This document shows positions 1 through 64,000 of a stretch of 64,000 nt of DNA, piece by piece (position 1 is the stretch's first letter; each line of letters opens with the position of its first letter). The stretch spans positions 23,644,015 through 23,708,014 of the forward strand of contig OZ316893.1 in NCBI GenBank assembly GCA_973895155.1, written 5' to 3'. The notes under the pieces are model-generated. The model saw only the letters and a list, made by a program, of their open reading frames with translations, did no database searches and was not told the origin of the DNA. Source of the DNA: Marsupella aquatica (taxonomy: Eukaryota; Plantae; Marchantiophyta). The position numbers were made by a program, and so were the translations under genes.

Positions 1-457
1 GATAAATTTATCGGGTTTTCGGTAGAAAGAGTTGAATCGCTTGGGAGGAATGTAAGACTTGATGGGAGTTTGGTATTCGCTCTCAGTCAGGAGATATTTG
101 CTCTGGCGAAAGCAAACGTTTTATGGGCAGCCCGCTCCTCTTTATGGAGACGCTCTAAACCATGGTTAATTTCCCCTTAACCATGGTTAAGTTTCCCCTT
201 TATTTGGGTTAGTGCGTGGTCGTTCCTGGATTACGCGGTTCGGACCAAGTTACTCGCAGTTCGGACTTTTTCACTGACAGAATGTAAAACCCGATGCCCG
301 TATCGCTCCCTGCATTCCCGCGACGATGCAATGGAGGAAAGTGGCATTTCAGAGAGTTTTTGCCAGTTTTATCGGTCATTGCATTGCCTTAGAAAAAAAA
401 TGGGATCGGGCTAAACGAGAACTCCAACACACTTCTCGGTCGGTCCGAAATCGTGTT
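1..457 (-). mobile_element. Terminus of a second copy of the Sola-like family-2 element (rest lies upstream of the window)
   Basis: 1-457 is a near-identical reverse complement of ~40726-41185 and ends in the TIR GTCCGAAATCGTGTT at 457. It begins inside a CGATAAATTTATCG palindrome. It is inserted into the ParB-like ORF, with predicted TSD ACTT (458-461). Confidence 0.9.
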
Positions 458-1398
458 ACTTACGTTTTTTCCCAGATCTTGTTGATTCACTTGGGGCCGT
501 AGTATCTGCTTTTGCTTTGGCGCGAGGCTTCCTGCTTCGGTCAACATGAACAATTGTTGTCTCGCATATTGTTTGCAATTCTGTTGTGGATTGATCCACA
601 TCATCCAAAAGCCCCTGCTTCATGTCAGAAACAACATTGACTGGAATCTGGGACTTAGACAGCTTATGGAAAGCATCCTTTTCTCTGTGATCAAAGGGAG
701 AGTCCCATCTATCTGTATCCAGGTACCATGGACAATGGGTTCTCTCCCATTCACTCAAAGGTCTTGCTGGGAAAATTCCCTTGGTAGGATACATAGAATA
801 CAATTCAACTAAAGAATTACTCTCCGGTATGACAGTCCACTTGAGGAAGGCTACGGGATACGCCCAGAAGTAATAAGGATTGGTAGCCTCCATGTGGATG
901 TAAAAATGGTAGAGATACCGTTTTGCTCGCTTCTGGTTCTTCAAAGAATAATCCTCTTTGTCAGGATACTTCGAGGGCCACATTGTATTAAAAAACTTAC
1001 CCTTGACAGAGTCACCGTATTTCCTAAAATCATTCGTAACTATTTCAATGAGAGATTCGAATGATTCACATGCCCAATCTTGTAAGCGATTCACGGGAAT
1101 GGTTTGTTGGACCTCTCGTAGAGCACATTGCAACATCCCCACCGCAATCCCTTCTACATTATTCCATGTAATCCAAGTGTGACACCACTGTTTGACTGGA
1201 TCATCATTGACGCTATTTGGATGGAAGAATTGTCTCCGGAGCTCCGGATTGCAATGTGCTACAAGCAAAGTACTTCGTAGCTTGGCGTCAAGAGCCGAAA
1301 CAGCTGTAAAAAGCCTGGCCCGGTCCATGGTACACAACACGGTATCTGGTTTCTTCTCTCGCTTATTCCTCTCCGTGATAGCATACATCTATGCGCAC
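458..1398 (-). pseudogene. 3' portion of the Mutator-borne ParB-like gene
   Basis: Removing the CACTA element and one GTA TSD joins ...EDFLST-CA*MYAITERN... in frame with ORF 456..1388 (one TAG). The frame is cut at 457 by the Sola-like insertion. Confidence 0.75.
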
Positions 1399-1897
1399 GT
1401 ACACTAGTAGAAATACCCCCTATTTTTTACCATAAAATACGACTAACTATGACTAAAACCGGTCATGTATGACTGAAAATCACTGACGTCGTTCTTGCAA
1501 CTAGTAGTCATAAAAGTGGTGACTTGGATCAACTTAGTCATATTATTGACTAGTGTCATTAGTCATTTTAGTGACTAGAGGGTCAAGTATTTGGAACCAT
1601 ACATCAGTCAAACATAAGTGTTTAGAATGACTTAGTTCGAGTCATATGGGGTTTTCCGTGAGTGATTGATAACACTCAATTGACCGCACTAGTTTCCGTA
1701 GACAATGTTGTCATTCATAGTTGAGACTGAGTCATTAATGTCACAAAAGCACCAATCCAACTAACAATGGCACGATAATAACTCAAAATATGAGCAATCC
1801 ATAAAAAAAAGAGTATTACCCAACATCATGTACTCCAAATTGTGGTCATATATTGAAACAATCCTTCACATTTTGAGTCTCAAATTGTATTTGGTAC

Positions 1898-4800
1898 CTA
1901 ACACTCTACAAATTTCTCAGGCCACATCACAAATGATTCCACAGCATCCACAAGATGGATGTGTGGCGGATCATCTCCCTTGTTTGGAAAGGGTAGAAGA
2001 TATTTGGGTTTACTGACAGCAGTCAACAACAGCACAACATGATCAGCAAGTACCTTCTTTCCATGGAAAGTACTTGCTTCAATTTGAAGTATGCCTTGCC
2101 CAACACAAACACCAGAATTATCAGTTGCCATTAGCCTAGAAGACTGTGCTACAATGCTCACTGCTGTCCCTTTTGGAGAAGTGTTATTCCTCTTCTTCTT
2201 TGGTGCCTTGTAAGGCAAAGTCTCCTTCCCACTGTTTCTGGTCCTCATCTTTCCCATGTTCATCAGTGGTGGGGATTGAGAAAACTCATCTCCAATACCT
2301 GGGGGAGGCTGAGAGTCTATGAAAATCACATCATTGTCATCACTCTGCTTCTCCTGTGAATCTGAAAATTTGGTAGCCTCTAAGTTTCGTCTCCTCTTCC
2401 TGCCTGCTGGATTTGGTATGCGCACCTCCTCCTGTGCTGGCTCTGTACCTCAATAGCAGCCACAAATTCCTTCATTTACAACTAAGCATATAGGCACTAA
2501 AGCTGTCAACAAACCATCAAGTTTGCACTAATTGAATGTACATGGCATAGATACTCAACCACATTAACAGGCCAAACAGAGTCTTCAAACCAACATTTAC
2601 TTACTCTCAATGACAGTTGTACCAGGTTCGATGATCTTTGGATCTGCTGCAACCACTGCAATCTGATCACCTGATACACAATGTAACAAACCTTCAGGGT
2701 CTAGAACCTGAACCTGAACCATCCTGCATCCATGAACCTCAAATTCCTAGGTAAAGTCACACTACACTAAACATGATTTCAGATGACACATACCACTCTT
2801 CTTTGTAGGCACAACTTCCACAATATTTGCAGGCTCTTCATATGGATGTGCAATTGGGTGCTCAATCCTGCCAGCAATGTGCATCACCCGCAACTCACGT
2901 AGTTCAGCTTGTACTTCCCTTAAGGTTGATCCTTGGCTTTGAAGAAGACTAGCTATGTCCTTGAATTGACTCTTCATCTCAGTCTCTACTGATGGCCAAG
3001 CGTTCTCCACAGTCTTCAACCGGTCTGATATCTCTGTAAGGGTAGACACTGCTCCCTGCTATATATCACATACACCAACCAAACGGCTCTTCTCAGCAAT
3101 TTTACAATTGCATAAGGGCTGACAGTACTGTACATCTGAAGAAGGACTGTATAACAGATTGTCCATCAATAATGCTCCTAAATTACCTGTTTAGATCCAA
3201 TGCTGCCTTCATCACACTTTACCCTTTTGATTTCTGCCACAACCTCCTCTTTTGTGGGTTTCTCTCCAGTAAGCTTTTTCTGGAGCACATAAACATTGCA
3301 AGACACGTTTCTCAATGTCAATCTTGCCTAAACGTAGCGTGCTGCTACAACTACATACAGTCCACTCAAATATTAAAATGTAAATAAAGATATGTATGGC
3401 ATGGGAACCCAACCAATTTGGCTACTACTGGTGCATGTCCTCCCCTCCCTGTAAGCGTAGGATTCTTCACTGCATTTCTAGCAGCAATCATTTGTGCAGA
3501 CTTCTCCTGTCCTGCCCTAGACAGGAATGTCCCTCTCAGTCGAGCCCATTGTTCTACATGAACACTTGGGGGTGCTTCAGCATGTGGTTTACTGCCATCA
3601 GCAATCCATGCTTTGTGCAATCGATGCCTCTCTGTTTTCATGATAGTTCGTCCATACTCTGCAAGACAATCAGCACTGACCCCTTTCCCAGAATTCCCCA
3701 AATATTCCCACTTGTCTCGCATATATTTGCAAACCAGTTCCCAGTCAGATGGATGTTGACAATTAAAGTTAGTACAGCTAATGTCCAACCACCGTAGACA
3801 CTCCATTCGCAAGTCATTGTGCCATCTATTCTTTCCAGCACTCATCATTGTGATCCGGCCTTCATCATCAACTTCAACAGTACCCAGCTTCACATTCTCA
3901 CCTCTCCCAGTGCTCCCTGACGCACTACTTGGTGTTGCAAATCCAGGAGTTGCTCTCCCATGGCCTGAGCGGGGTGTGATAGGGTTATCTGAAAAGAGAA
4001 ACGCAATTAACACCATTAATATCATATGGTCTATGTGAACTACCTGATTTCAATACTTTACTTAGAACTGCTGTAGAAAATAGCTCCTCCCCTCCGCAGA
4101 CTCTGTGTCGGTTGGACTGAAGGTGCTGGTGCTGGTGCTGGTGCTGGGTTCCCACCATACCCACCATAACCTTGCCATCCTATCGCCATTGGGAGAGGAC
4201 CTCCCATGAATTGCCCCGATGGCCCCATTGACCCTCCTTCATACATATTTGTGGGCTGCATACGGTCCCACATTGGGTCTGCCATTCACATCAGACCAGG
4301 CAAATTGTCATACTCAGACCCACATCTATTGAGGAACACAATCAGCCAATTTGAGCTCAAAATACACTTGTCCACATGAAACAAATTAAAATGTTCACAC
4401 TTACTTGGCCAACTTGGACCCATATAGCTGGCAGAAGGGCCTACACCCATAGACCCGCCATAGTTATTGCCCCCTGTGGTGCTTGCGGCCAGATATAGTT
4501 GGGGGCATTAAATTGGGGGTTATTGCAATTGCTGTTGCTTGGGGCTTGGACTGAGTATACAGAGGGCGTCGGTCGAGATCTCATAGAAGTTCCCCCAGTT
4601 GCCTTACTGCAAGCAGGCTTTGGTGGAGGGGTAGGATTTGGCATGTCATCATCCTCTGACATGCTAGCACTTGCATTCGGATCTTGGTCAGGATCATATT
4701 TTGTATCACCAACATCAGGCATGCAATCCTCTACCTCATTCTTATCAGGAGATTCAGCCATTGAAATAGGGGTCTTTGAAGTCAACCTCTCACTGCGTCG

Positions 4801-4989
4801 CCTAGGTCCGTCAGGATTACAGAAGGTCTTCCGTCTACACTGACTCCGCTTCGACAGTGTTGGGATACTTTTGTTACTGCAACACCCACATGAAATTCGA
4901 CACAGGTTATGTATGTAGTAGTCCATTACAGAAGCTACACAATGAACAGACGCACACAACGAGATACACATACAGCTCATACTATGCAC
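1898..4989 (-). CDS. CACTA TnpA/Ptta-like (Transposase_24-type) multi-exon gene, probably degenerate; boundaries approximate
   Basis: ORF 3366..4025 has PPSVHVEQWARLRGTFLS...EKSAQMIAARNAVKNPTLTGRGG, typical of CACTA ORF2. A coiled-coil exon lies at 2762..3049 and a C-terminal exon at 1898..2425. It sits downstream of Tnp2 on the same strand. Confidence 0.65.
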
Positions 4990-5224
4990 AGTCCCTTACA
5001 TATCCAAAATAGCCTCTTGCACATCACCCAACAGGGCTGCGGCACATTGGCGAACCCATGCTCGATGTTTCACAGCCTGCTTCTCATACTCACACATGCC
5101 ATTTTCGTCTGGCATCCTACTCACCAAGTTACTGCAGTTGCACAAACAAGTCATCCATTTATTGCTCATACTTGCTACTCATTGCACTTCAAAGAGTCAC
5201 CTACTCACAACAAAACAAATCCAA

Positions 5225-8200
5225 CTACTCATCATCTTCGTCCATGTCAGCTTCAACCTCTCCCTCATAAGTCTGTCTCACTGTCAAGGGGATGTACTCC
5301 CTGGTCCCCTGGCCCCGATGTACAACGTCTACTGCCGGCTGTTCAAAGGCCCCATGTGCATCCAAACTGAACTCTATTTTAGTACCCTCCATCCTTCGAA
5401 CTCTAGGTGAGCTATGGCAGACTACACGCCAACCACGAGACTCCTCCACATCTAAAAAAAATACTTGCTCCACTTGACTTGGGAACACAAAAGGCTCCAT
5501 CCATTCTGCCAGTCTTTGGTTAAAATTGACCATTAGAAAGCCATCCATATCCCGTTTCATGGTCGCTCTTGGCCCATGCCAATCTGGCTTCACCCATGAA
5601 CCTTTCATTAGGATGATTTGTTGTGATGTGTTCCCATAATTCAGTGCCCAGATGTCTGCCAACTCCCCAACATATCCCATCTCCATCCAGCCCCTGTTGC
5701 TCTGAGCATCTATATGCTCAAACACAGATATTACCCCCGAATTATATGTCACTAAATGCTTGTCCTCATCATCATGCACACGGTACTGATTCCCATATGC
5801 TTTCATCCGTTTATACCGCTGTACAATACGTCTGGGAGGCACAGACAAGAGGAGAACATCTCTATCCATGTTTGGGTTCTGCCTGCTATGCTCTCGAATT
5901 GTTGTCCTGATCCACTCAGGAAAAGTAGGGAATGCCTGGTGATTTAACCCTAATTGGGCGGCCTTCTGCACATTGTATTCCCTGCATGATGACAATGAGA
6001 ACAATTTCTCAATACAATGTACATATCCTACCAAAATGGATATGAATAAAGAAGGAATGCAAGGAGGGTGCGGAAACATGAGTACTCACTGCCACCAAGG
6101 TTGCATCATGACTGTATTGTGTAAGACATATAAGTGTGCTGCATCACGAACTTCTGCAGACAATTGCAAGGAAGTAAAAGCGCCTTGAAGAACCTCTCCA
6201 GCCACCCCCTCTTCTTCCTCAGCATCCCACACCCTGCTCCTAACACTATCTACACCAGCCATGTACTCTGTAAGGAACCCCAAGGTTTCTTCTTGAATGT
6301 AACCGAGAGCCATGCTTGCTTCAGGCCTGTAATAAGTACGTACATGGCCTTTTAGCAACTTCATGTACCGTTCCATTGGATACATCCACCTTGTACTCAC
6401 TGGGCCGTAGTGGCCCAGATCTTCAACCGCATGGATGATCAAATGAGTCATGACATCAAAAAATGCTGGCGGGAAATAAATCTCCAAGTCACAAAGCACA
6501 CGCACAGTATCTGCCTTTAACTGAGGAAATGTTGTAGGGTCCCACACCTTCACACAAATACGACGAAAGATCTGACACAGTCTCAAAATGACATTGCGAA
6601 CTGGTTTTTGCATCAATCCCCTCAGACATACTGGTAGAATGTCTTGCATCATAACATGGAAGTCATGAGTTTTCATACTTCCCAACTTCTTCTTCCTTAT
6701 ATGCTTTGCAAAGGCTCCAGCGTACCCAGAGGGTACTCTGAACGAACTCAGCCTAGACAAAATTGTGTTCCACTCGTTCTGGGTGCAAACATATGGAGCT
6801 TGGTACTTGAAAACCACACCCGGCCTATTCTGGGATTCTTGCAGCCAAAGTTGAGGATGAATGCCCTTCTCCTGAAGGTCCTTTCGTACTGCTGCAACAT
6901 CGTTGTCCCCCGATAGAAACTTCAAAAGACTTTCGCATACATTCTTCTCAATGTGCATAACATCAATGTTATGTTTGCTTGCTCAAAATCCTGCACCCAT
7001 GAAGTACGCATGATTGCCACAATTAGGTTCAGACACAAGAACTAAAAACTGTTGTGCATAGGATCTGAAGAGGTTCACTGAGTACAAGTGAATATGCAAA
7101 TATTACCTTCCAATACTCCAATGATGTGTCCATCATTGTCTGCCTTTTGATGCCATGAGTCTTTGCTGGGTCATCTGGCACGTCTCTACAAGCACCATAT
7201 TCATCATAAGACACCTTGTTCAGTCCCCACTGCAGAAGTTGGTCTCTACTAACCAACACAGGAGACTCTCGAAGCTCCCTCTGGTTGTTGAAGTGGGCTA
7301 TGTGGGATTGCCTGTGCCTGAAAGGGTGGTGGGCAGGAAGATATCGCCTGTGGCCCTGGAATTTGATACTGCCCAAGGAAACGGACCATTCAGATGTAAC
7401 ATCTGGGCCACATTGTGTGCAACCCAGATATCCCTTCCCTACCTGCCCAGATATCATGCTATGTCCAGGGTAGTCTGCTATTGAATTAACACACATTGCA
7501 CGTAGGTTGAATGTCCTCGGTCTACCAGGTCCACAAAGTGCATCAACTGTCATAACTCCATGTGTCCATAGAGTAACCCATTCCTCCACCGCAGGGGCCA
7601 ACCAAACATCTATGTTTGCACTTATAGCAGAGTTTGGGCCGGGAATCACAAGACACAAGATCACAAAAAAATGCTTGGTGGATATCCAAGGCGGGAGATT
7701 ATAATTTATCAACGTCACTGGCCAGCAAGAATACACGTTGTTCTTGTCTCCAAAAGGATTAGCACCGTCAAGGCTTAGACCAAACCTCACATTTCTGCTC
7801 TCTGCTGCAAAGTCCGGCCACTTCTCATCTATGTACTTCCAGTGGTTGGAATCTCCAACGTGACGTTGCAAACCATCTGTACTCTTCTGATCAGAGGTCC
7901 AAGTCATCATCTTAGAAATGGATGGACACCTATAGAGGCGCTGCAATCTTGGAATGAGAGGGAAATGCCGTAGGACCTTAGCAGGTTGAGTTGACTTCCC
8001 CACGTTCTTATATCTATGCTTTCCGCAGATAGGGCAGGATAGGCAATCAGCATATTCTTTTCTGAAAAGTACATGGCCATCTGGGCATGCATGGATGGAC
8101 ACATAATTCAAACCAAGTTTGCTCATCACCTTCTTTGCCTCATACATGTTCTTAGGAGCAATGTTTCCAGCGGGTAGTACTGTCCTCTGTAGGAACATCA

Positions 8201-8981
8201 ACAACTCTGTTACACATATGTTGGGCACACGGTGACATCCACATATATTGAGGAACATCACTATGAACCCTAGTTTGGAGCAATTTGCACCACCATACAA
8301 TGGGGACGTAGCTTCCTCCAAGTAGGCCCCAGTTCCCAAGAATTGACCATCATCTCCAGCTCCTTCTCCAATGTCAAACTCTTCTTGGTCCGATGGATCT
8401 GCACCATGCATGTCTGGTTCTTCGTCCCCCTGTGCCTCTGCATCTTCATAAAGTGCATCCAGGTCTTGAAAAATGTCGGAAACCATCCTAGGAACATCTG
8501 CCCCGTCCTCATTAGAAGTCTCGGGACCTCCCTGTGGAACATACTCATCTTCGGCATTGTTGCCTGCATGACCAGTGACGTTATGAAAGAATGCAGAGCG
8601 TCTTGCTGTATTCACATTTTCAAAATCTGCTCTCCATTCATCATCCGATGAATCCTCTTCCTCTGGCACATTCCACACCCTGCGGATTGGATGTCTTCCA
8701 TGCCTTTGAAGATGAGAATGCACTTGGTTCAGGGTCATCGAGTGGTATCCTCGACATTGCATGCAGGGGCATCTCATCCGGGTATTTCTGCCCCGGCTTG
8801 CTCTAAGCACCTCTCTATTCCACAACTTGGAGTCATGACGTGTAATCCTCAGTGGGTGATGCAAAGGGAGTCGCACTTCATTGGTATGTCTCTGATTCCT
8901 TTGCCCCAACTGTCCATCCTCATTTGCCTGATCCATACCTTCAGCTGTCGTAGGCACCCCTTGGCTATGTACCCTTTGCAC
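5225..8981 (-). CDS. CACTA Tnp2/TnpD transposase (Transposase_21 + DUF4218 + DUF4216), 3 exons, probable frameshift near 6975
   Basis: Motifs IHACPDGH, RNVRFGLSLDGANPFG, IDVMHIEKNVCE, FPPAFFDVMTHL...GPVSTRWMYPMERYM and EPFVFPSQVEQVFF. Introns at ~7106-6991 and ~6088-5985. The exon-2 acceptor is 32 nt from the MHIEKN frame. Confidence 0.93.
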
Positions 8982-9344
8982 TAGACAGGCTTATACAATT
9001 GCATATTCTAAGTACATGGAGGGGACACATGCAAGTTTCATGAAGGAAATATCATAGACGCTAAACACACTCACTATCAAGTCCGCTCTGTGCTGGCGCC
9101 CGACCTGCTCACGTATCATCTGCTCACTGCAGGCAGCAACATCATAACAGACTTGCTATAATCAGTGAAGTGCTTGGTCGTTGACCAGTCAATGGTACAA
9201 CGTACATCATACACTGCCATACATCTCCACATGCAAAACCAAGACATTTGGAGGATGAAAAGGAGTAATGTCTTGTAGACAAAAAATAACACACAAAAGT
9301 TTATTTCAAAAATGTAACCGTCTAGCATACAGACAGTTGAGACC

Positions 9345-10271
9345 TTATTCATAATCATTAGGGCTAACAGAATCATACGCACTATCAGAAAACTCTTCAT
9401 CCGTGGTCTGGAACTCAGAAGTAACATATTCTGGGTCGTCATAGGGAATGAATGGCTTTGCTGGCCATATTTCATATAAATCATATTTATGCTCATTTAA
9501 TCGCATATTTGTTGAAAGTGACTGCCTGACCCATTCAGGGTAGACCACACGCAGCCCATGTGTGATGAGCCATCGTACTGTGGACTTTCCATACTCTCGG
9601 CATGCCTTAGAATATGAATGAGCAATGAGATGGGTGGTCTCATTAGTGAGCTTCTCAATCACTGTACCACCTCTTCTACTGATCTCCCTCTTGAAACGAC
9701 AGACCCTATATGGCTTGATAGACTTGTCAAGTATAACAGCCCTCACACCTCTGAACATGGTACGGTCTGGGATGGGTTCTGTCTCATATGGGATAATGTT
9801 GTTGTATACTTTTGTGATCTGGTCAATAGACGGAACCCTACTCCCACCTCTCCCTGCAATTCTACGAGCCTTGTGCCAATCTCGACTGTCTTTCATCATT
9901 TGGACGCTATTGTACTTGCTCTCAAACAAATTGTAATCATCAGGATCTTGGACACTCCCTTTTCTAAGGGAGTCAGACATCCATTCTGCTGAAAGTATTT
10001 TGACATGCCTCAAGAAGACTTTGTCATAGAAAACCGACCAAGATGCCATTTTCAGACAATGTTCCCATGTTTCTGCAATAATATGTGTGACTTCAGTGTC
10101 CTGTAGTTGAGATTGTGTCTCTGTACCGTGACACTCAATGAGTTTTCTCCTAAGGATATCCAATCTTGCACTCTGAATACCTGGGACAAAAAAGACTCTG
10201 ACCCCTTGGAAGATGGGAGCACACTGGGAAGTTGGAAGGGGGACAAGTTCACGCTTCCGTTTGGAAGGCAT
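9345..10271 (-). CDS. Tandem BRCT-domain protein (DNA polymerase lambda-type BRCT x2), CACTA cargo
   Basis: Two repeats: IFQGVRVFF...IQSARLDILRRKL...VTHIIA...AEWMSDSL...DDY and MFRGVRAVIL...IKPYRV...GGTVIEKL...TTHLIA...PEWVRQSL...HKY. Both resemble the N-terminal BRCT of plant Pol lambda. No polymerase domain is present. Confidence 0.75.
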   Translation of the reverse strand: MPSKRKRELVPLPTSQCAPIFQGVRVFFVPGIQSARLDILRRKLIECHGTETQSQLQDTEVTHIIAETWEHCLKMASWSVFYDKVFLRHVKILSAEWMSDSLRKGSVQDPDDYNLFESKYNSVQMMKDSRDWHKARRIAGRGGSRVPSIDQITKVYNNIIPYETEPIPDRTMFRGVRAVILDKSIKPYRVCRFKREISRRGGTVIEKLTNETTHLIAHSYSKACREYGKSTVRWLITHGLRVVYPEWVRQSLSTNMRLNEHKYDLYEIWPAKPFIPYDDPEYVTSEFQTTDEEFSDSAYDSVSPNDYE

Positions 10272-11174
10272 GATGCCTCCTGTAATAAAAGCCAATAGAG
10301 AAATACCAGTGCCCGCGTTGCCTGTCCCTCAATGCTTCAGCCCAATGCTCTCTGATGACACAAAGTGCACTCTAGCTCCCTGATTGTGGCACACATGACA
10401 AGATCGAAAGTCAATACATGCAGTAAATCCCAGCACGGAGTTATAGGACAAACCATATACTCTTCAGTCAAATTATTTTCACCATGTGTTCATGTAATTA
10501 CATTGATGAAAGTAGAGCGACAGCCTACTTCAGTATACACATAGCATACATGTGGCCCTTTATATTGTCTTGTCTGCATATAGCCTGAATTCACATTCGA
10601 ATACCTGTATCTTACGTGACAGTGGTGGGGACTAAGAATGATATCATTCAACTGCCCAATTTCCAGTCACATCTGTAATTGTACAAATGTATGGGTCAGG
10701 CACACGACTTAAGATGACCTTTGTTAAGAGCAGAAACAAATACATAATTTGAGCTATATATGTATTTTCATACTCCAATGCATGCATGTTGTTTTACTCC
10801 AGGCAACAGTCTGCTTGGAATCTTTAGTCTTTCACAGTTATGGTCTCTTGCCATACACATGATTCACTCAAAGTGGAAAAAACACAGACATCCTTGTGCA
10901 GGCCCTAACTTTGAAATTGCAATTAACTTAATCAGTCTTCAAAAAATAAGTTAACTTAGTTAGTTTTGGAGGTGTCATCGTGTACGAAAGTATAAGGACA
11001 GAACCATGTATGGCTGAACTGAAAAAGCAATATCCAAATTTACTATGCAGTCACAAAGTCGATCGATAGCTCACTGTAGCGGGGTGTGTCTGAGCTATGG
11101 TTGACAGCGCAGTGAGGTGCCCACTTCATTAAAAAGTCCAAAATGTGAGATGTGCAATGTTGGATTCATTTAGC

Positions 11175-11897
11175 TCAGCCTGTTGGTGCTGATCCACTTG
11201 TTTTGTTGCTGGCGCTGGAGGTGTCATCCAGCAATAGCCAAGTCAAGTGGTCTCTCGCAGGGGTCTGCAAATGAGGGTCAATCGTATGGAGGTGGCAATA
11301 CAAAAACCACCTATCAACCCCGTGTGCAGAGTGGGAATAAATTTGGCGGTCACATGCATACCCTTCTGCCTGAAGGGCTAGTAAACACTCATGGTGCCAG
11401 GCTGTGGGACATCTGGGACAATGGACCATGTCTATCCAGTAGTCATCATCAGGCTCCCCACAAGCAGGACAAATATGTAGTGGGCAAAGGGAGTTATCAT
11501 GGGGCAGGCATGTCAAACAAAAAAAACGAACACAAAACCTGTCAGGACATTTCCGCAACTCTGGTTGATCCCCCTCAACAGTGCCGTTTGTGCCACATTG
11601 AGCACACTTGCTGATATTAGTGGCACAATCAAAGCAAGTCCAAGCACCCCGATGGTCCCCCCGGAGCCCAACCCCAGGGCATGCATTTTGTGGTGCATAA
11701 GTGGACCAGGAATTGACATGGAATTGTCTCAGGCAGGGGCCATCACACATGACCAGGTCACCTCCATCGTCACAAATGGCACAGACATGAGCGGCTTTCT
11801 GATGAATTTGTGCATTGGACCAATGATGATGTCTACTCATGGAATCGTGCCTCACCTGTGATCCGCCTCTGTGTGCTGACCGTTTTGGACGAGCCAT
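11175..11897 (-). CDS. EDM2/NSD-type composite PHD-finger protein, CACTA cargo
   Basis: CAICDDGGDLVMCDGPCLRQFH...CPGVGL...WTCFDC...CAQCG...CPDRFCVRFF...CPLHICPACGE...VHCPRCPTAWHHECL...FLYCHLHTIDPHLQTPARDHL follows the EDM2 PHD array including its distal 'TPxRDH' motif. Intact single-exon ORF. Confidence 0.8.
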   Translation of the reverse strand: MARPKRSAHRGGSQVRHDSMSRHHHWSNAQIHQKAAHVCAICDDGGDLVMCDGPCLRQFHVNSWSTYAPQNACPGVGLRGDHRGAWTCFDCATNISKCAQCGTNGTVEGDQPELRKCPDRFCVRFFCLTCLPHDNSLCPLHICPACGEPDDDYWIDMVHCPRCPTAWHHECLLALQAEGYACDRQIYSHSAHGVDRWFLYCHLHTIDPHLQTPARDHLTWLLLDDTSSASNKTSGSAPTG

Positions 11898-14218
11898 GAC
11901 TTCTACCCCGATAGAAAACAACACAATATATGGCCAGAGTCAGTGACGTAGTGAAGCATGCAAAGAATGAGAAACTAAAACTATGAATTAATACCAAAGA
12001 TTTGAGAAACTGTAATTTCAAGTTCTAAATTCAAGACGGGTTATGTGCATGGAGGAAATTTTAAGTTTAGGACTCTGAGATTGTACACAGGCAATTACTG
12101 AACAATTTCTGCCATTAAAGGTGGGCAATTGTTGGGCTAGCATTTTCACACATTAATTTTTATAAATTTTGGGGGCCACAAAAATAATGGGAACCAGTAG
12201 AAGAATTCAAAAGTCCATAGCAGGACATTGCTCAGCACAGCAAGAAGGCCAGTAGAATACAATCGACACCCCATACATAAAATCCAATCAAATAACCCAA
12301 ATCCAGTCTACACTTCCATAGTGAAATCCTGGCTTGACCCTGGCCCCGACCTGAGATTGCTATAGTGATGGGCATGCATAAGAGAGGGAGAGATTTCTGT
12401 ACATACTTGAGGATAAGCAGCACAAACGCTCGACCCTGAGACCACCAGTGAAGACAAAGCAATGACAATGTAGAGGGCTCTGAGTGATTACAGACCTCAG
12501 GAGTTGACAAAACCCTGGAATGATTTCTTTGTGCCTAGCTTGGCAAAAGAGAAAGCTCTCGAACGGGTGGAAAAATGATCTGCAAGTGCCACAGACAGAG
12601 TGTGGCTCATCAGTTCTGTGGCTCATTAGTTGTTCGTGGAGGAGTACATTATAGAGTATCACATTTGACTAATGTCCTGTACATTGAATACATACAGTGG
12701 CAAAGTAGTCAATGGAAGAGTGACCTGCTCCCTTTGCGTTCTTCCTGTTGCCGAAACATGAATGTAGAGGTAGAATTGCATGCAGGAAAATTTGAAGTTT
12801 AGGGCTATGACATCCATGCTTTGTGCAACCTCTAATCCGAAAGCCTCCAAAGACACAAGTGAAGCATGTAGGCGCGCGTAATAACTTCTAATTTAGTCAT
12901 TGACAGTACAAGAGTATACTCTAAAGTCTGCGATTCTGAAAGTACAAGCATTGCAGGCGCGCAGGTCTGAAAAGTTGTTGCAAGACACAAATAAGCACTA
13001 AGCGACTAAGGACAGGACCGTTGAGTTGAAATCACAGCTCAGCAAAGGCAAAGAAAAACCCCCCGCACCCCACCTTAGTTCTGCACAACACTTCTGCACA
13101 CTAGAATACTAGTGTATAAGATTAGAGCAATTCAAGCCGAAGCAGAATGAAAGTGCCAACAATATACTGTGATCCCATCTACATTTCCATAGTGAAATCC
13201 AAGTTCGACGCCGACCCCGACATGAGATTGCTATAGTGATGGGCATGCATAAGAGAGGGAGAGATGATGACACGTACTTGAGGATCGCGAGAGAGAGAAA
13301 TTTGCAACAGAGAGTGGACACAATGGAAGAGCGAGACCGAGAGAGAGGGCGAGAGAGAGTGAGGTGAGAATTCAGCAAGAGAGGTCTCGAATAGGGACAA
13401 CCTTCTATATATGAACCATAGTTTTTGCTGTCATTAATTTTCCAGAGTTAAGATGAACAAACAGAGTACAAACAGAGCACAATGAAGCACCACAGTGCGT
13501 CGCACGGGACCTCTCACCTCTGCCTGAACACCAGCCGCACCCAACACCACACCAGAGATCAGCGGTCTTGAAAACAAGTTGACACCCTAAACCCGGCACT
13601 TCCAATGTCGCCCGCTCCAATGTCGCAGCGCGTTTTTGTTCTAGCTCGTTCTCCTCTTGACCGAAGAACAACCCAACAAGCAAATGGCGGAAGATGGACG
13701 CACTTAGCACCTGGGTGAATGTGGTCACGTTGCGCTTCAAGTGTGGCCCTAAACCCTTCCTCCTCCCTTCAATCACAGAGAGTCTTCGACCGCAAGAGCA
13801 AGAAGCACTTCCTCTCCTCTCATCTCCCAATGCTATGCAAGGCAAAGAGGTAAAGACTTACAAAGCTAATGGAGGAAGACGGACCCCCGCACCACGAACT
13901 TGGCGTCCGACCCTAAAATTTCCCGCAATGCCCCCGCAATGCCTTCAGGGAGCACTCGCAAACGCACCCAGCACCCGATTGAATGTGGTCAGGTCGCTTC
14001 AAGTGTGGTGTCAAACCCTTCCTCCTCCCTGAAATCACAGAGAGCCCGACTCACTACACACTAAGAATCCCATTGTTTCTCCATAAACCTTCGTTCCCTC
14101 CTTGATTGATCGACTATCGATCGCCCCTCTCAATGAGTCGCCTCATTCGCTCCACCTCCCCTCCCCTTTGTAAACCCTCTTTGCGGACGAAGACCCTACA
14201 TTTGCTCCCGCGCACAAG

Positions 14219-14344
14219 GGTGGAGAGTACTAAGGTTCTCAGCCAGTGACATGTAAGGGGCTCATGTAAGGGGGTACTGCACAACGGTGGAGAGTACTAA
14301 GGTACTCAGCCAGTGACATGTAAGGGGCTCATGTAAGGGGGTAC
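14219..14344. repeat. Subterminal tandem duplication (period 67 bp) in the CACTA element
   Basis: GGTGGAGAGTACTAAGG...CTCATGTAAGGGGGTAC at 14219 and 14286. Confidence 0.9.
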
Positions 14345-14742
14345 CTCTACTATTTGAAGCTTTCTCACATAAAAAGCTTGAATGTTTGGCAATTGGTGAG
14401 TAGCACTCACTCACATAAGAACCCTAAACTAAGACAATCATCTTAGATAGTGGACCTGCCATTTTCCTTATGATGGGATGTTGTAATTAAGTGGTATCCC
14501 CCATCCAACTTCAAAGGTGCATGGACAACCTTGAACCATGAACAATGTCCCTTGCACCTTGAAGAATGAGTGATTGAAAAGAGTAGGTAAAGTCAACATC
14601 GCAAAGGAGTCGCAACAAATGAGTGGAAACTTTGTGGAAGTGATACTTAAGACATATGTAGTGATAACACCCTAAACTTCCATAACCTTGTCACAGTAGT
14701 CAATAGTGGTTTGGTAAAAAATAGGGGGTATTTCTACTAGTG

Positions 14743-16062
14743 GTAGAGAGAAAGTCCTCAAACTCTGGACTCAACAAAGGAGTGATTTTCGAGGTCTTAA
14801 CTGCCCATTCCTTGGTTGCTTCCTTCATCATAACGGCATGCCTTCTGGAAACCTCCTCGACCGACCAAGGGGTACCGAGGGTCGCAGCGGACTCCATGTC
14901 AATCTTGAACTGATTCGAATACGACTTAATCTTATCCTGACATAGAATGTACAAAAGAGCCTCCTGAGGCATCTTCTTTGTGTACCAGGATCCTTTTCGC
15001 GTCTTCACCCTGATCTGCTCAAACTTCTTGTAATTTGCAGGGTCGATGAGCTTACTATAGTACTCCAGGTCGTGCATCAAGACCCGCTTAATTTGATCGG
15101 CATCTAGGATACAGGAGGGTTCCACAACTGCTTGTCCTAGCCTGAAATAAAAGAACAAAATGAGAACATATAAGCAGCGTCGGGCGCTAGCAAAAAATTG
15201 CCTCAAAAAGTTATGCTAGAAAGAATGAACAATTCATAATGACTCACGAAGTTCTACACAAAAGGGTATCTTACTGGTTAACGGTGTGCATAGCCGCTTT
15301 GATTTCTATCAGAGAACCCTTGTCACCATTAAAAACAGTATAAAGCACACGCAGGTGGTACTTTGGGTTTTCGGGACTCTCTTGAGTGACAAGAGTCCAC
15401 GAGTAAAGCCTATGGTTCCCGTCAAAAACTGAGAACATTCTGTCTTTCAAAACTAGAAAATCTGGGTCGGTAGCACATTCTTCCTCAAATTTCTTGTTCT
15501 CAGATGTCCATATTGGATCCCAACTCTCACGAATTTCTTGAGTACAGGTGAGAAGCGCTCCCTCAGCATCGGTAGGCTGAACGTAAAACCTCATTCCAAT
15601 CAAAGAATTGTATCCCATGCTACGGAAAGAGTCTTTTAGCTTGTCGATGGAAGAACTGTCTTTCTGTAGAGTTCGGACAACCTCCATATGCACCAATCGA
15701 CATAGTGGAATTCGTGGAGGCTCTTTGTCAAACCCTCTGAAATCCTTCCCAAACGACATGACATGTTTTGAAATAAGATCCATCTCGGAAAACGAAACAT
15801 CTTGAATCACAAATGTGTCAAGATTCTCCATCTTCTTTCTCGCTGGTTTGGCAAACGAAATACTTGAGATTGGAACAAGCGATGCGGTGGACCTCGTTAC
15901 TCGACGCGTATACACTGAACCAGAGAATGAAGACTCAGAAGACTCGCAATACCCACGATCCTGATCCCCAACCACACTATACCCCCTCGACGAGGAGGGG
16001 ATTGCATCCATCGTCTTTACGATGAAAGGTGTACGAACGGAATCCTCACGACTAATTACCAA
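14743..16062 (-). pseudogene. 5' portion of the ParB/Srx-like domain gene of the Mutator-like element
   Basis: RIPLCRLVHMEVVRTL...LKDSFRSMGY...FSVFDGNHRLYSW (ParB GxxR motif). In-frame TAA at 15271-15273, intron ~15247-15142 (GTGAGT...TTTCAG), then ORF 14700..15206 up to the CACTA TIR. Confidence 0.72.
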
Positions 16063-16327
16063 TTCTTCGTACCATATTAACAGTTGCGTCCGTATTATAT
16101 CCGATCAATGAGCGCTATTCCCCTCTTTGTAATCGGTTGGAGAGACGTTACTCATTGCGAACGACAAGATTCAATTTAATTTATCAGTGACGGAAAGCGA
16201 CAACTTAGAAATTGCGATAAGTATTAATGTGAACTACGCTAAAATGTTTGCGTGATAATCACGTTGAACATTAGTTACCGTTAAAAGTTACCGTTGTCTC
16301 AGCACCTTGCGGACAAACATGCAATGC

Positions 16328-16659
16328 CAACGCCGGGCGCTAACGAATAAGAGACTACCAAATTGAAGAACTTATTGGTGAACAAATGCTAGCGCCTGGC
16401 GCTAGCCATTTGAATAATTTCATTAACGTTCTTTCTAAGCAACATATATTGTCAACAAACTCCTAAATGTACCTGTTTCACCTGTAGAAACCAAATTTTA
16501 CTTAATATTATGAGATTAAATTTATTGTATCAATAGTAGCGCCTGGCGCTAGTAAAATTTTACTATATTTGCAAAAATATTTCGTGTGTAATTATGCTAG
16601 CGCCAGGCGCTAGTCAGAATACTTTTCAAATTATGGCTTTTAGGTAGCGCCCGACGCTA
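16328..16659. repeat. Cluster of 15-bp palindromes TAGCGCCNGGCGCTA in the divergent promoter region
   Basis: Copies at 16328, 16390, 16537, 16598 and 16645. Further copies at 15175 (intron), 23651, 23716 and 23821 (intron), 25508 and 25627. Confidence 0.92.
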
Positions 16660-16960
16660 ATGAAATGGACGCACTTGTATAGACTACTATCTAGTCGTAT
16701 TCATGTAATAAATATTCCTGACACCCGCACTTGACGGGCAAAAACGACAAATGTATCATTTATGATTTCAATGGACGCAAAGTTGTGCGTGTTCTATGTC
16801 GTATTGAAACGTCTCTTTCAACGGCCGGTGGTCCTCGAAGGGGTGTTATAAGCACAAGAAATACGGTTGGGATTGGGCTATTGCATGAATTACTTCTGCC
16901 CTAAACTTCTTTTGTCTACAATGTCGCGCTCAATTGTTATTACACGTGCTTGTACCCGGG

Positions 16961-19900
16961 TGTGACGCCGCCGGTATGGCGGTTAATGAGTGATTCAGTC
17001 TAACTGCGCTCGGCATGCGCGTTAGGTGGGTCTTAGGCCGCTATTATTAGCATAACGATAGTATTTAGGTAATCATTAGGGGTAGGACATCATTAGGCAA
17101 TAAGGGGGACTTCAGGTTCGGGCTGGCGACGGGTCGCTATTCGCACACCCGGGTTACGAGCGTGGAAGGGCCCCTCCCTCGGGTCCGTATCACAAACTTA
17201 AGGAAGCGGCCACTGACGCACGCTGACTCAGACCGGCGGAGTGGCCGGTACACCACAAGCGTGAGCGGTTCAGCCTATGGGCGTCGAGGAGACGTCGGGG
17301 ATCGACAAGCCCTCAAAGTATAAAAGGGGAGCCAACCCTTTGTAGTGCACCAGTCCATCAGTCCGCGCGCCAGCTTCGACCCTAGCTCTCTCGTTCTCTC
17401 TAGGTCGCCACTACTATCTCCTCTGAATATCGCACACGATCCTCTCCAGCTCGGCCATTCGATTCTGGATGCAGTTCCTATCTACCGGAAGGCACTTGGC
17501 CGATTCATTGAAACACGCCAACCCGCGCCGATACAAAATCGAACGCGAATACGAGAGAGCCATCCGCCTAGCAGGATGACACCACTACGTCCTTAACTTT
17601 GACTACCCGTCTCAGAGCGAGCTTTACCGACCAGCAGAGGTATCTGGGTACTTCTTCAACGGAGACAAATATATTGGGTTCTGGGAAGCATTGCTTCGGC
17701 TTCCGGACGAGGTCTTCAATATCCCGGGTACAATCGACCTGCAACGACATCACTTCGACCACATCCCTGCCCAGGTTTGGGCTGTCATTAACGGTGAGTC
17801 CAGTACCAACCGTTCGACAAGGGCGTCCGCACTCGCTTCGGAGAACTTCTACCAGCACCTGCAGAGCTTCATGGGAACTCGGCCATCAACCAACATGACC
17901 AACTCAGCCGTGCCCGTACCCGTACCCATGCCCATGCAACCCCAGCCTCAACCTCAGGCTCAGCTTCAGCTTCAGCCTCAGCCGTAGCCTAGCCAAACCC
18001 CACCACCTATCACCCAGCTAGCACAGGTACGCTCCGTCATCAACGCTGTGGATCTTAGCGATGACGACGAGGCTACCCCACCCTTGACCAGGCGGCCCAG
18101 AGGAACAAGCGCTCGGGGGGCCGACACTATATCGTCCCCACCCCCTGCTCTGACCCCAGGAGCGGCCCCAGCAGACAACATGGTGACCGTGGCCGCCCCG
18201 GGCCTGTTACCAACGGCAGTGGCACTCCCCAGGCCCGATCGGGATGATGGGGAAGTATCACCTTCCCCGAGTCAGTCACGGGGAAAGAAGAGGAAGGAAT
18301 CCGCCACTGTATCCGGGTTACCGTTGGCCACGGTAGCCGTAGCCAAGGTGACGATGCACCGCATGGGGGAAAACGTTCACAGCAACATCCTCCATCCCAA
18401 GCATGCGGTGTACCTGAAGACTCAGGGATTTGAGCACCTCACCTCTCTCCCCTGGAACACTTGCAGGTACTACGGGGAGGACATGATAGAATTTGTCAAG
18501 AATTATGACGACGTACGTCAACAGACTCGGCTGCGGGGAAGGAATATGTCCCTCACAGAAGAACGGCTCAAGATGATCTTTGGGTTACCCGAAGGTGACC
18601 ATCGAGTCGAATCACGGGCTCCCGGGGGCAAGGGGGCCAAGTACCAATCTTCAAGTTTTCCCTCAGAGGGAGCAGTAGACAACGGGTTCGTGATGAGGAC
18701 CTGCCTCATGCCCAAGATAGCTGAGCGGCTGGAGTTCCAAAGGTACGCTCTCCACATGATGGAACCCCGGGGGGAGATCTCCGCCGCCCAGGTTATCCAG
18801 GTCGAGAACTATCGACCTAGGAAATGGGCGTCGTACTTCGCTAAGAAATTCCATGAAGAGATGGAGCGGCGAAGGAAGATGTTGTACATTGGCGGGAAGG
18901 CGTATTTCGCTAGCCACATCGAAATCATTCTTGAGTGGTATGCCCGGTTTGATCGACGAACCCTTCCCCGCATCAACATTACAAAGCTGGTCCCAGCTAG
19001 GTGGGTTTTTCCGGCATTGGAGAGACGGCCCCAACCCGAGGCCCGAAGTCCAGCGGACACGCCAGCTTCACCCACCCCACCTCCACAAATAGCTATAATT
19101 GTAACCGAGGAGGCGCCGGAGGGGTCGGTTGTCGCAACCGTTGATGCGACCCAACTAGCCGGGCTAAGTACAGAAGTTGGTACGGCAGAGGTCTTACCCG
19201 AACCCGGGTCTCCCAAGGACCCACTGGTGGCAATTCCAGAGAACCGGACATTGCTGCAGGAGGACACTCCAGCCCCTTCCAACGTTATGTCCCTAGGGCT
19301 GGACGTCACTGCCCCGGCCCCCGCGCGTGTTGACGTCTGCCCGTGCCCAAATCCGGACAGGCACAACTTGGACCACCCGGAACTCTTCGTACAGGGTACG
19401 TTTCTGAACGGGCTTCTGGGAGATTTCTCTCATCAAATTGCCCGGGATACCGGGGAGTTCATGGCCCGGAAGGTAGCCTATTTCTTCAATCAGGAGTTGG
19501 TTGCCGCCGTAAAGGCAGGTCGGGCCCAGTCGGAGGCCCTTCAGAGGATAGAGCGGTACTGGGTGGAGTCCGTGTACCTAAAGAACGAAGTGGCGGCTCA
19601 AGAGGCTGAGCTTCTGCAACTACGACCCAAGGTTGCAGCCGCCGATGAGTTGTTAGCAAAGGCGCACGCTCTTACCGCCCTAGCCGAACAGGCCAAAGCT
19701 GGGAACGAGGCCGAGATTACACGACTCCGGAACCAGATTGACAGTTTGAAGAAACAAGCTGTCACCTGGCAGAAAGACCTGGAGGAGGCCGAGGAGCGAG
19801 CCCAGCGGGACACGGCGGAGATAGCCACTCTGCAGGCCGAGATGGCGCGGCTCCAAACCGAGGCCGAGAAGCAGGACCAGCTGGCAGCTAAACTGACGAG

Positions 19901-20977
19901 CGACGCCCAGCAGCTGGAGGAGGCATGTCAGGAGGCAGCAGAGGAGACGGACGCAGCGAGGCGAGAGAACGAATCTCTGCTGGACCAGGTCCAGCTCCTC
20001 AAAGCGGACAATGACAGGCTTCGAAGGCAACGGGATGGCCGTTCCCATTCGGGCGGCTCTGGCAAGCGTGCCAGGCATTAGCGGCGGAGTAGGAATAGAT
20101 TAGGATTAGGATTGGCTTAGTCAGGCTCTTGGGACAGGCACCTGCCTTAGGTATAGCAGCGCTGCCCTGCTGCCCAGCCTGCGTAGATTAGGATCTTCTA
20201 ATAAGACACAGCCGTTTTCCGGCCTGACTGTCAGCTTAGTTAGGACCTTAGTCAGCGAATCTTCGGCGAGAGGACACCCCGTCCCTCGGCTCTTAGTATT
20301 TAGTGCACCCCTTGGTAGAGGCAGGGGGGTTTTTAGTTTCAGAGTGGGACATCCGCGGGATATGCGGGGAGTCCCGACCTCTGGGAATGACAGAGTACCA
20401 AGGGGAGGGAGTAGGACTAAGCTCGCCGGGCGAGTGCGGAGCCGGGCTCCGTTGTAGTGTGCACCCTCGGCCTTGAACCTGTTTATTCCAGGGCTGTCGG
20501 GTCAACTAAGTGTACGCATATGTTCCCTTTGTAGTAAAATCCTTTCCCATCATTTTCCTTCGTGTAAATCGAGATTGTATGCATGTGTGCGCATATGTGT
20601 GTGGGTTTCTCGTATATGGGTGGCAGCGCCAGGCCGAACGCACTACCCGAGACATGCACAGGGTGCAGCCTGCGGGTAAGTGGTTGCGAGCACGGGTTGA
20701 GGACTTGTATCATCGAATCCGGATCGAAGGCGGACAGCACGAAGGCTTAGAAGCCCTTAAGCCGGGGTCGATCCTGCTATCGACTAAGGTACGTTCCGGC
20801 GGCGGAACACAAACCATACCTAGGAGGTGTCCGTATTTAGCAGTATGCGCACTTAGCGCTAGTTTACGAGAATAAGGTGCATTACGTGCTTCCCTTCCTG
20901 CCCGAACCCTCAGATTTACGAGGGATGTGCCCGTCTAAGCTGAAGTCTGAGTTAAGGCCGAAGCCTACGACATGACA
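16961..20977 (+). mobile_element. Solo-LTR-like element family A (4,017 bp) containing a long ORF
   Basis: TGTGAC...CATGACA termini, 5-bp TSD CCGGG (16956-16960 and 20978-20982), no terminal direct repeats, TATAAAA at ~17320. Homologous to 57320-61154. Confidence 0.88.
17871..20081 (+). CDS. Retrotransposon accessory protein (plant-transposon/PTTA-like domain + coiled coil); one TAG at 17985 upstream of the 677-aa ORF
   Basis: YLKTQGFEHLTSLPW...MIEFVKNYD...RGRNMSLTEERLKMIFGLPEG, then a Pro-rich linker and a heptad C-terminus. Aligns by eye with the family-B ORF (36354 onward). Confidence 0.6.
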
Positions 20978-21513
20978 CCGGGAAGTCATCAAAGTTCCCG
21001 TGCAGGTTTCTGATACTTACAAGCAAGTAAGCGAGAACTATCTGTGCGGGAGATTCGATTTGAGAATCAATGACATTCTGTCGATTGTTCCTGAGGAGTC
21101 ATCGAGTGGAGGACATGAACCAGCTGCGGCATTTGATGTGGATGACGGAATACGTTTCTGGCAAATGAATGTAGGACTTCGTTACACGCTTCATGTCAGA
21201 CCTACTCCTCTTCAATCGGTTGTTCAGGACATTCCGCCCCAGATTGTTGAAATATCTGAGAGTGAAGATGAGGAAGTTGCGCCCAATCCTCCTGAGAAGC
21301 ACAAAGCTCCAAGCTCTAGTTGCCTTAAGAGTGAACCGGTGGCCACTTCCACTACAGATGTCCAGAAGGTTTACAGGCGGAGTGCAATGGACGCCTTACT
21401 CAAGGCCACCGGCCATAGTGAATTGTCAAGATTTATGTCGGCAGGGGACTTTAGACATGATCAAGTTCCTCGTTTGCCAAACAAGTACAACGGAAATATT
21501 GTATTTGAATTGC

Positions 21514-22178
21514 CCCTGGGCCCCCAGCCTTTGTAAACTAAAGAGGTATACGTGCGTACACCCCCCTCCCTAGTACCCCTTATTATTTTTGGAAGCCTAT
21601 AAAAATTTCTCTTGTTATTCTTAAAAACTTAATTTTGGAGAATAAATCTGCCCCTTTGAGATATTATAATTTCACATTTTACACCATTTATGAAAGCCTT
21701 GAAAAGTTATAAATGTATCATGTGCAAACGGTTCTAAAACTGATGGGAGTGTTTTAGAAGGGTTTTGGGTACATACATTTTTGTGTTCGTGACCCTTTAA
21801 CCCCAAACTTCAACTTTGGGGCATTTTTGAACCACATGGCAGGGTAGTCAGGGTTCAAAAGCTCCAAAGTCCTAAACTACTCTGAATCATAGATGTTGCA
21901 AGCATAATTATATGTCATATACACATGTTCCAATAAAGGGTGACCACAAGGACCAATCCTATTGTGACGCGTGTCACATCCATATTACATCACCTCTTGA
22001 AGCATATTAACTTGGGTGACATTTATATAAGCCTATATTAGTTAGAAAAGGTTCTTTGAATAAAACCATCCCTTGATATTTCTAAGCCAATTATAAAAAT
22101 TAATCTCAAATCAGATTTTTTGCACCCTTCGTCCGTTCGCACGTCCAGCCCATTATTAATAATGCTGGGGGCCCAGGG
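21514..22178. mobile_element. MITE, 665 bp
   Basis: 15-bp TIR CCCTGGGCCCCCAGC / GCTGGGGGCCCAGGG, 8-bp TSD TGAATTGC (21506-21513 and 22179-22186), AT-rich interior. Removing it restores the MULE frame. Confidence 0.92.
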
Positions 22179-25100
22179 TGAATTGCCTCCCATTGTGGGA
22201 ATGCAGTCCAAAGGATCTAGACTTCGTGACATGGACCGTGCCAAAGATTGTTACATTTGGACCAGGATTTTTTCGACGACCGTAAACGTGCAACCAAAGA
22301 AACACTGGGAGTTTGGTAAAGTCAGTTGTACTGGGTTCGTCGAGTGCAGGAACAAATCTTGTGAATATTTTTTGCGAAAGAAGAGATGCAATTCTAAAGC
22401 GTGGGCTGGTACCCCTAAGCTTAGTGGTCAGCATGTGGTGGGTTCGCTCATTGAAGAGGGTGGTATAGTATGTCACTACTGTGAAAAGATTCCTTTTTGT
22501 GTGGACTCTTGCCCTGCTTGCTTGTTCTATATGTATCCACAGGTCCTACTTGATACAGCAACCTGTAGTCACATGTCTCGGCTCGCGGTACATATAGGTG
22601 AACATAATCATCCAAGTAGAAAAGTTTTCTCGAGGAGTGCTGAAAAGATGGCTGAGGACTTAATAAAAAGAAATCACGAAGCTAATCCTCTTGCGAAACC
22701 GGCTGGGATTTTGAATTCGGCGACTGGTTTGCTTGTGAAAGCTCTTTGCGAGAACGTTGACGACATCGTAGATATTGAAGAAACCGAAATTTGGAAGTCT
22801 CTCATGGTTCTATCTACTCCTCAGAAATTTGCGTCCCTTTGTCGCAGCGTTCGAATGGACCAGGCTGGTCGTGGTGAGTTAGATTTCCTAGCTCAAATGC
22901 AAAGGTCAAATAATATTTCTTTTCTCCAAAGGTATCTTCTTCCGGGTCAGGGTTGTTTAGCAGATCGTCCCCACATATTCAAAATGTCAGTGAATGGTCA
23001 TGGATCTGGTGTAGATCTTTTACGTCAGATGCAACCTGGCGGAAGACTGGAAGGGGCTTGGGTGAGTTTTGATGTCATGAAGCGAGTGACAACCGACTGG
23101 TTTACTTTTAGTGCACACGTTTACGATCACAACTTTCGAGCTCTTTGTACAATATTCACATGCGAACTAAAAGCTGAAGACACAGAGTCCTTTGAGAAGG
23201 CATGGAGAATTATGATAGAGGTTTGTAAGGAAAATGGGTTACATGAGGTTACCATTCAAGGTTTTATGGCCGACAATGCTCAGGCTGGATGGATTGCCGT
23301 TCGCAATGTCTTTTTTGGGGGTCACCTAGACCCTGAACGTGAACGCTCCGATGCATTCCACTTTTACCAGTCTTTCCATCGACATTCCACCGAGGGAGTA
23401 CTCGAGGGTAGGCAACCTGAAATCTAAGACTATGGGAGAAATTGCGAAATGCTCCATCATTTGTTGCTGCGTACCGAGTTTCTAGGGAGATTGTGTTATG
23501 GTGGCAAGCAGGCAACTGTGTTCCAGGGAAACTGATGATGTTGCAGAGTTGGATATCATGGTGGGTCGTTCGATGGCGTCAGTGGGGGAATTTCATTCGC
23601 GTGGTAAGTTTTATCAATGCTTACAATAGTCACTTCGCCAGGTTTTTTACCAGCGCCTGGCGCTGCTTTTAACTGTACAGATGCCAACATTATATTATTA
23701 CATCATACACAATGCTAGCGCCTGGCGCTGCTTTAAACTGTACAGAGAACTTTGCCACATTGATGACTTATGAACACTTGATAATACCAACATTACCGTA
23801 ATATATATTATATACATTGCTAGCGCCTGGCCCTGCTTTAACAAATTGACTAAAGTTGGTCTGGATTCACTTCATTGCAGAGCAAAAGCGCAGAAGAAGG
23901 TGCCCTCATTCCAAACTGTACAGGTTCTGAGTCAAGGCACGCTTCAATGAAAGCATGGGCAACCAAAAAAATGGTGGGCCTCTTCGAAGCATGCGAAGTT
24001 GATCAAAATCAGGCTATATCTCAAGTTGCAGGTTACAGTGCATATCGGAAAGGACTCAATAGAGGGAAGGGGCCAACTATCTGGGATTGGCATTCCGTTC
24101 GGCAGACCAAGCAGGTTCACCCAAGTTATTCGAAGAAGCCACTAACATGATTCTTTCCAACTCTGCCGATTTTGATCTGGGTAGGAATTCTTCTCTGAAT
24201 GGAGATATTGTCACCAAATTGGTTAAGAGGAAGGGACTTGCAACTGGGATTGTCTCGCCACAAGACTCCCATCGGCATGACACCATTCTCATCACTACCC
24301 CAAATACTCAAGGATTCAAACGGAAGAATCTCAACAAGACTGAGTTCACTTCCATTCCCACCAATGTAGTAGATCCTGTAGTAGACCTCTGCGGGAGTGA
24401 CACTTCAACAAGTGAAAGCGATTCCCTTGCGAACACCCCTGAAGCCACGAGGGAAACAACATCATCTCAACAACCACGCAGTGCCCCCGCTGTGGTTCAA
24501 CGTTTGCCGACAGAATCAGCTCCATTGGAAATGGACGTTCCAAGAGGAAGCTGGCATTTGAGACGGACGGCCAAATATGGGGCAAGGCCACAGTGTAATG
24601 GGACCTTGCATGGAAATTCTGACAGAGATGAGTGTCGAAATCGTGTCAAGAAAATAGGGTTGCATTCTGCTGCCGATGTTGTCGGCATTGTTGTCAGCGG
24701 ACATCGGATTTTCAGAGGAACTCCCATTGCCGAAATGATATGGTTCTGCCCAAACAGCACATGCTACAAGAGCCGCCCGCGTCGTGGTGTTGAACGCCTT
24801 CCTCCTGTACCGGACATCCTGCCAGTTGTGAAAGGAATAAACCTCTTGCCTGGCGAGATAGAGTACCTTCAAGCGTAGGGAGTCTCTATGGTCCAAATAG
24901 CTCCGCCCTCTCGAACTCGAACTGCACCATTTGCATTCGACTTGAGAATCAATGTTAACACATTTCCAGAGAAAATCAATTTTTCGGAGCCCAACGTGCG
25001 CCTTCGTAGCAGGAATGGGAGGAACTCCAGACCTCGCTCTAATCTAACTGTGGCTCATAGTAAACGAATGGAGTCGGCTCAAAAAGAAGCTATGACTCTG

Positions 25101-26545
25101 GATGGAGAGTGGGATGTGATTAGTGGAATTGCTTATGGGAAACAATTCAGAATACGGACTCACGAGAACCTTCGATCGCCAAACACTTACTTTGTCCAAA
25201 TGTGCATCTTCCCTACTTGTTCCTGTGAGGATTTCTTCCGTCGTCATTCCCGCGGCAAGCCGTATATGCCCTGTAAACATTTGTACTGGGTGTTCATAAA
25301 TGTCTTCAAGTTTCATGTAGAGGAGTCTACCCTGTGTAGCCAGCCGATTTTGACAGTTGGAGAAGTTAGACTTGTGTTGGAGAGGCACAACGCAAATGGT
25401 TTATAGAGGGACACGATTTATCCTTAACTGTCGTATTCCATAACGGATACTATGTTGTTTTGTCTTTAGTCAACGGATATTACTTTAGTTTTTTATGTGG
25501 TTTTGGTTAGCGTCGGGCACTGGTCAATAACTTATTTATAAAATTTTGTTTTTTGTGGTTATTGCCATTGGATGGTTCCATAAGCTTTTATTATCGTCCC
25601 ATTATTCTGCGTACTTAATCCTTTGTTAGCGCCTGGCGCTAGTTTCACACTCTGCCTGACAGACCCCTATGTTTCCGATAACATAATTCAGTCCACAACT
25701 GGCTTTGTGGTGGGTCCCACCTGAGCATACTCCATTCCTCCATGGGTATTATGGTTAGCCTTTTTTTAACCACACTAATGAAGTATATGAACTAAATGAA
25801 GCATTTAAAAGTGGACTGTTTAGAAATGTTGCTGTATTTAAACAACAGTGAATTGAATGACAACCCTTTTTTATCTATAATCTGAGCAAGTGACAATGGA
25901 TTGGAACCTCTCCGAGAAACTATGAGCACACTTTTCCCTTAGATCTGACGTCGTGTCTTATGCCAGTAGGAATATTTTTAGCTTAAACAAGAAGCCTTAA
26001 ATGATGAGTAACAAGCCCATACTTTAGGAACTCTAGCCAAAAAATCAGAAAAACAACGAAAAAGTCAAAAAAAGTGCAAAAATTAGCACCTATTTTAGAG
26101 AAAAAATATGGAGCGAACAAAATATGACATAAACTAGCTATGTTTTGACACCTAAAAATGACCAAATTCATCTGAAGTTACATTCCACCAATAAATGATC
26201 TCAAATACAACACTATTATCTACAATGGTCTCACAATTACACGAGGTGTCTTTTGAAACAACAACTAAATCACCTCCAAAAGCCATTGTCATTTAAAAAC
26301 CAGAAAATAAATTACTACAACTTAACCTGATACACATTATTGTGAAAAGAAGACAAGGAGAATAGAAATGACACCATCTAATTGAATTGAAACACAACCC
26401 ACTAAGATAATATTAAACTACAAATTTCTCAAGAAACTTTAACCATGAATTCATGAATAAGTGGTAAAGGCATTTTGAAAATTTGTAAATTTTCAAGTTA
26501 TCCATGTTTTTCAATGGTAATGTCACAAACAATAACTACTTTTCA

Positions 26546-29500
26546 TTACTCAGATCCAGAAGTCCTCAATTCTTGAAACGAAATATCCCTAGATTTACCT
26601 CCTAGCGGGGTTCTAGTTGATCCATTCTCTTGTTCTTGCTCTTTCTCTTCTGCCAAAAATTCAGTCAATCGGATTTTGATTCGATCTACTGTCTTTTTGT
26701 ACAATGTATCAGATTTTGTCAACATGAAGTTGTAAGCAAAAACAGTCGTTGAAGATAAATCAAGCTCTTGGTGAAACCATATTGGTTTCAAAGTTCCTTT
26801 CCCACGACCACTTTTCTTCTTTTCGTAGTTTAAGACTTCTGGTAAGTACTTGGCTTTCCAAGGATCTGACCCGGTTTTTGTAGCATGCCATAAAACATAA
26901 ATCATTTTTGGAATGTTGAACTCGTCGCGCTGGTCAATTCTTTCCACCTTGGCCACCCAAAATGTTTCCGATTCTTCTCCAGCAACAGAAATATAAGTGT
27001 TGACTTCAAGATCCGAAAAGTCTCCTTCCATATTCTCCTTCTCTGCATCTATCTTTCCTTGATTCCGATAAGGACCCACGTATATATCTCTGGTAGGTCC
27101 GTATACTCTCTCTTCAATTTCCTCTTCATTGACAAGGACTCTGGGAACTTCAGCAGCAACAGCAATCTCCCTTTGGGAGCGTGGCCATTGAAAAGGGAAA
27201 ATCAATGGTCTTTGATCAAGGAGCAAAGATTTATTCAATTCCCGTTGCTCTTCAAAAAACATTCTCCACCAGTTCACTTCCTCTTCTGAGAATAAAGTTT
27301 CAACTGCAAGTATTCCCTTTTGAATCTCATTTAACGAATCATCCATCTCCTTCAAAGTCATTCTTGAAGAACTAGACATATTTGGTTGAGTCCTTGTAAC
27401 GTTCTTATCCCCCTTTTTGAAAAGGGGTAATCCGGGAGCACAACCCATCACCTTTTCTGGCTCCTCTTCCCTCAAAAATTTCATGCCTCCGTCAGGTTTC
27501 CAAGTTGAGTCCGTGGAAAACTTCTTCCCCCATTGGGTTGGAACTTGATTTTCCAACTTGTCAAATGCAAATTTGTACTGGTGGTGGAAGGTAACATTTT
27601 GAATCCTTTCAATGACTAAAGGTGGATCTGAGAAGGCATATTGACGGAAATCATATGTTTCCTTTAAAAGAGTGATATTTGGTTGGGGTTGATATGATTC
27701 ACAAATAATATCACATAGGCTTTCGTATGTGAATGCCTTAAACCTTGCTAGTCGTTTAGAAAATCGACTGAACATTTGATCTATTTGGTCGTGTGTGTGT
27801 CCAACCAACAAGAATCCTAGTTTGATTTTCCGAAAAACCTTTCTTCGAATCAACATATGAAGATAGGCAAAGAGTAAATTATTTTTATTTTCTCTACTGG
27901 TATTATCAAGTTGAAGATAGAGAACAGGCGGCAAGCCACCAGGCTTTTCTTCCCATTCGTGAAACACCCTTTGCAGGATTGTGACTGTCAAGTTTCCATC
28001 ATTATGCAATACAGGATAATTAAGAAACACTCTTGAAAATAATGCACCATTGAAAACCAGGCATCCGACAACGTGCATTTGGATCAAACATGTTTCGTCC
28101 ACCGATTTTGGGGGCCGCGGCCAATGAGGCAACCCTGTCTTCTTCTGATCCATCCCATCAATGACAACTCCCAAATATTTATCAGAATTTGAAAAACATT
28201 TCTTACGATGCTTCGCGAGTTTCTCACGTTCTTTGGATTGTTGGTCTCTATGTTTTTGTAACATAATTTCCCCTCGCCCTGGAAAAACAACTTGTTAGTT
28301 TCTTCAAAAAAAATTAGAAATCATGTGTTAAGCCATATTCTTGAAACAAAAACTTGTCAAACTTGTAAGTAACTTACTCTTTTCGGTCTCCGAGACAGCT
28401 TTGTCCCGAATTGATTTGAACTCCTCGCAATCCGCGCAAGCACTGAATCGATTGACTGGAGGAATCTTCACATGACCAAATTCTTGAACCCAAACTTTCA
28501 AGAATTGTCGATAGGATATTTTTGAAGATTCATCAATCTTGGCATAGTTGGAGTCGTAGATCTTCCATACCTCCAGCTTTGAATAATTATCCGGTAAATG
28601 TGAAACTTCTTTATTTGGCAATGTTTCCACGCGTGTCTCAAAAAACGACCTAAGCCAACTGACCAAGACTAATCTTTTAACAGATGGAGGGCGTCCAACT
28701 GGTTTAGAATATCCTAAGTCTTGGTTGTCTAATTTCAAAATTCTATTTAATCTATGATTGCCAACGCAAAATATAAGCTTGAAAGCTTTCCGACAAATAC
28801 TCTTTTGACCAAACGTGTAAGATATAGTCTGCCTCCCTCCTTCATTTCCGTCTCGCTTTATAAGCCACTGCAAAGATAAAGATCGATCCTGAGATTTCTG
28901 CCTCAAAAATTTAGAACGCGCCTCACGAATTTCTTTTGGAGATAGACTTAGGAGACAATGACTCTGACAACAGTACTTACTATTTGTTTTCTTGATATCC
29001 TCCTCTTTCAACTTTGTTTCACACAAAGTGGCGTTGCTCGTACGTTTGTAACGACTAGATGCCACCGGAACATCATCATCCTCCCCACTCTCCGAAGACT
29101 CGCTTTCATTCGATGATGAAATGGTCACCAACATTTGCTTCTGAACATGCCTAGATTCCAGACCTGCAGCCTTCGGAGATGGAGGCTCTTCCTTCACTCT
29201 ATGCACCCTTGGAATACCTGGGCGTATTTCAGAAATCCCTCCATTACCGTGTAGGGACCCTTTCAATATTTTCCTAGGGTCCCTCTCCACCAGGTTGGTT
29301 TCCCTGTTTGAGTTTCCGTGACTTGATCCGCTCCCTGCCCCAACACCATGACTCCTAGGTAAAACTGAGGAACGCACATTAGAATTCTTTTCTGGAATAC
29401 TTTTCAATAACTCTGGTCGTCTAGTTTCTTCCCTCATCCCCCTGTGAAATGTTTCCGACGTTGGCTTACCAAAGGTTTTACTTTTTGGCATTTGCTTCAG

Positions 29501-29944
29501 CCGCTGAACACTTTGGAGACTGCAAAAATCTCTGTCATTTTCCCCACTTAGTGCCTTCTTCGTCTTTCCAAATCCAGTCTTCATGAATTCATGAGACCGT
29601 TTCCCAGACATCCAAATAGGCATTGAACCTTCCAGATTACTCCCCAATTTGTCCTTTGTTGGTGACAAAGGAGATACAACTTGACGTCCAGGGGGACCAA
29701 TACTCTCCAAGGAGTCAGAGGAGCTCCCTGACCTCTCTTTACCACCGACCAATGATTTCTTCCCACTAATTGCAAGTCGTAAAGGACTACGTTTTAACTT
29801 GCTCATAGGGGTGGGGGGTGGCATATCTAAAACAGTAGTTATTCCAGGGATATCTGGGCCAACCACTGTGCAGGGGCCATCCGGCAATGAAACATCATCA
29901 GAAACTCCATCTGAATAATCATCTGATTCGTAACACGCCACCAT
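26546..29944 (-). CDS. DUF7869/Sola-like DDD transposase, apparently intact (~1,099 aa; exons 29944-28378 and 28278-26546)
   Basis: The GTAAGT...TTCCAG intron joins the two ORFs in frame (EKR-RGEIMLQKH). Motifs CCQSHC, ICRKAF, FSACADC, VIDGMDQKK, LYLQLDNTSRENKN and FLLVGHTHDQIDQMFS. Confidence 0.85.
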
Positions 29945-30488
29945 TGGAAAAACTAGTGCAAATTGACAAGAAACTCAGAAAATCAGTAAAATCTAACAAA
30001 TCTTCTCAAAATAATGACCAAGAGTCATGAATAAACGAGCCTATTTATAGTTTTTCACGGATTGTTGGGACTTTTTAACTTCAAAAATATCAAATATTCA
30101 TGAAATTTGCAAGCTTTTTCCCGTTAATACCCCGAAATATTCATGAATAATTGGCCCAAAAACATTGATTTATCATGATTTCGGGTTAATTTTACTAAGT
30201 CGCGCCTGATCCGTGATTAGTATGTATAACCAAGGAACACGGGGCAGCCCATTCATTTTCACTCAATGTCATTTGGATTTCCTTTGTAAAAGAGTGAAAA
30301 ACAATCTCGCTGTCCAATTTCGTGCCATTTTCAGCACTCATCGGCGACGTGTCGCGAGTTGTCGCGGTCGCACTTCATTTCGACCCTGTTTTAGGTAGTA
30401 ATTTAGGCCCTGGGTGATTTCTTCACGTCACCCCCCTCCGAACCCTATTTTAAATACCCTTCTGCATCACCGAGGTGTACAAGCAAAG

Positions 30489-30598
30489 AGAGAGGAGACT
30501 CCCTTCATGAATTCATGAAGGTCGGAGCGAGAGGGAGACTCCCTTCATGAATTCATGAAGGTCGGAGCGAGAGGGAGACTCCCTTCATGAATTCATGA
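30489..30598. repeat. 40-bp tandem repeat (x~3), each unit containing the palindrome TCATGAATTCATGA
   Basis: Perfect palindromes at 30505, 30545 and 30585, extended to 20 bp (CCTTCATGAATTCATGAAGG) in the first two. Located just upstream of the MTase gene. Confidence 0.95.
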
Positions 30599-30763
30599 TA
30601 GGAGTCCTGGGGTGGCCGAGAGCGTTGTTAGATCCGTAAGGACACGGTTTTAGTAACCATTTGTTGGCACATTCCTTGGTTCTGTGGCACTTTGTCTCGC
30701 AGGTTGGGGTTGAAGTGGACTGATTTTGTGGTATGTTCTCAGGTTTGAAGATCAGGCAAAAAC

Positions 30764-33700
30764 ATGACAATGTCGCAGGAAGAGCTGGTGGATGACATCT
30801 TTTCGCGCCATCCTTTGACGGACTTCCACAACTCATCTTGGACGATTTCCTTAGGGACGGAAACATGGAAGAAGCCCTTCCTAATGCTGTGTGTATTTGA
30901 GGGGCTTCCATCGGGGGCATTAGGGTGGGTAAATTACGGCCGCATCGATGTATTTCGACGGGGCGACGAAGTTGTGAACATGTTGATCACAACGAAGGAA
31001 ACATCAACTTTGATTGTCGTGGATGTGGAGAGGTTTTCTGGAACGGCTGCCACCTGCTATCTCGATGAGGACATCGATAGCATCATTGAGACTGTCAAGT
31101 CTCTTTCGAGTGAGGAACGTTACCACGACGTCGCGGGAAAGATTTCCGGTTTTGTGTTTGAATTTCACGCTAGCACTTTAAAGAGTGCAATCCGAAAATC
31201 AAGAGAGATTCTCCGGAAAAGGTCGGCAGAGAAGGGAGTAAGTCGTCCACCCAAATCTGGGGCTTCCGGTGTTCCTTCTGGATCGAGGCCTAGCATTTTA
31301 CCCAATGATATTTTGACCGTGGTAGCGCCTACAACCTCCCGGGAAGCAGCAGCATCTGGAGGGGGATCTCAAGTTGGCAGATCATCCTAGGGAACGGCTT
31401 TGACTGGTGGGTCGGCACAAGGTACGACTGGAACTCGCATTTCTTCAAAGAAGCGACCTGCTATGACTCCTGAGCCTACCGAGCCCAATGCTACAAAGTC
31501 AAAAAAGAAGACTTTGGAGAAAATTCCAACGCATTTGGAGCAAAAGGCTCAATCAATGTCAATGGATGCACGGGTATTGTACCAGGAGGAGATTCTGGGA
31601 AGATGTGGTGTTCAAGAGGAGACCGTGACCGTTGACATTGGTCAACTTTACCCTCTAGTGAGAGAGAAGGCTGTGGGCTTGCCCATTTACCAGGTCTGAC
31701 ACATCCAACCATATTTCTTGACCCAATTGACCTTGCGGATGAAGACTGTAGGTGCCAGTCCACTTGCAGCTCCGTTTGTCCTCTTGGTGGATCCGAAGGA
31801 GTGTGCTACTAGGCAAGACTTTGATTTTTCAAGGAAAGCTGATTACCATTATTATGTGATTGGGGGCAACCATTCAGCCTGTGCCAAAGCAGACCTTGCT
31901 CTTCAGTTCCCTAACAACAAGGCATTTCGGAGAGTGCAATCTTGGATATTTGCGGGATTGAGTGTGCAAGAGGCAAGAAACCTGGCGTGGAGTCACAATA
32001 TTGATTCTGAATTTCGACAACAGATGACGACAATCCAGAGAGTAAATTATATTCACATGAGATTTATTGAGAATGGATTGTCGTCCAACCAGGATTTCAA
32101 GAAAGAGTGTGCTACTGAAATCAATCTCAAGGATTGGGGTGTACGAAAGGATGCTGAGGTTCTTAATGCCAATGATAACCTATTTCAGTTGGCATTCCGA
32201 CAAGATCCTGTGTGGTCATTTGTGAGGCAGATTTGTGACAAGTGGGAGATGTGTGAGATCAAAGGTCAAAAAGGAGACAAAGGCAAGAAGAAAGTCTCTA
32301 AGTCTGGAGATGCCAAATTGCCTTATGAGGACATGAAATTAACAGAGTGGAGACACATGCAGGCCTTGAAAGATCCTGATATGATTTGCCCAGTGTTACA
32401 GAGAGTTCTTACTAAAGAACTCTCTTTACAGGAAATGGGTCACGAATTTACTCGACACAAATTTCAGATGCAGGTGCAGAAGGCCTTCCTCACGTGTCTA
32501 CACAAGGAGAGTTGGTCAGGTTGTAAAACCAAGTACCCTGAGCATTGCACAGACAATGTGCTTAAGAATTTCGTACCTGTTTTCCAGACATGGGTAAGAT
32601 TCTGTCACCTTTCTTCGAATGATTGTTTGAATTCATTTAATATTTGGAATCCTTGTTTCTAATTCTACAGTTCCTTTTTGTAGAAAGATACCACCTCCCG
32701 GAAAAAGAAGGGAGATGAGGAAGGCAAAGATCTCAAGTCATTCCCGGACAAATTCAATGCGCATATTGTGCAAGCCCAAAATTGGCTATCCATGAAGACT
32801 TCTAGTCGGCAAACCCAAGAGGGGGAACTTCATCCAAATTCGTTTGAGCATCCAGAGTTTGGTGATGTGCACTATGATATTTTTACTCATGATGCTCAGC
32901 GATTACATGAGGTGGTTCCGGGTCGGGCTTACACATTAGCTTTAGTGGATATTCCCTACGGGTTTGCATTGCCTGGATGTCTTCATGAAGACACTATTGG
33001 ATGGGGAACTGAGGAGATCACAAAAATGGTCCAATCGTTCAAGGTGGCTACTACTGCAAAGTTGTGGCGTATTATCATTCACCACAGCCTTGACCAATAT
33101 GAGGCCATCAAGACCGTTTTGAAAGCGGAGTGTAATGGAGGGTTCCAGAATTGTGTGTGGTAAGAAATATTTGTTTTTGAAAAAAACAACTATTAGTTAT
33201 TCATGATTTCATGAACCATGTTTCTCAGTTTAAATAACTCCTTGACTTTTTGTGACTTTTCAGGGTTAAGGATAATGTGAAGAATGCTGGTGGACCAAGA
33301 TTGAACAACAACTTTGAGTGCTTTACAATTGGCTTTCACAGCCAGGATGGTAAACGGTCATTGGAGCACTTCAATTTTGACACAAATGAATCAAGGAACA
33401 ATGTGGTTGTATGCGCAGCTGTGACTAAGAAGCTGAAACACAACGGGGATAACAAGGCAGTGAATGTTTATCAGAAACCACGTGCATTGTTAGATTGGGA
33501 AGTGAGTCATTTTAGTCAGGTTGGAGACTGGGTTTTGGATATTTGTTCAGGATCAGGGACTGGGACAACCTCCTCCTGGGCCATGGGGAGACATTGCGTT
33601 GCCATTGAGATTGACGAGCGACAGAGCAGTGTGTTGAAAGGGAGGATTCTCAACCTTGCAGATAACATTGAAGAGGAAGACAGACAGGGGGAGATGGATG

Positions 33701-33825
33701 AGGAGAGTGAGGAAGACATTCCTCAGGCCGGAGAGGATAGCGTGGTTGACGATGCCACAATTGTTCCAGAATTGACGACAGGGACTTCCGGAACCGAGGA
33801 AGGGGAAGCGGTCCCTTTGGATTAG
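30764..33825 (+). pseudogene. ParB-like domain + beta-class N6-adenine/N4-cytosine DNA methyltransferase fusion (~955 codons; exons 30764-32593, 32684-33159, 33264-33825; two internal stops)
   Basis: ParB-like: PFVLLVDP...YYVIGGNHSACA...WIFAGLSVQEARNLAWSHN. MTase motif IV LALVDIPYG, then CVWVKDN...FE, then YQKPRALL...FSQVGDWVLDICSGSGT...GRHCVAIEID (IV before X-I = beta order). All splice junctions keep the frame. Stops TAG at 31388 and TGA at 31697. Confidence 0.88.
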
Positions 33826-34218
33826 ACTAGATAAATAGAGGGACTCGTAGCATTTGAAACCACTTGGGCTTAAGTTGGGTTATATTTTGTAAAACTTTGA
33901 GTTTGACTTAAACTCTGATCGATGAGTTTGATTTTGATTACTTTTATAAAGTGCATATTTCAAGGTTTATACAATTGTGAGAATATCATATAAGATATGC
34001 TTAGATTTTGGTGGTAAAATTCTCTTGAGTCTAGTTTGGAAAATACATACCATTTTTTGGTGGTTTTTTGGTATACACTTTTTAATATCATGAAGATTTT
34101 GAAAAGAGAAATAAGGCTTTGGACTCATCCCTTAAGGCTTCTTGTTCTTAAGTATGTGGTTGTTCCTTACGTGAATTTTAGAAAAACTTTGCCAAATAGT
34201 ACACTTTTACAATAACAA

Positions 34219-34256
34219 TTTCCTGTTACCAGGAGAAATTACCTGGTAACAGGAAA
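34219..34256. other. Perfect 15-bp-stem hairpin
   Basis: TTTCCTGTTACCAGG-agaaatta-CCTGGTAACAGGAAA. Confidence 0.85.
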
Positions 34257-34382
34257 ACTGTTTCCTATTTCCTGTCTCCACTGCTATACCCCTTGCAGAC
34301 AAGGTGCGTGCGTACCCCTAACATACTCCAAAAATACCCCCAAAGTATCCCGCTGAATGAAAATAATGAGTGCGACTTCAGC

Positions 34383-35114
34383 TTAATTTGGGGCCTTTTG
34401 CACCTGGTCATCCGCCAACATCCCACCAATTGGAGAGCTTTTTCCGGATTTGCATTCCAACATCCATGCAAGACCAATCCGCTGGTGTGGATATAGAGCT
34501 GTAGTCATTGTACCAGGTGGAGGGCATGCCTCCTCTGTCTTGAAAGTGAGACACTTGGATATCAATCTGCGGATCCCGCTCACAGCAAAGTTAGATATGC
34601 TTGAACATTGTTTCTGAAAAAACAGTAATCATACAACAAAGGAAACAAAATCGCTAACCTTTCCACTCTCTGTGGCACACTCTTCCCAGTGAATGTCTTG
34701 TTCTGAATGCTCGCCATCCTCCACTTCTTCTTCTTCTTCTTCTTCTTCCTCTACCTCTTCCTCTTCCTCCACTTCGATAGCCCTCCTCTTCGCTGGTGAG
34801 TGACTGCCACTCGGAATAGAGTCCTCTCGCCCTCTCTTTGAAGCACGAGGCAAATTTGGTTGTCGTGAAATGTGACTCGTCCTAGCCTCCCATCCCGGAC
34901 TCTTAGTTGGAACATGAAATAGAACAGAAATCGGAGGTGACCCTGGTACTTCTGATGCAATTGGACCCGACGATTTGTCCTCCTCTGTAGCTGAGACCTC
35001 TACTTTTGATGTTGGTGCAGCATTTGGTGCCTCTCCTTCTAAAAGTGACATCTCTTCTTCTGATGCCGGTACCTCTGCCAGTACTGGTGGTGCAGCTGCC
35101 TGTAACTCTACCAA
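34383..35114 (-). pseudogene. Fragment of a SNF2-RING helicase-like gene (RAD5/RAD16 family, CHR27/28-FRG-like N-terminus) with an acidic upstream exon
   Basis: EEACPPPGTMTTALYPHQRIGLAWMLECKSGKSSPIGGMLADDQ, the Q-motif leading to helicase motif I, followed by a GT donor. The rest of the helicase was not found. Confidence 0.65.
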
Positions 35115-35440
35115 AACTGGTGAGTCACCTCCACTCGAAATAGACTCCTCTCGCTGTATCTTTGAAGCAGGATAATGAATTGGGAAAGTACCTACTTCTG
35201 CTGGTGCTGCTGCTTGTACCTCTACTATAGCTGGAACACCAAAAACTGGCGGTAATTGTGATGCCTAGCCAGGAATCACTAGGCCAGTTAAGTGGGGAAA
35301 ATGGAGGTGTACCCTATAAACACATTAGTATAGTAACAAAAACAAGGAAAATATAAACAATTAAGGGTGACTATGGAACCCGGGCCGAGGCCGGAGGTAA
35401 GGACGTCAGGGGAGAGAACACGATTAGGGTTAGGGCGCGC

Positions 35441-38400
35441 TGTGATGCCTAGACAGGAATCACTCGGCCGGTTAAGTGGGTAAAGCAGGAAGGCACCCTA
35501 GGAACACCTTAGTATAGTGACAAAACAAGGAAAATATAAACAATTAGGGGCAACCATGGAACCCGGGCAGAGGCCGGAGGTAAGGCTGAGGGTGAAAACC
35601 CGATTAGGGTTAGGGCGCGTTAAGCGTCGGCGGCTAGGAAGGATCAACGGGAAGAAGGACCGGCAGAGGAGAGGGGTAAGGAGCGCTTGCAGGAGATGGT
35701 GGCTCATTTGCGAGCACGAACTAGGCAGACGACTACGGGAGGCCAACTACTGTCAGCTGCTTAGGCAAGCACTCGGGGAGAGAGTAGATACCGACGATCA
35801 ACCTAAGGAGGGTATGAGCAACGTCAATCAAGCGGCACATTTCTGGGGATGCCTGTTCGAACGGGCAACTGAGTACATCAAGACTTACGAGGACGAGGAG
35901 TCAGAAAGGGCAGCTCGAGAACGGCAGGAGCTCGCTCGATTGTGGGAGCTGTAGAAGACGGCTTTCTTAGGAGGCGAACTCATCAAGGACGAGTTCCTGT
36001 GGACGCCTACTTCCAATCAACTCGACGATCTTCTGTTTTGCAAAGACAGCGTCGTCGGCATCCGAGAGGCCATCAAGAATTGCAATGACATACACTGGGA
36101 ATTAAAGGGTAGCACGGAAAGGTGGACCCGGGCAACGGTGCTAGGAGAGACCTCCACGGCAGCAGAGATGAAGAGGAAGGGAGCCGTCAACGATGAAGCC
36201 ACCCCGGCAAAAAGAACGAGGTCGGCGGCACCAAAGAAGCCAGCCGAGCAGCAGAGCAGGAGGTAGGGAGAAGCCGAAGAGGAGGAGGTCGATCCCATCA
36301 AGGCCATTCCAACCAGGGATGACACCTGGAAGGGCTGGGCGGCAACCCTACCGGTGGAGGTGCAACTACATTTTGCACGGGAGGAGGATGCATGCTTTAC
36401 GGCCATGCAGACCAAGAAGTACCAAGGCTTCATGGCCGGATCCGGCTTGGAGGCCTTTGTAAGATTACCATGGCTGAAGCCGGAGGTACCGGAGTCAGAC
36501 CTATTAGAATTCGTGGGGTCATGGGAACCCGAGACCAATTGCACGAGGATATATGGGAAGGATTTCTATCTTACTCCCAAGGTGATTGCCGAAGTGTTTG
36601 GCTTGCCGATGGGCAATAAGACCAAAGTTGATACCAGGAAGACCTTGCCTGACAAGGAGTTCCGGTCGTTCCCCGGGCCATCAACGAAGAATGGCTTCTT
36701 CCGGAACACCTGCACCAACCCGCACATAGGAGAGAGATGATCGACTTCTTGCGGGTGACCATGCATTGTAACTTGCCGAGGGCAGAGATCGGCAAGGCAC
36801 AGGTCTATCTGGCAGAAAGGCCAGACCCAAGCCGGGACTACAACGGGTACCTCCTCAACCAATTGAAGAAGATCTTAAAGGAGGAGCAGCAGGTAATCGG
36901 CATGGGGAGCGTGTCGCGGCTTGGCTATCACATGCCGCTGTTGTGCCGGTATGCCAGAGGTCAGACTTTTGCCCCGGTACTTCCCCTGCAGGTAAGGGCA
37001 CCCGAGGAAGCTCCAACGCCGAGGCCGTTGGCTGAGAAGCCTCAACCACCTGTTAGTCCTACGATCGAGCAGGTGTTTAGGCCCAGGAAGGAAGACTTGC
37101 CGATGCAGCAACCAGGCATGCAGAGTCTGCTGAAACTACTGGAGAAAGAAAAGAAATCGGCATCGGCAAAAACAACGGCAACGGCAACAATGCAGGACAC
37201 TACTACAGAGGTAGGCCTACACCGGCTCACAAGAGAAAACCCCTTTGCTGGAGACAAGGAGAGAATCAGGCCGGAATCCAAGCCAGGTGTTCGAATGTAC
37301 GTGGGAACCTCAAGCTCCGAATCTGAGGCAGAATTGCCTGAAGCTCCTACCAACGAAGAGGAGAGGGAGAAGCCGGAAATCCAAGAGGTAGAGGAGGCAG
37401 TGGAGGACTGCAGCCATGATAATTCCGGCTATGGGTCGGACCATCACGTTCCAGGAGTAAGGACCTGTGGCCGGTTTGTCCCCACACTTCCAAGGGTAGT
37501 GCGAGGGGACCCCAACCAGCAGAGTAGCCCTGAGTCTCCCCCACCAGATGTTGCTCCCCCGAGCTTCGACGGCATAAAACAGATGGTGCAGGAATTTCAG
37601 GAGCGAATCAAGCAAGAGGAAGAGGCCGCCCTGGCTAAGGAAAAGGATTTACCAGGAGGAGATTGGCCGGAGGACATCAGGCGGCTAGCCGAAAAAGGAA
37701 GCAAACCTCTAGCCACGATTGAAGAGATCCGCAGGATGGCTTGGGAGCAGAGGCCACGATGGGCGATGCCGATCACTTCTACTTACTCCACCTACGCTAA
37801 GAATAGAGCCATGGAGTATGGTGAGATGTGTGGGGAACTTGCGCTCGGCATCTTTGGAGAGGAGTTGGAGGTAGGACCCTTTTTCCATAGGGAGCAGTTG
37901 GAGAAGCACCAATTAGAAGAAGCGGTGGCTTTAGAGAGAAGCAAGAAGGACGAGGTCATTCGGCGGCTTAGGAGGATGGAAGCCGAGATTGAAGATCTAA
38001 GGGCGGCCAAGAAAGCCCAAGATGAACTGCGGATTAAACGACATGAGCTGAACATCATGCAGGGGCAGTTGGACGCCGCGCAGGCTGATAATCAGAATAT
38101 CAAGGATAAACTAACTCAGACGCAGGAAGAGTTGGCCGACACGATCAAAGAAAGGGAAAAGTGGAAGCAAGAGCTGAAGAATATAGAGGAGGCCCACATA
38201 ACAGCCAACAGCCGGGCCATGGCGGAGACCCAAAGAAAGGAATGGGCGTTGAAAGGGGAGCTCGAGAAAATCCGCGGAGCCCTTGAGCAGAAGGAGGTCG
38301 AGTTAGGGAAATCCTATCAAGGGATTATGGCGCTGCAGCAGGAGCTTGCGTCCCTGACGGCCAGCTTCAAGGCCGACCTAAGGGAGAAGGACGAGATGCT

Positions 38401-40102
38401 CGAACAGACTTACGCCAAGATGAACCAGATGGAGTCTGTCATCATTGCAGAGCTCGACAAGGAGCTAAGAGCAACCCAGGAGGAGAAGGCTACCTTGAAG
38501 AAGGAATTGGAGGAAGCCCACAGGGAGCAGGAGGAGGCCAAAAACGAGCTGGAGGGGGCACATAAGGACCTGGATGAAACCCAAGAGGAGTTGGAGGAAA
38601 TCACGAGGAAGATGGAGAACCTACAGCGGCGGGCCGACAACCAAACAGAGCGGCTGAAGAAACAAGCCGCAGTATTTAAATGCTTAGCTGCAGCAGGTCC
38701 ATCTCCTGTTGGGACAAACCAGTTACCAGGGGTGGTAATTGCCGAAGGACAAGCCGCGCCACCTGCACCAGTGCCGGAAGTAAGTGGGAAGGGGAAGGGA
38801 CCAGCTGCCAAGCCACCAACGAAGAAGAAGCGGAAACCTTCAGGGTCAAGGAGTAATACGACTTCACAGGCCGTGGTGATCAAGGAGGTAGACCCAGCAC
38901 CGACCCCAGACAGGGTCACGGCTAAGGATCCAACTACCCTAGGGGAAGGGGAAGCCGAAGCCGTGGGAGTGGCTGAAGCCGAAGCCGTGGGAGTGGCTGA
39001 GGCCGAAGCCGTGGGTATTGCCGAGGCCGGTGTCGAGGCTGAAGCCGAAGGTGGACCCAGTCAGGCCGATGGAGAGTTGACTCGGTCAAGGGCAGGTAAT
39101 CTGTCAGTAGGCGGGCCAACGGCAGTGGCTGAGGAGGAAGTGTTGGGGGCGTCCATTGAGGATCCACCACCGGTGTCGTGACGGTGCAAGGGCGCCGTTC
39201 CTTTTAGGGAGGGCGGACGTGGAGGGAGGAGGCATGAGTGGGCAGGGCGGGCACGGATCTCCACGTTTAGGATTAGGATCAGAACCAGGAGCGGCCCTGA
39301 CACTTAGCTTAGTGGGATTGCGGTCCCACTGGTAGGAGCAACACTTGTGCTCCTGCCTTGCTGTACATAGGTAGATTCGGGCAAGTAGATTACTGTTAAG
39401 TAGATTAGGCTTACGATGCAAAGAATGGCGGATCCACTACCAGGATAAGTACCTGGGCAGCGGGGAGCTCAGGGCCTCTTCTTTAGCAAGTTTTTAGTTT
39501 GCACCAGCCGGGCTGGGATCAAGTAGTACGAGAAGCTCTCGGTTAGTCATACAGTGACCCTTGTGTATATTCATGTTTCCTCATGCCTAAGAGCTGAATA
39601 GAGTTGGCCTCACGGCTTAGTTCGCAGAACTTGTGTATGAGATGTACTGTTTGTATGGCAAGTGCATGGTATGACTCAGTCAGAATGAGTCATTTTGCTA
39701 TTTGTGTGTCGCATTAACTTGTGTGAAGAGTGCCCACATCAACAGAAGGAAGGAAAGTAAGCAGGGGAGTGAGAGTTGGATGTGTCGAGCTGAGAGAGGT
39801 CTTAGCGGCTTAACCAAGCCTATTGGGGATCATTCCGGCTGCGGAATCCAAACATACCTAACAAGACGGAGGGGAAGACAGGGGAAGACAGGGGAAGGCC
39901 TATATTAGGCCGGCTACGTATCTCATGACCCGATGAAGGATCTGTCCAGTATATGTGTGTAAAATGTTAATAGTAGTAGTAGAAGGTTAGCAGCGTCCCA
40001 TGCCGCTAAGCCGCGGAAACGGCCTCGCCAAGCACGAAACCTGCGGGAATCGGCTTGAGCTGGGGGGTTTCTTGGGTTTAGGGAGCCATGGGACGCACCA
40101 CA
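35441..40102 (+). mobile_element. Solo-LTR-like element family B, inner copy (4,662 bp) nested in its own family
   Basis: TGTGATGC...GCACCACA termini and 5-bp TSD CGCGC (35436-35440 and 40103-40107). Confidence 0.92.
35556..39181 (+). pseudogene. Long retrotransposon accessory ORF (~1,200 codons; PTTA-like domain + long coiled coil)
   Basis: One frame with TAG at 35952 and 36264 (both CAG in the outer copy) and a +2 frameshift at ~36730. Contains FMAGSGLEAFVRLPW...LLEFVGSW...IYGKDFYLTPKVIAEVFGLPMG. Confidence 0.65.
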
Positions 40103-41636
40103 CGCGCTAAGCATCGGCGGCTAGGGGTAACCAACGGGAGGAAAGACCAGAGGAGGAGAGGGGTAAGGACCGCTCGCGAGGAATGGTGGCTCATTTGCAA
40201 GCATGAACTGGGCAGACGACTACGGAAGGCCAACTACTGTCAACTGCTTAGGCAAGCACTCTGGGCGGGAGCAGATACCAACAATCGACTCAAGGAGGGT
40301 ATGAGCAACGTCAATCAAGCGGCACATTTTTGGGGATGCCTGTTTGAACGGGCAACTGAGTACATTAGGACTTACGAGGACGAAGAATCGGAGAGAGTAG
40401 CTTGAGAACGGTAGGAGCTCGCTTGACTGTGGGAGCTGCAGAAGTCTGCCTTCTTAGGAGGAGAACTCATCAAGGCCGAGTTCTTGTGGACTCCTACTAC
40501 CAATCAGCTCGATGATCTTTTGTTTTGCGAAGACAGACTCGTCGGCATTCGGGAAGCCATCAACCGCTACAACGACGGGCACTGGGAGTTGAAGGGTAGC
40601 ACGAAGGGGTGGACAAAGGCAACTATGCTAGGAGAAACATCCACGACAGACGAGATGAAGAGGAAAGGAAACAACAACGAAGAGGCCACCCCGGCAAAAA
40701 GAACGAGGTCGGCGGCACCAAGGAAAACACGATTTCGGACCGACCAAGAAGTGTGTTGGAGTTCTCGTTTAACCCGATCCCGTTTTTTTCTAAGGCAATG
40801 CAATGACCGATAAAATTGGAAAAAACTCTCTGAAACGCCACTTTCCTCCATTGCATCGCCGCGGGAATGCAGGGAGCGATATGTGCATCGGGTTTTACAT
40901 TTCGTCAGTGAAAAAGTCCAAATTGCGAGTAACTTGGTCCGAACCGCATAATCCAGGAACGACCACGCACTAACCCAGGTAAAGGGGAAAATTAACCATG
41001 GTTAAGGGGAAATTAACCATGGTTTAGAGCGTCTCCTATATAAAGAGGAGCGGGCTGCCCATAAAACGTTTGCTTTTGCCAGAGCAAATATCTCTTGACT
41101 GAGAGCGAATACCAAACTCCCATCAAGTCTTACATTCCTCCCAAGCGATTCGACTCTTTCTACCGAAAACCCAATAAATTTATCGAAATAGCCATTCCTG
41201 TTCAAGTTCTCCATGTAAGACTAACTAGTCATTTAGTGTAAAATGTCCAGATCCGAGCGGAATGCGATAAATTTATCGCATTTTGCATTCCTCTGTTGCA
41301 ATCATTTGATCCAGTGTTTAGAGAGGTGTTGCCTTCATTCCGATAAATTTATCGGAGTCTTCATTCCTTTCATGGAAAGAGGAGTAATTGAGAATCCGAT
41401 AAATTTATCGGAGTTGTCATTTTTGTGAAAGATTGAATTCAGGGGTTAGGTGTCTGAGGAAGTCATATTTCAATTCGAATGCGGAGTGCGATAAACTTAT
41501 CGCATCCTCCTGTGAGAATCATTTTCCTTTGTTTTGTTTGGAGACTCATCTTCATCTCTGATGTCGCAGTGTTGCCGGGTTTAGGAGGCACAACGGAAGG
41601 TCGATTGCACTCCGTGGACAACAGGTATTGTGACAA

Positions 41637-41963
41637 ATGGCTGTCTTCCTTGAAAATCGTGTCAAACGTGCACACCGTTTGTACAAGAGACTCGTGCGAC
41701 TCAAAGTTCTCCCCATCGGTATAGGAGCATTGTGGATGGGTGGTACTGATCCTGGAGATAGGCAGAATCCTCTCCGCATTGAATTCTACGGAATGAATGA
41801 TGCAGGAGTTCCAATTCATTCGAGGTTGATGTTAACGGCGTGTTTACATTTGGAGTTTTCTTGTAACTATTGTTGTCGTCATCTTGACAACAAGTACCAC
41901 AAACAGGCTCACTTCTGTTGTAAGATTTGGAACGAAGACCCTTGGGTGAACCTTTCACGATGA
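41637..41963 (+). CDS. Small Cys/His-containing cargo ORF, unknown function
   Basis: 108-aa ATG ORF (CNYCCRH...HFCC) lying between palindrome clusters. No recognised family. Confidence 0.3.
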   Translation: MAVFLENRVKRAHRLYKRLVRLKVLPIGIGALWMGGTDPGDRQNPLRIEFYGMNDAGVPIHSRLMLTACLHLEFSCNYCCRHLDNKYHKQAHFCCKIWNEDPWVNLSR

Positions 41964-42157
41964 GTGTTTCGACCTTTTCATTGAGGCACGTCTTGGAAGG
42001 ACATATTTAAATAAACAAGTCCTACCCTTGCGCAGCGAATATAATACGTCATGAGTCCTAATCGTTAAACTGTCGTGCAGGGTTGGTACTGTGGATGTGT
42101 TCGGTTACACCTGGTGATTGAAGGTATTTTTATTGGTGGTTTTGGTAGCTCTGCTTC

Positions 42158-42700
42158 ATGGCTGCATCGGAGAATCTAATCGTTGCAAAGATGGGATCCG
42201 TTTTAGCCCACGAGCGTAGGAAATATATTCGAGGAAAAGTGCCCGGTGTGGAATGCGGAAGTTTGTTGAATGGACTTCCCGATGAACTCGTTGAATCTCA
42301 CATTTGGCCCCTCCTAGCCTTGTCTTGCACACAAGATGAACACCTTGGCCTTGACCTAAAACTTCTACCAGAAGAACGACTGACTCGAATGAGAACAATC
42401 ATTTGTCTTGGAGCCACCTCGAAGAAATGGAACCATCTTGTTGTTGGTACACGATTTTGGGCGCTATTGAAATATGCAGTCCGTGAGATCAATGACATAA
42501 ACAAAATGCTCGCAAGCATTCCTAATGCCGACCTTCTCTCAAACCTACATATTGCTAGGGTCTTCCGAGAGGAAACTCATTTCCTCCCTCCCATAGATAT
42601 GCTTGGGTGCTTTTCGTATGAGCAGTTAGATCAGTTTCGTAGAGTTTGGATAAATCTTGGAGAAAGCGGGAAGCGGACAATTCTTGCATGGCATGGATGA
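42158..42700 (+). CDS. F-box-like cargo protein
   Basis: SLLNGLPDELVESHIWPLL...IICLGATSKKWNHLV matches the F-box consensus with an insertion. Confidence 0.55.
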   Translation: MAASENLIVAKMGSVLAHERRKYIRGKVPGVECGSLLNGLPDELVESHIWPLLALSCTQDEHLGLDLKLLPEERLTRMRTIICLGATSKKWNHLVVGTRFWALLKYAVREINDINKMLASIPNADLLSNLHIARVFREETHFLPPIDMLGCFSYEQLDQFRRVWINLGESGKRTILAWHG

Positions 42701-42998
42701 GTCTGAGTGGATGAGGCATTGCTGCGAACATCCGATAAATTTATCACACTCCTCATTCCTCTAGTCAATTTTGGGTGCTTGTAAAGAAACACTTTGAATA
42801 TAATTGACTCTCCCTCCCCTGACTTCGGGTTGTGTGGTCCAGAGTGTATTTGTTTGCGCCTCTTCGGACGATTAGCTGACAAGTGCATTGGCTTCACAGC
42901 CCGTTATACAAGGTACTGTAAAGTTGGATGAAACTTGTAGAATTGTAATTAGTATGTTCTCCAAAATTTATTCCTGATTTCTATTCGGTGATCAGGCC

Positions 42999-43472
42999 AT
43001 GCTCGAGCGACGCATTTTTGTACCCTACCCGGATCCTCCAGAATGGGGGAATGGAGCCATGCTGGACCAGCTAAGGAGGCTGGATGAGTCACTAATTTTA
43101 AAGATATGCAGGCTGGTAGTAAAACCGTTTTACCATAACGCATTTCACTTCTACGTAGATCAGGTAGGGGGAGAAATTTATATTCGGTGGGATAGATATG
43201 TTGGATTTTCTAGAAGAGTTATCCTACTCTTTCTGAAAACCGGTGCAGTAAGATGTTTTATACTCCACTACTGTCATGTTGTGAAGGGCAATCCTGCTTA
43301 TGAGCCAGAATTCTATGCCGACAACAGACGTAGAGCATTCGATGAGATTCAGGATGTGATTGACAAGCTGGACAATCCTCTTGCCACCAAGTTTTTTATT
43401 GACACTGGTGGGAAACTATATTCATACAAGATTCGTCAACTCCCCCCCCCAGCCGGTCTATGGGCTCTTTAA
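42999..43472 (+). CDS. Cargo ORF with a weak F-box-like N-terminus
   Basis: LDQLRRLDESLILKICRLV; 157 aa, ATG start. Confidence 0.35.
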   Translation: MLERRIFVPYPDPPEWGNGAMLDQLRRLDESLILKICRLVVKPFYHNAFHFYVDQVGGEIYIRWDRYVGFSRRVILLFLKTGAVRCFILHYCHVVKGNPAYEPEFYADNRRRAFDEIQDVIDKLDNPLATKFFIDTGGKLYSYKIRQLPPPAGLWAL

Positions 43473-43933
43473 CTTGATCTATGTAAGTTGCCTGTGGACG
43501 AACGTCCTTGCCAATGGTGAGATCTGTCCATGCTGCACAAATGTTTGTTGTGACATTCCGTCACGCCGGTATTCAGTAGCAGTAGTGAATCCTGAGACTG
43601 GTGAAGTTGATTTCCATTGGCTGTGGGCTTATGATCATCGCGTCACTCATATTCCCCAATGGCCCAAGAAGTGGATCGAACGCTTCGCTCTGGCGAGGTT
43701 CAACTATGATTAGGGTTTAGGTTTAGGGGTTAAGGTTTTGGATTTAGGGTTTCGTAGCTGATTCTTTGACCTGTACACTCGGCCATCAATTTAAAGAAGG
43801 CTCACTTTTGCGATAATTTTATCGGTCTCTTTGTCCTTGTGTGATGAGATGTCGTGTCCACATGTGCTGTGAGATTGGCGGCGATAATTTTATCGCTCTT
43901 TGCATTGGAATTTGTTTATTTGCAGACTTTTCC

Positions 43934-46900
43934 ATGGCTGCTAGTGGAAAGAGTGGATCTGCTGAGGCAGAAAGTCTCATGACAAGCCTCACCAATGCAA
44001 TTTGGACAAGTGAAGACATTTGTGAAGAGGTCAAGTGTATCAAGAAGTCATGGTACTTCCGTGACGCCAGATTACAGTCCACGGGTTTTGAAGACTGTGC
44101 TACCCCAATCCTTTGGGTCCAGTTGCAAAAATTGGCGAAGGTTAATGTTTCGTATGGCCCTGTCATTGCTGTTGCCGTCGTCGAGTTCATGGTTGGCCAC
44201 GGGGAGGGAAAAGTGTTGACAGAGGGCCTTAGTTTCTTGAAAATGTGTGGGCGCAAGGGTTTCACATCTCTCATTGTTACTCTTGATAACTTTGATGAGA
44301 AATCGATGGACAGTTATCCAGAAGATCCCCTTGTTGCCGAAGTTCGGGCAGCAAGAGAGATGAATGTTATGGGTTTGGCTTGGATCGGCCATTATGTGCA
44401 AGATTGTGATGCCATCATGCTTCCAAGGGTGAACGCAGAGTACAAGAGACTTGTGGGTGAAGAGTTCAAACCTGTCCGCAAAATTGTTTTCAAGAAACCA
44501 GGTTCAAGTGGCAGCGGTGGTTCTAATGCCGATAAAATATCGGGGCGGAAAGAACCATTGCAATCCTCTACACATATTGATGTGGACAAACCTACAACTT
44601 CTGGTCGGGTTTCGGGAAGTGGAAAAGGGAAAGGGAGAGGTAGCGGCAGGGGAGATGCCGCGGGAACCTCTGACGGTGGGAAGAAGAGCCAGGAAACTGG
44701 CGGTAGTGGGAGAGGCCGGGGCAACCGTCGAGGACCATCCATTAAACCAAGCAAAAGTAAAGGATCCGAGGGATCCGGGCCATCTGGTTCTGGACTTAGC
44801 ACAAAGAGGAAGAGGACTGGCTGGACTGAGACGGTGGCTGCAGAAGTAGATAGAGCTCCGTCAATTCCATCAATTCCAGTCGCGGTTCCTGCGGCGCCAT
44901 TGGTAAGTACTACGTCGTTGTACTGTTTAACAAGTACGAAATCCGATAAAAATCTCGTTGTTTATTTCCTAAATTGCGGATTGTGGAGTTATGTTGAACA
45001 AATGCGAACTCCGATAAAAATCTCGCAGTTTCTTTCCTTAATTGAATTTGCAACGCTTTTGTAGGCTGATCAGGAGGAGGAGACGGCTCTTTCGATGTAT
45101 AAGACGGACGCAATCAAGGCAGAGCTCAGTCTTCTGATGCAATGAAGGGTGCAAAGGACAACTGTGCTTTTGCATGTCGACAATCTCATATTTGATGAGG
45201 AGGGGGATTTGTCAACTTTGATTAGACCAATGGATAGATTGTATGTGGAAAATATCAAGATACTTCTCATGAAAAACCCCACCAACTTCAGTGCCCCGTT
45301 CGTGCTGTGTGTGGATCCGAAGGATTGTCCCACAACCGCAGATTGGGACATCCTGAAGTCAAGGGTATGGAAGTATAGAATTATTGGAGGGAATCATGGT
45401 GCTCGGGCAAAGTTCGAGTTGTTTAAAATGTACGGGAAGCAAATATATGGTGAGCTGGAAGCTTGGGTTTACGCTGGGCTTACGAGATCCGAGGTCCGAA
45501 AGTTAGGCTTCCAGCATAACTATGACCAGGAGTATCGGAAGAACATGACTAAAATTGACCAAGTTTGCGCTTGTCACAATATTTTCCTTGAAATGGGTGT
45601 GGGCTCGACTAAAGATGTCCGCAAAGCATGTTGTCAAGAATGCATGATGGAGTACACGCCAGGAGTTCGTGACTCCATGGCCAAACATGATCCGGCTTTC
45701 CAAATTGCTTTCCGAACAGGTGAATTTGGGATCTTCAGGAGAAGATTTTCCAGATGTGGGAGAAAGGTATTGTCTTAGGACAACCCAAAAAAATTGTGGC
45801 AACGATGAACGCAAAGGGAAAGGTAAAACCTTTGACGGTAAGGGAGATTAAAATGAATAAACTTGCTGGTGACCTCAACTTAAATTCATTTCGAGGTCTC
45901 CAAGGACTGTCAAATAAGGAGCATGTCAAGCGTCTCTTGAATAGGGTTATCGGGAAGGTGATCACTTTGGATCAAATGCACAAGGAAGGTGAGAAGTTGA
46001 AAAAGCTTGCCAAGGTGAAGAAACTATTTTTGCAGATATCTGGTCAGCCAGATTGGGCAACATGCAGAGAAATGTTTCCCAACAAAACAGATCTCTCGGT
46101 CCTTGGCATATGGGCGGAGAAATTGAGTGACGCGGTAAGCATTCCTCTCACAGCATGCTCTATCGCGAGATTTTTATCGGCTTTAGCATTCCTTTGTTGG
46201 TTTCTAAGCGATTGCATCTATCAGCTAGCGTGCTCCATCGCGATATTTTTATCGGCTTTAGCATTCCTTTGTTGGTTTCTAAGCGATTTCATCTATTGGC
46301 TAGCGTGCTCCATCGCGACATTTTTATCGGCTTTAGCATTCATCTCACGCTATTCTAACTGTAGATGTGTCTGACATTCTTACAGCTGAAGATTAATTCA
46401 AAAAGGAAAAGCAAAGTGGTTCCGGCTGTCACTTATAATTCTGCGGGGGAGGTTATTGTTCCCTCAGCTGAAATCCCTTATATGTTTAAGAATTTTGTGC
46501 TTACTGCAATCGATAAGTACAATCGGCTGAGGTCCTTAGGCGAGGGCACAGCAGAAGCGTTTGAACAAACATGGAAAAATGCAGACGGGGATTCTTTTCC
46601 CTACTATCTCCATGTTGGTTCAAATTTTGGATTCTTTTGTTCAGCCAAGGGCTTACACCCTTGCGGTTGCGGATATTCCGTATAGTTTTAATGCTCCTGG
46701 TTCGGAGTTTGATGAAGTGGCCTTCACAGAAAAGGATATTTTAGACATGTTGACAAGTTTCTCAAAGATGACGATCGCTAAGCAGTGGAGGTTTGTTGTG
46801 ATCCATTCACTACAGCAAACGCATATGGTGATGTCTGCACTGGAGAGTGTATGCAACTGTGAGGTCGAGGCTGGAATCTGGGAGAAGACTAACATTCATG

Positions 46901-47492
46901 AGCGTCCCGCTGGAGCTCGATTGGCGTGGGGTTTTGAGAACTGGTTGATAGGTTTCTATAGCAGGAAGGCATTCGGAACATGAACATGTACAATTTCCAA
47001 CCGGATGAGTCTCGCGTCAATATCATCAAGGTTCCATGTGTAACCAAGAAGTCTGTTGATCCATTGGGATTTGTTGTGAACCCATATCAGAAGCCTGTTG
47101 GTTTGGGGGCTTGGTTTGTTTCCCATTTCTCTGAGAAAGAGGATTGGGTTATTGATCTTTGTTGTGGAACCGGATCGACATTAGCTGCTACGCTCCTCAA
47201 TTCTTGCCAGGGTTGTGCTGTTGATAAGAGTTCTGCGCAGATTGATTTTGTAAAATCCCGGATCATGATTCTGGAGTCAAACTGGAATTTATATGAAGAA
47301 TTCCAGATTGAAGGGCACGACGTTGAAGGTCATGAGATTCAACCACCAATTGCAGGCCAATTGGGTGTTCTCGGGACATCAACTTACGTAGTTGAGATCG
47401 TGAAGGAGACCGAAGAGGAACAAGAAGAAACTGAGGAAGAGCCTCCCAGAACACCAAATGAGGATGATCTCAACGACATGTTATTAGATTAG
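43934..47492 (+). pseudogene. ParB-like + beta-class N6A/N4C DNA methyltransferase fusion, degenerate
   Basis: APFVLCVDP...YRIIGGNHGARA...AWVYAGLTRSEVRKLGFQHN, YTLAVADIPYSF, IWEKTN and NPYQKPVGL...FSEKEDWVIDLCCGTGST. Introns 44903-45064 and ~46135-46386. One TGA (~45143) and frameshifts at ~45725, ~46620 and ~46970. Clearly homologous to 30764-33825. Confidence 0.85.
46150..46345. repeat. 75-bp intronic tandem repeat, each unit with a CGATAAATTTATCG-like site
   Basis: Sites at 46166, 46241 and 46316. Confidence 0.9.
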
Positions 47493-47820
47493 TTGCGTGT
47501 GCTCGTTAGGATAATGTCAATCACCAATGGAGTTGTCGATAAATTTATCGGATTCTGTATTCCATGAGGAAGAACCTTTGTCACATTTATTAATGCGATA
47601 AATTTATCGGACTTTGCATATATCGGACTATCGCGGTGTTCCTGCTGGGGGAATGGAGTTGTCGATAATCTTATCGAACAGCATTGTATTCTCTAACTGG
47701 TTTGTCATTGCAATTATTTAAAAAAAAAGATATCATTATAGCTGCGGAGTACATAGTCCCAGAATGATAACCACTGTACATATTCATGGGAACGATAACC
47801 ATTATAATTTAAACCTGAAA

Positions 47821-49430
47821 CTAGCTTTGACTATCAACGACTACAGTCTCCATTGCATTTTGAATGATTCGTCTTGTTTGTATAGGGAGAGTACTATTTG
47901 CCAATAACGCAAAGTTATACGCATAAACGACAGTTTTTGATAGGGATAATTCATCCTCCAGAACTTTGCTAGACGAAGCCTCTTTCTCCGGATAATATCT
48001 GCCTTCAATTGCAGACTCTTCCTCCGAATCCATTGCATACCAAGTGATTTTAATCCGCTCCGGGATGTCATTAATTCTTGTGAGAATCTCAGTCACTTTT
48101 GCCATCCAGAATGGTCTTCCCTTGGGATCCTGATGGGCTGCTACACATATCATTGCAAATTTAGTATTCACCTCTAGATCCTTGAAGTCTCCAATTTCCG
48201 TGACTTTTCTTCGACTTCCGGAATACATGACTGTCCTCACACCCGCTACTTTATCAACCAAGCTAGGTTCCATTGCTGCTTCCGTAGGATTACTCGGAAG
48301 TTCTCTCTGTACGTTTACCTTGGGCCAACTCCAATCAAAACTCCATTGTGCAGGTTTCAGGTGGTGCTGAATCACTTCTTTTTGTTTGTCAAAAAAATGA
48401 CCCCACCATAGACGATCTGCGTCATCAAAGTAATTGAATCCATCTTCAATTGCTCTTCGATATTTTTGAAGAGTTGACAAATAACTTTTTGCCGTCCGCT
48501 CATCTTGTTCCTCAACATCATTCTCTTGCTCTTCATTGTCTCCTGTCGCTCCCGTGGCCGACTTCAATGCCATTTGTGGTGCGACCCACATTCCAGATGA
48601 TGGAATGTACCGAACAAAATCCACCGTCTCCCCCCAATCGATTGTCGTTGAAAGATGTTTGGCATGGAATACGGACCGAGCACTTCCATCTTCGAGTACT
48701 CTAGTAATCCGAAATTGTTTTTGAGCACTTATGCCGTGGAGAGTACGTAGAACCTGACCATCCATATCCTTGTCATTTGCTTGATCCTTGTCTAACACAA
48801 ATTTCTTGAAATCGGCAACCTCGTCGACGAAAAATATCTTTGCCGTAGGATTGTAGGATTCCTCTATGATTGCTGAAAGAGTGTCCAATCGGAAAGCTTT
48901 CCGCTTGTTCAATTTTGAAGAAAACTTGCTAAACATTTGATCAGTTTGATCATGGGTGTGCCCCACCAATAGGAAACCAACCTTTATTTTCTGGAAAACA
49001 CCTATCTCCACCAACATATTCAAATATGCCATAAGATATTTATTCTTGTTTTCCCGAGCTGTGTTATCAAGCTGGAGGTAAAGCACTGGAGGGAGCAGAC
49101 CTTCCCAGGTATTCAGAATATGCTGGATAACGTGGATGGTCAGGTTGCTATCATTGTGAATATTTGGATAGTTCAAAAAAACATTTGAACTTAATTGTTT
49201 GTTGAAGATCAAACAACCCACTACGTGTACGGGGATGAAATACTTTTCATCCATATTCTTCGGACACCGAATGAAATGAGGTAACTCTGTCTTCGTTTGA
49301 TCCATTCCATCAATACAGATGCCCAAATATTTCTTCGGACTCTTGTAACATTTGCTCCGGTGCTTTGCTAACTTCTCCCTCTCGACTGCTTGTGCCTTCC
49401 GATGCTCATTTAGCAATGTTGAGAATTTTC
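47821..49430 (-). CDS. DUF7869/Sola-like transposase catalytic exon; the N-terminal Zn/HTH exon appears to be missing
   Basis: CIDGMDQTK, LYLQLDNTARENKN and FLLVGHTHDQTDQMFS. The splice acceptor at 49431 is at the position equivalent to the family-1 intron, but no long upstream exon is present. Confidence 0.82.
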
Positions 49431-49964
49431 CTACAATAATAAAAATATTTAGGACAAAACATGATAACCGCAATGTTGAACCCTGACAGCGATAAATTTA
49501 TCGGGTTCAGTATTCAAACACAAGACCGTAATGAAAAACTGTGACAGCGATAAATTGATCAGGTTCAGTATTCAAACTATTCAAACGATATATTCACTCA
49601 CATGGCCAAAGAAGAAGCACATGAATACTCAACCCGATAAAATTATCGGGAGTAACACACAGGTTTAGATTGAGACATGGCTATCCAAGACACTATGGGG
49701 CTTTGCATTCCTCCCGCAATCAGGGAAAACGAAAGGCTCAACGGACAGAATGTTGCTCCAAGAACACAACTCCCAAAACTCTACTCTCGATAATGATGCC
49801 AAAAACTTATCGGCGGTGGCCCTTTTATAGTGTCTGTTGAGGGGTTGGCCCACGTGTCCACTTTTGATTGGCTGTCACCCTAAACGACAAAATAGCAGAA
49901 AAGGGTATATTTCTTGGATTTCCAATTTCATTCTCACACGTGCATCGTGGCAAAATTATATAGT

Positions 49965-50170
49965 TTTGAAATTGAAGCGATAAATTTATCTGATGTTGGT
50001 ATTGCAAAAGTGGTTCCTTCATATGGAAGTTGCAATTTGAAATTGAAGCGATAAATTTATCTGATGTTGGTATTGCAAAAGTGGTTCCTTCATATGGAAG
50101 TTGCAATTTTGAAATTGAAGCGATAAATTTATCTGATGTTGGTGTTGCGAAGAGTTTTCTTCATATGGAT
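49965..50170. repeat. 71-72-bp tandem repeat (x3), each unit with CGATAAATTTATCT
   Basis: Sites at 49978, 50049 and 50121, upstream of the transposase TATA (minus strand, ~49822-49829). Confidence 0.92.
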
Positions 50171-50802
50171 AGGAATTTTGAAATTTAACCGATGAACCGA
50201 AGGATCTTAGTATTGTCGACTAGTATTTTTGTCGCCCGTAGTTTTTGCAATAATTTTATCGGACTGCGCATTGCTATTGAAAGAATGGCATGTTGACTAT
50301 GGTCACTTGCGGAGGTAACTGGTCAATTGCGGAGGTAACTGCAAGGTAAGTTTGACGAACCGTGTAGTAATTATTATCGATTGTGATGTAAAATATTTTT
50401 GGTAAATATCCAAAAACTAAGAAACCTGAGATTGGGTCGGAGCTTTCGTGGCTCAAATCCAGAGTCCGATACAGTTATCGCACTTGGCTCGAAACGTGGA
50501 TATGGATATATAGATAAGACCTTTCATATATCTTCGGAGAGCGTGAATATGAGGTCGAGGAGAAAGTTTTTCGGATCTAATTGTTCCTTGATAATATGAA
50601 TGTTTGTTAGCATGAATTTCATTGGTTTTGATCATTATTAAATTTGCTGTTTCAATCCGAACTCCGATACGAATTACATTATTTCCCCAAAAACGCGTTT
50701 TTGATGAAAAAAACTGCCGATTTCGCGAGATTCGGCGGAAAATGAAAATACACTTCTCGTTTAGAGGAAATAGTTCTCGTTCAGTCCGAAATCGTGTTGG
50801 AA

Positions 50803-53650
50803 GCCAGCAGAGCATCAGAACAAGAGGCAGGGAGAAGCCAAAGAGGAGGAGGTCGATCCCATCAATGCCATTCCAACAAAGGATGACACCTGGAAAGGCT
50901 GGGCGACGACCCTACCAGAGGAAGTGCAATTACATTTTGCACGGGAGGAGGATGCATGCTTTACGGCCATGCAGACCAAGAAGTACCGGGGCTTCATGGC
51001 CAGATCCGGCTTGGAAGCCTTCGTAAGATTACCATGGCTAAAGCCGGAGGTGCCGGACTCAGACTTATTAGAATTCGTGGGATCATGGGAACCCGAGACC
51101 AATTCCACGAGGGTGTATGGGAAGGATTTCTATCTCACTCCCCAGGTGATTGCCGAGGTGTTTGGCTTGCCGATGGGTAATAAGACCAAGGTTGATACCA
51201 GGAAGACCTTACTTGACAAGGAGTTCCGGTCATTCCCAGGACCATCAACGAAGAATGGCTTCTTCCGAAACACCTGCACCAACCCGCACATCGGAGAGAT
51301 GATCGATTTCTTGCGGGTGACCATGCATTGTAACTTGCCAAGGGCAGAGATCGGCAAGGCTCAGGTCTACCTGGCAGAAAGGCTAGACCCAAGCCGAGAT
51401 TACAACGAGTACCTCCTCAACCAATTGAAGAAGATCTTGAAGGAGGAACAGCAGGTGATCGGCGTGGGAAGCGTGTCCCGGCTTGGCTATCACATGCCGC
51501 TGTTGTGCCGGTATGCCAGAAGTCAAATCTTTGCCCCAGTACTTCCCCTATCGGCAAGGGCACCGGTACAGGACACTGCCCCAGAGGCCGGCCTAAGCCG
51601 ACTCAGGAGGGAAAACCCCTTTACCGGAGCCAAGGAGAGAAGGAGGCCGGAACACAAGCCGGGAGTTTGAATGTATGTGGGAGCCTCAAGCCCCGAATCG
51701 GAGGTAGAGCAGCCTAAGGCTCCTTCCCGCGGAAAGCAGAGGGAGACGACAGCCTGGAAACCAGAGGAGGAACCAGAGCCCGTGATCTGTGAGGCCGTTT
51801 TCACAGCATGACCAGGGGAATAGAGGGGGAAGCCGGGAGTCCAAGCAGTGGAGGAGGCGGTGGAGGACTACAGTAATGATAACTCCGGCTATGGGTCGGA
51901 TCATCATGTTCCAGGAGTAAGGACCTGTGGCCGGTTTATCCCCACACTTCCAAGAGTAGTTTGAGGGGACCCCACCCAACAGAGTAGCTCCGAGTCTCCC
52001 CCACCAGAGGTTGCTCCCCCGAGCTTTGACGGTATAAAGCAGACGGCACAAGAGTTTCAGGAGCAACTTAGGGAGGAAGAGAAAGCAGCCCTGGCTAGGG
52101 AGAAAGATTTACCAGGAGGAGATTGGCCGGAGGACATCAGGCGGCTTGCCAAAAAAAGAAGCAACCCTCTTGCCACCATAGAAGAAATCCGCAAGGCTGC
52201 TTGGGAACAGAGGCCGCGGTGGTTGATGCCGATGACTTCTACTTACTCCACCTATGCTAAAGATAGAGCCATGGAGTACGGGGAGATGTGTGGGGAACTT
52301 GCGCTCAACATCTTTGGGGAGGAGTTGGAGCAGGGACCCTTTTTCCAGAGCCTGGAGATGTTGGAGAAGCACCGATTAGAAGAAGCGATGGCTTTGGAGA
52401 GAAGCAAGAAGGACGAGGTCATCCAGCGGCTTAGGGAGATGGAAGCCGAGGTGGAAGACTTGCAGGCGGCCAAGAAAGCCCAAGATGAGCTGCGGATTAA
52501 GCGGCATGAGCTAAACATCATGCAAGGACAATTGGATGCCGCTCAGTGTGGCAATCAGATTATCAAAGATAAACTGACTCGGACCCAAGGAGAGTTGGCC
52601 GGCGCGGTCAAGGACAGGGAGAAGTGGAAGCAGGAGCTGAGGGACGCAGAGGAGGCCCACATAACCGCCAACAACCGGGCCATGGCGGAGACTCAGAGAA
52701 GGGAGAGGGCGTTGAAAGGAGAGCTTGAGGATATCCGCAGAGCCCTTGAGCAGAAGGAGGCCGAGTTAGGGAAATCCTATCAAGGGATTATTGCACTGCA
52801 GCAGGAGCTTGCGTCCCTGACGGCCAACTTCAAGGCCGACCTGCGTGAGAAGGACGACCAGCTCGACCAGACTTATGCCAAGATGAATAAGATGGAGTCT
52901 GAGGTCGTAACGGAGCTCGACAAGGAGCTAAGAGCAACCCAGGAGGAGAGGGCTAGCTACCTTAAAATTGGAATTGGAGGAAGCCAGAAAGGAGCTGCAG
53001 GAGGGATGGAAGGACTTGGAGGAAGCCCAGGAGGAGTTGGAGGAAACCACCAGGAAGATGGAGAACTTACAGCGGCGGGCCGACAACCAAACGGAGCGGC
53101 TGAAGAAACAGGCCGCAGTATTTAAGTGCTTAGCTTCATCTAGTCCAATTCCAATTGTGGGAACTCCGTTACCAAGAGGGGTACTGGCCGAAGGACAAGC
53201 CGAGACACACGCCCCGGTGCCGGAGGTAGGTAGCAAAGGGAAGGGACCAGCTACCGAAACAGGGAAGAAGAAGAAGTGGAAACCTTCTGGGTCTGGGAGT
53301 TATACGGCTTACCAAGCCGTTGTGACCCAGGAGGTCAACCCGGCACCAACCTCCGGCATGGTCACGGCAATAGATCCATCTGTTGAAGAAGGTGGGAATG
53401 GCAAGGCAGAGGCCGGGACAGCTATTGATGAAGCCAAGGTACCGGATCCTCCACTAGAACATGTCGGGGAGACCGAAGCCGTATCAAAGGCCGTGACCAA
53501 TGCTGAGGCCGAAGCCGAGGGTGGACCCAGTCAAGCCGATGAAGAGTTGACTCGGTCCAGGGTAGGAAATTTGTCAGAGGATGGACCGACGGCAGTGGCT
53601 ACGGGGGAAGCGTTGGGGCGTCCATTGAGGATCCGCCACCGGTGTCGTGA
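50803..53650 (+). pseudogene. Remainder of the family-B accessory ORF in the outer copy
   Basis: ORFs 50924..51670, 52223..53125 and 52968..53777 match 36354-39181, with stops and frameshifts. Confidence 0.8.
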
Positions 53651-54551
53651 CGGTGCAAGGGCGCCGTTCCTTTTAGGAAGGGCGGACGTGGAGGTAGGAG
53701 GCATGAGTGGGCAGGGTGGGCTCAGATCTCCAAGTTTAGGATTAGGATCAAGACCAGGAGACGGCCCTGACACTTAGATTAGTGGGATGGCGGATCCACT
53801 GGTAGGAGCAACACTTGTGCTCCTGCCTCGCTGTACAGTTAGGTAGATTACAGGTAGGATAGATTAAGCTTACGCAGCGAAGTTCTAGACAGATCCACTG
53901 CCAGGATAAATACCTGGGCAGCGGGGAGTCTAGGGCCTCTTCTTTAGCAAGTTTTTAGTTGCACCAGCAGGGCTGGGATCAAGTAGTAAGAGAAGCTCTC
54001 GGTTAGTTATACAGTGACCCTTGTGTATATTCACGTTTACTCATGCCTAAGAACTGAATAGAGTTGGCCTTACGGCTTAGTTCGCAGAGCTTGTGTATGA
54101 GATGTACTGTTTGTATGGCAAGTGCATGGTATAACTCAGTCAGAAGGAGTCATTTTGCTATTTGTGTGTCGCATTAACTTTGGGAAGAGTGCCCACATCA
54201 ATGAAGGGAAGTAGCAAGGGAGTGAGAGTTGGATGTGTCGAGCTGAGAGAGGTCTTAGCGGCTTAACCAAGCCAATTGGGGATCATTCCGGCGGCGGAAT
54301 CCAAACATACCTAAGGGAAGACCACGAGAGGAATACAAGGTAAGGCCTAGAATAGGCCGGCTAAGTATCTCATGACCCGATGAAGGATCTGTCCAGTATA
54401 TGTGTGTAAAATGTTAATAGTAGTAGAAGGAGCGTTAGCAGCGTCCCATGCCGCTAAGCCACGGAAACGACCTCGCCAAGGATGAAACCTGCGGGAATCG
54501 GCTTGAGCAAAGGGGTTTTCTTGGGTTTGGGGAGCCATGGGACGCACCACA

Positions 54552-54936
54552 AGAGTATACAGAGCGAGGAAAAATGAGCGGAAAATTCTCAAGCGGTGAT
54601 CTCCTATTTATAGTTTTCTCTCTGACCGTGGTTAGTATTTGACTGCAGTTGCATCGCAGTTGGTTAAATGTTACCGTTGAGAAGAATTGTTTTGGAATAT
54701 TCTTGTCGAGTAAACCAATATTGGCACTTTTACTGCGTTTGTTTTTTGGAATTCTACGGTTGGATCCGAAATGGGATCCCATCTTTGTATTCGTGTCGAT
54801 TTTTCCCATTTTTCAATTCGAAAAACTAGTTTTTAGGGGGAATACTAATTCCGTATCCAAGACTTTCTTGCCTTAGAAACTTTTTTCGCCGCGGGCAAAA
54901 CGAGAAGTCACTTCTCGTTTGGTCTGTCACTGTGTT
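54552..54936. mobile_element. Orphan terminus of a probable third AACAC-type (Sola-like) element
   Basis: Ends AAACGAGAAGTCACTTCTCGTTTGGTCTGTCACTGTGTT. It shares the ACTTCTCGTTT subterminal motif and the GTGTT end with family 2 (50752-50798). No partner end found in the window. Confidence 0.5.
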
Positions 54937-55826
54937 TTTTGCATAACAAGGCATTTTTAATGCATCAAACGATATACATGGGGAGGTTTGTTGTCAGGGG
55001 GGTTCACTTAATGTAGCAAAAGAGGGAGGGCCAAGGGATTCTACTTTGATTTTGATTGTATAATTACATAATCCGCTTTTCAATTCGTCAAACTTTAATA
55101 AATTTTGAAATGTAATTGAGCTTCATTTGTAAAATGTTAAGTTACACACATCAATTCAGAGTCTATCTGCTTGTCACCAAAAGTAATCTAACTTACTTGA
55201 ATATAGAATGGCATGTATTTACTCTCGATCACTTCTTATATAGTGTCACACTCGTTAATGATGGTCAACCTTCAAAATCCTTAGATTACGGATTATTAAT
55301 CCTTAAATTACCCTTCCATTGACATATCATACTAGCTAGCCTTCACTACCTGTTCTTTGCACTTGAAACATGAATAGCGGAGAGGACTTATAAATCATGA
55401 CAAATGGCATACATGCTTATTATTTGACATACTGGTCATGAGTTTTCTCATCCATATGATGAGCCATGGAGTTCCAGTTTAATTTAGAGGTTTCACTCTA
55501 GCTAGGAGCCTAGACCCAAATCTAGCTTGTAGTTGGCGCTTTATAAGTTCTATTGTTAAGGGACTGAGACAATTGGTAGCTACCTAGATACCTCCCAAGT
55601 TCACCTTAGGATCACGGAACTTGTTGTATACATGCATCTGCGAAAATGCATGTTTGATTTAATCACTCTCTCAAAAAGGAATAGGAAGGTCACAAAACCC
55701 ACCAATCATTTATTGACATGTGTAGACCAATGAATTGTGTGATGAAAAGTGGGACTTTTTGAATTGTTACCCCCTTACTTCATCCCTACTTCTAAGCACT
55801 TCCTTACAAATTAATAATGACTGAAA

Positions 55827-56628
55827 CGCCCTTTACTTTGGTGCACATGATGTCAACATTTAATTTGTGGAAGTGACACTCACCCCCCACCATGAGCTAC
55901 CTCCATATTTCATCCTTAAATTAATTAACCTTCCCCATATGCATGCATGCATATATGTGCGCAAGTCTTAGGGTTTAGGGTTTAGGGTTAGGGTAATGAA
56001 TAAAAGGGCGTTTACTTTGGTGCACATGATGTCAACATTTAGGGTTTAGGGTTTAGGGTTAGGGTAATGAATAAAAGGGCGCTTACTTTGGTGCACATGA
56101 TGTCAACATTTAATTTGTGGAAGTGACACTCCCCCCCCACCCTGAGCTACCTCCATATTTCATCCTTAAATTAATTAACCTTCCCCATATGCATGCATGC
56201 ATATATGTGGGCAAGTCTTAGGGTTTAGGGTTAGGGTAATGAATAAAAGGGCGCTTACTTTGGTGCACATGATGTCAACATTTAGGGTTTAGGGTTAGGG
56301 TAATGAATGAAAGGGCGCTTACTTTGGTTCACATGATGTCAACATTTAATTTGTGGAAGTGACACTCCCCCCCCCCACCCTCAGCTACCTCCATATTTCA
56401 TCCTTAAATTAATTAACCTTCCCCATATGCATGCATGCATATATGTGCGCAAGTCTTAGGGTTTAGGGTTAGGGTAATGAATAAAAGGGCGCTTACTTTG
56501 GTGCACATGATGTCAACATTTAATTTGTGGAAGTGACACTCCCCCCACGCCCTGAGCTACCTCCATATTTCATCCTTAAATTAATTAACGCTTCCATATA
56601 TGCATGCTATATGTGCGCAAGTGTTAGG
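55827..56628. repeat. Satellite with embedded telomeric repeats (TTTAGGG/TTAGGG)
   Basis: Repeated unit CTTACTTTGGTGCACATGATGTCAACATT...GCAAGTC-(TTTAGGG/TTAGGG)n-TAATGAATAAAAGGGCG, in long (~175 bp) and short (~65-72 bp) versions. Confidence 0.92.
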
Positions 56629-57319
56629 GAGAAGGGTGTGATGAGAAGAAGAGTAGTTACAGACCCCCATGGGAAGTTGCATCCAGAATCCGTGGAAGAT
56701 TGTGCATGCAGCCACATCAATCAATACTATTGGTGAAAAGTACGTTGTGCATGCACTTCTTCCATGAATAATGTACTCGTTTTATCCTCTCATCTCCATA
56801 TTTGATCCAACCATAATTATTCCAATATGCAACATACTTTTCATGTGTTCTAACTTAGTTTTTGAATAATAGATCAAACTTACATAACCAATTAAGGGGT
56901 CCTCAAAACAATTGTGTTAAGACGGTTCATGTGTTCTAACTTAGTTTTTGAATAATATCAAACTTACATAACCAAGGGGTCCTTGAAATAATTGTGTTAA
57001 GATGCGCGGTTCGGCGTAGTTGTAATACTTTTGCTCTACAATGGTGAAAACATTTGTAGTCTCAAGGGTCTTTTGCTTCCTAAACAGATCCTTGAGATGC
57101 ATACTTGACAGTGACCAATTCGCCTGCCTAGCTGTATGTTTGGTCGCGTTTCATAGGACTTCCAATCTTATTTCTATCATTTCCAATCTTATTTCCATAA
57201 TCATTTCCAATCTTATTTTTATGTTCCTCATATTTATTTAATAATATATACTAAGTGCGTGATGCCCCCCCTCGATCCCCCCCCCTAAAGAAAAGAAAAT
57301 AGAGTTTTAAAAAGCAAAA

Positions 57320-60300
57320 TGTCACATCGTCAGCCTTGGCCTTACTCCGGGCTTCGGCTTAAATAGGCACATCCTTTGTCAAAATGAGGGTTCGGGCAGG
57401 GAGGGAGGCACGGAATGCACCCAACTTACATAAAATAGCGCTAAGTGCGCCTATCGTCATATACAGACACCTCCTAGGTATGATTTGTGTTCCGACGCCG
57501 GAACGTACCTCAATCGATAGCAAGATCGACCCTGGCTTAAGGGCTTCTAAGCCTTCGTATTGTCCGCCTTCGATCTGGATTTTGGTGGTATGGGTGCTCA
57601 ACCCGGGCTCGCAACCACGTACACGCAAGCTGCACCCCGTGCACTACTTGGGTAGTGCGTTCGGCCAAGCGTTGGCACCTATACACAAGATTCACACACA
57701 TACATACGCACAAGCATAAAACCTCGATTTATACAAAGGAAATAACGGGAAGGGATTTTACTCCATAAGAGACATATGCGTACACTTAATTGACCCGAAT
57801 GCTCTGGAGTGAACAGGTCCGAGGCCGAGGGTGTACACTACAACGGAGCCCGGCTCCGCACTCGCCCAGCGAGCTTAGTCTTACACCCTCCCCTTGGTAC
57901 TCTTCCACTCCCAGAGGTCGGGACTCCCCGCACATACCGCCGATGTCCAATATTGAGACTAAAAACCCCCCTTGCCTCTACCGAGGGGTGCACTAAATAC
58001 TAAGGGCCGAGGAACGGAGTGTCCTCCCGCCCGAAGATTCGTTGACTTAGGTCCTAACTAATCTGACTGTCAGGCCAAAAAATGGCTGTGTCTTATTAGA
58101 AGATCCTAACCTACGCAGGCTGGACAGCATGGCGGTGCTGCTCTAACTAGGGCAGTTCTTGTCCCCATAGCCTAATTTAGCTATTCCTAACCCTATTCTA
58201 TTCCTACTCTGCCGCTAATGCCTGGCACGCTTGCTAGAGCCGCCCGAGTGGGAGCGGCCATCCCACTGCTTACGAAGTCTGTCGTTGTCCGCCTTGAGGA
58301 GTTGGACCTGGTCCAGCAGAGATTCGTTCTCTCGCTTCGCCGCGTCCGTCTCCTCCGCTGCCTCCTAGCATGCTCCTCTAGCTGCTGGGCGTCGCTCGTC
58401 AGCTTGCCCGCCAGCTGGTCCTGCTTCTCGGCTTTGGTTTGGAGCCGCACCACTTTGGCCTGTAGCGTGGCTATCTCCGCAGTGTCCCACTGGGCCCGTT
58501 CTTCGGCCTCCTCCAGGTCTTTCTGCCAGATGACAGTTTGATTCTTCAAACTGTCAATCTGGTTCCGGAGTCGTGCAATCTTGGCCTCGTTCCTAGCTTT
58601 GGCCTGTTTGGCTAGGGCGGTAAGGGCGTGCGCCTTTGCTAACAACTCATCAGCGGCTGCAACTTTGGGTCGTAGTTGCAGAAGCTCAGCCTCTTGAGCT
58701 GCAACTTCGTTCTTTAGTATACGGACTCCACCCGGTACCGCTCTATCCTCTGAAGGGCCTCTGACTGGGCCCGACCTGCCTTTACTGCGGCAACCAACTC
58801 TTGATTGAAGAAACAGGCTACCTTCCAGGCCATGAACTCCCCGGTATCCCGGGCAATTTGATGAGAGAAATCTCCCTGAAGCCCGTTCAAAAATGTACCC
58901 GGTACAAAGAGTTCCGGGTGGTCCAGGTTGTGCCTGTCCGGAGTTGGGCACGGGCAAACGTCAACACGCACGGGGGCCGGGGCAGTGACATCCAGCCCTG
59001 GGGACGTAGTGTTGGAAGGGGTTGGAGTGTCCTCCTGTAGCAATGTCCGGTTCTCCGGAATAGCCCCTGGTGGGTCTTTGGGAGACCCGGGCTCGAGTAA
59101 GGCATCCGCTATACCAACTTCTGTACTTGGCCCGGCTTGTTGGATTGCATCTACGGTTGCGATTACCAACCCATCCGGTACCTCCTCGGTCACGACTACA
59201 GCTACTTATGGAGGTGGGGTGGGTGAAGCCTGCGTGTCCGTTGGGCTTCGGGCCTCGGGTTGGGGCCGTCTCTCCAAGGCCGGGAAAACCCACCTAGTTG
59301 GGACCAGCTTTGTAATGTTGACACGGGGAAGGGTTCGTCGATCAAACCGAGCGTACCACTCGAGAATGATCTTGATGTGGCTAGCAAAATACGCCTTCCC
59401 GCCAATGTATAGTGTCTTTCTTCGCCGCTCCATCTCTTCATGGAATTTCTTAGCGAAGTATGACGCCCACTTCCTAGGTCGATAGTTCTCAACCTGGATA
59501 GTTCTCGACCTGGATAACCTGGGCAGCGGAGATCTCCCCCCGGGGTTCCATCATGTGGAGGGCGTACCTTTGGAACTCCAGTCGCTCAGCTATCTCGGGG
59601 ATGAGGCAGGTCCTCATCACAAACCTGTTGTCCACTGCTCCCTCTGAGGGAAAACTCGAGGATTGGTACTTGGCTCCCTTACCCCCGGGAGCCCGTGATT
59701 CGACTCGGTGGTCACCTTCGGGTAACCCGAAGATCATCTTGAGCCGTTCTTCCGTGAGGGACATATTCCTTCCCCACAGCCGAGTATGTTGACGTGCGTC
59801 ATCATAATTCTTGACGAATTCCATCATGTCCTCCCTGTAGTACCTGCAAGTGTTCCAGGGGAGAGAGGCGAGGTGCTCGAATCCCTGAGTCTTTAGGTAC
59901 ACCGCATGTTTGGGATGGAGGATGTTTTTATGCACGTTTTCCCCCATGCGGTGGATTGTCACCTTGGCCGCGGCTACCGTGGCCAATGGTAACCCGGATG
60001 CAGCGGCGGGTTCCTTCCTCTTCTTCCCCCGTGACTGGCTCGAGGAGGGTGACACCTCCCCATCCTCTCGATCGGGCATAGGTAGTGCTACCACCGTTAG
60101 TATTGGGCCCAGGGCGGCCACGGTCACTGTGTTGTTTGCTGGAGCCGCTCCTTGGGTCCGAGCATGGGGAGGGGACGATGTAGTGTCGGCCCCCTTAGTC
60201 TTTGCTCCTTTGGGCCGCCTGAGCAAGGGTGGGGTAGCCTCGTCATCGTCGCTAAGGTCCACAGCGTTGATGATGGAGCGTACTTATACTGGCGGGGCGA

Positions 60301-61154
60301 TCGGCGATGGGGGTTGGCTAGGCTGAGACTGAGACTGAAGCTGAGCCTGAGTCTGCATTGGTGCAGGTACGGGTATGGGGTTGACTGGGCCGGCGCCGGC
60401 GGTTGAGGGTCTAGTTCCCATGAAGCTCTGCAGGTGCTGGTAGAAGTTCTCCGAAGCAAGTGCAGACGGCCTTGTCAAACGGGTAGTGCTGGACTCGCTA
60501 TTGATGATAGCCCGAACCTGAGCAGGGATGTGGTCGAAGTGATGTCGTTGCAAGTTGATCGTACCCGAGATATTGAAGACCTTGTCCGGAAGCCGAAGCA
60601 ATGCTTCCCAGAAACTGATATATTTGTCTCCGTTGAAGAAGTACCCAGATACCTCTGCTGGTCAGTAAAGCTCGCTCTGAGACGGGTAGTCAAAGTTAAG
60701 GATATAGTGGTGTCGTCCTGCTAGGCGGATGGCTCTCTCATACTCGCGTTTGATTTCGTATCGGCGCGGGTTGGCGTGTTTCAATGAGTCGGCCAAGTGT
60801 CTTCCGGTAGATAGGAACTGCGTCCAGAATCAAATGGCCAAACTGGAGAGGATCGTGTGCGACATTCAGAGGAGATAGCAGTGGCGACTAAGAGAGAAAG
60901 AGAGAGCTGGGATCGAAGCTAGCGCGTGGACTGATGGACTGGTGAACTACAAAGGGTCGGCTCCCTTTTTATACCTTGAGGGCTGGTCGATCACCCGACG
61001 TCTCCTCATTGCCTATAGGCTGAACCGTTCACGCTTGTAGTGTACCGGCCACTCCGCCGGTCTGAGTCAGCGCGTGTCAGTGGCCACTTTCCTAAGTTCG
61101 TTATACGGACCCGAGGGAGGGGCCCCTCCACGCTTGCAACCCGGGTGTGCGAAT
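57320..61154 (-). mobile_element. Solo-LTR-like family A, second copy (about 180 bp missing at one end)
   Basis: Reverse-complement homolog of ~17138-20977, starting TGTCAC at 57320. Degenerate ORF pieces at 58193-60601. Confidence 0.88.
58214..60421 (-). pseudogene. Family-A accessory ORF, frameshifted
   Basis: ORFs 59489..60262, 59206..59433, 58714..59193 and 58193..58957 match the 677-aa ORF at 18048. Confidence 0.8.
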
Positions 61155-61182
61155 GGAGACACCCTAAAGTAGTGGGGCCTAC

Positions 61183-61833
61183 ATGAACTACTTGAGAAAG
61201 TTCATGGAAATCTTCATTGATGACTTTGTAGTGTTTGGGAAGGCATCAAAGCATGCTAAATACCTCAGGAAAACCTTCATGAGATGCAGAGAGGTAGGTC
61301 TCAAGTTACACCCAGATAAATGTTTCTTTGGAGTAACAGAGGGTGTGCTACTAGGTCACAAGGTATCAAAGAAGGGCATTGAGATTGATAAGGGTAAACT
61401 AGCAGTGTGGCTAGATATCATGCAACCTAAGAAAAAAAAGAATGTAAGATCCTTCTTAGGATGCATTGGTTATTATTGCCGGTTCATCAAGGATTTTGCC
61501 AAGCTAGCTTTACCATTAACCAACATGCTCAAGGCAGGTGCAGACTTCGAACCCACACCAGAACGAGTAACAGCAGTGGTGGAATTGAAGCAGATGTTAG
61601 TGGAGGCCCCCGTCATGATAGCACCAGACTGGAACAAGGATTTTCATGTCTTTGTAGATGTCTCAGGCTTCTGTATCGGCTCAGTACTAAGTCAGTTAGA
61701 TGAGAAAGGAAGGGACCATCCCATATACTTTGCAAGCCGCCAACTTGCCGATGCCGAACGGAACTACTCCACCACAGAAAGAGAAGCTTTAGGAGTAATT
61801 TATTCATGTAAAAAGTTTAGGCATTATTTACTA
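61183..61833 (+). pseudogene. Ty3/gypsy pol fragment (RT C-terminus + RNase H)
   Basis: FMEIFIDDFVVF, LKLHPDKCFF, LLGHKVS, VRSFLGCIGYYCRFIKDF, FHVFVDVSG, PIYFASRQL..AERNYSTTEREALGVIYS..KFRHYLL. Confidence 0.95.
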
Positions 61834-62819
61834 AAGTCTTTATTAGGTTGCAGCGATCATTGTGTACAATGTGTAGACAGAAATTGTATGTGTGGAACGT
61901 ATTCTTGTGGACTCATTATGTGGTCATTATATATGTACAGGCAAACCAGGAAGAAGTTTTGTGTGCTCAAGGAACCCGGTCGACGAGAAGTAACCAGTCC
62001 CAGGCTTCTGGAGACTCCAATATAGTAAGCATATACTGAGAAGTTTTGCACGATTCTGTAAATAATCATTTATAGCTTGTCATTGGTGTACTACCATATT
62101 TTAAAAATCTCACCAAAGACTGTAACTTTTGCAGAATTTTGAAAAGCTCACCAAGGACGCCAAACTAGTATTGTGCATGAGAGTCATGGGTTTGATGAAG
62201 ACCTGCGAAGTGGAGGCCAAATGCGCACGTTTGTAGCAGATACAAACAAGCGGTCAAAGACTACCCCCAAGCCATTCACCAAACACGCTCAGAAGAATGC
62301 ATCAGAGTTATTGGACATGGTGGCCAGGTGGATTGTAGAGCATAATGTAGTGATCGTTACACATCTTCAGGCTTTAAATGCCGATGGCCAACAAAGAATC
62401 TTCCCTGAAAATGCTATGAAGAAAGCCGGGGAAGAGGTATAGTACTCACTACATAGATAGCTTACCTGCATCGCTCTATATATGAACGGCACAAGCTAGA
62501 CAGGTTATGAATATGATTGCATTATATATTGACCAAGGGCCACCACTAGTTGCTTCGTGTTTCACATATATATATAGAGATGGGAGTTGCTAACGTACTT
62601 AGTTTCTAATGTACAAATGAATGCTACTTAACTCACTATGATCTTATTTACAACGCTATGAGGAAATGATTCAAAACCATATTAGAAATTTGATTTGCGT
62701 AAGCTGGGCCCAATAAAGAACCTTACATTCACGATACCCATCGACATTTCATGGTATTCATTGGCAATATGACTGTATGGTTTTTGATGCAATTCATCTG
62801 GGGATGCCAGACATTTTTA

Positions 62820-63760
62820 ATACCCCATTGGTAATACATAAGGATCCCCCAATACCCCACAATACATAGGCGTTACATCGTGAATCCCCGCTTCAATGTA
62901 GGTAATTTGGACGATGCGGATGCACATTATCCTGGAATTTGACGATGCAGATGCAATTTGACGCAGCAAGAAGCCTGGAATCAAAAATACCCTACAAATA
63001 CCCCACGGTATGCAGGTAAAAGGTCAAGTGCAAGCTAGAGGGATACCAAAGGAGTCCCCAAGGACTAGCTCAAAAAGGAGAGGGGAAGGACTAGAAATGT
63101 CATTAAGATTTAGTTGAGCACACTCCCAAAAAGGTAGGGCACACTTCCAAACGATTGGAGGCACTGCCAACAATGTTGTGCACACTTCCAAAAAGATTGG
63201 GCACACTTCTAGAATTCCCAAACATTTGGCATGCATGATCTAACCTTTCAATCTCACCAAAACAATCCTGGCCATTCCATGTAATATTTTGGTCTTTTTG
63301 TCCTCTAGTGATTGCTTTTACCAAGGACCTATGTCCTTTTGGTGGAGAAAATGGAGATCCTTTCAGTACCCCTCTAGCTTGCACTTGACCAAAATGCACA
63401 AGGAATCCCCGCTTCGACATAGGAAATCTGGACATTGAAGATGCATATCATCTTGCAAACCTCCAGGGCTATTAGCGAAACGAAGCCACTTGGAGAGTGC
63501 CAATTGGAAGTGGCATACTGAATACCCCAACGATACCCCACAGTATGCGGGTAATATGCACAAAGAATCCCCACTTTACCACAAGAAATTTGGATGGTGG
63601 AGATGCATATCATCCTGCACACCTCCAGGGCTGCCAGCGAAGCCACCTGGAGAGCAGCCATTGGACGCTGACAACCCAAATACCCCAGAGATACCCAAAT
63701 GTATGCGGGTAATATGCACACGGAATCCCCACTTAGCCACAGAAAAATTGGATGGTGTCG
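62820..63760. repeat. Degenerate tandem repeat region, interrupted by a MITE
   Basis: Recurrent ATACCCCACAGTATGCGGGTAATATGCACA.GGAATCCCC and GATGCATATCATC.TGCA.ACCTCCAGGGCT blocks. Confidence 0.7.
63022..63390. mobile_element. MITE, 369 bp
   Basis: TIR GGTCAAGTGCAAGCTAGAGGG(A/G)TAC (24/25), 4-bp TSD AAAA (63018-63021 and 63391-63394), internal GCACACTTCC sub-repeats. Confidence 0.85.
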
Positions 63761-64000
63761 GGGGAATCTTTAGTTCTTGGGAAGCACCGAGCTCTTGTTT
63801 TTCCTATCTTGGAAGAAACCTTTCCAAAATACGTCTTTTCCACCTCACATTACCCTTGCGATCTCCTTTGTCGATCAATTTCTCTCACCGTTATCCTCTA
63901 AAATATCTCTTACAGCCTTTGTCCCACTCTACGATGAGCGGCTTCCTCACACTAAGCCTCGAATCGGCCTATCCTCTTTCCACATAACTTACTTCCCAAG

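Follow-up and report, generated by a model that had tools for sequence, protein, structure and literature searches.

Among described systems, VANDAL/VANC of the Mutator-like elements of Arabidopsis resembles the locus reported here in having an accessory gene together with a family-specific motif located in introns, in intergenic or terminal non-coding regions and partly in tandem repeats, according to the accessible part of the source (PMC5735166). However, the VANC motifs given there are 9-mers in the same orientation, whereas those found here are palindromes; the transposases of E1 and E2 (see below) match DUF7869, and the accessory protein is a predicted writer, a fusion of a ParB-like fold and a DNA methyltransferase (MTase). 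DNA-modifying enzymes on or near mobile elements also include DNMT3 in Copia and DIRS retrotransposons, a PCIF1-like MTase in DIRS1, the Dam of Trichomonas and a chlorophyte-type Dam with a ParB-type HTH, but in the available sections of that literature these are C5 enzymes or group-2/3 amino-MTases, not permuted beta-class enzymes; the same sections mention ParB+DAM fusions in prokaryotic viruses and describe no permuted beta-class enzyme in a streptophyte TIR transposon. According to the accessible part of one report, land plants had been considered poor in N6-adenine MTases (PMC4738411). Our literature search found no description of a transposon carrying a ParB-MTase gene. The rotifer N4CMT and the Marchantia DN4MT1 are, like the enzyme described here, eukaryote-adapted members of the bacterial-type beta class (PF01555), but they are host genes with an SPPY motif and write 4mC, N4CMT with a chromodomain and DN4MT1 without extra domains, whereas the present enzyme, fused to a ParB-like fold, has a D-type motif and travels as cargo of a transposon. 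To our knowledge, all beta-class enzymes described from eukaryotes so far are encoded by host genes and have roles in silencing or sperm function.

The window, a stretch of 64,000 nucleotides of Marsupella aquatica (contig OZ316893.1), contains two elements with the same pair of genes, E1 and E2, and a third, putative element, E3 (Table 1).

Table 1. Positions of the elements, genes and repeats within the window
Feature	Position	Strand	Remarks
Element E1	25986..34146		8,161 bp; cut-and-paste transposon, two genes
Left target-site copy CTTA	25982..25985	+	sequence; empty-site joint
Left TIR of E1, starts AACAAG	25986..26017	+	
Transposase exon 2: DUF7869 catalytic region, motifs IDGMDQ, LQLDN, GHTHDQID	26546..28278	-	Pfam; motifs
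Predicted transposase intron, 99 nt, GTAAGT...TTTTCCAG	28279..28377	-	splice consensus
Transposase exon 1: low-complexity N-terminus, Cys-rich region	28378..29944	-	open frame
Divergent promoter region between the two genes of E1	29945..30769	.	gene layout
40-bp tandem repeat, 2.8 copies, palindrome TTCATG-AATT-CATGAA in each unit	30488..30598	.	E1 divergent promoter
MTase exon 1: N-terminal domain, linker, ParB-like N-domain, helical DNA-binding-like region	30770..32593	+	stops TAG 31388, TGA 31697
MTase intron 1, 90 nt, GT-AG	32594..32683	+	conserved in L001, L002
MTase exon 2, catalytic motif IV DIPY	32684..33159	+	
MTase intron 2, 104 nt, contains palindrome 33200-33215	33160..33263	+	conserved in L001, L002
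MTase exon 3: YQKP, SAM-binding motif I DICSGSG, acidic tail	33264..33825	+	Pfam N6_N4_Mtase E 6.7e-8
Right TIR of E1	34115..34146	-	
Right target-site copy CTTA	34147..34150	+	sequence; empty-site joint
Element E2, TIRs start AACACG, GGAA duplication	40726..50798	.	own empty-site joint
E2 ParB-MTase gene	~43930-47490	+	
E2 DUF7869 exon	47821-49497	-	
Element E3, inferred, ends unmapped	14700..25641	.	linkage inferred from common motif
E3 MULE/SWIM-like transposase	22060-25406	+	SWIM match only, E 0.11
E3 ParB-like gene without MTase	within 14700..25641	-	

The TIRs of E1 are 32 nt each, 84% complementary and identical over the first 15 nt, and the CTTA duplication flanks the element on both sides. 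In contigs of three of the four sequencing runs (X1, X2 and X3, not X5), position 25981 is joined to 34147, with 8,165 nt missing, equal to E1 plus one CTTA, which bears out the preliminary description of a complete element. The Sola superfamily is characterized by TIRs and a 4-bp target-site duplication. E1 and, with GGAA, E2 match this definition, both with empty-site joints, and we tentatively take E1 to be Sola-like by its motifs. Both elements start with AACA and have the targets CTTA and GGAA, which seem to agree with none of the termini and target preferences of the three subgroups (AWWT for Sola1, GRG for Sola2, GAG with TTAA for Sola3). The transposase of E1, also described as intact, is an open frame of 1,099 aa without an internal stop and matches DUF7869 in Pfam (E 2.7e-51) and has three acidic motifs; exon 1 has no Pfam match. 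Its intron is a prediction from sequence, the best splice consensus among 12 frame-keeping candidates.

The spliced MTase gene of E1 has 953 codons with the two in-frame stops, TAG at 31388 and TGA at 31697; thus, the near-intact frame with two stops described earlier stands, and the length given for it (~955 aa) is replaced. Both stops had been attributed to C-to-T changes, and the relatives indeed read C. By contig depth, which is not copy number, 31388 is C in 540/540 (X1), 1598/1639 (X2), 7208/7449 (X3) and 30/42 (X5), and 31697 is C in 540/540 (X1), 1161/2018 (X2) and 5042/5042 (X3), but in just 66/1788 in X5 (~4%, versus 58% in X2). Stop-free alleles therefore dominate in most runs. A single X1 contig spans both stop sites, no single contig covers the whole gene, and the E1 copy departs from the dominant contigs by several missense changes. 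Between E1 and the homologue L001, pN was 0.24 and pS 0.75, and dN/dS between L001 and a second homologue, L002, was 0.09, far below 1 and not near it; judging from these comparisons, the gene is under purifying selection. Intron 1 agrees in both position and phase with its counterparts in L001 and L002, its junction is spliced in the annotated protein P0001, and intron 2 together with its palindrome has an equivalent place in both homologues. We infer splicing of the MTase gene from this conservation across homologues, and two frame-keeping introns at conserved positions agree with the earlier view of a spliced, eukaryote-adapted gene. Contamination was rejected because the introns are conserved, the flanks are plant-type transposons, the window has TTTAGGG repeats and the named homologues are all from streptophytes.

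E2, the palindromes and the loss of the GxxR arginine (see below) were overlooked in the preliminary description and are additions to it. E2 is 37% identical to E1 and also holds further ORFs; its gene pair shares 35-38% identity with that of E1. ParB-MTase homologues are present in Chara, liverworts, ferns and Ginkgo. Three of the four named MTase genes of Riccia lie 1, 2 and 5 locus tags from a DUF7869 gene, 48 of which are listed (chance ~3e-5), and the fourth lies 101 tags from any listed transposase. The earlier claim that the MTase gene moves as cargo is thus strengthened, and a one-off capture was rejected, since the gene recurs with the transposase in E2 and Riccia. Our trees have no prokaryote outgroup and several long branches, and the linked pairs are too few for co-divergence. 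The sequence comparisons pointed to no close donor among prokaryotes or viruses: P0001 had no phage match, the matches of protein P0165 to phages and plasmids (23-34%) were confined to the MTase part, PHROGs likewise matched the MTase part only, and the comparison with viral contigs gave 0 of 87. In E3, a ~4-kb repeat lies between the ParB-like gene and the transposase gene; the Atlas match behind the ParB likeness of the former is below the recognition threshold and its hhalign probability is 1.2%, so that E3 is weak support for the proposal made below.

In the E1 MTase, DIPY (exon 2) is N-terminal to DICSGSG (exon 3), which is the beta order, and by motif order, Pfam and predicted fold the cargo enzyme is assigned to the beta-class amino-MTases (PF01555). 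CcrM is the best structural match to the P0001 model (E 3.5e-14, Z 25.1, rmsd 2.7 over 231 residues), and the predicted MTase fold also matches N4CMT (Z 21.3), PvuII (Z 20.0) and METTL3 (Z 14). In the beta-class N6-adenine MTases CcrM, M.BceJIV, M.MboIIA, M1.HpyAVI and M.RsrI, motif IV likewise precedes motif I, and W-x-K-x-N, QKP and the fold (Z 20-25) are shared as well. However, identity to them is ~15-22%, and the E1 enzyme is DIPY-type, spliced, placed behind a ParB-like module and carried by a eukaryotic transposon.

The E1 protein has no Pfam match to the ParB family, and the ParB call rests on the predicted fold. The AlphaFold model of the part encoded by 31700-32593 has a pLDDT of 84.7, and in Foldseek its highest-ranking matches all belong to ParB, Spo0J, Noc or KorB (best E 3e-3). 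Structural Z scores are moderate (PadC 6.2, Spo0J 5.2, KorB DBD 4.7), and the match extends into the DNA-binding domain (Spo0J 2-251, KorB DBD 96-256); a ParB/Srx N-domain followed by a helical DNA-binding-like domain is thus predicted. As in the CTP clamps ParB, Spo0J, Noc and KorB, the R, GGxH and N positions are conserved in the alignment, and candidate palindromes of 14-16 bp lie nearby. However, none of the 19 sequences in the alignment has the GxxR arginine, which belongs to the CTP pocket of ParB; the residue found there after GGxH is S, T, C, G or similar (three sequences without the anchor motif were left out of this alignment and tree); therefore, CTP-driven sliding is not assured. 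The E1 protein differs from the ParB/parS systems also in its fusion to an MTase and in lacking a neighbouring ParA gene, as E1 has only two genes and the Pfam scan found no ATPase family in it. The nearest language-model neighbours of the ParB-like proteins of E1 and E3 are DUF3723 proteins of ascomycetes (score 0.95), which occur as cargo of Starships; this is a lead only, and no alignment or Pfam match connects DUF3723 with the ParB-like proteins.

Each element, including E3, has its own palindrome in promoters and introns, which is new here. The E1 palindrome occurs in 5 copies versus 0.38 expected, that of E2 (CGATAA-NN-TTATCG) in 19 versus 0.06 and that of E3 (TAGCGCC-N-GGCGCTA) in 10 versus 0.03, and within the window each set is restricted to one element. 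In E1, 14 of the 18 half-sites are in the non-coding part, which makes up 24% of the element, and three palindromes lie between the divergent genes; in E2, all 19 copies are outside the coding ranges, which are approximate. Some of the copies are within tandem repeats. L001 has the E1 motif twice upstream of the gene and also in intron 2, and L002 has it in intron 2, only the 4-bp core being different. The E1 palindrome had 16 viral-contig matches, and two HMMs found no homologue in them.

We tentatively propose, giving it somewhat less than an even chance, that the protein loads on its own palindromes in a parS-like manner and methylates its own element with 6mA as a VANC-like anti-silencing device. 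The conserved second gene of this multi-copy DUF7869 transposon encodes a predicted ParB-fold module fused to a beta-class amino-MTase. The module would likely load as a dimer on the non-coding palindromes of the element, the fused MTase would be catalytic and write N6-methyladenine rather than 4mC on nearby DNA, spreading along it, and this mark would probably keep copies of the same family expressible despite the 5mC silencing of the host. In a broader form, which is possible but doubtful, a load-and-mark device of ParB fold, private palindrome and 6mA against silencing has been kept in streptophyte transposons since before land plants, enzyme-free pairs of ParB-like gene and palindrome are its general form across transposase superfamilies, and the device is an unrecognised source of sequence-targeted 6mA in plant genomes.

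Alternatively, the ParB-MTase may limit or time its own element through the palindromes, either by repressing the divergent promoter in the manner of KorB or through a methyl mark that ties transposition to hemimethylated new DNA, as Dam links the transposition of IS10 and Tn5 to newly replicated hemimethylated DNA. The three palindromes between the divergent genes and the presence of KorB among the fold matches of the ParB region are consistent with this, as is the best MTase match, CcrM, a solitary regulatory enzyme. However, copies are also found in introns and 3' regions, with up to 19 across E2, which suggests coating of the whole element rather than a single operator, and we regard a limiter or timer as unlikely.

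We give little weight to another possibility, that the palindromes are sites of the transposase or of a host transcription factor and that an active MTase finds a short motif through a specificity of its own, across the genome or within chromatin. Each palindrome set in the window accompanies a transposase, and transposases can bind and activate cognate copies sequence-specifically, as stated in the available part of a preprint (bioRxiv 10.64898/2026.08.24.746577). On the other hand, the copies are mostly internal and not subterminal, one is retained in an intron of the MTase gene itself in three families, and E3 has a similar motif system beside a different type of transposase.

As for the product of the loading and marking proposed above, the first residue of motif IV is D in 73 of 80 homologues, and SPPY occurs in none of the 80; therefore, 6mA is favoured over 4mC, in line with the first reading of DIPY. 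An enzyme that writes 4mC, protects cytosines against 5mC in this way and has a link to the origin of DN4MT1 in Marchantia is very improbable: N4CMT and PvuII are not far below CcrM in structural Z, and PF01555 has switched specificity repeatedly according to the accessible part of one study (PMC8885841), but DN4MT1 has TSPPY and N4CMT SPPY, and the deepest-branching homologues have DPPY or DPPW. Thus, the sequences lend no support to the suggestion that the 4mC enzymes of Marchantia or rotifers came from such elements or were carried by them. Motif IV is mostly DIPY, DVPY, DAPY or DFPY, and DPPY is found in 6/80; activity could therefore be altered. That the MTase domain is dead or acts on RNA, the protein being kept as a DNA-binding scaffold, would fit the variable second proline position, the E3 ParB-like gene without MTase and the DIRS1 MTases, likely inactive in the part of the report available (PMC4738411), but is the least probable reading, since homologues from Chara to Ginkgo retain the aspartate and aromatic residue of motif IV, the SAM motif I and QKP, and the fold resembles that of DNA enzymes more than that of METTL3 (Z 25 versus 14).

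A family under purifying selection, riding DNA transposons from Chara to Ginkgo, would mean that in this conflict a mark of bacterial type is on the side of the transposons. The mechanism is made testable by a named enzyme, a named site and three natural palindrome variants in one window. For non-seed plants and Ginkgo, the enzyme is a candidate source of local 6mA, and it is possibly a site-directed adenine methylase for plant epigenome work. As a possible sign of protection from 5mC, the observed/expected ratio of CpG was compared: it is 0.62 in E1, 0.83 in E2 and 0.74-0.86 in E3, against 0.38 in a CACTA element but 0.61-0.84 in LTR-like repeats.

The preliminary description took E1 for a complete element with TIRs, a CTTA duplication and an open transposase, and contigs of public sequencing runs agree with it. 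Among the four runs compared (X1, X2, X3 and X5), contigs of X1, X2 and X3 contain the empty site, in which position 25981 is joined to 34147 and the 8,165 nt skipped are exactly E1 plus one CTTA; the joint was not found in X5 contigs. The minus-strand transposase (1,099 aa) has no internal stop once a predicted 99-nt intron is removed, matches DUF7869 in Pfam (E = 2.7e-51) and contains three acidic motifs. The label 'Sola' is our assumption from motifs. In the portions consulted of two reviews (PMC4455052, PMC9033089), Sola appears in lists only.

The ParB-MTase gene of E1 comprises 953 codons in three exons, with two in-frame stops. These had been explained as C-to-T changes, and other copies indeed have C at both positions: at 31388 in almost the whole contig depth for X1-X3 and in 30 of 42 for X5, and at 31697 in all depth of X1 and X3, 1161 of 2018 in X2 and 66 of 1788 in X5. 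The corresponding codons are CAG and CGA, that is, CHG and CG contexts, which plants methylate. The proposed search for stop-free copies yielded one X1 contig covering both sites with C; the entire gene was covered by no single contig. Because long X1 contigs differ from the E1 copy at just 21 of 5,920 bases (summed), the family looks young. Both introns have identical position and phase in E1 and two homologous loci, L001 and L002, and both junctions occur in an annotated Calypogeia homologue (P0001), which bears out the earlier view of a spliced, eukaryote-adapted gene. The gene is under purifying selection: dN/dS, the comparison also suggested earlier, is 0.09 between L001 and L002, below 1, and E1 and L001 give pN 0.24 and pS 0.75 over 580 codons, with synonymous sites saturated. 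L001 has an additional intron-like stretch (1000-1125) in the N-terminal domain, absent from E1.

The ParB-MTase is a stable cargo of DUF7869 elements, not a one-off capture. The same gene pair occurs in a second element, E2 (ParB-MTase 35-38% and DUF7869 exon 38% identical to those of E1), arranged tail to tail in E2 and head to head in E1. In Riccia, a DUF7869 gene, out of at least 48, is found 1, 2 and 5 locus tags away from three of the four named MTase genes, a proximity with a chance probability of about 3e-5; the fourth is 101 tags from the nearest listed one. E2 sits inside a high-copy LTR-like repeat, and its empty-site joint was present in X1 and X4 contigs and not found in those of X2 or X5. 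In X1 and X2, most contig depth fills the two frameshifts of its MTase; in X4 the shares are 36% and 74%. The 5' exon of its transposase is apparently missing from the window copy, where contigs show loose ends at 49668-49669. Two homologous proteins, P0003 (ParB exon) and P0169 (DUF7869 exon), each share about 68% identity with E1; for both, the longest contig given is 8,829 bp, and they possibly belong to one element.

The homologue search gave 410 matches at E up to 0.001; 30 of the best 150 were looked up, and 14 of these had an organism name. Named homologues are from Calypogeia fissa, Riccia sorocarpa, Chara braunii, Ceratopteris, Adiantum and Ginkgo. In midpoint-rooted trees, Chara forms a separate clade and, for the MTase domain, E1 groups with Calypogeia; the deepest, long branches are forms outside the named organisms, often bearing DPPY. 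An old streptophyte family would fit, rather than a fresh transfer, and no close prokaryotic donor was found among phage, plasmid, viral-contig and PHROGs matches. The plant that hosts E1 is probably of bryophyte grade. Distant single-frame fusions of ParB-like and beta-MTase domains (P0165, P0166, P0046, P0067, P0149) come from metagenome contigs; in some of them the motif has the canonical form, DPPY or DPPW. UniRef labels some family members 'DNA methylase N-4/N-6 domain-containing'. In the literature searched (few subscription papers, no Repbase reports) we found no description of a ParB-MTase transposon system; a prior mention is possible. The consulted part of Iyer et al. (PMC4738411) lists no such clade among the permuted enzymes of section 8, and mentions ParB+DAM fusions in viruses and, in chlorophytes, a Dam that has a ParB-type HTH; C5 enzymes carried by retrotransposons are mentioned in a citing passage (PMC12344493). 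The E1 observation is real, and transposon-borne DNA-modifying enzymes are already known as a kind.

In the MTase domain, motif IV is N-terminal to motif I. The best matches of the family profile are CcrM, M1.HpyAVI, RsrI, M.BceJIV and MboIIA (E from 1e-18 to 8e-15), with PvuII and N4CMT lower (about 2e-7). The predicted model of P0001 (mean pLDDT 81, lower over the N-terminal 120 residues) gave Z of 25.1 for CcrM, 21.3 for N4CMT, 20.0 for PvuII and 14.4 for METTL3. Among 158 aligned proteins, 80 rows reach motif IV; its first residue is D in 73 of them (DIPY in 22, DPPY in 6), and SPPY occurs in none of the 80. The E1 family has mostly a D-type motif, whereas the available text on rotifer N4CMT (PMC8885841, PMC10406627) and Marchantia DN4MT1 (bioRxiv 10.1101/2021.02.12.428880) gives SPPY and TSPPY, respectively. 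The putative enzyme probably forms 6mA; 4mC is unlikely, although specificity switching is known for the PF01555 domain (PMC8885841, in part), and a dead or RNA-directed domain is about as unlikely or slightly less so.

Pfam gives no ParB match for the ParB-like region. For the predicted model of 31700-32593 (pLDDT 84.7), the top Foldseek rows are only ParB, Spo0J, Noc and KorB (best E 3e-3, none below 0.001); VIA-align gave PadC (Z 6.2), Spo0J (5.2, residues 2-251) and the KorB DNA-binding domain (4.7), and viral structural matches are ParB-like too. Three methods with individually modest scores concur in suggesting a ParB-family fold, and the region is predicted to act like a ParB DNA-binding module. 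Three features, namely R310 (where the TGA stop falls), GGxH and an N further downstream, are kept in 17-19 of the 19 sequences aligned. CTP clamps have a GxxR arginine, which was not found in these 19; because of its absence, the region is not counted among the CTPase clamps.

The reading of E1 as an element with a cargo gene stands, but family-specific palindromes had been overlooked. TTCATG-N4-CATGAA (at most one mismatch) occurs five times in the window, always inside E1 (0.38 expected). In L001 this type is present at two sites upstream of the MTase gene and at one site in its intron 2, and in L002 at one site in that intron, the core differing in each case. CGATAA-NN-TTATCG has 19 copies in E2 (0.06 expected), none inside approximate coding ranges; a number of them belong to tandem repeats of 71 and 75 bp. 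TAGCGCC-N-GGCGCTA has 10 copies (0.03 expected) around the ParB-like gene and MULE/SWIM-like transposase of a putative third element, E3. Expected counts are from shuffles; since these elements themselves supplied the patterns, the counts speak for recurrence and confinement but not for function. The layout is similar to that of VANC targets, as far as the consulted part of PMC5735166 describes them. E3 is a weak candidate for a third case: its ParB-like gene has the motif DGNHR with the arginine kept and no MTase, the Atlas match is under the recognition threshold, the hhalign probability is 1.2%, and the transposase matches SWIM at E 0.11.

Coordinates of features in the window
Feature	Position	Remarks
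CACTA transposase	5225-11939	range includes the two ORFs listed next; Transposase_21, DUF4216, DUF4218; strongly CpG-depleted (0.38)
Twin-BRCT ORF	9345-10328	beside CACTA transposase
NSD-like PHD-finger ORF	11175-11939	beside CACTA transposase
E2 left end, another	1-457	reversed orientation, 94.6% identity
E3, putative	14700-25641	
Repeat	17133-20977	between E3 ParB-like gene and transposase; second copy 57320-61160
E1 TIRs	ends of 25986-34146	32 nt, 84% complementary (sequence comparison)
E1 target-site duplication	both flanks	CTTA (sequence)
E1 palindromes		three in 40-bp tandem repeat (divergent promoter); single copies within MTase intron 2 and the coding sequence of the transposase
Hairpin-forming repeat	34217-34260	immediately right of E1
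Short ORF	34383-34628	resembles start of SNF2/RAD5-type helicase by motif; no Pfam match
E2	40726-50798	TIRs begin AACACG; GGAA duplication
E2 further ORFs	42149-42700; 42978-43472; 41634-41963	first weakly F-box-like (E 0.06)
E2 loose ends	49668-49669	
TTTAGGG plant-type repeat	43707-43750	
TTTAGGG plant-type repeat	55815-56640	within 238-bp tandem array carrying ATATGCATGCAT palindrome

The explanation that we tentatively favor, in which every biochemical step is conjectural, is that the ParB-MTase protein would dimerize, its ParB-like region would load on palindromes of its own family, and the fused MTase would methylate adenines on the element, so that cognate copies would stay expressible. 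A role in self-limitation or in control of replication timing is clearly less probable. Somewhat less probable again is that the palindromes are sites for the transposase or host factors; the part of a preprint available (bioRxiv 10.64898/2026.08.24.746577) reports cognate copies activatable by transposases. An enzyme that writes 4mC is improbable, and a dead enzyme slightly more so. The twin-BRCT and PHD-finger ORFs are possibly chromatin-related cargo of the CACTA element.
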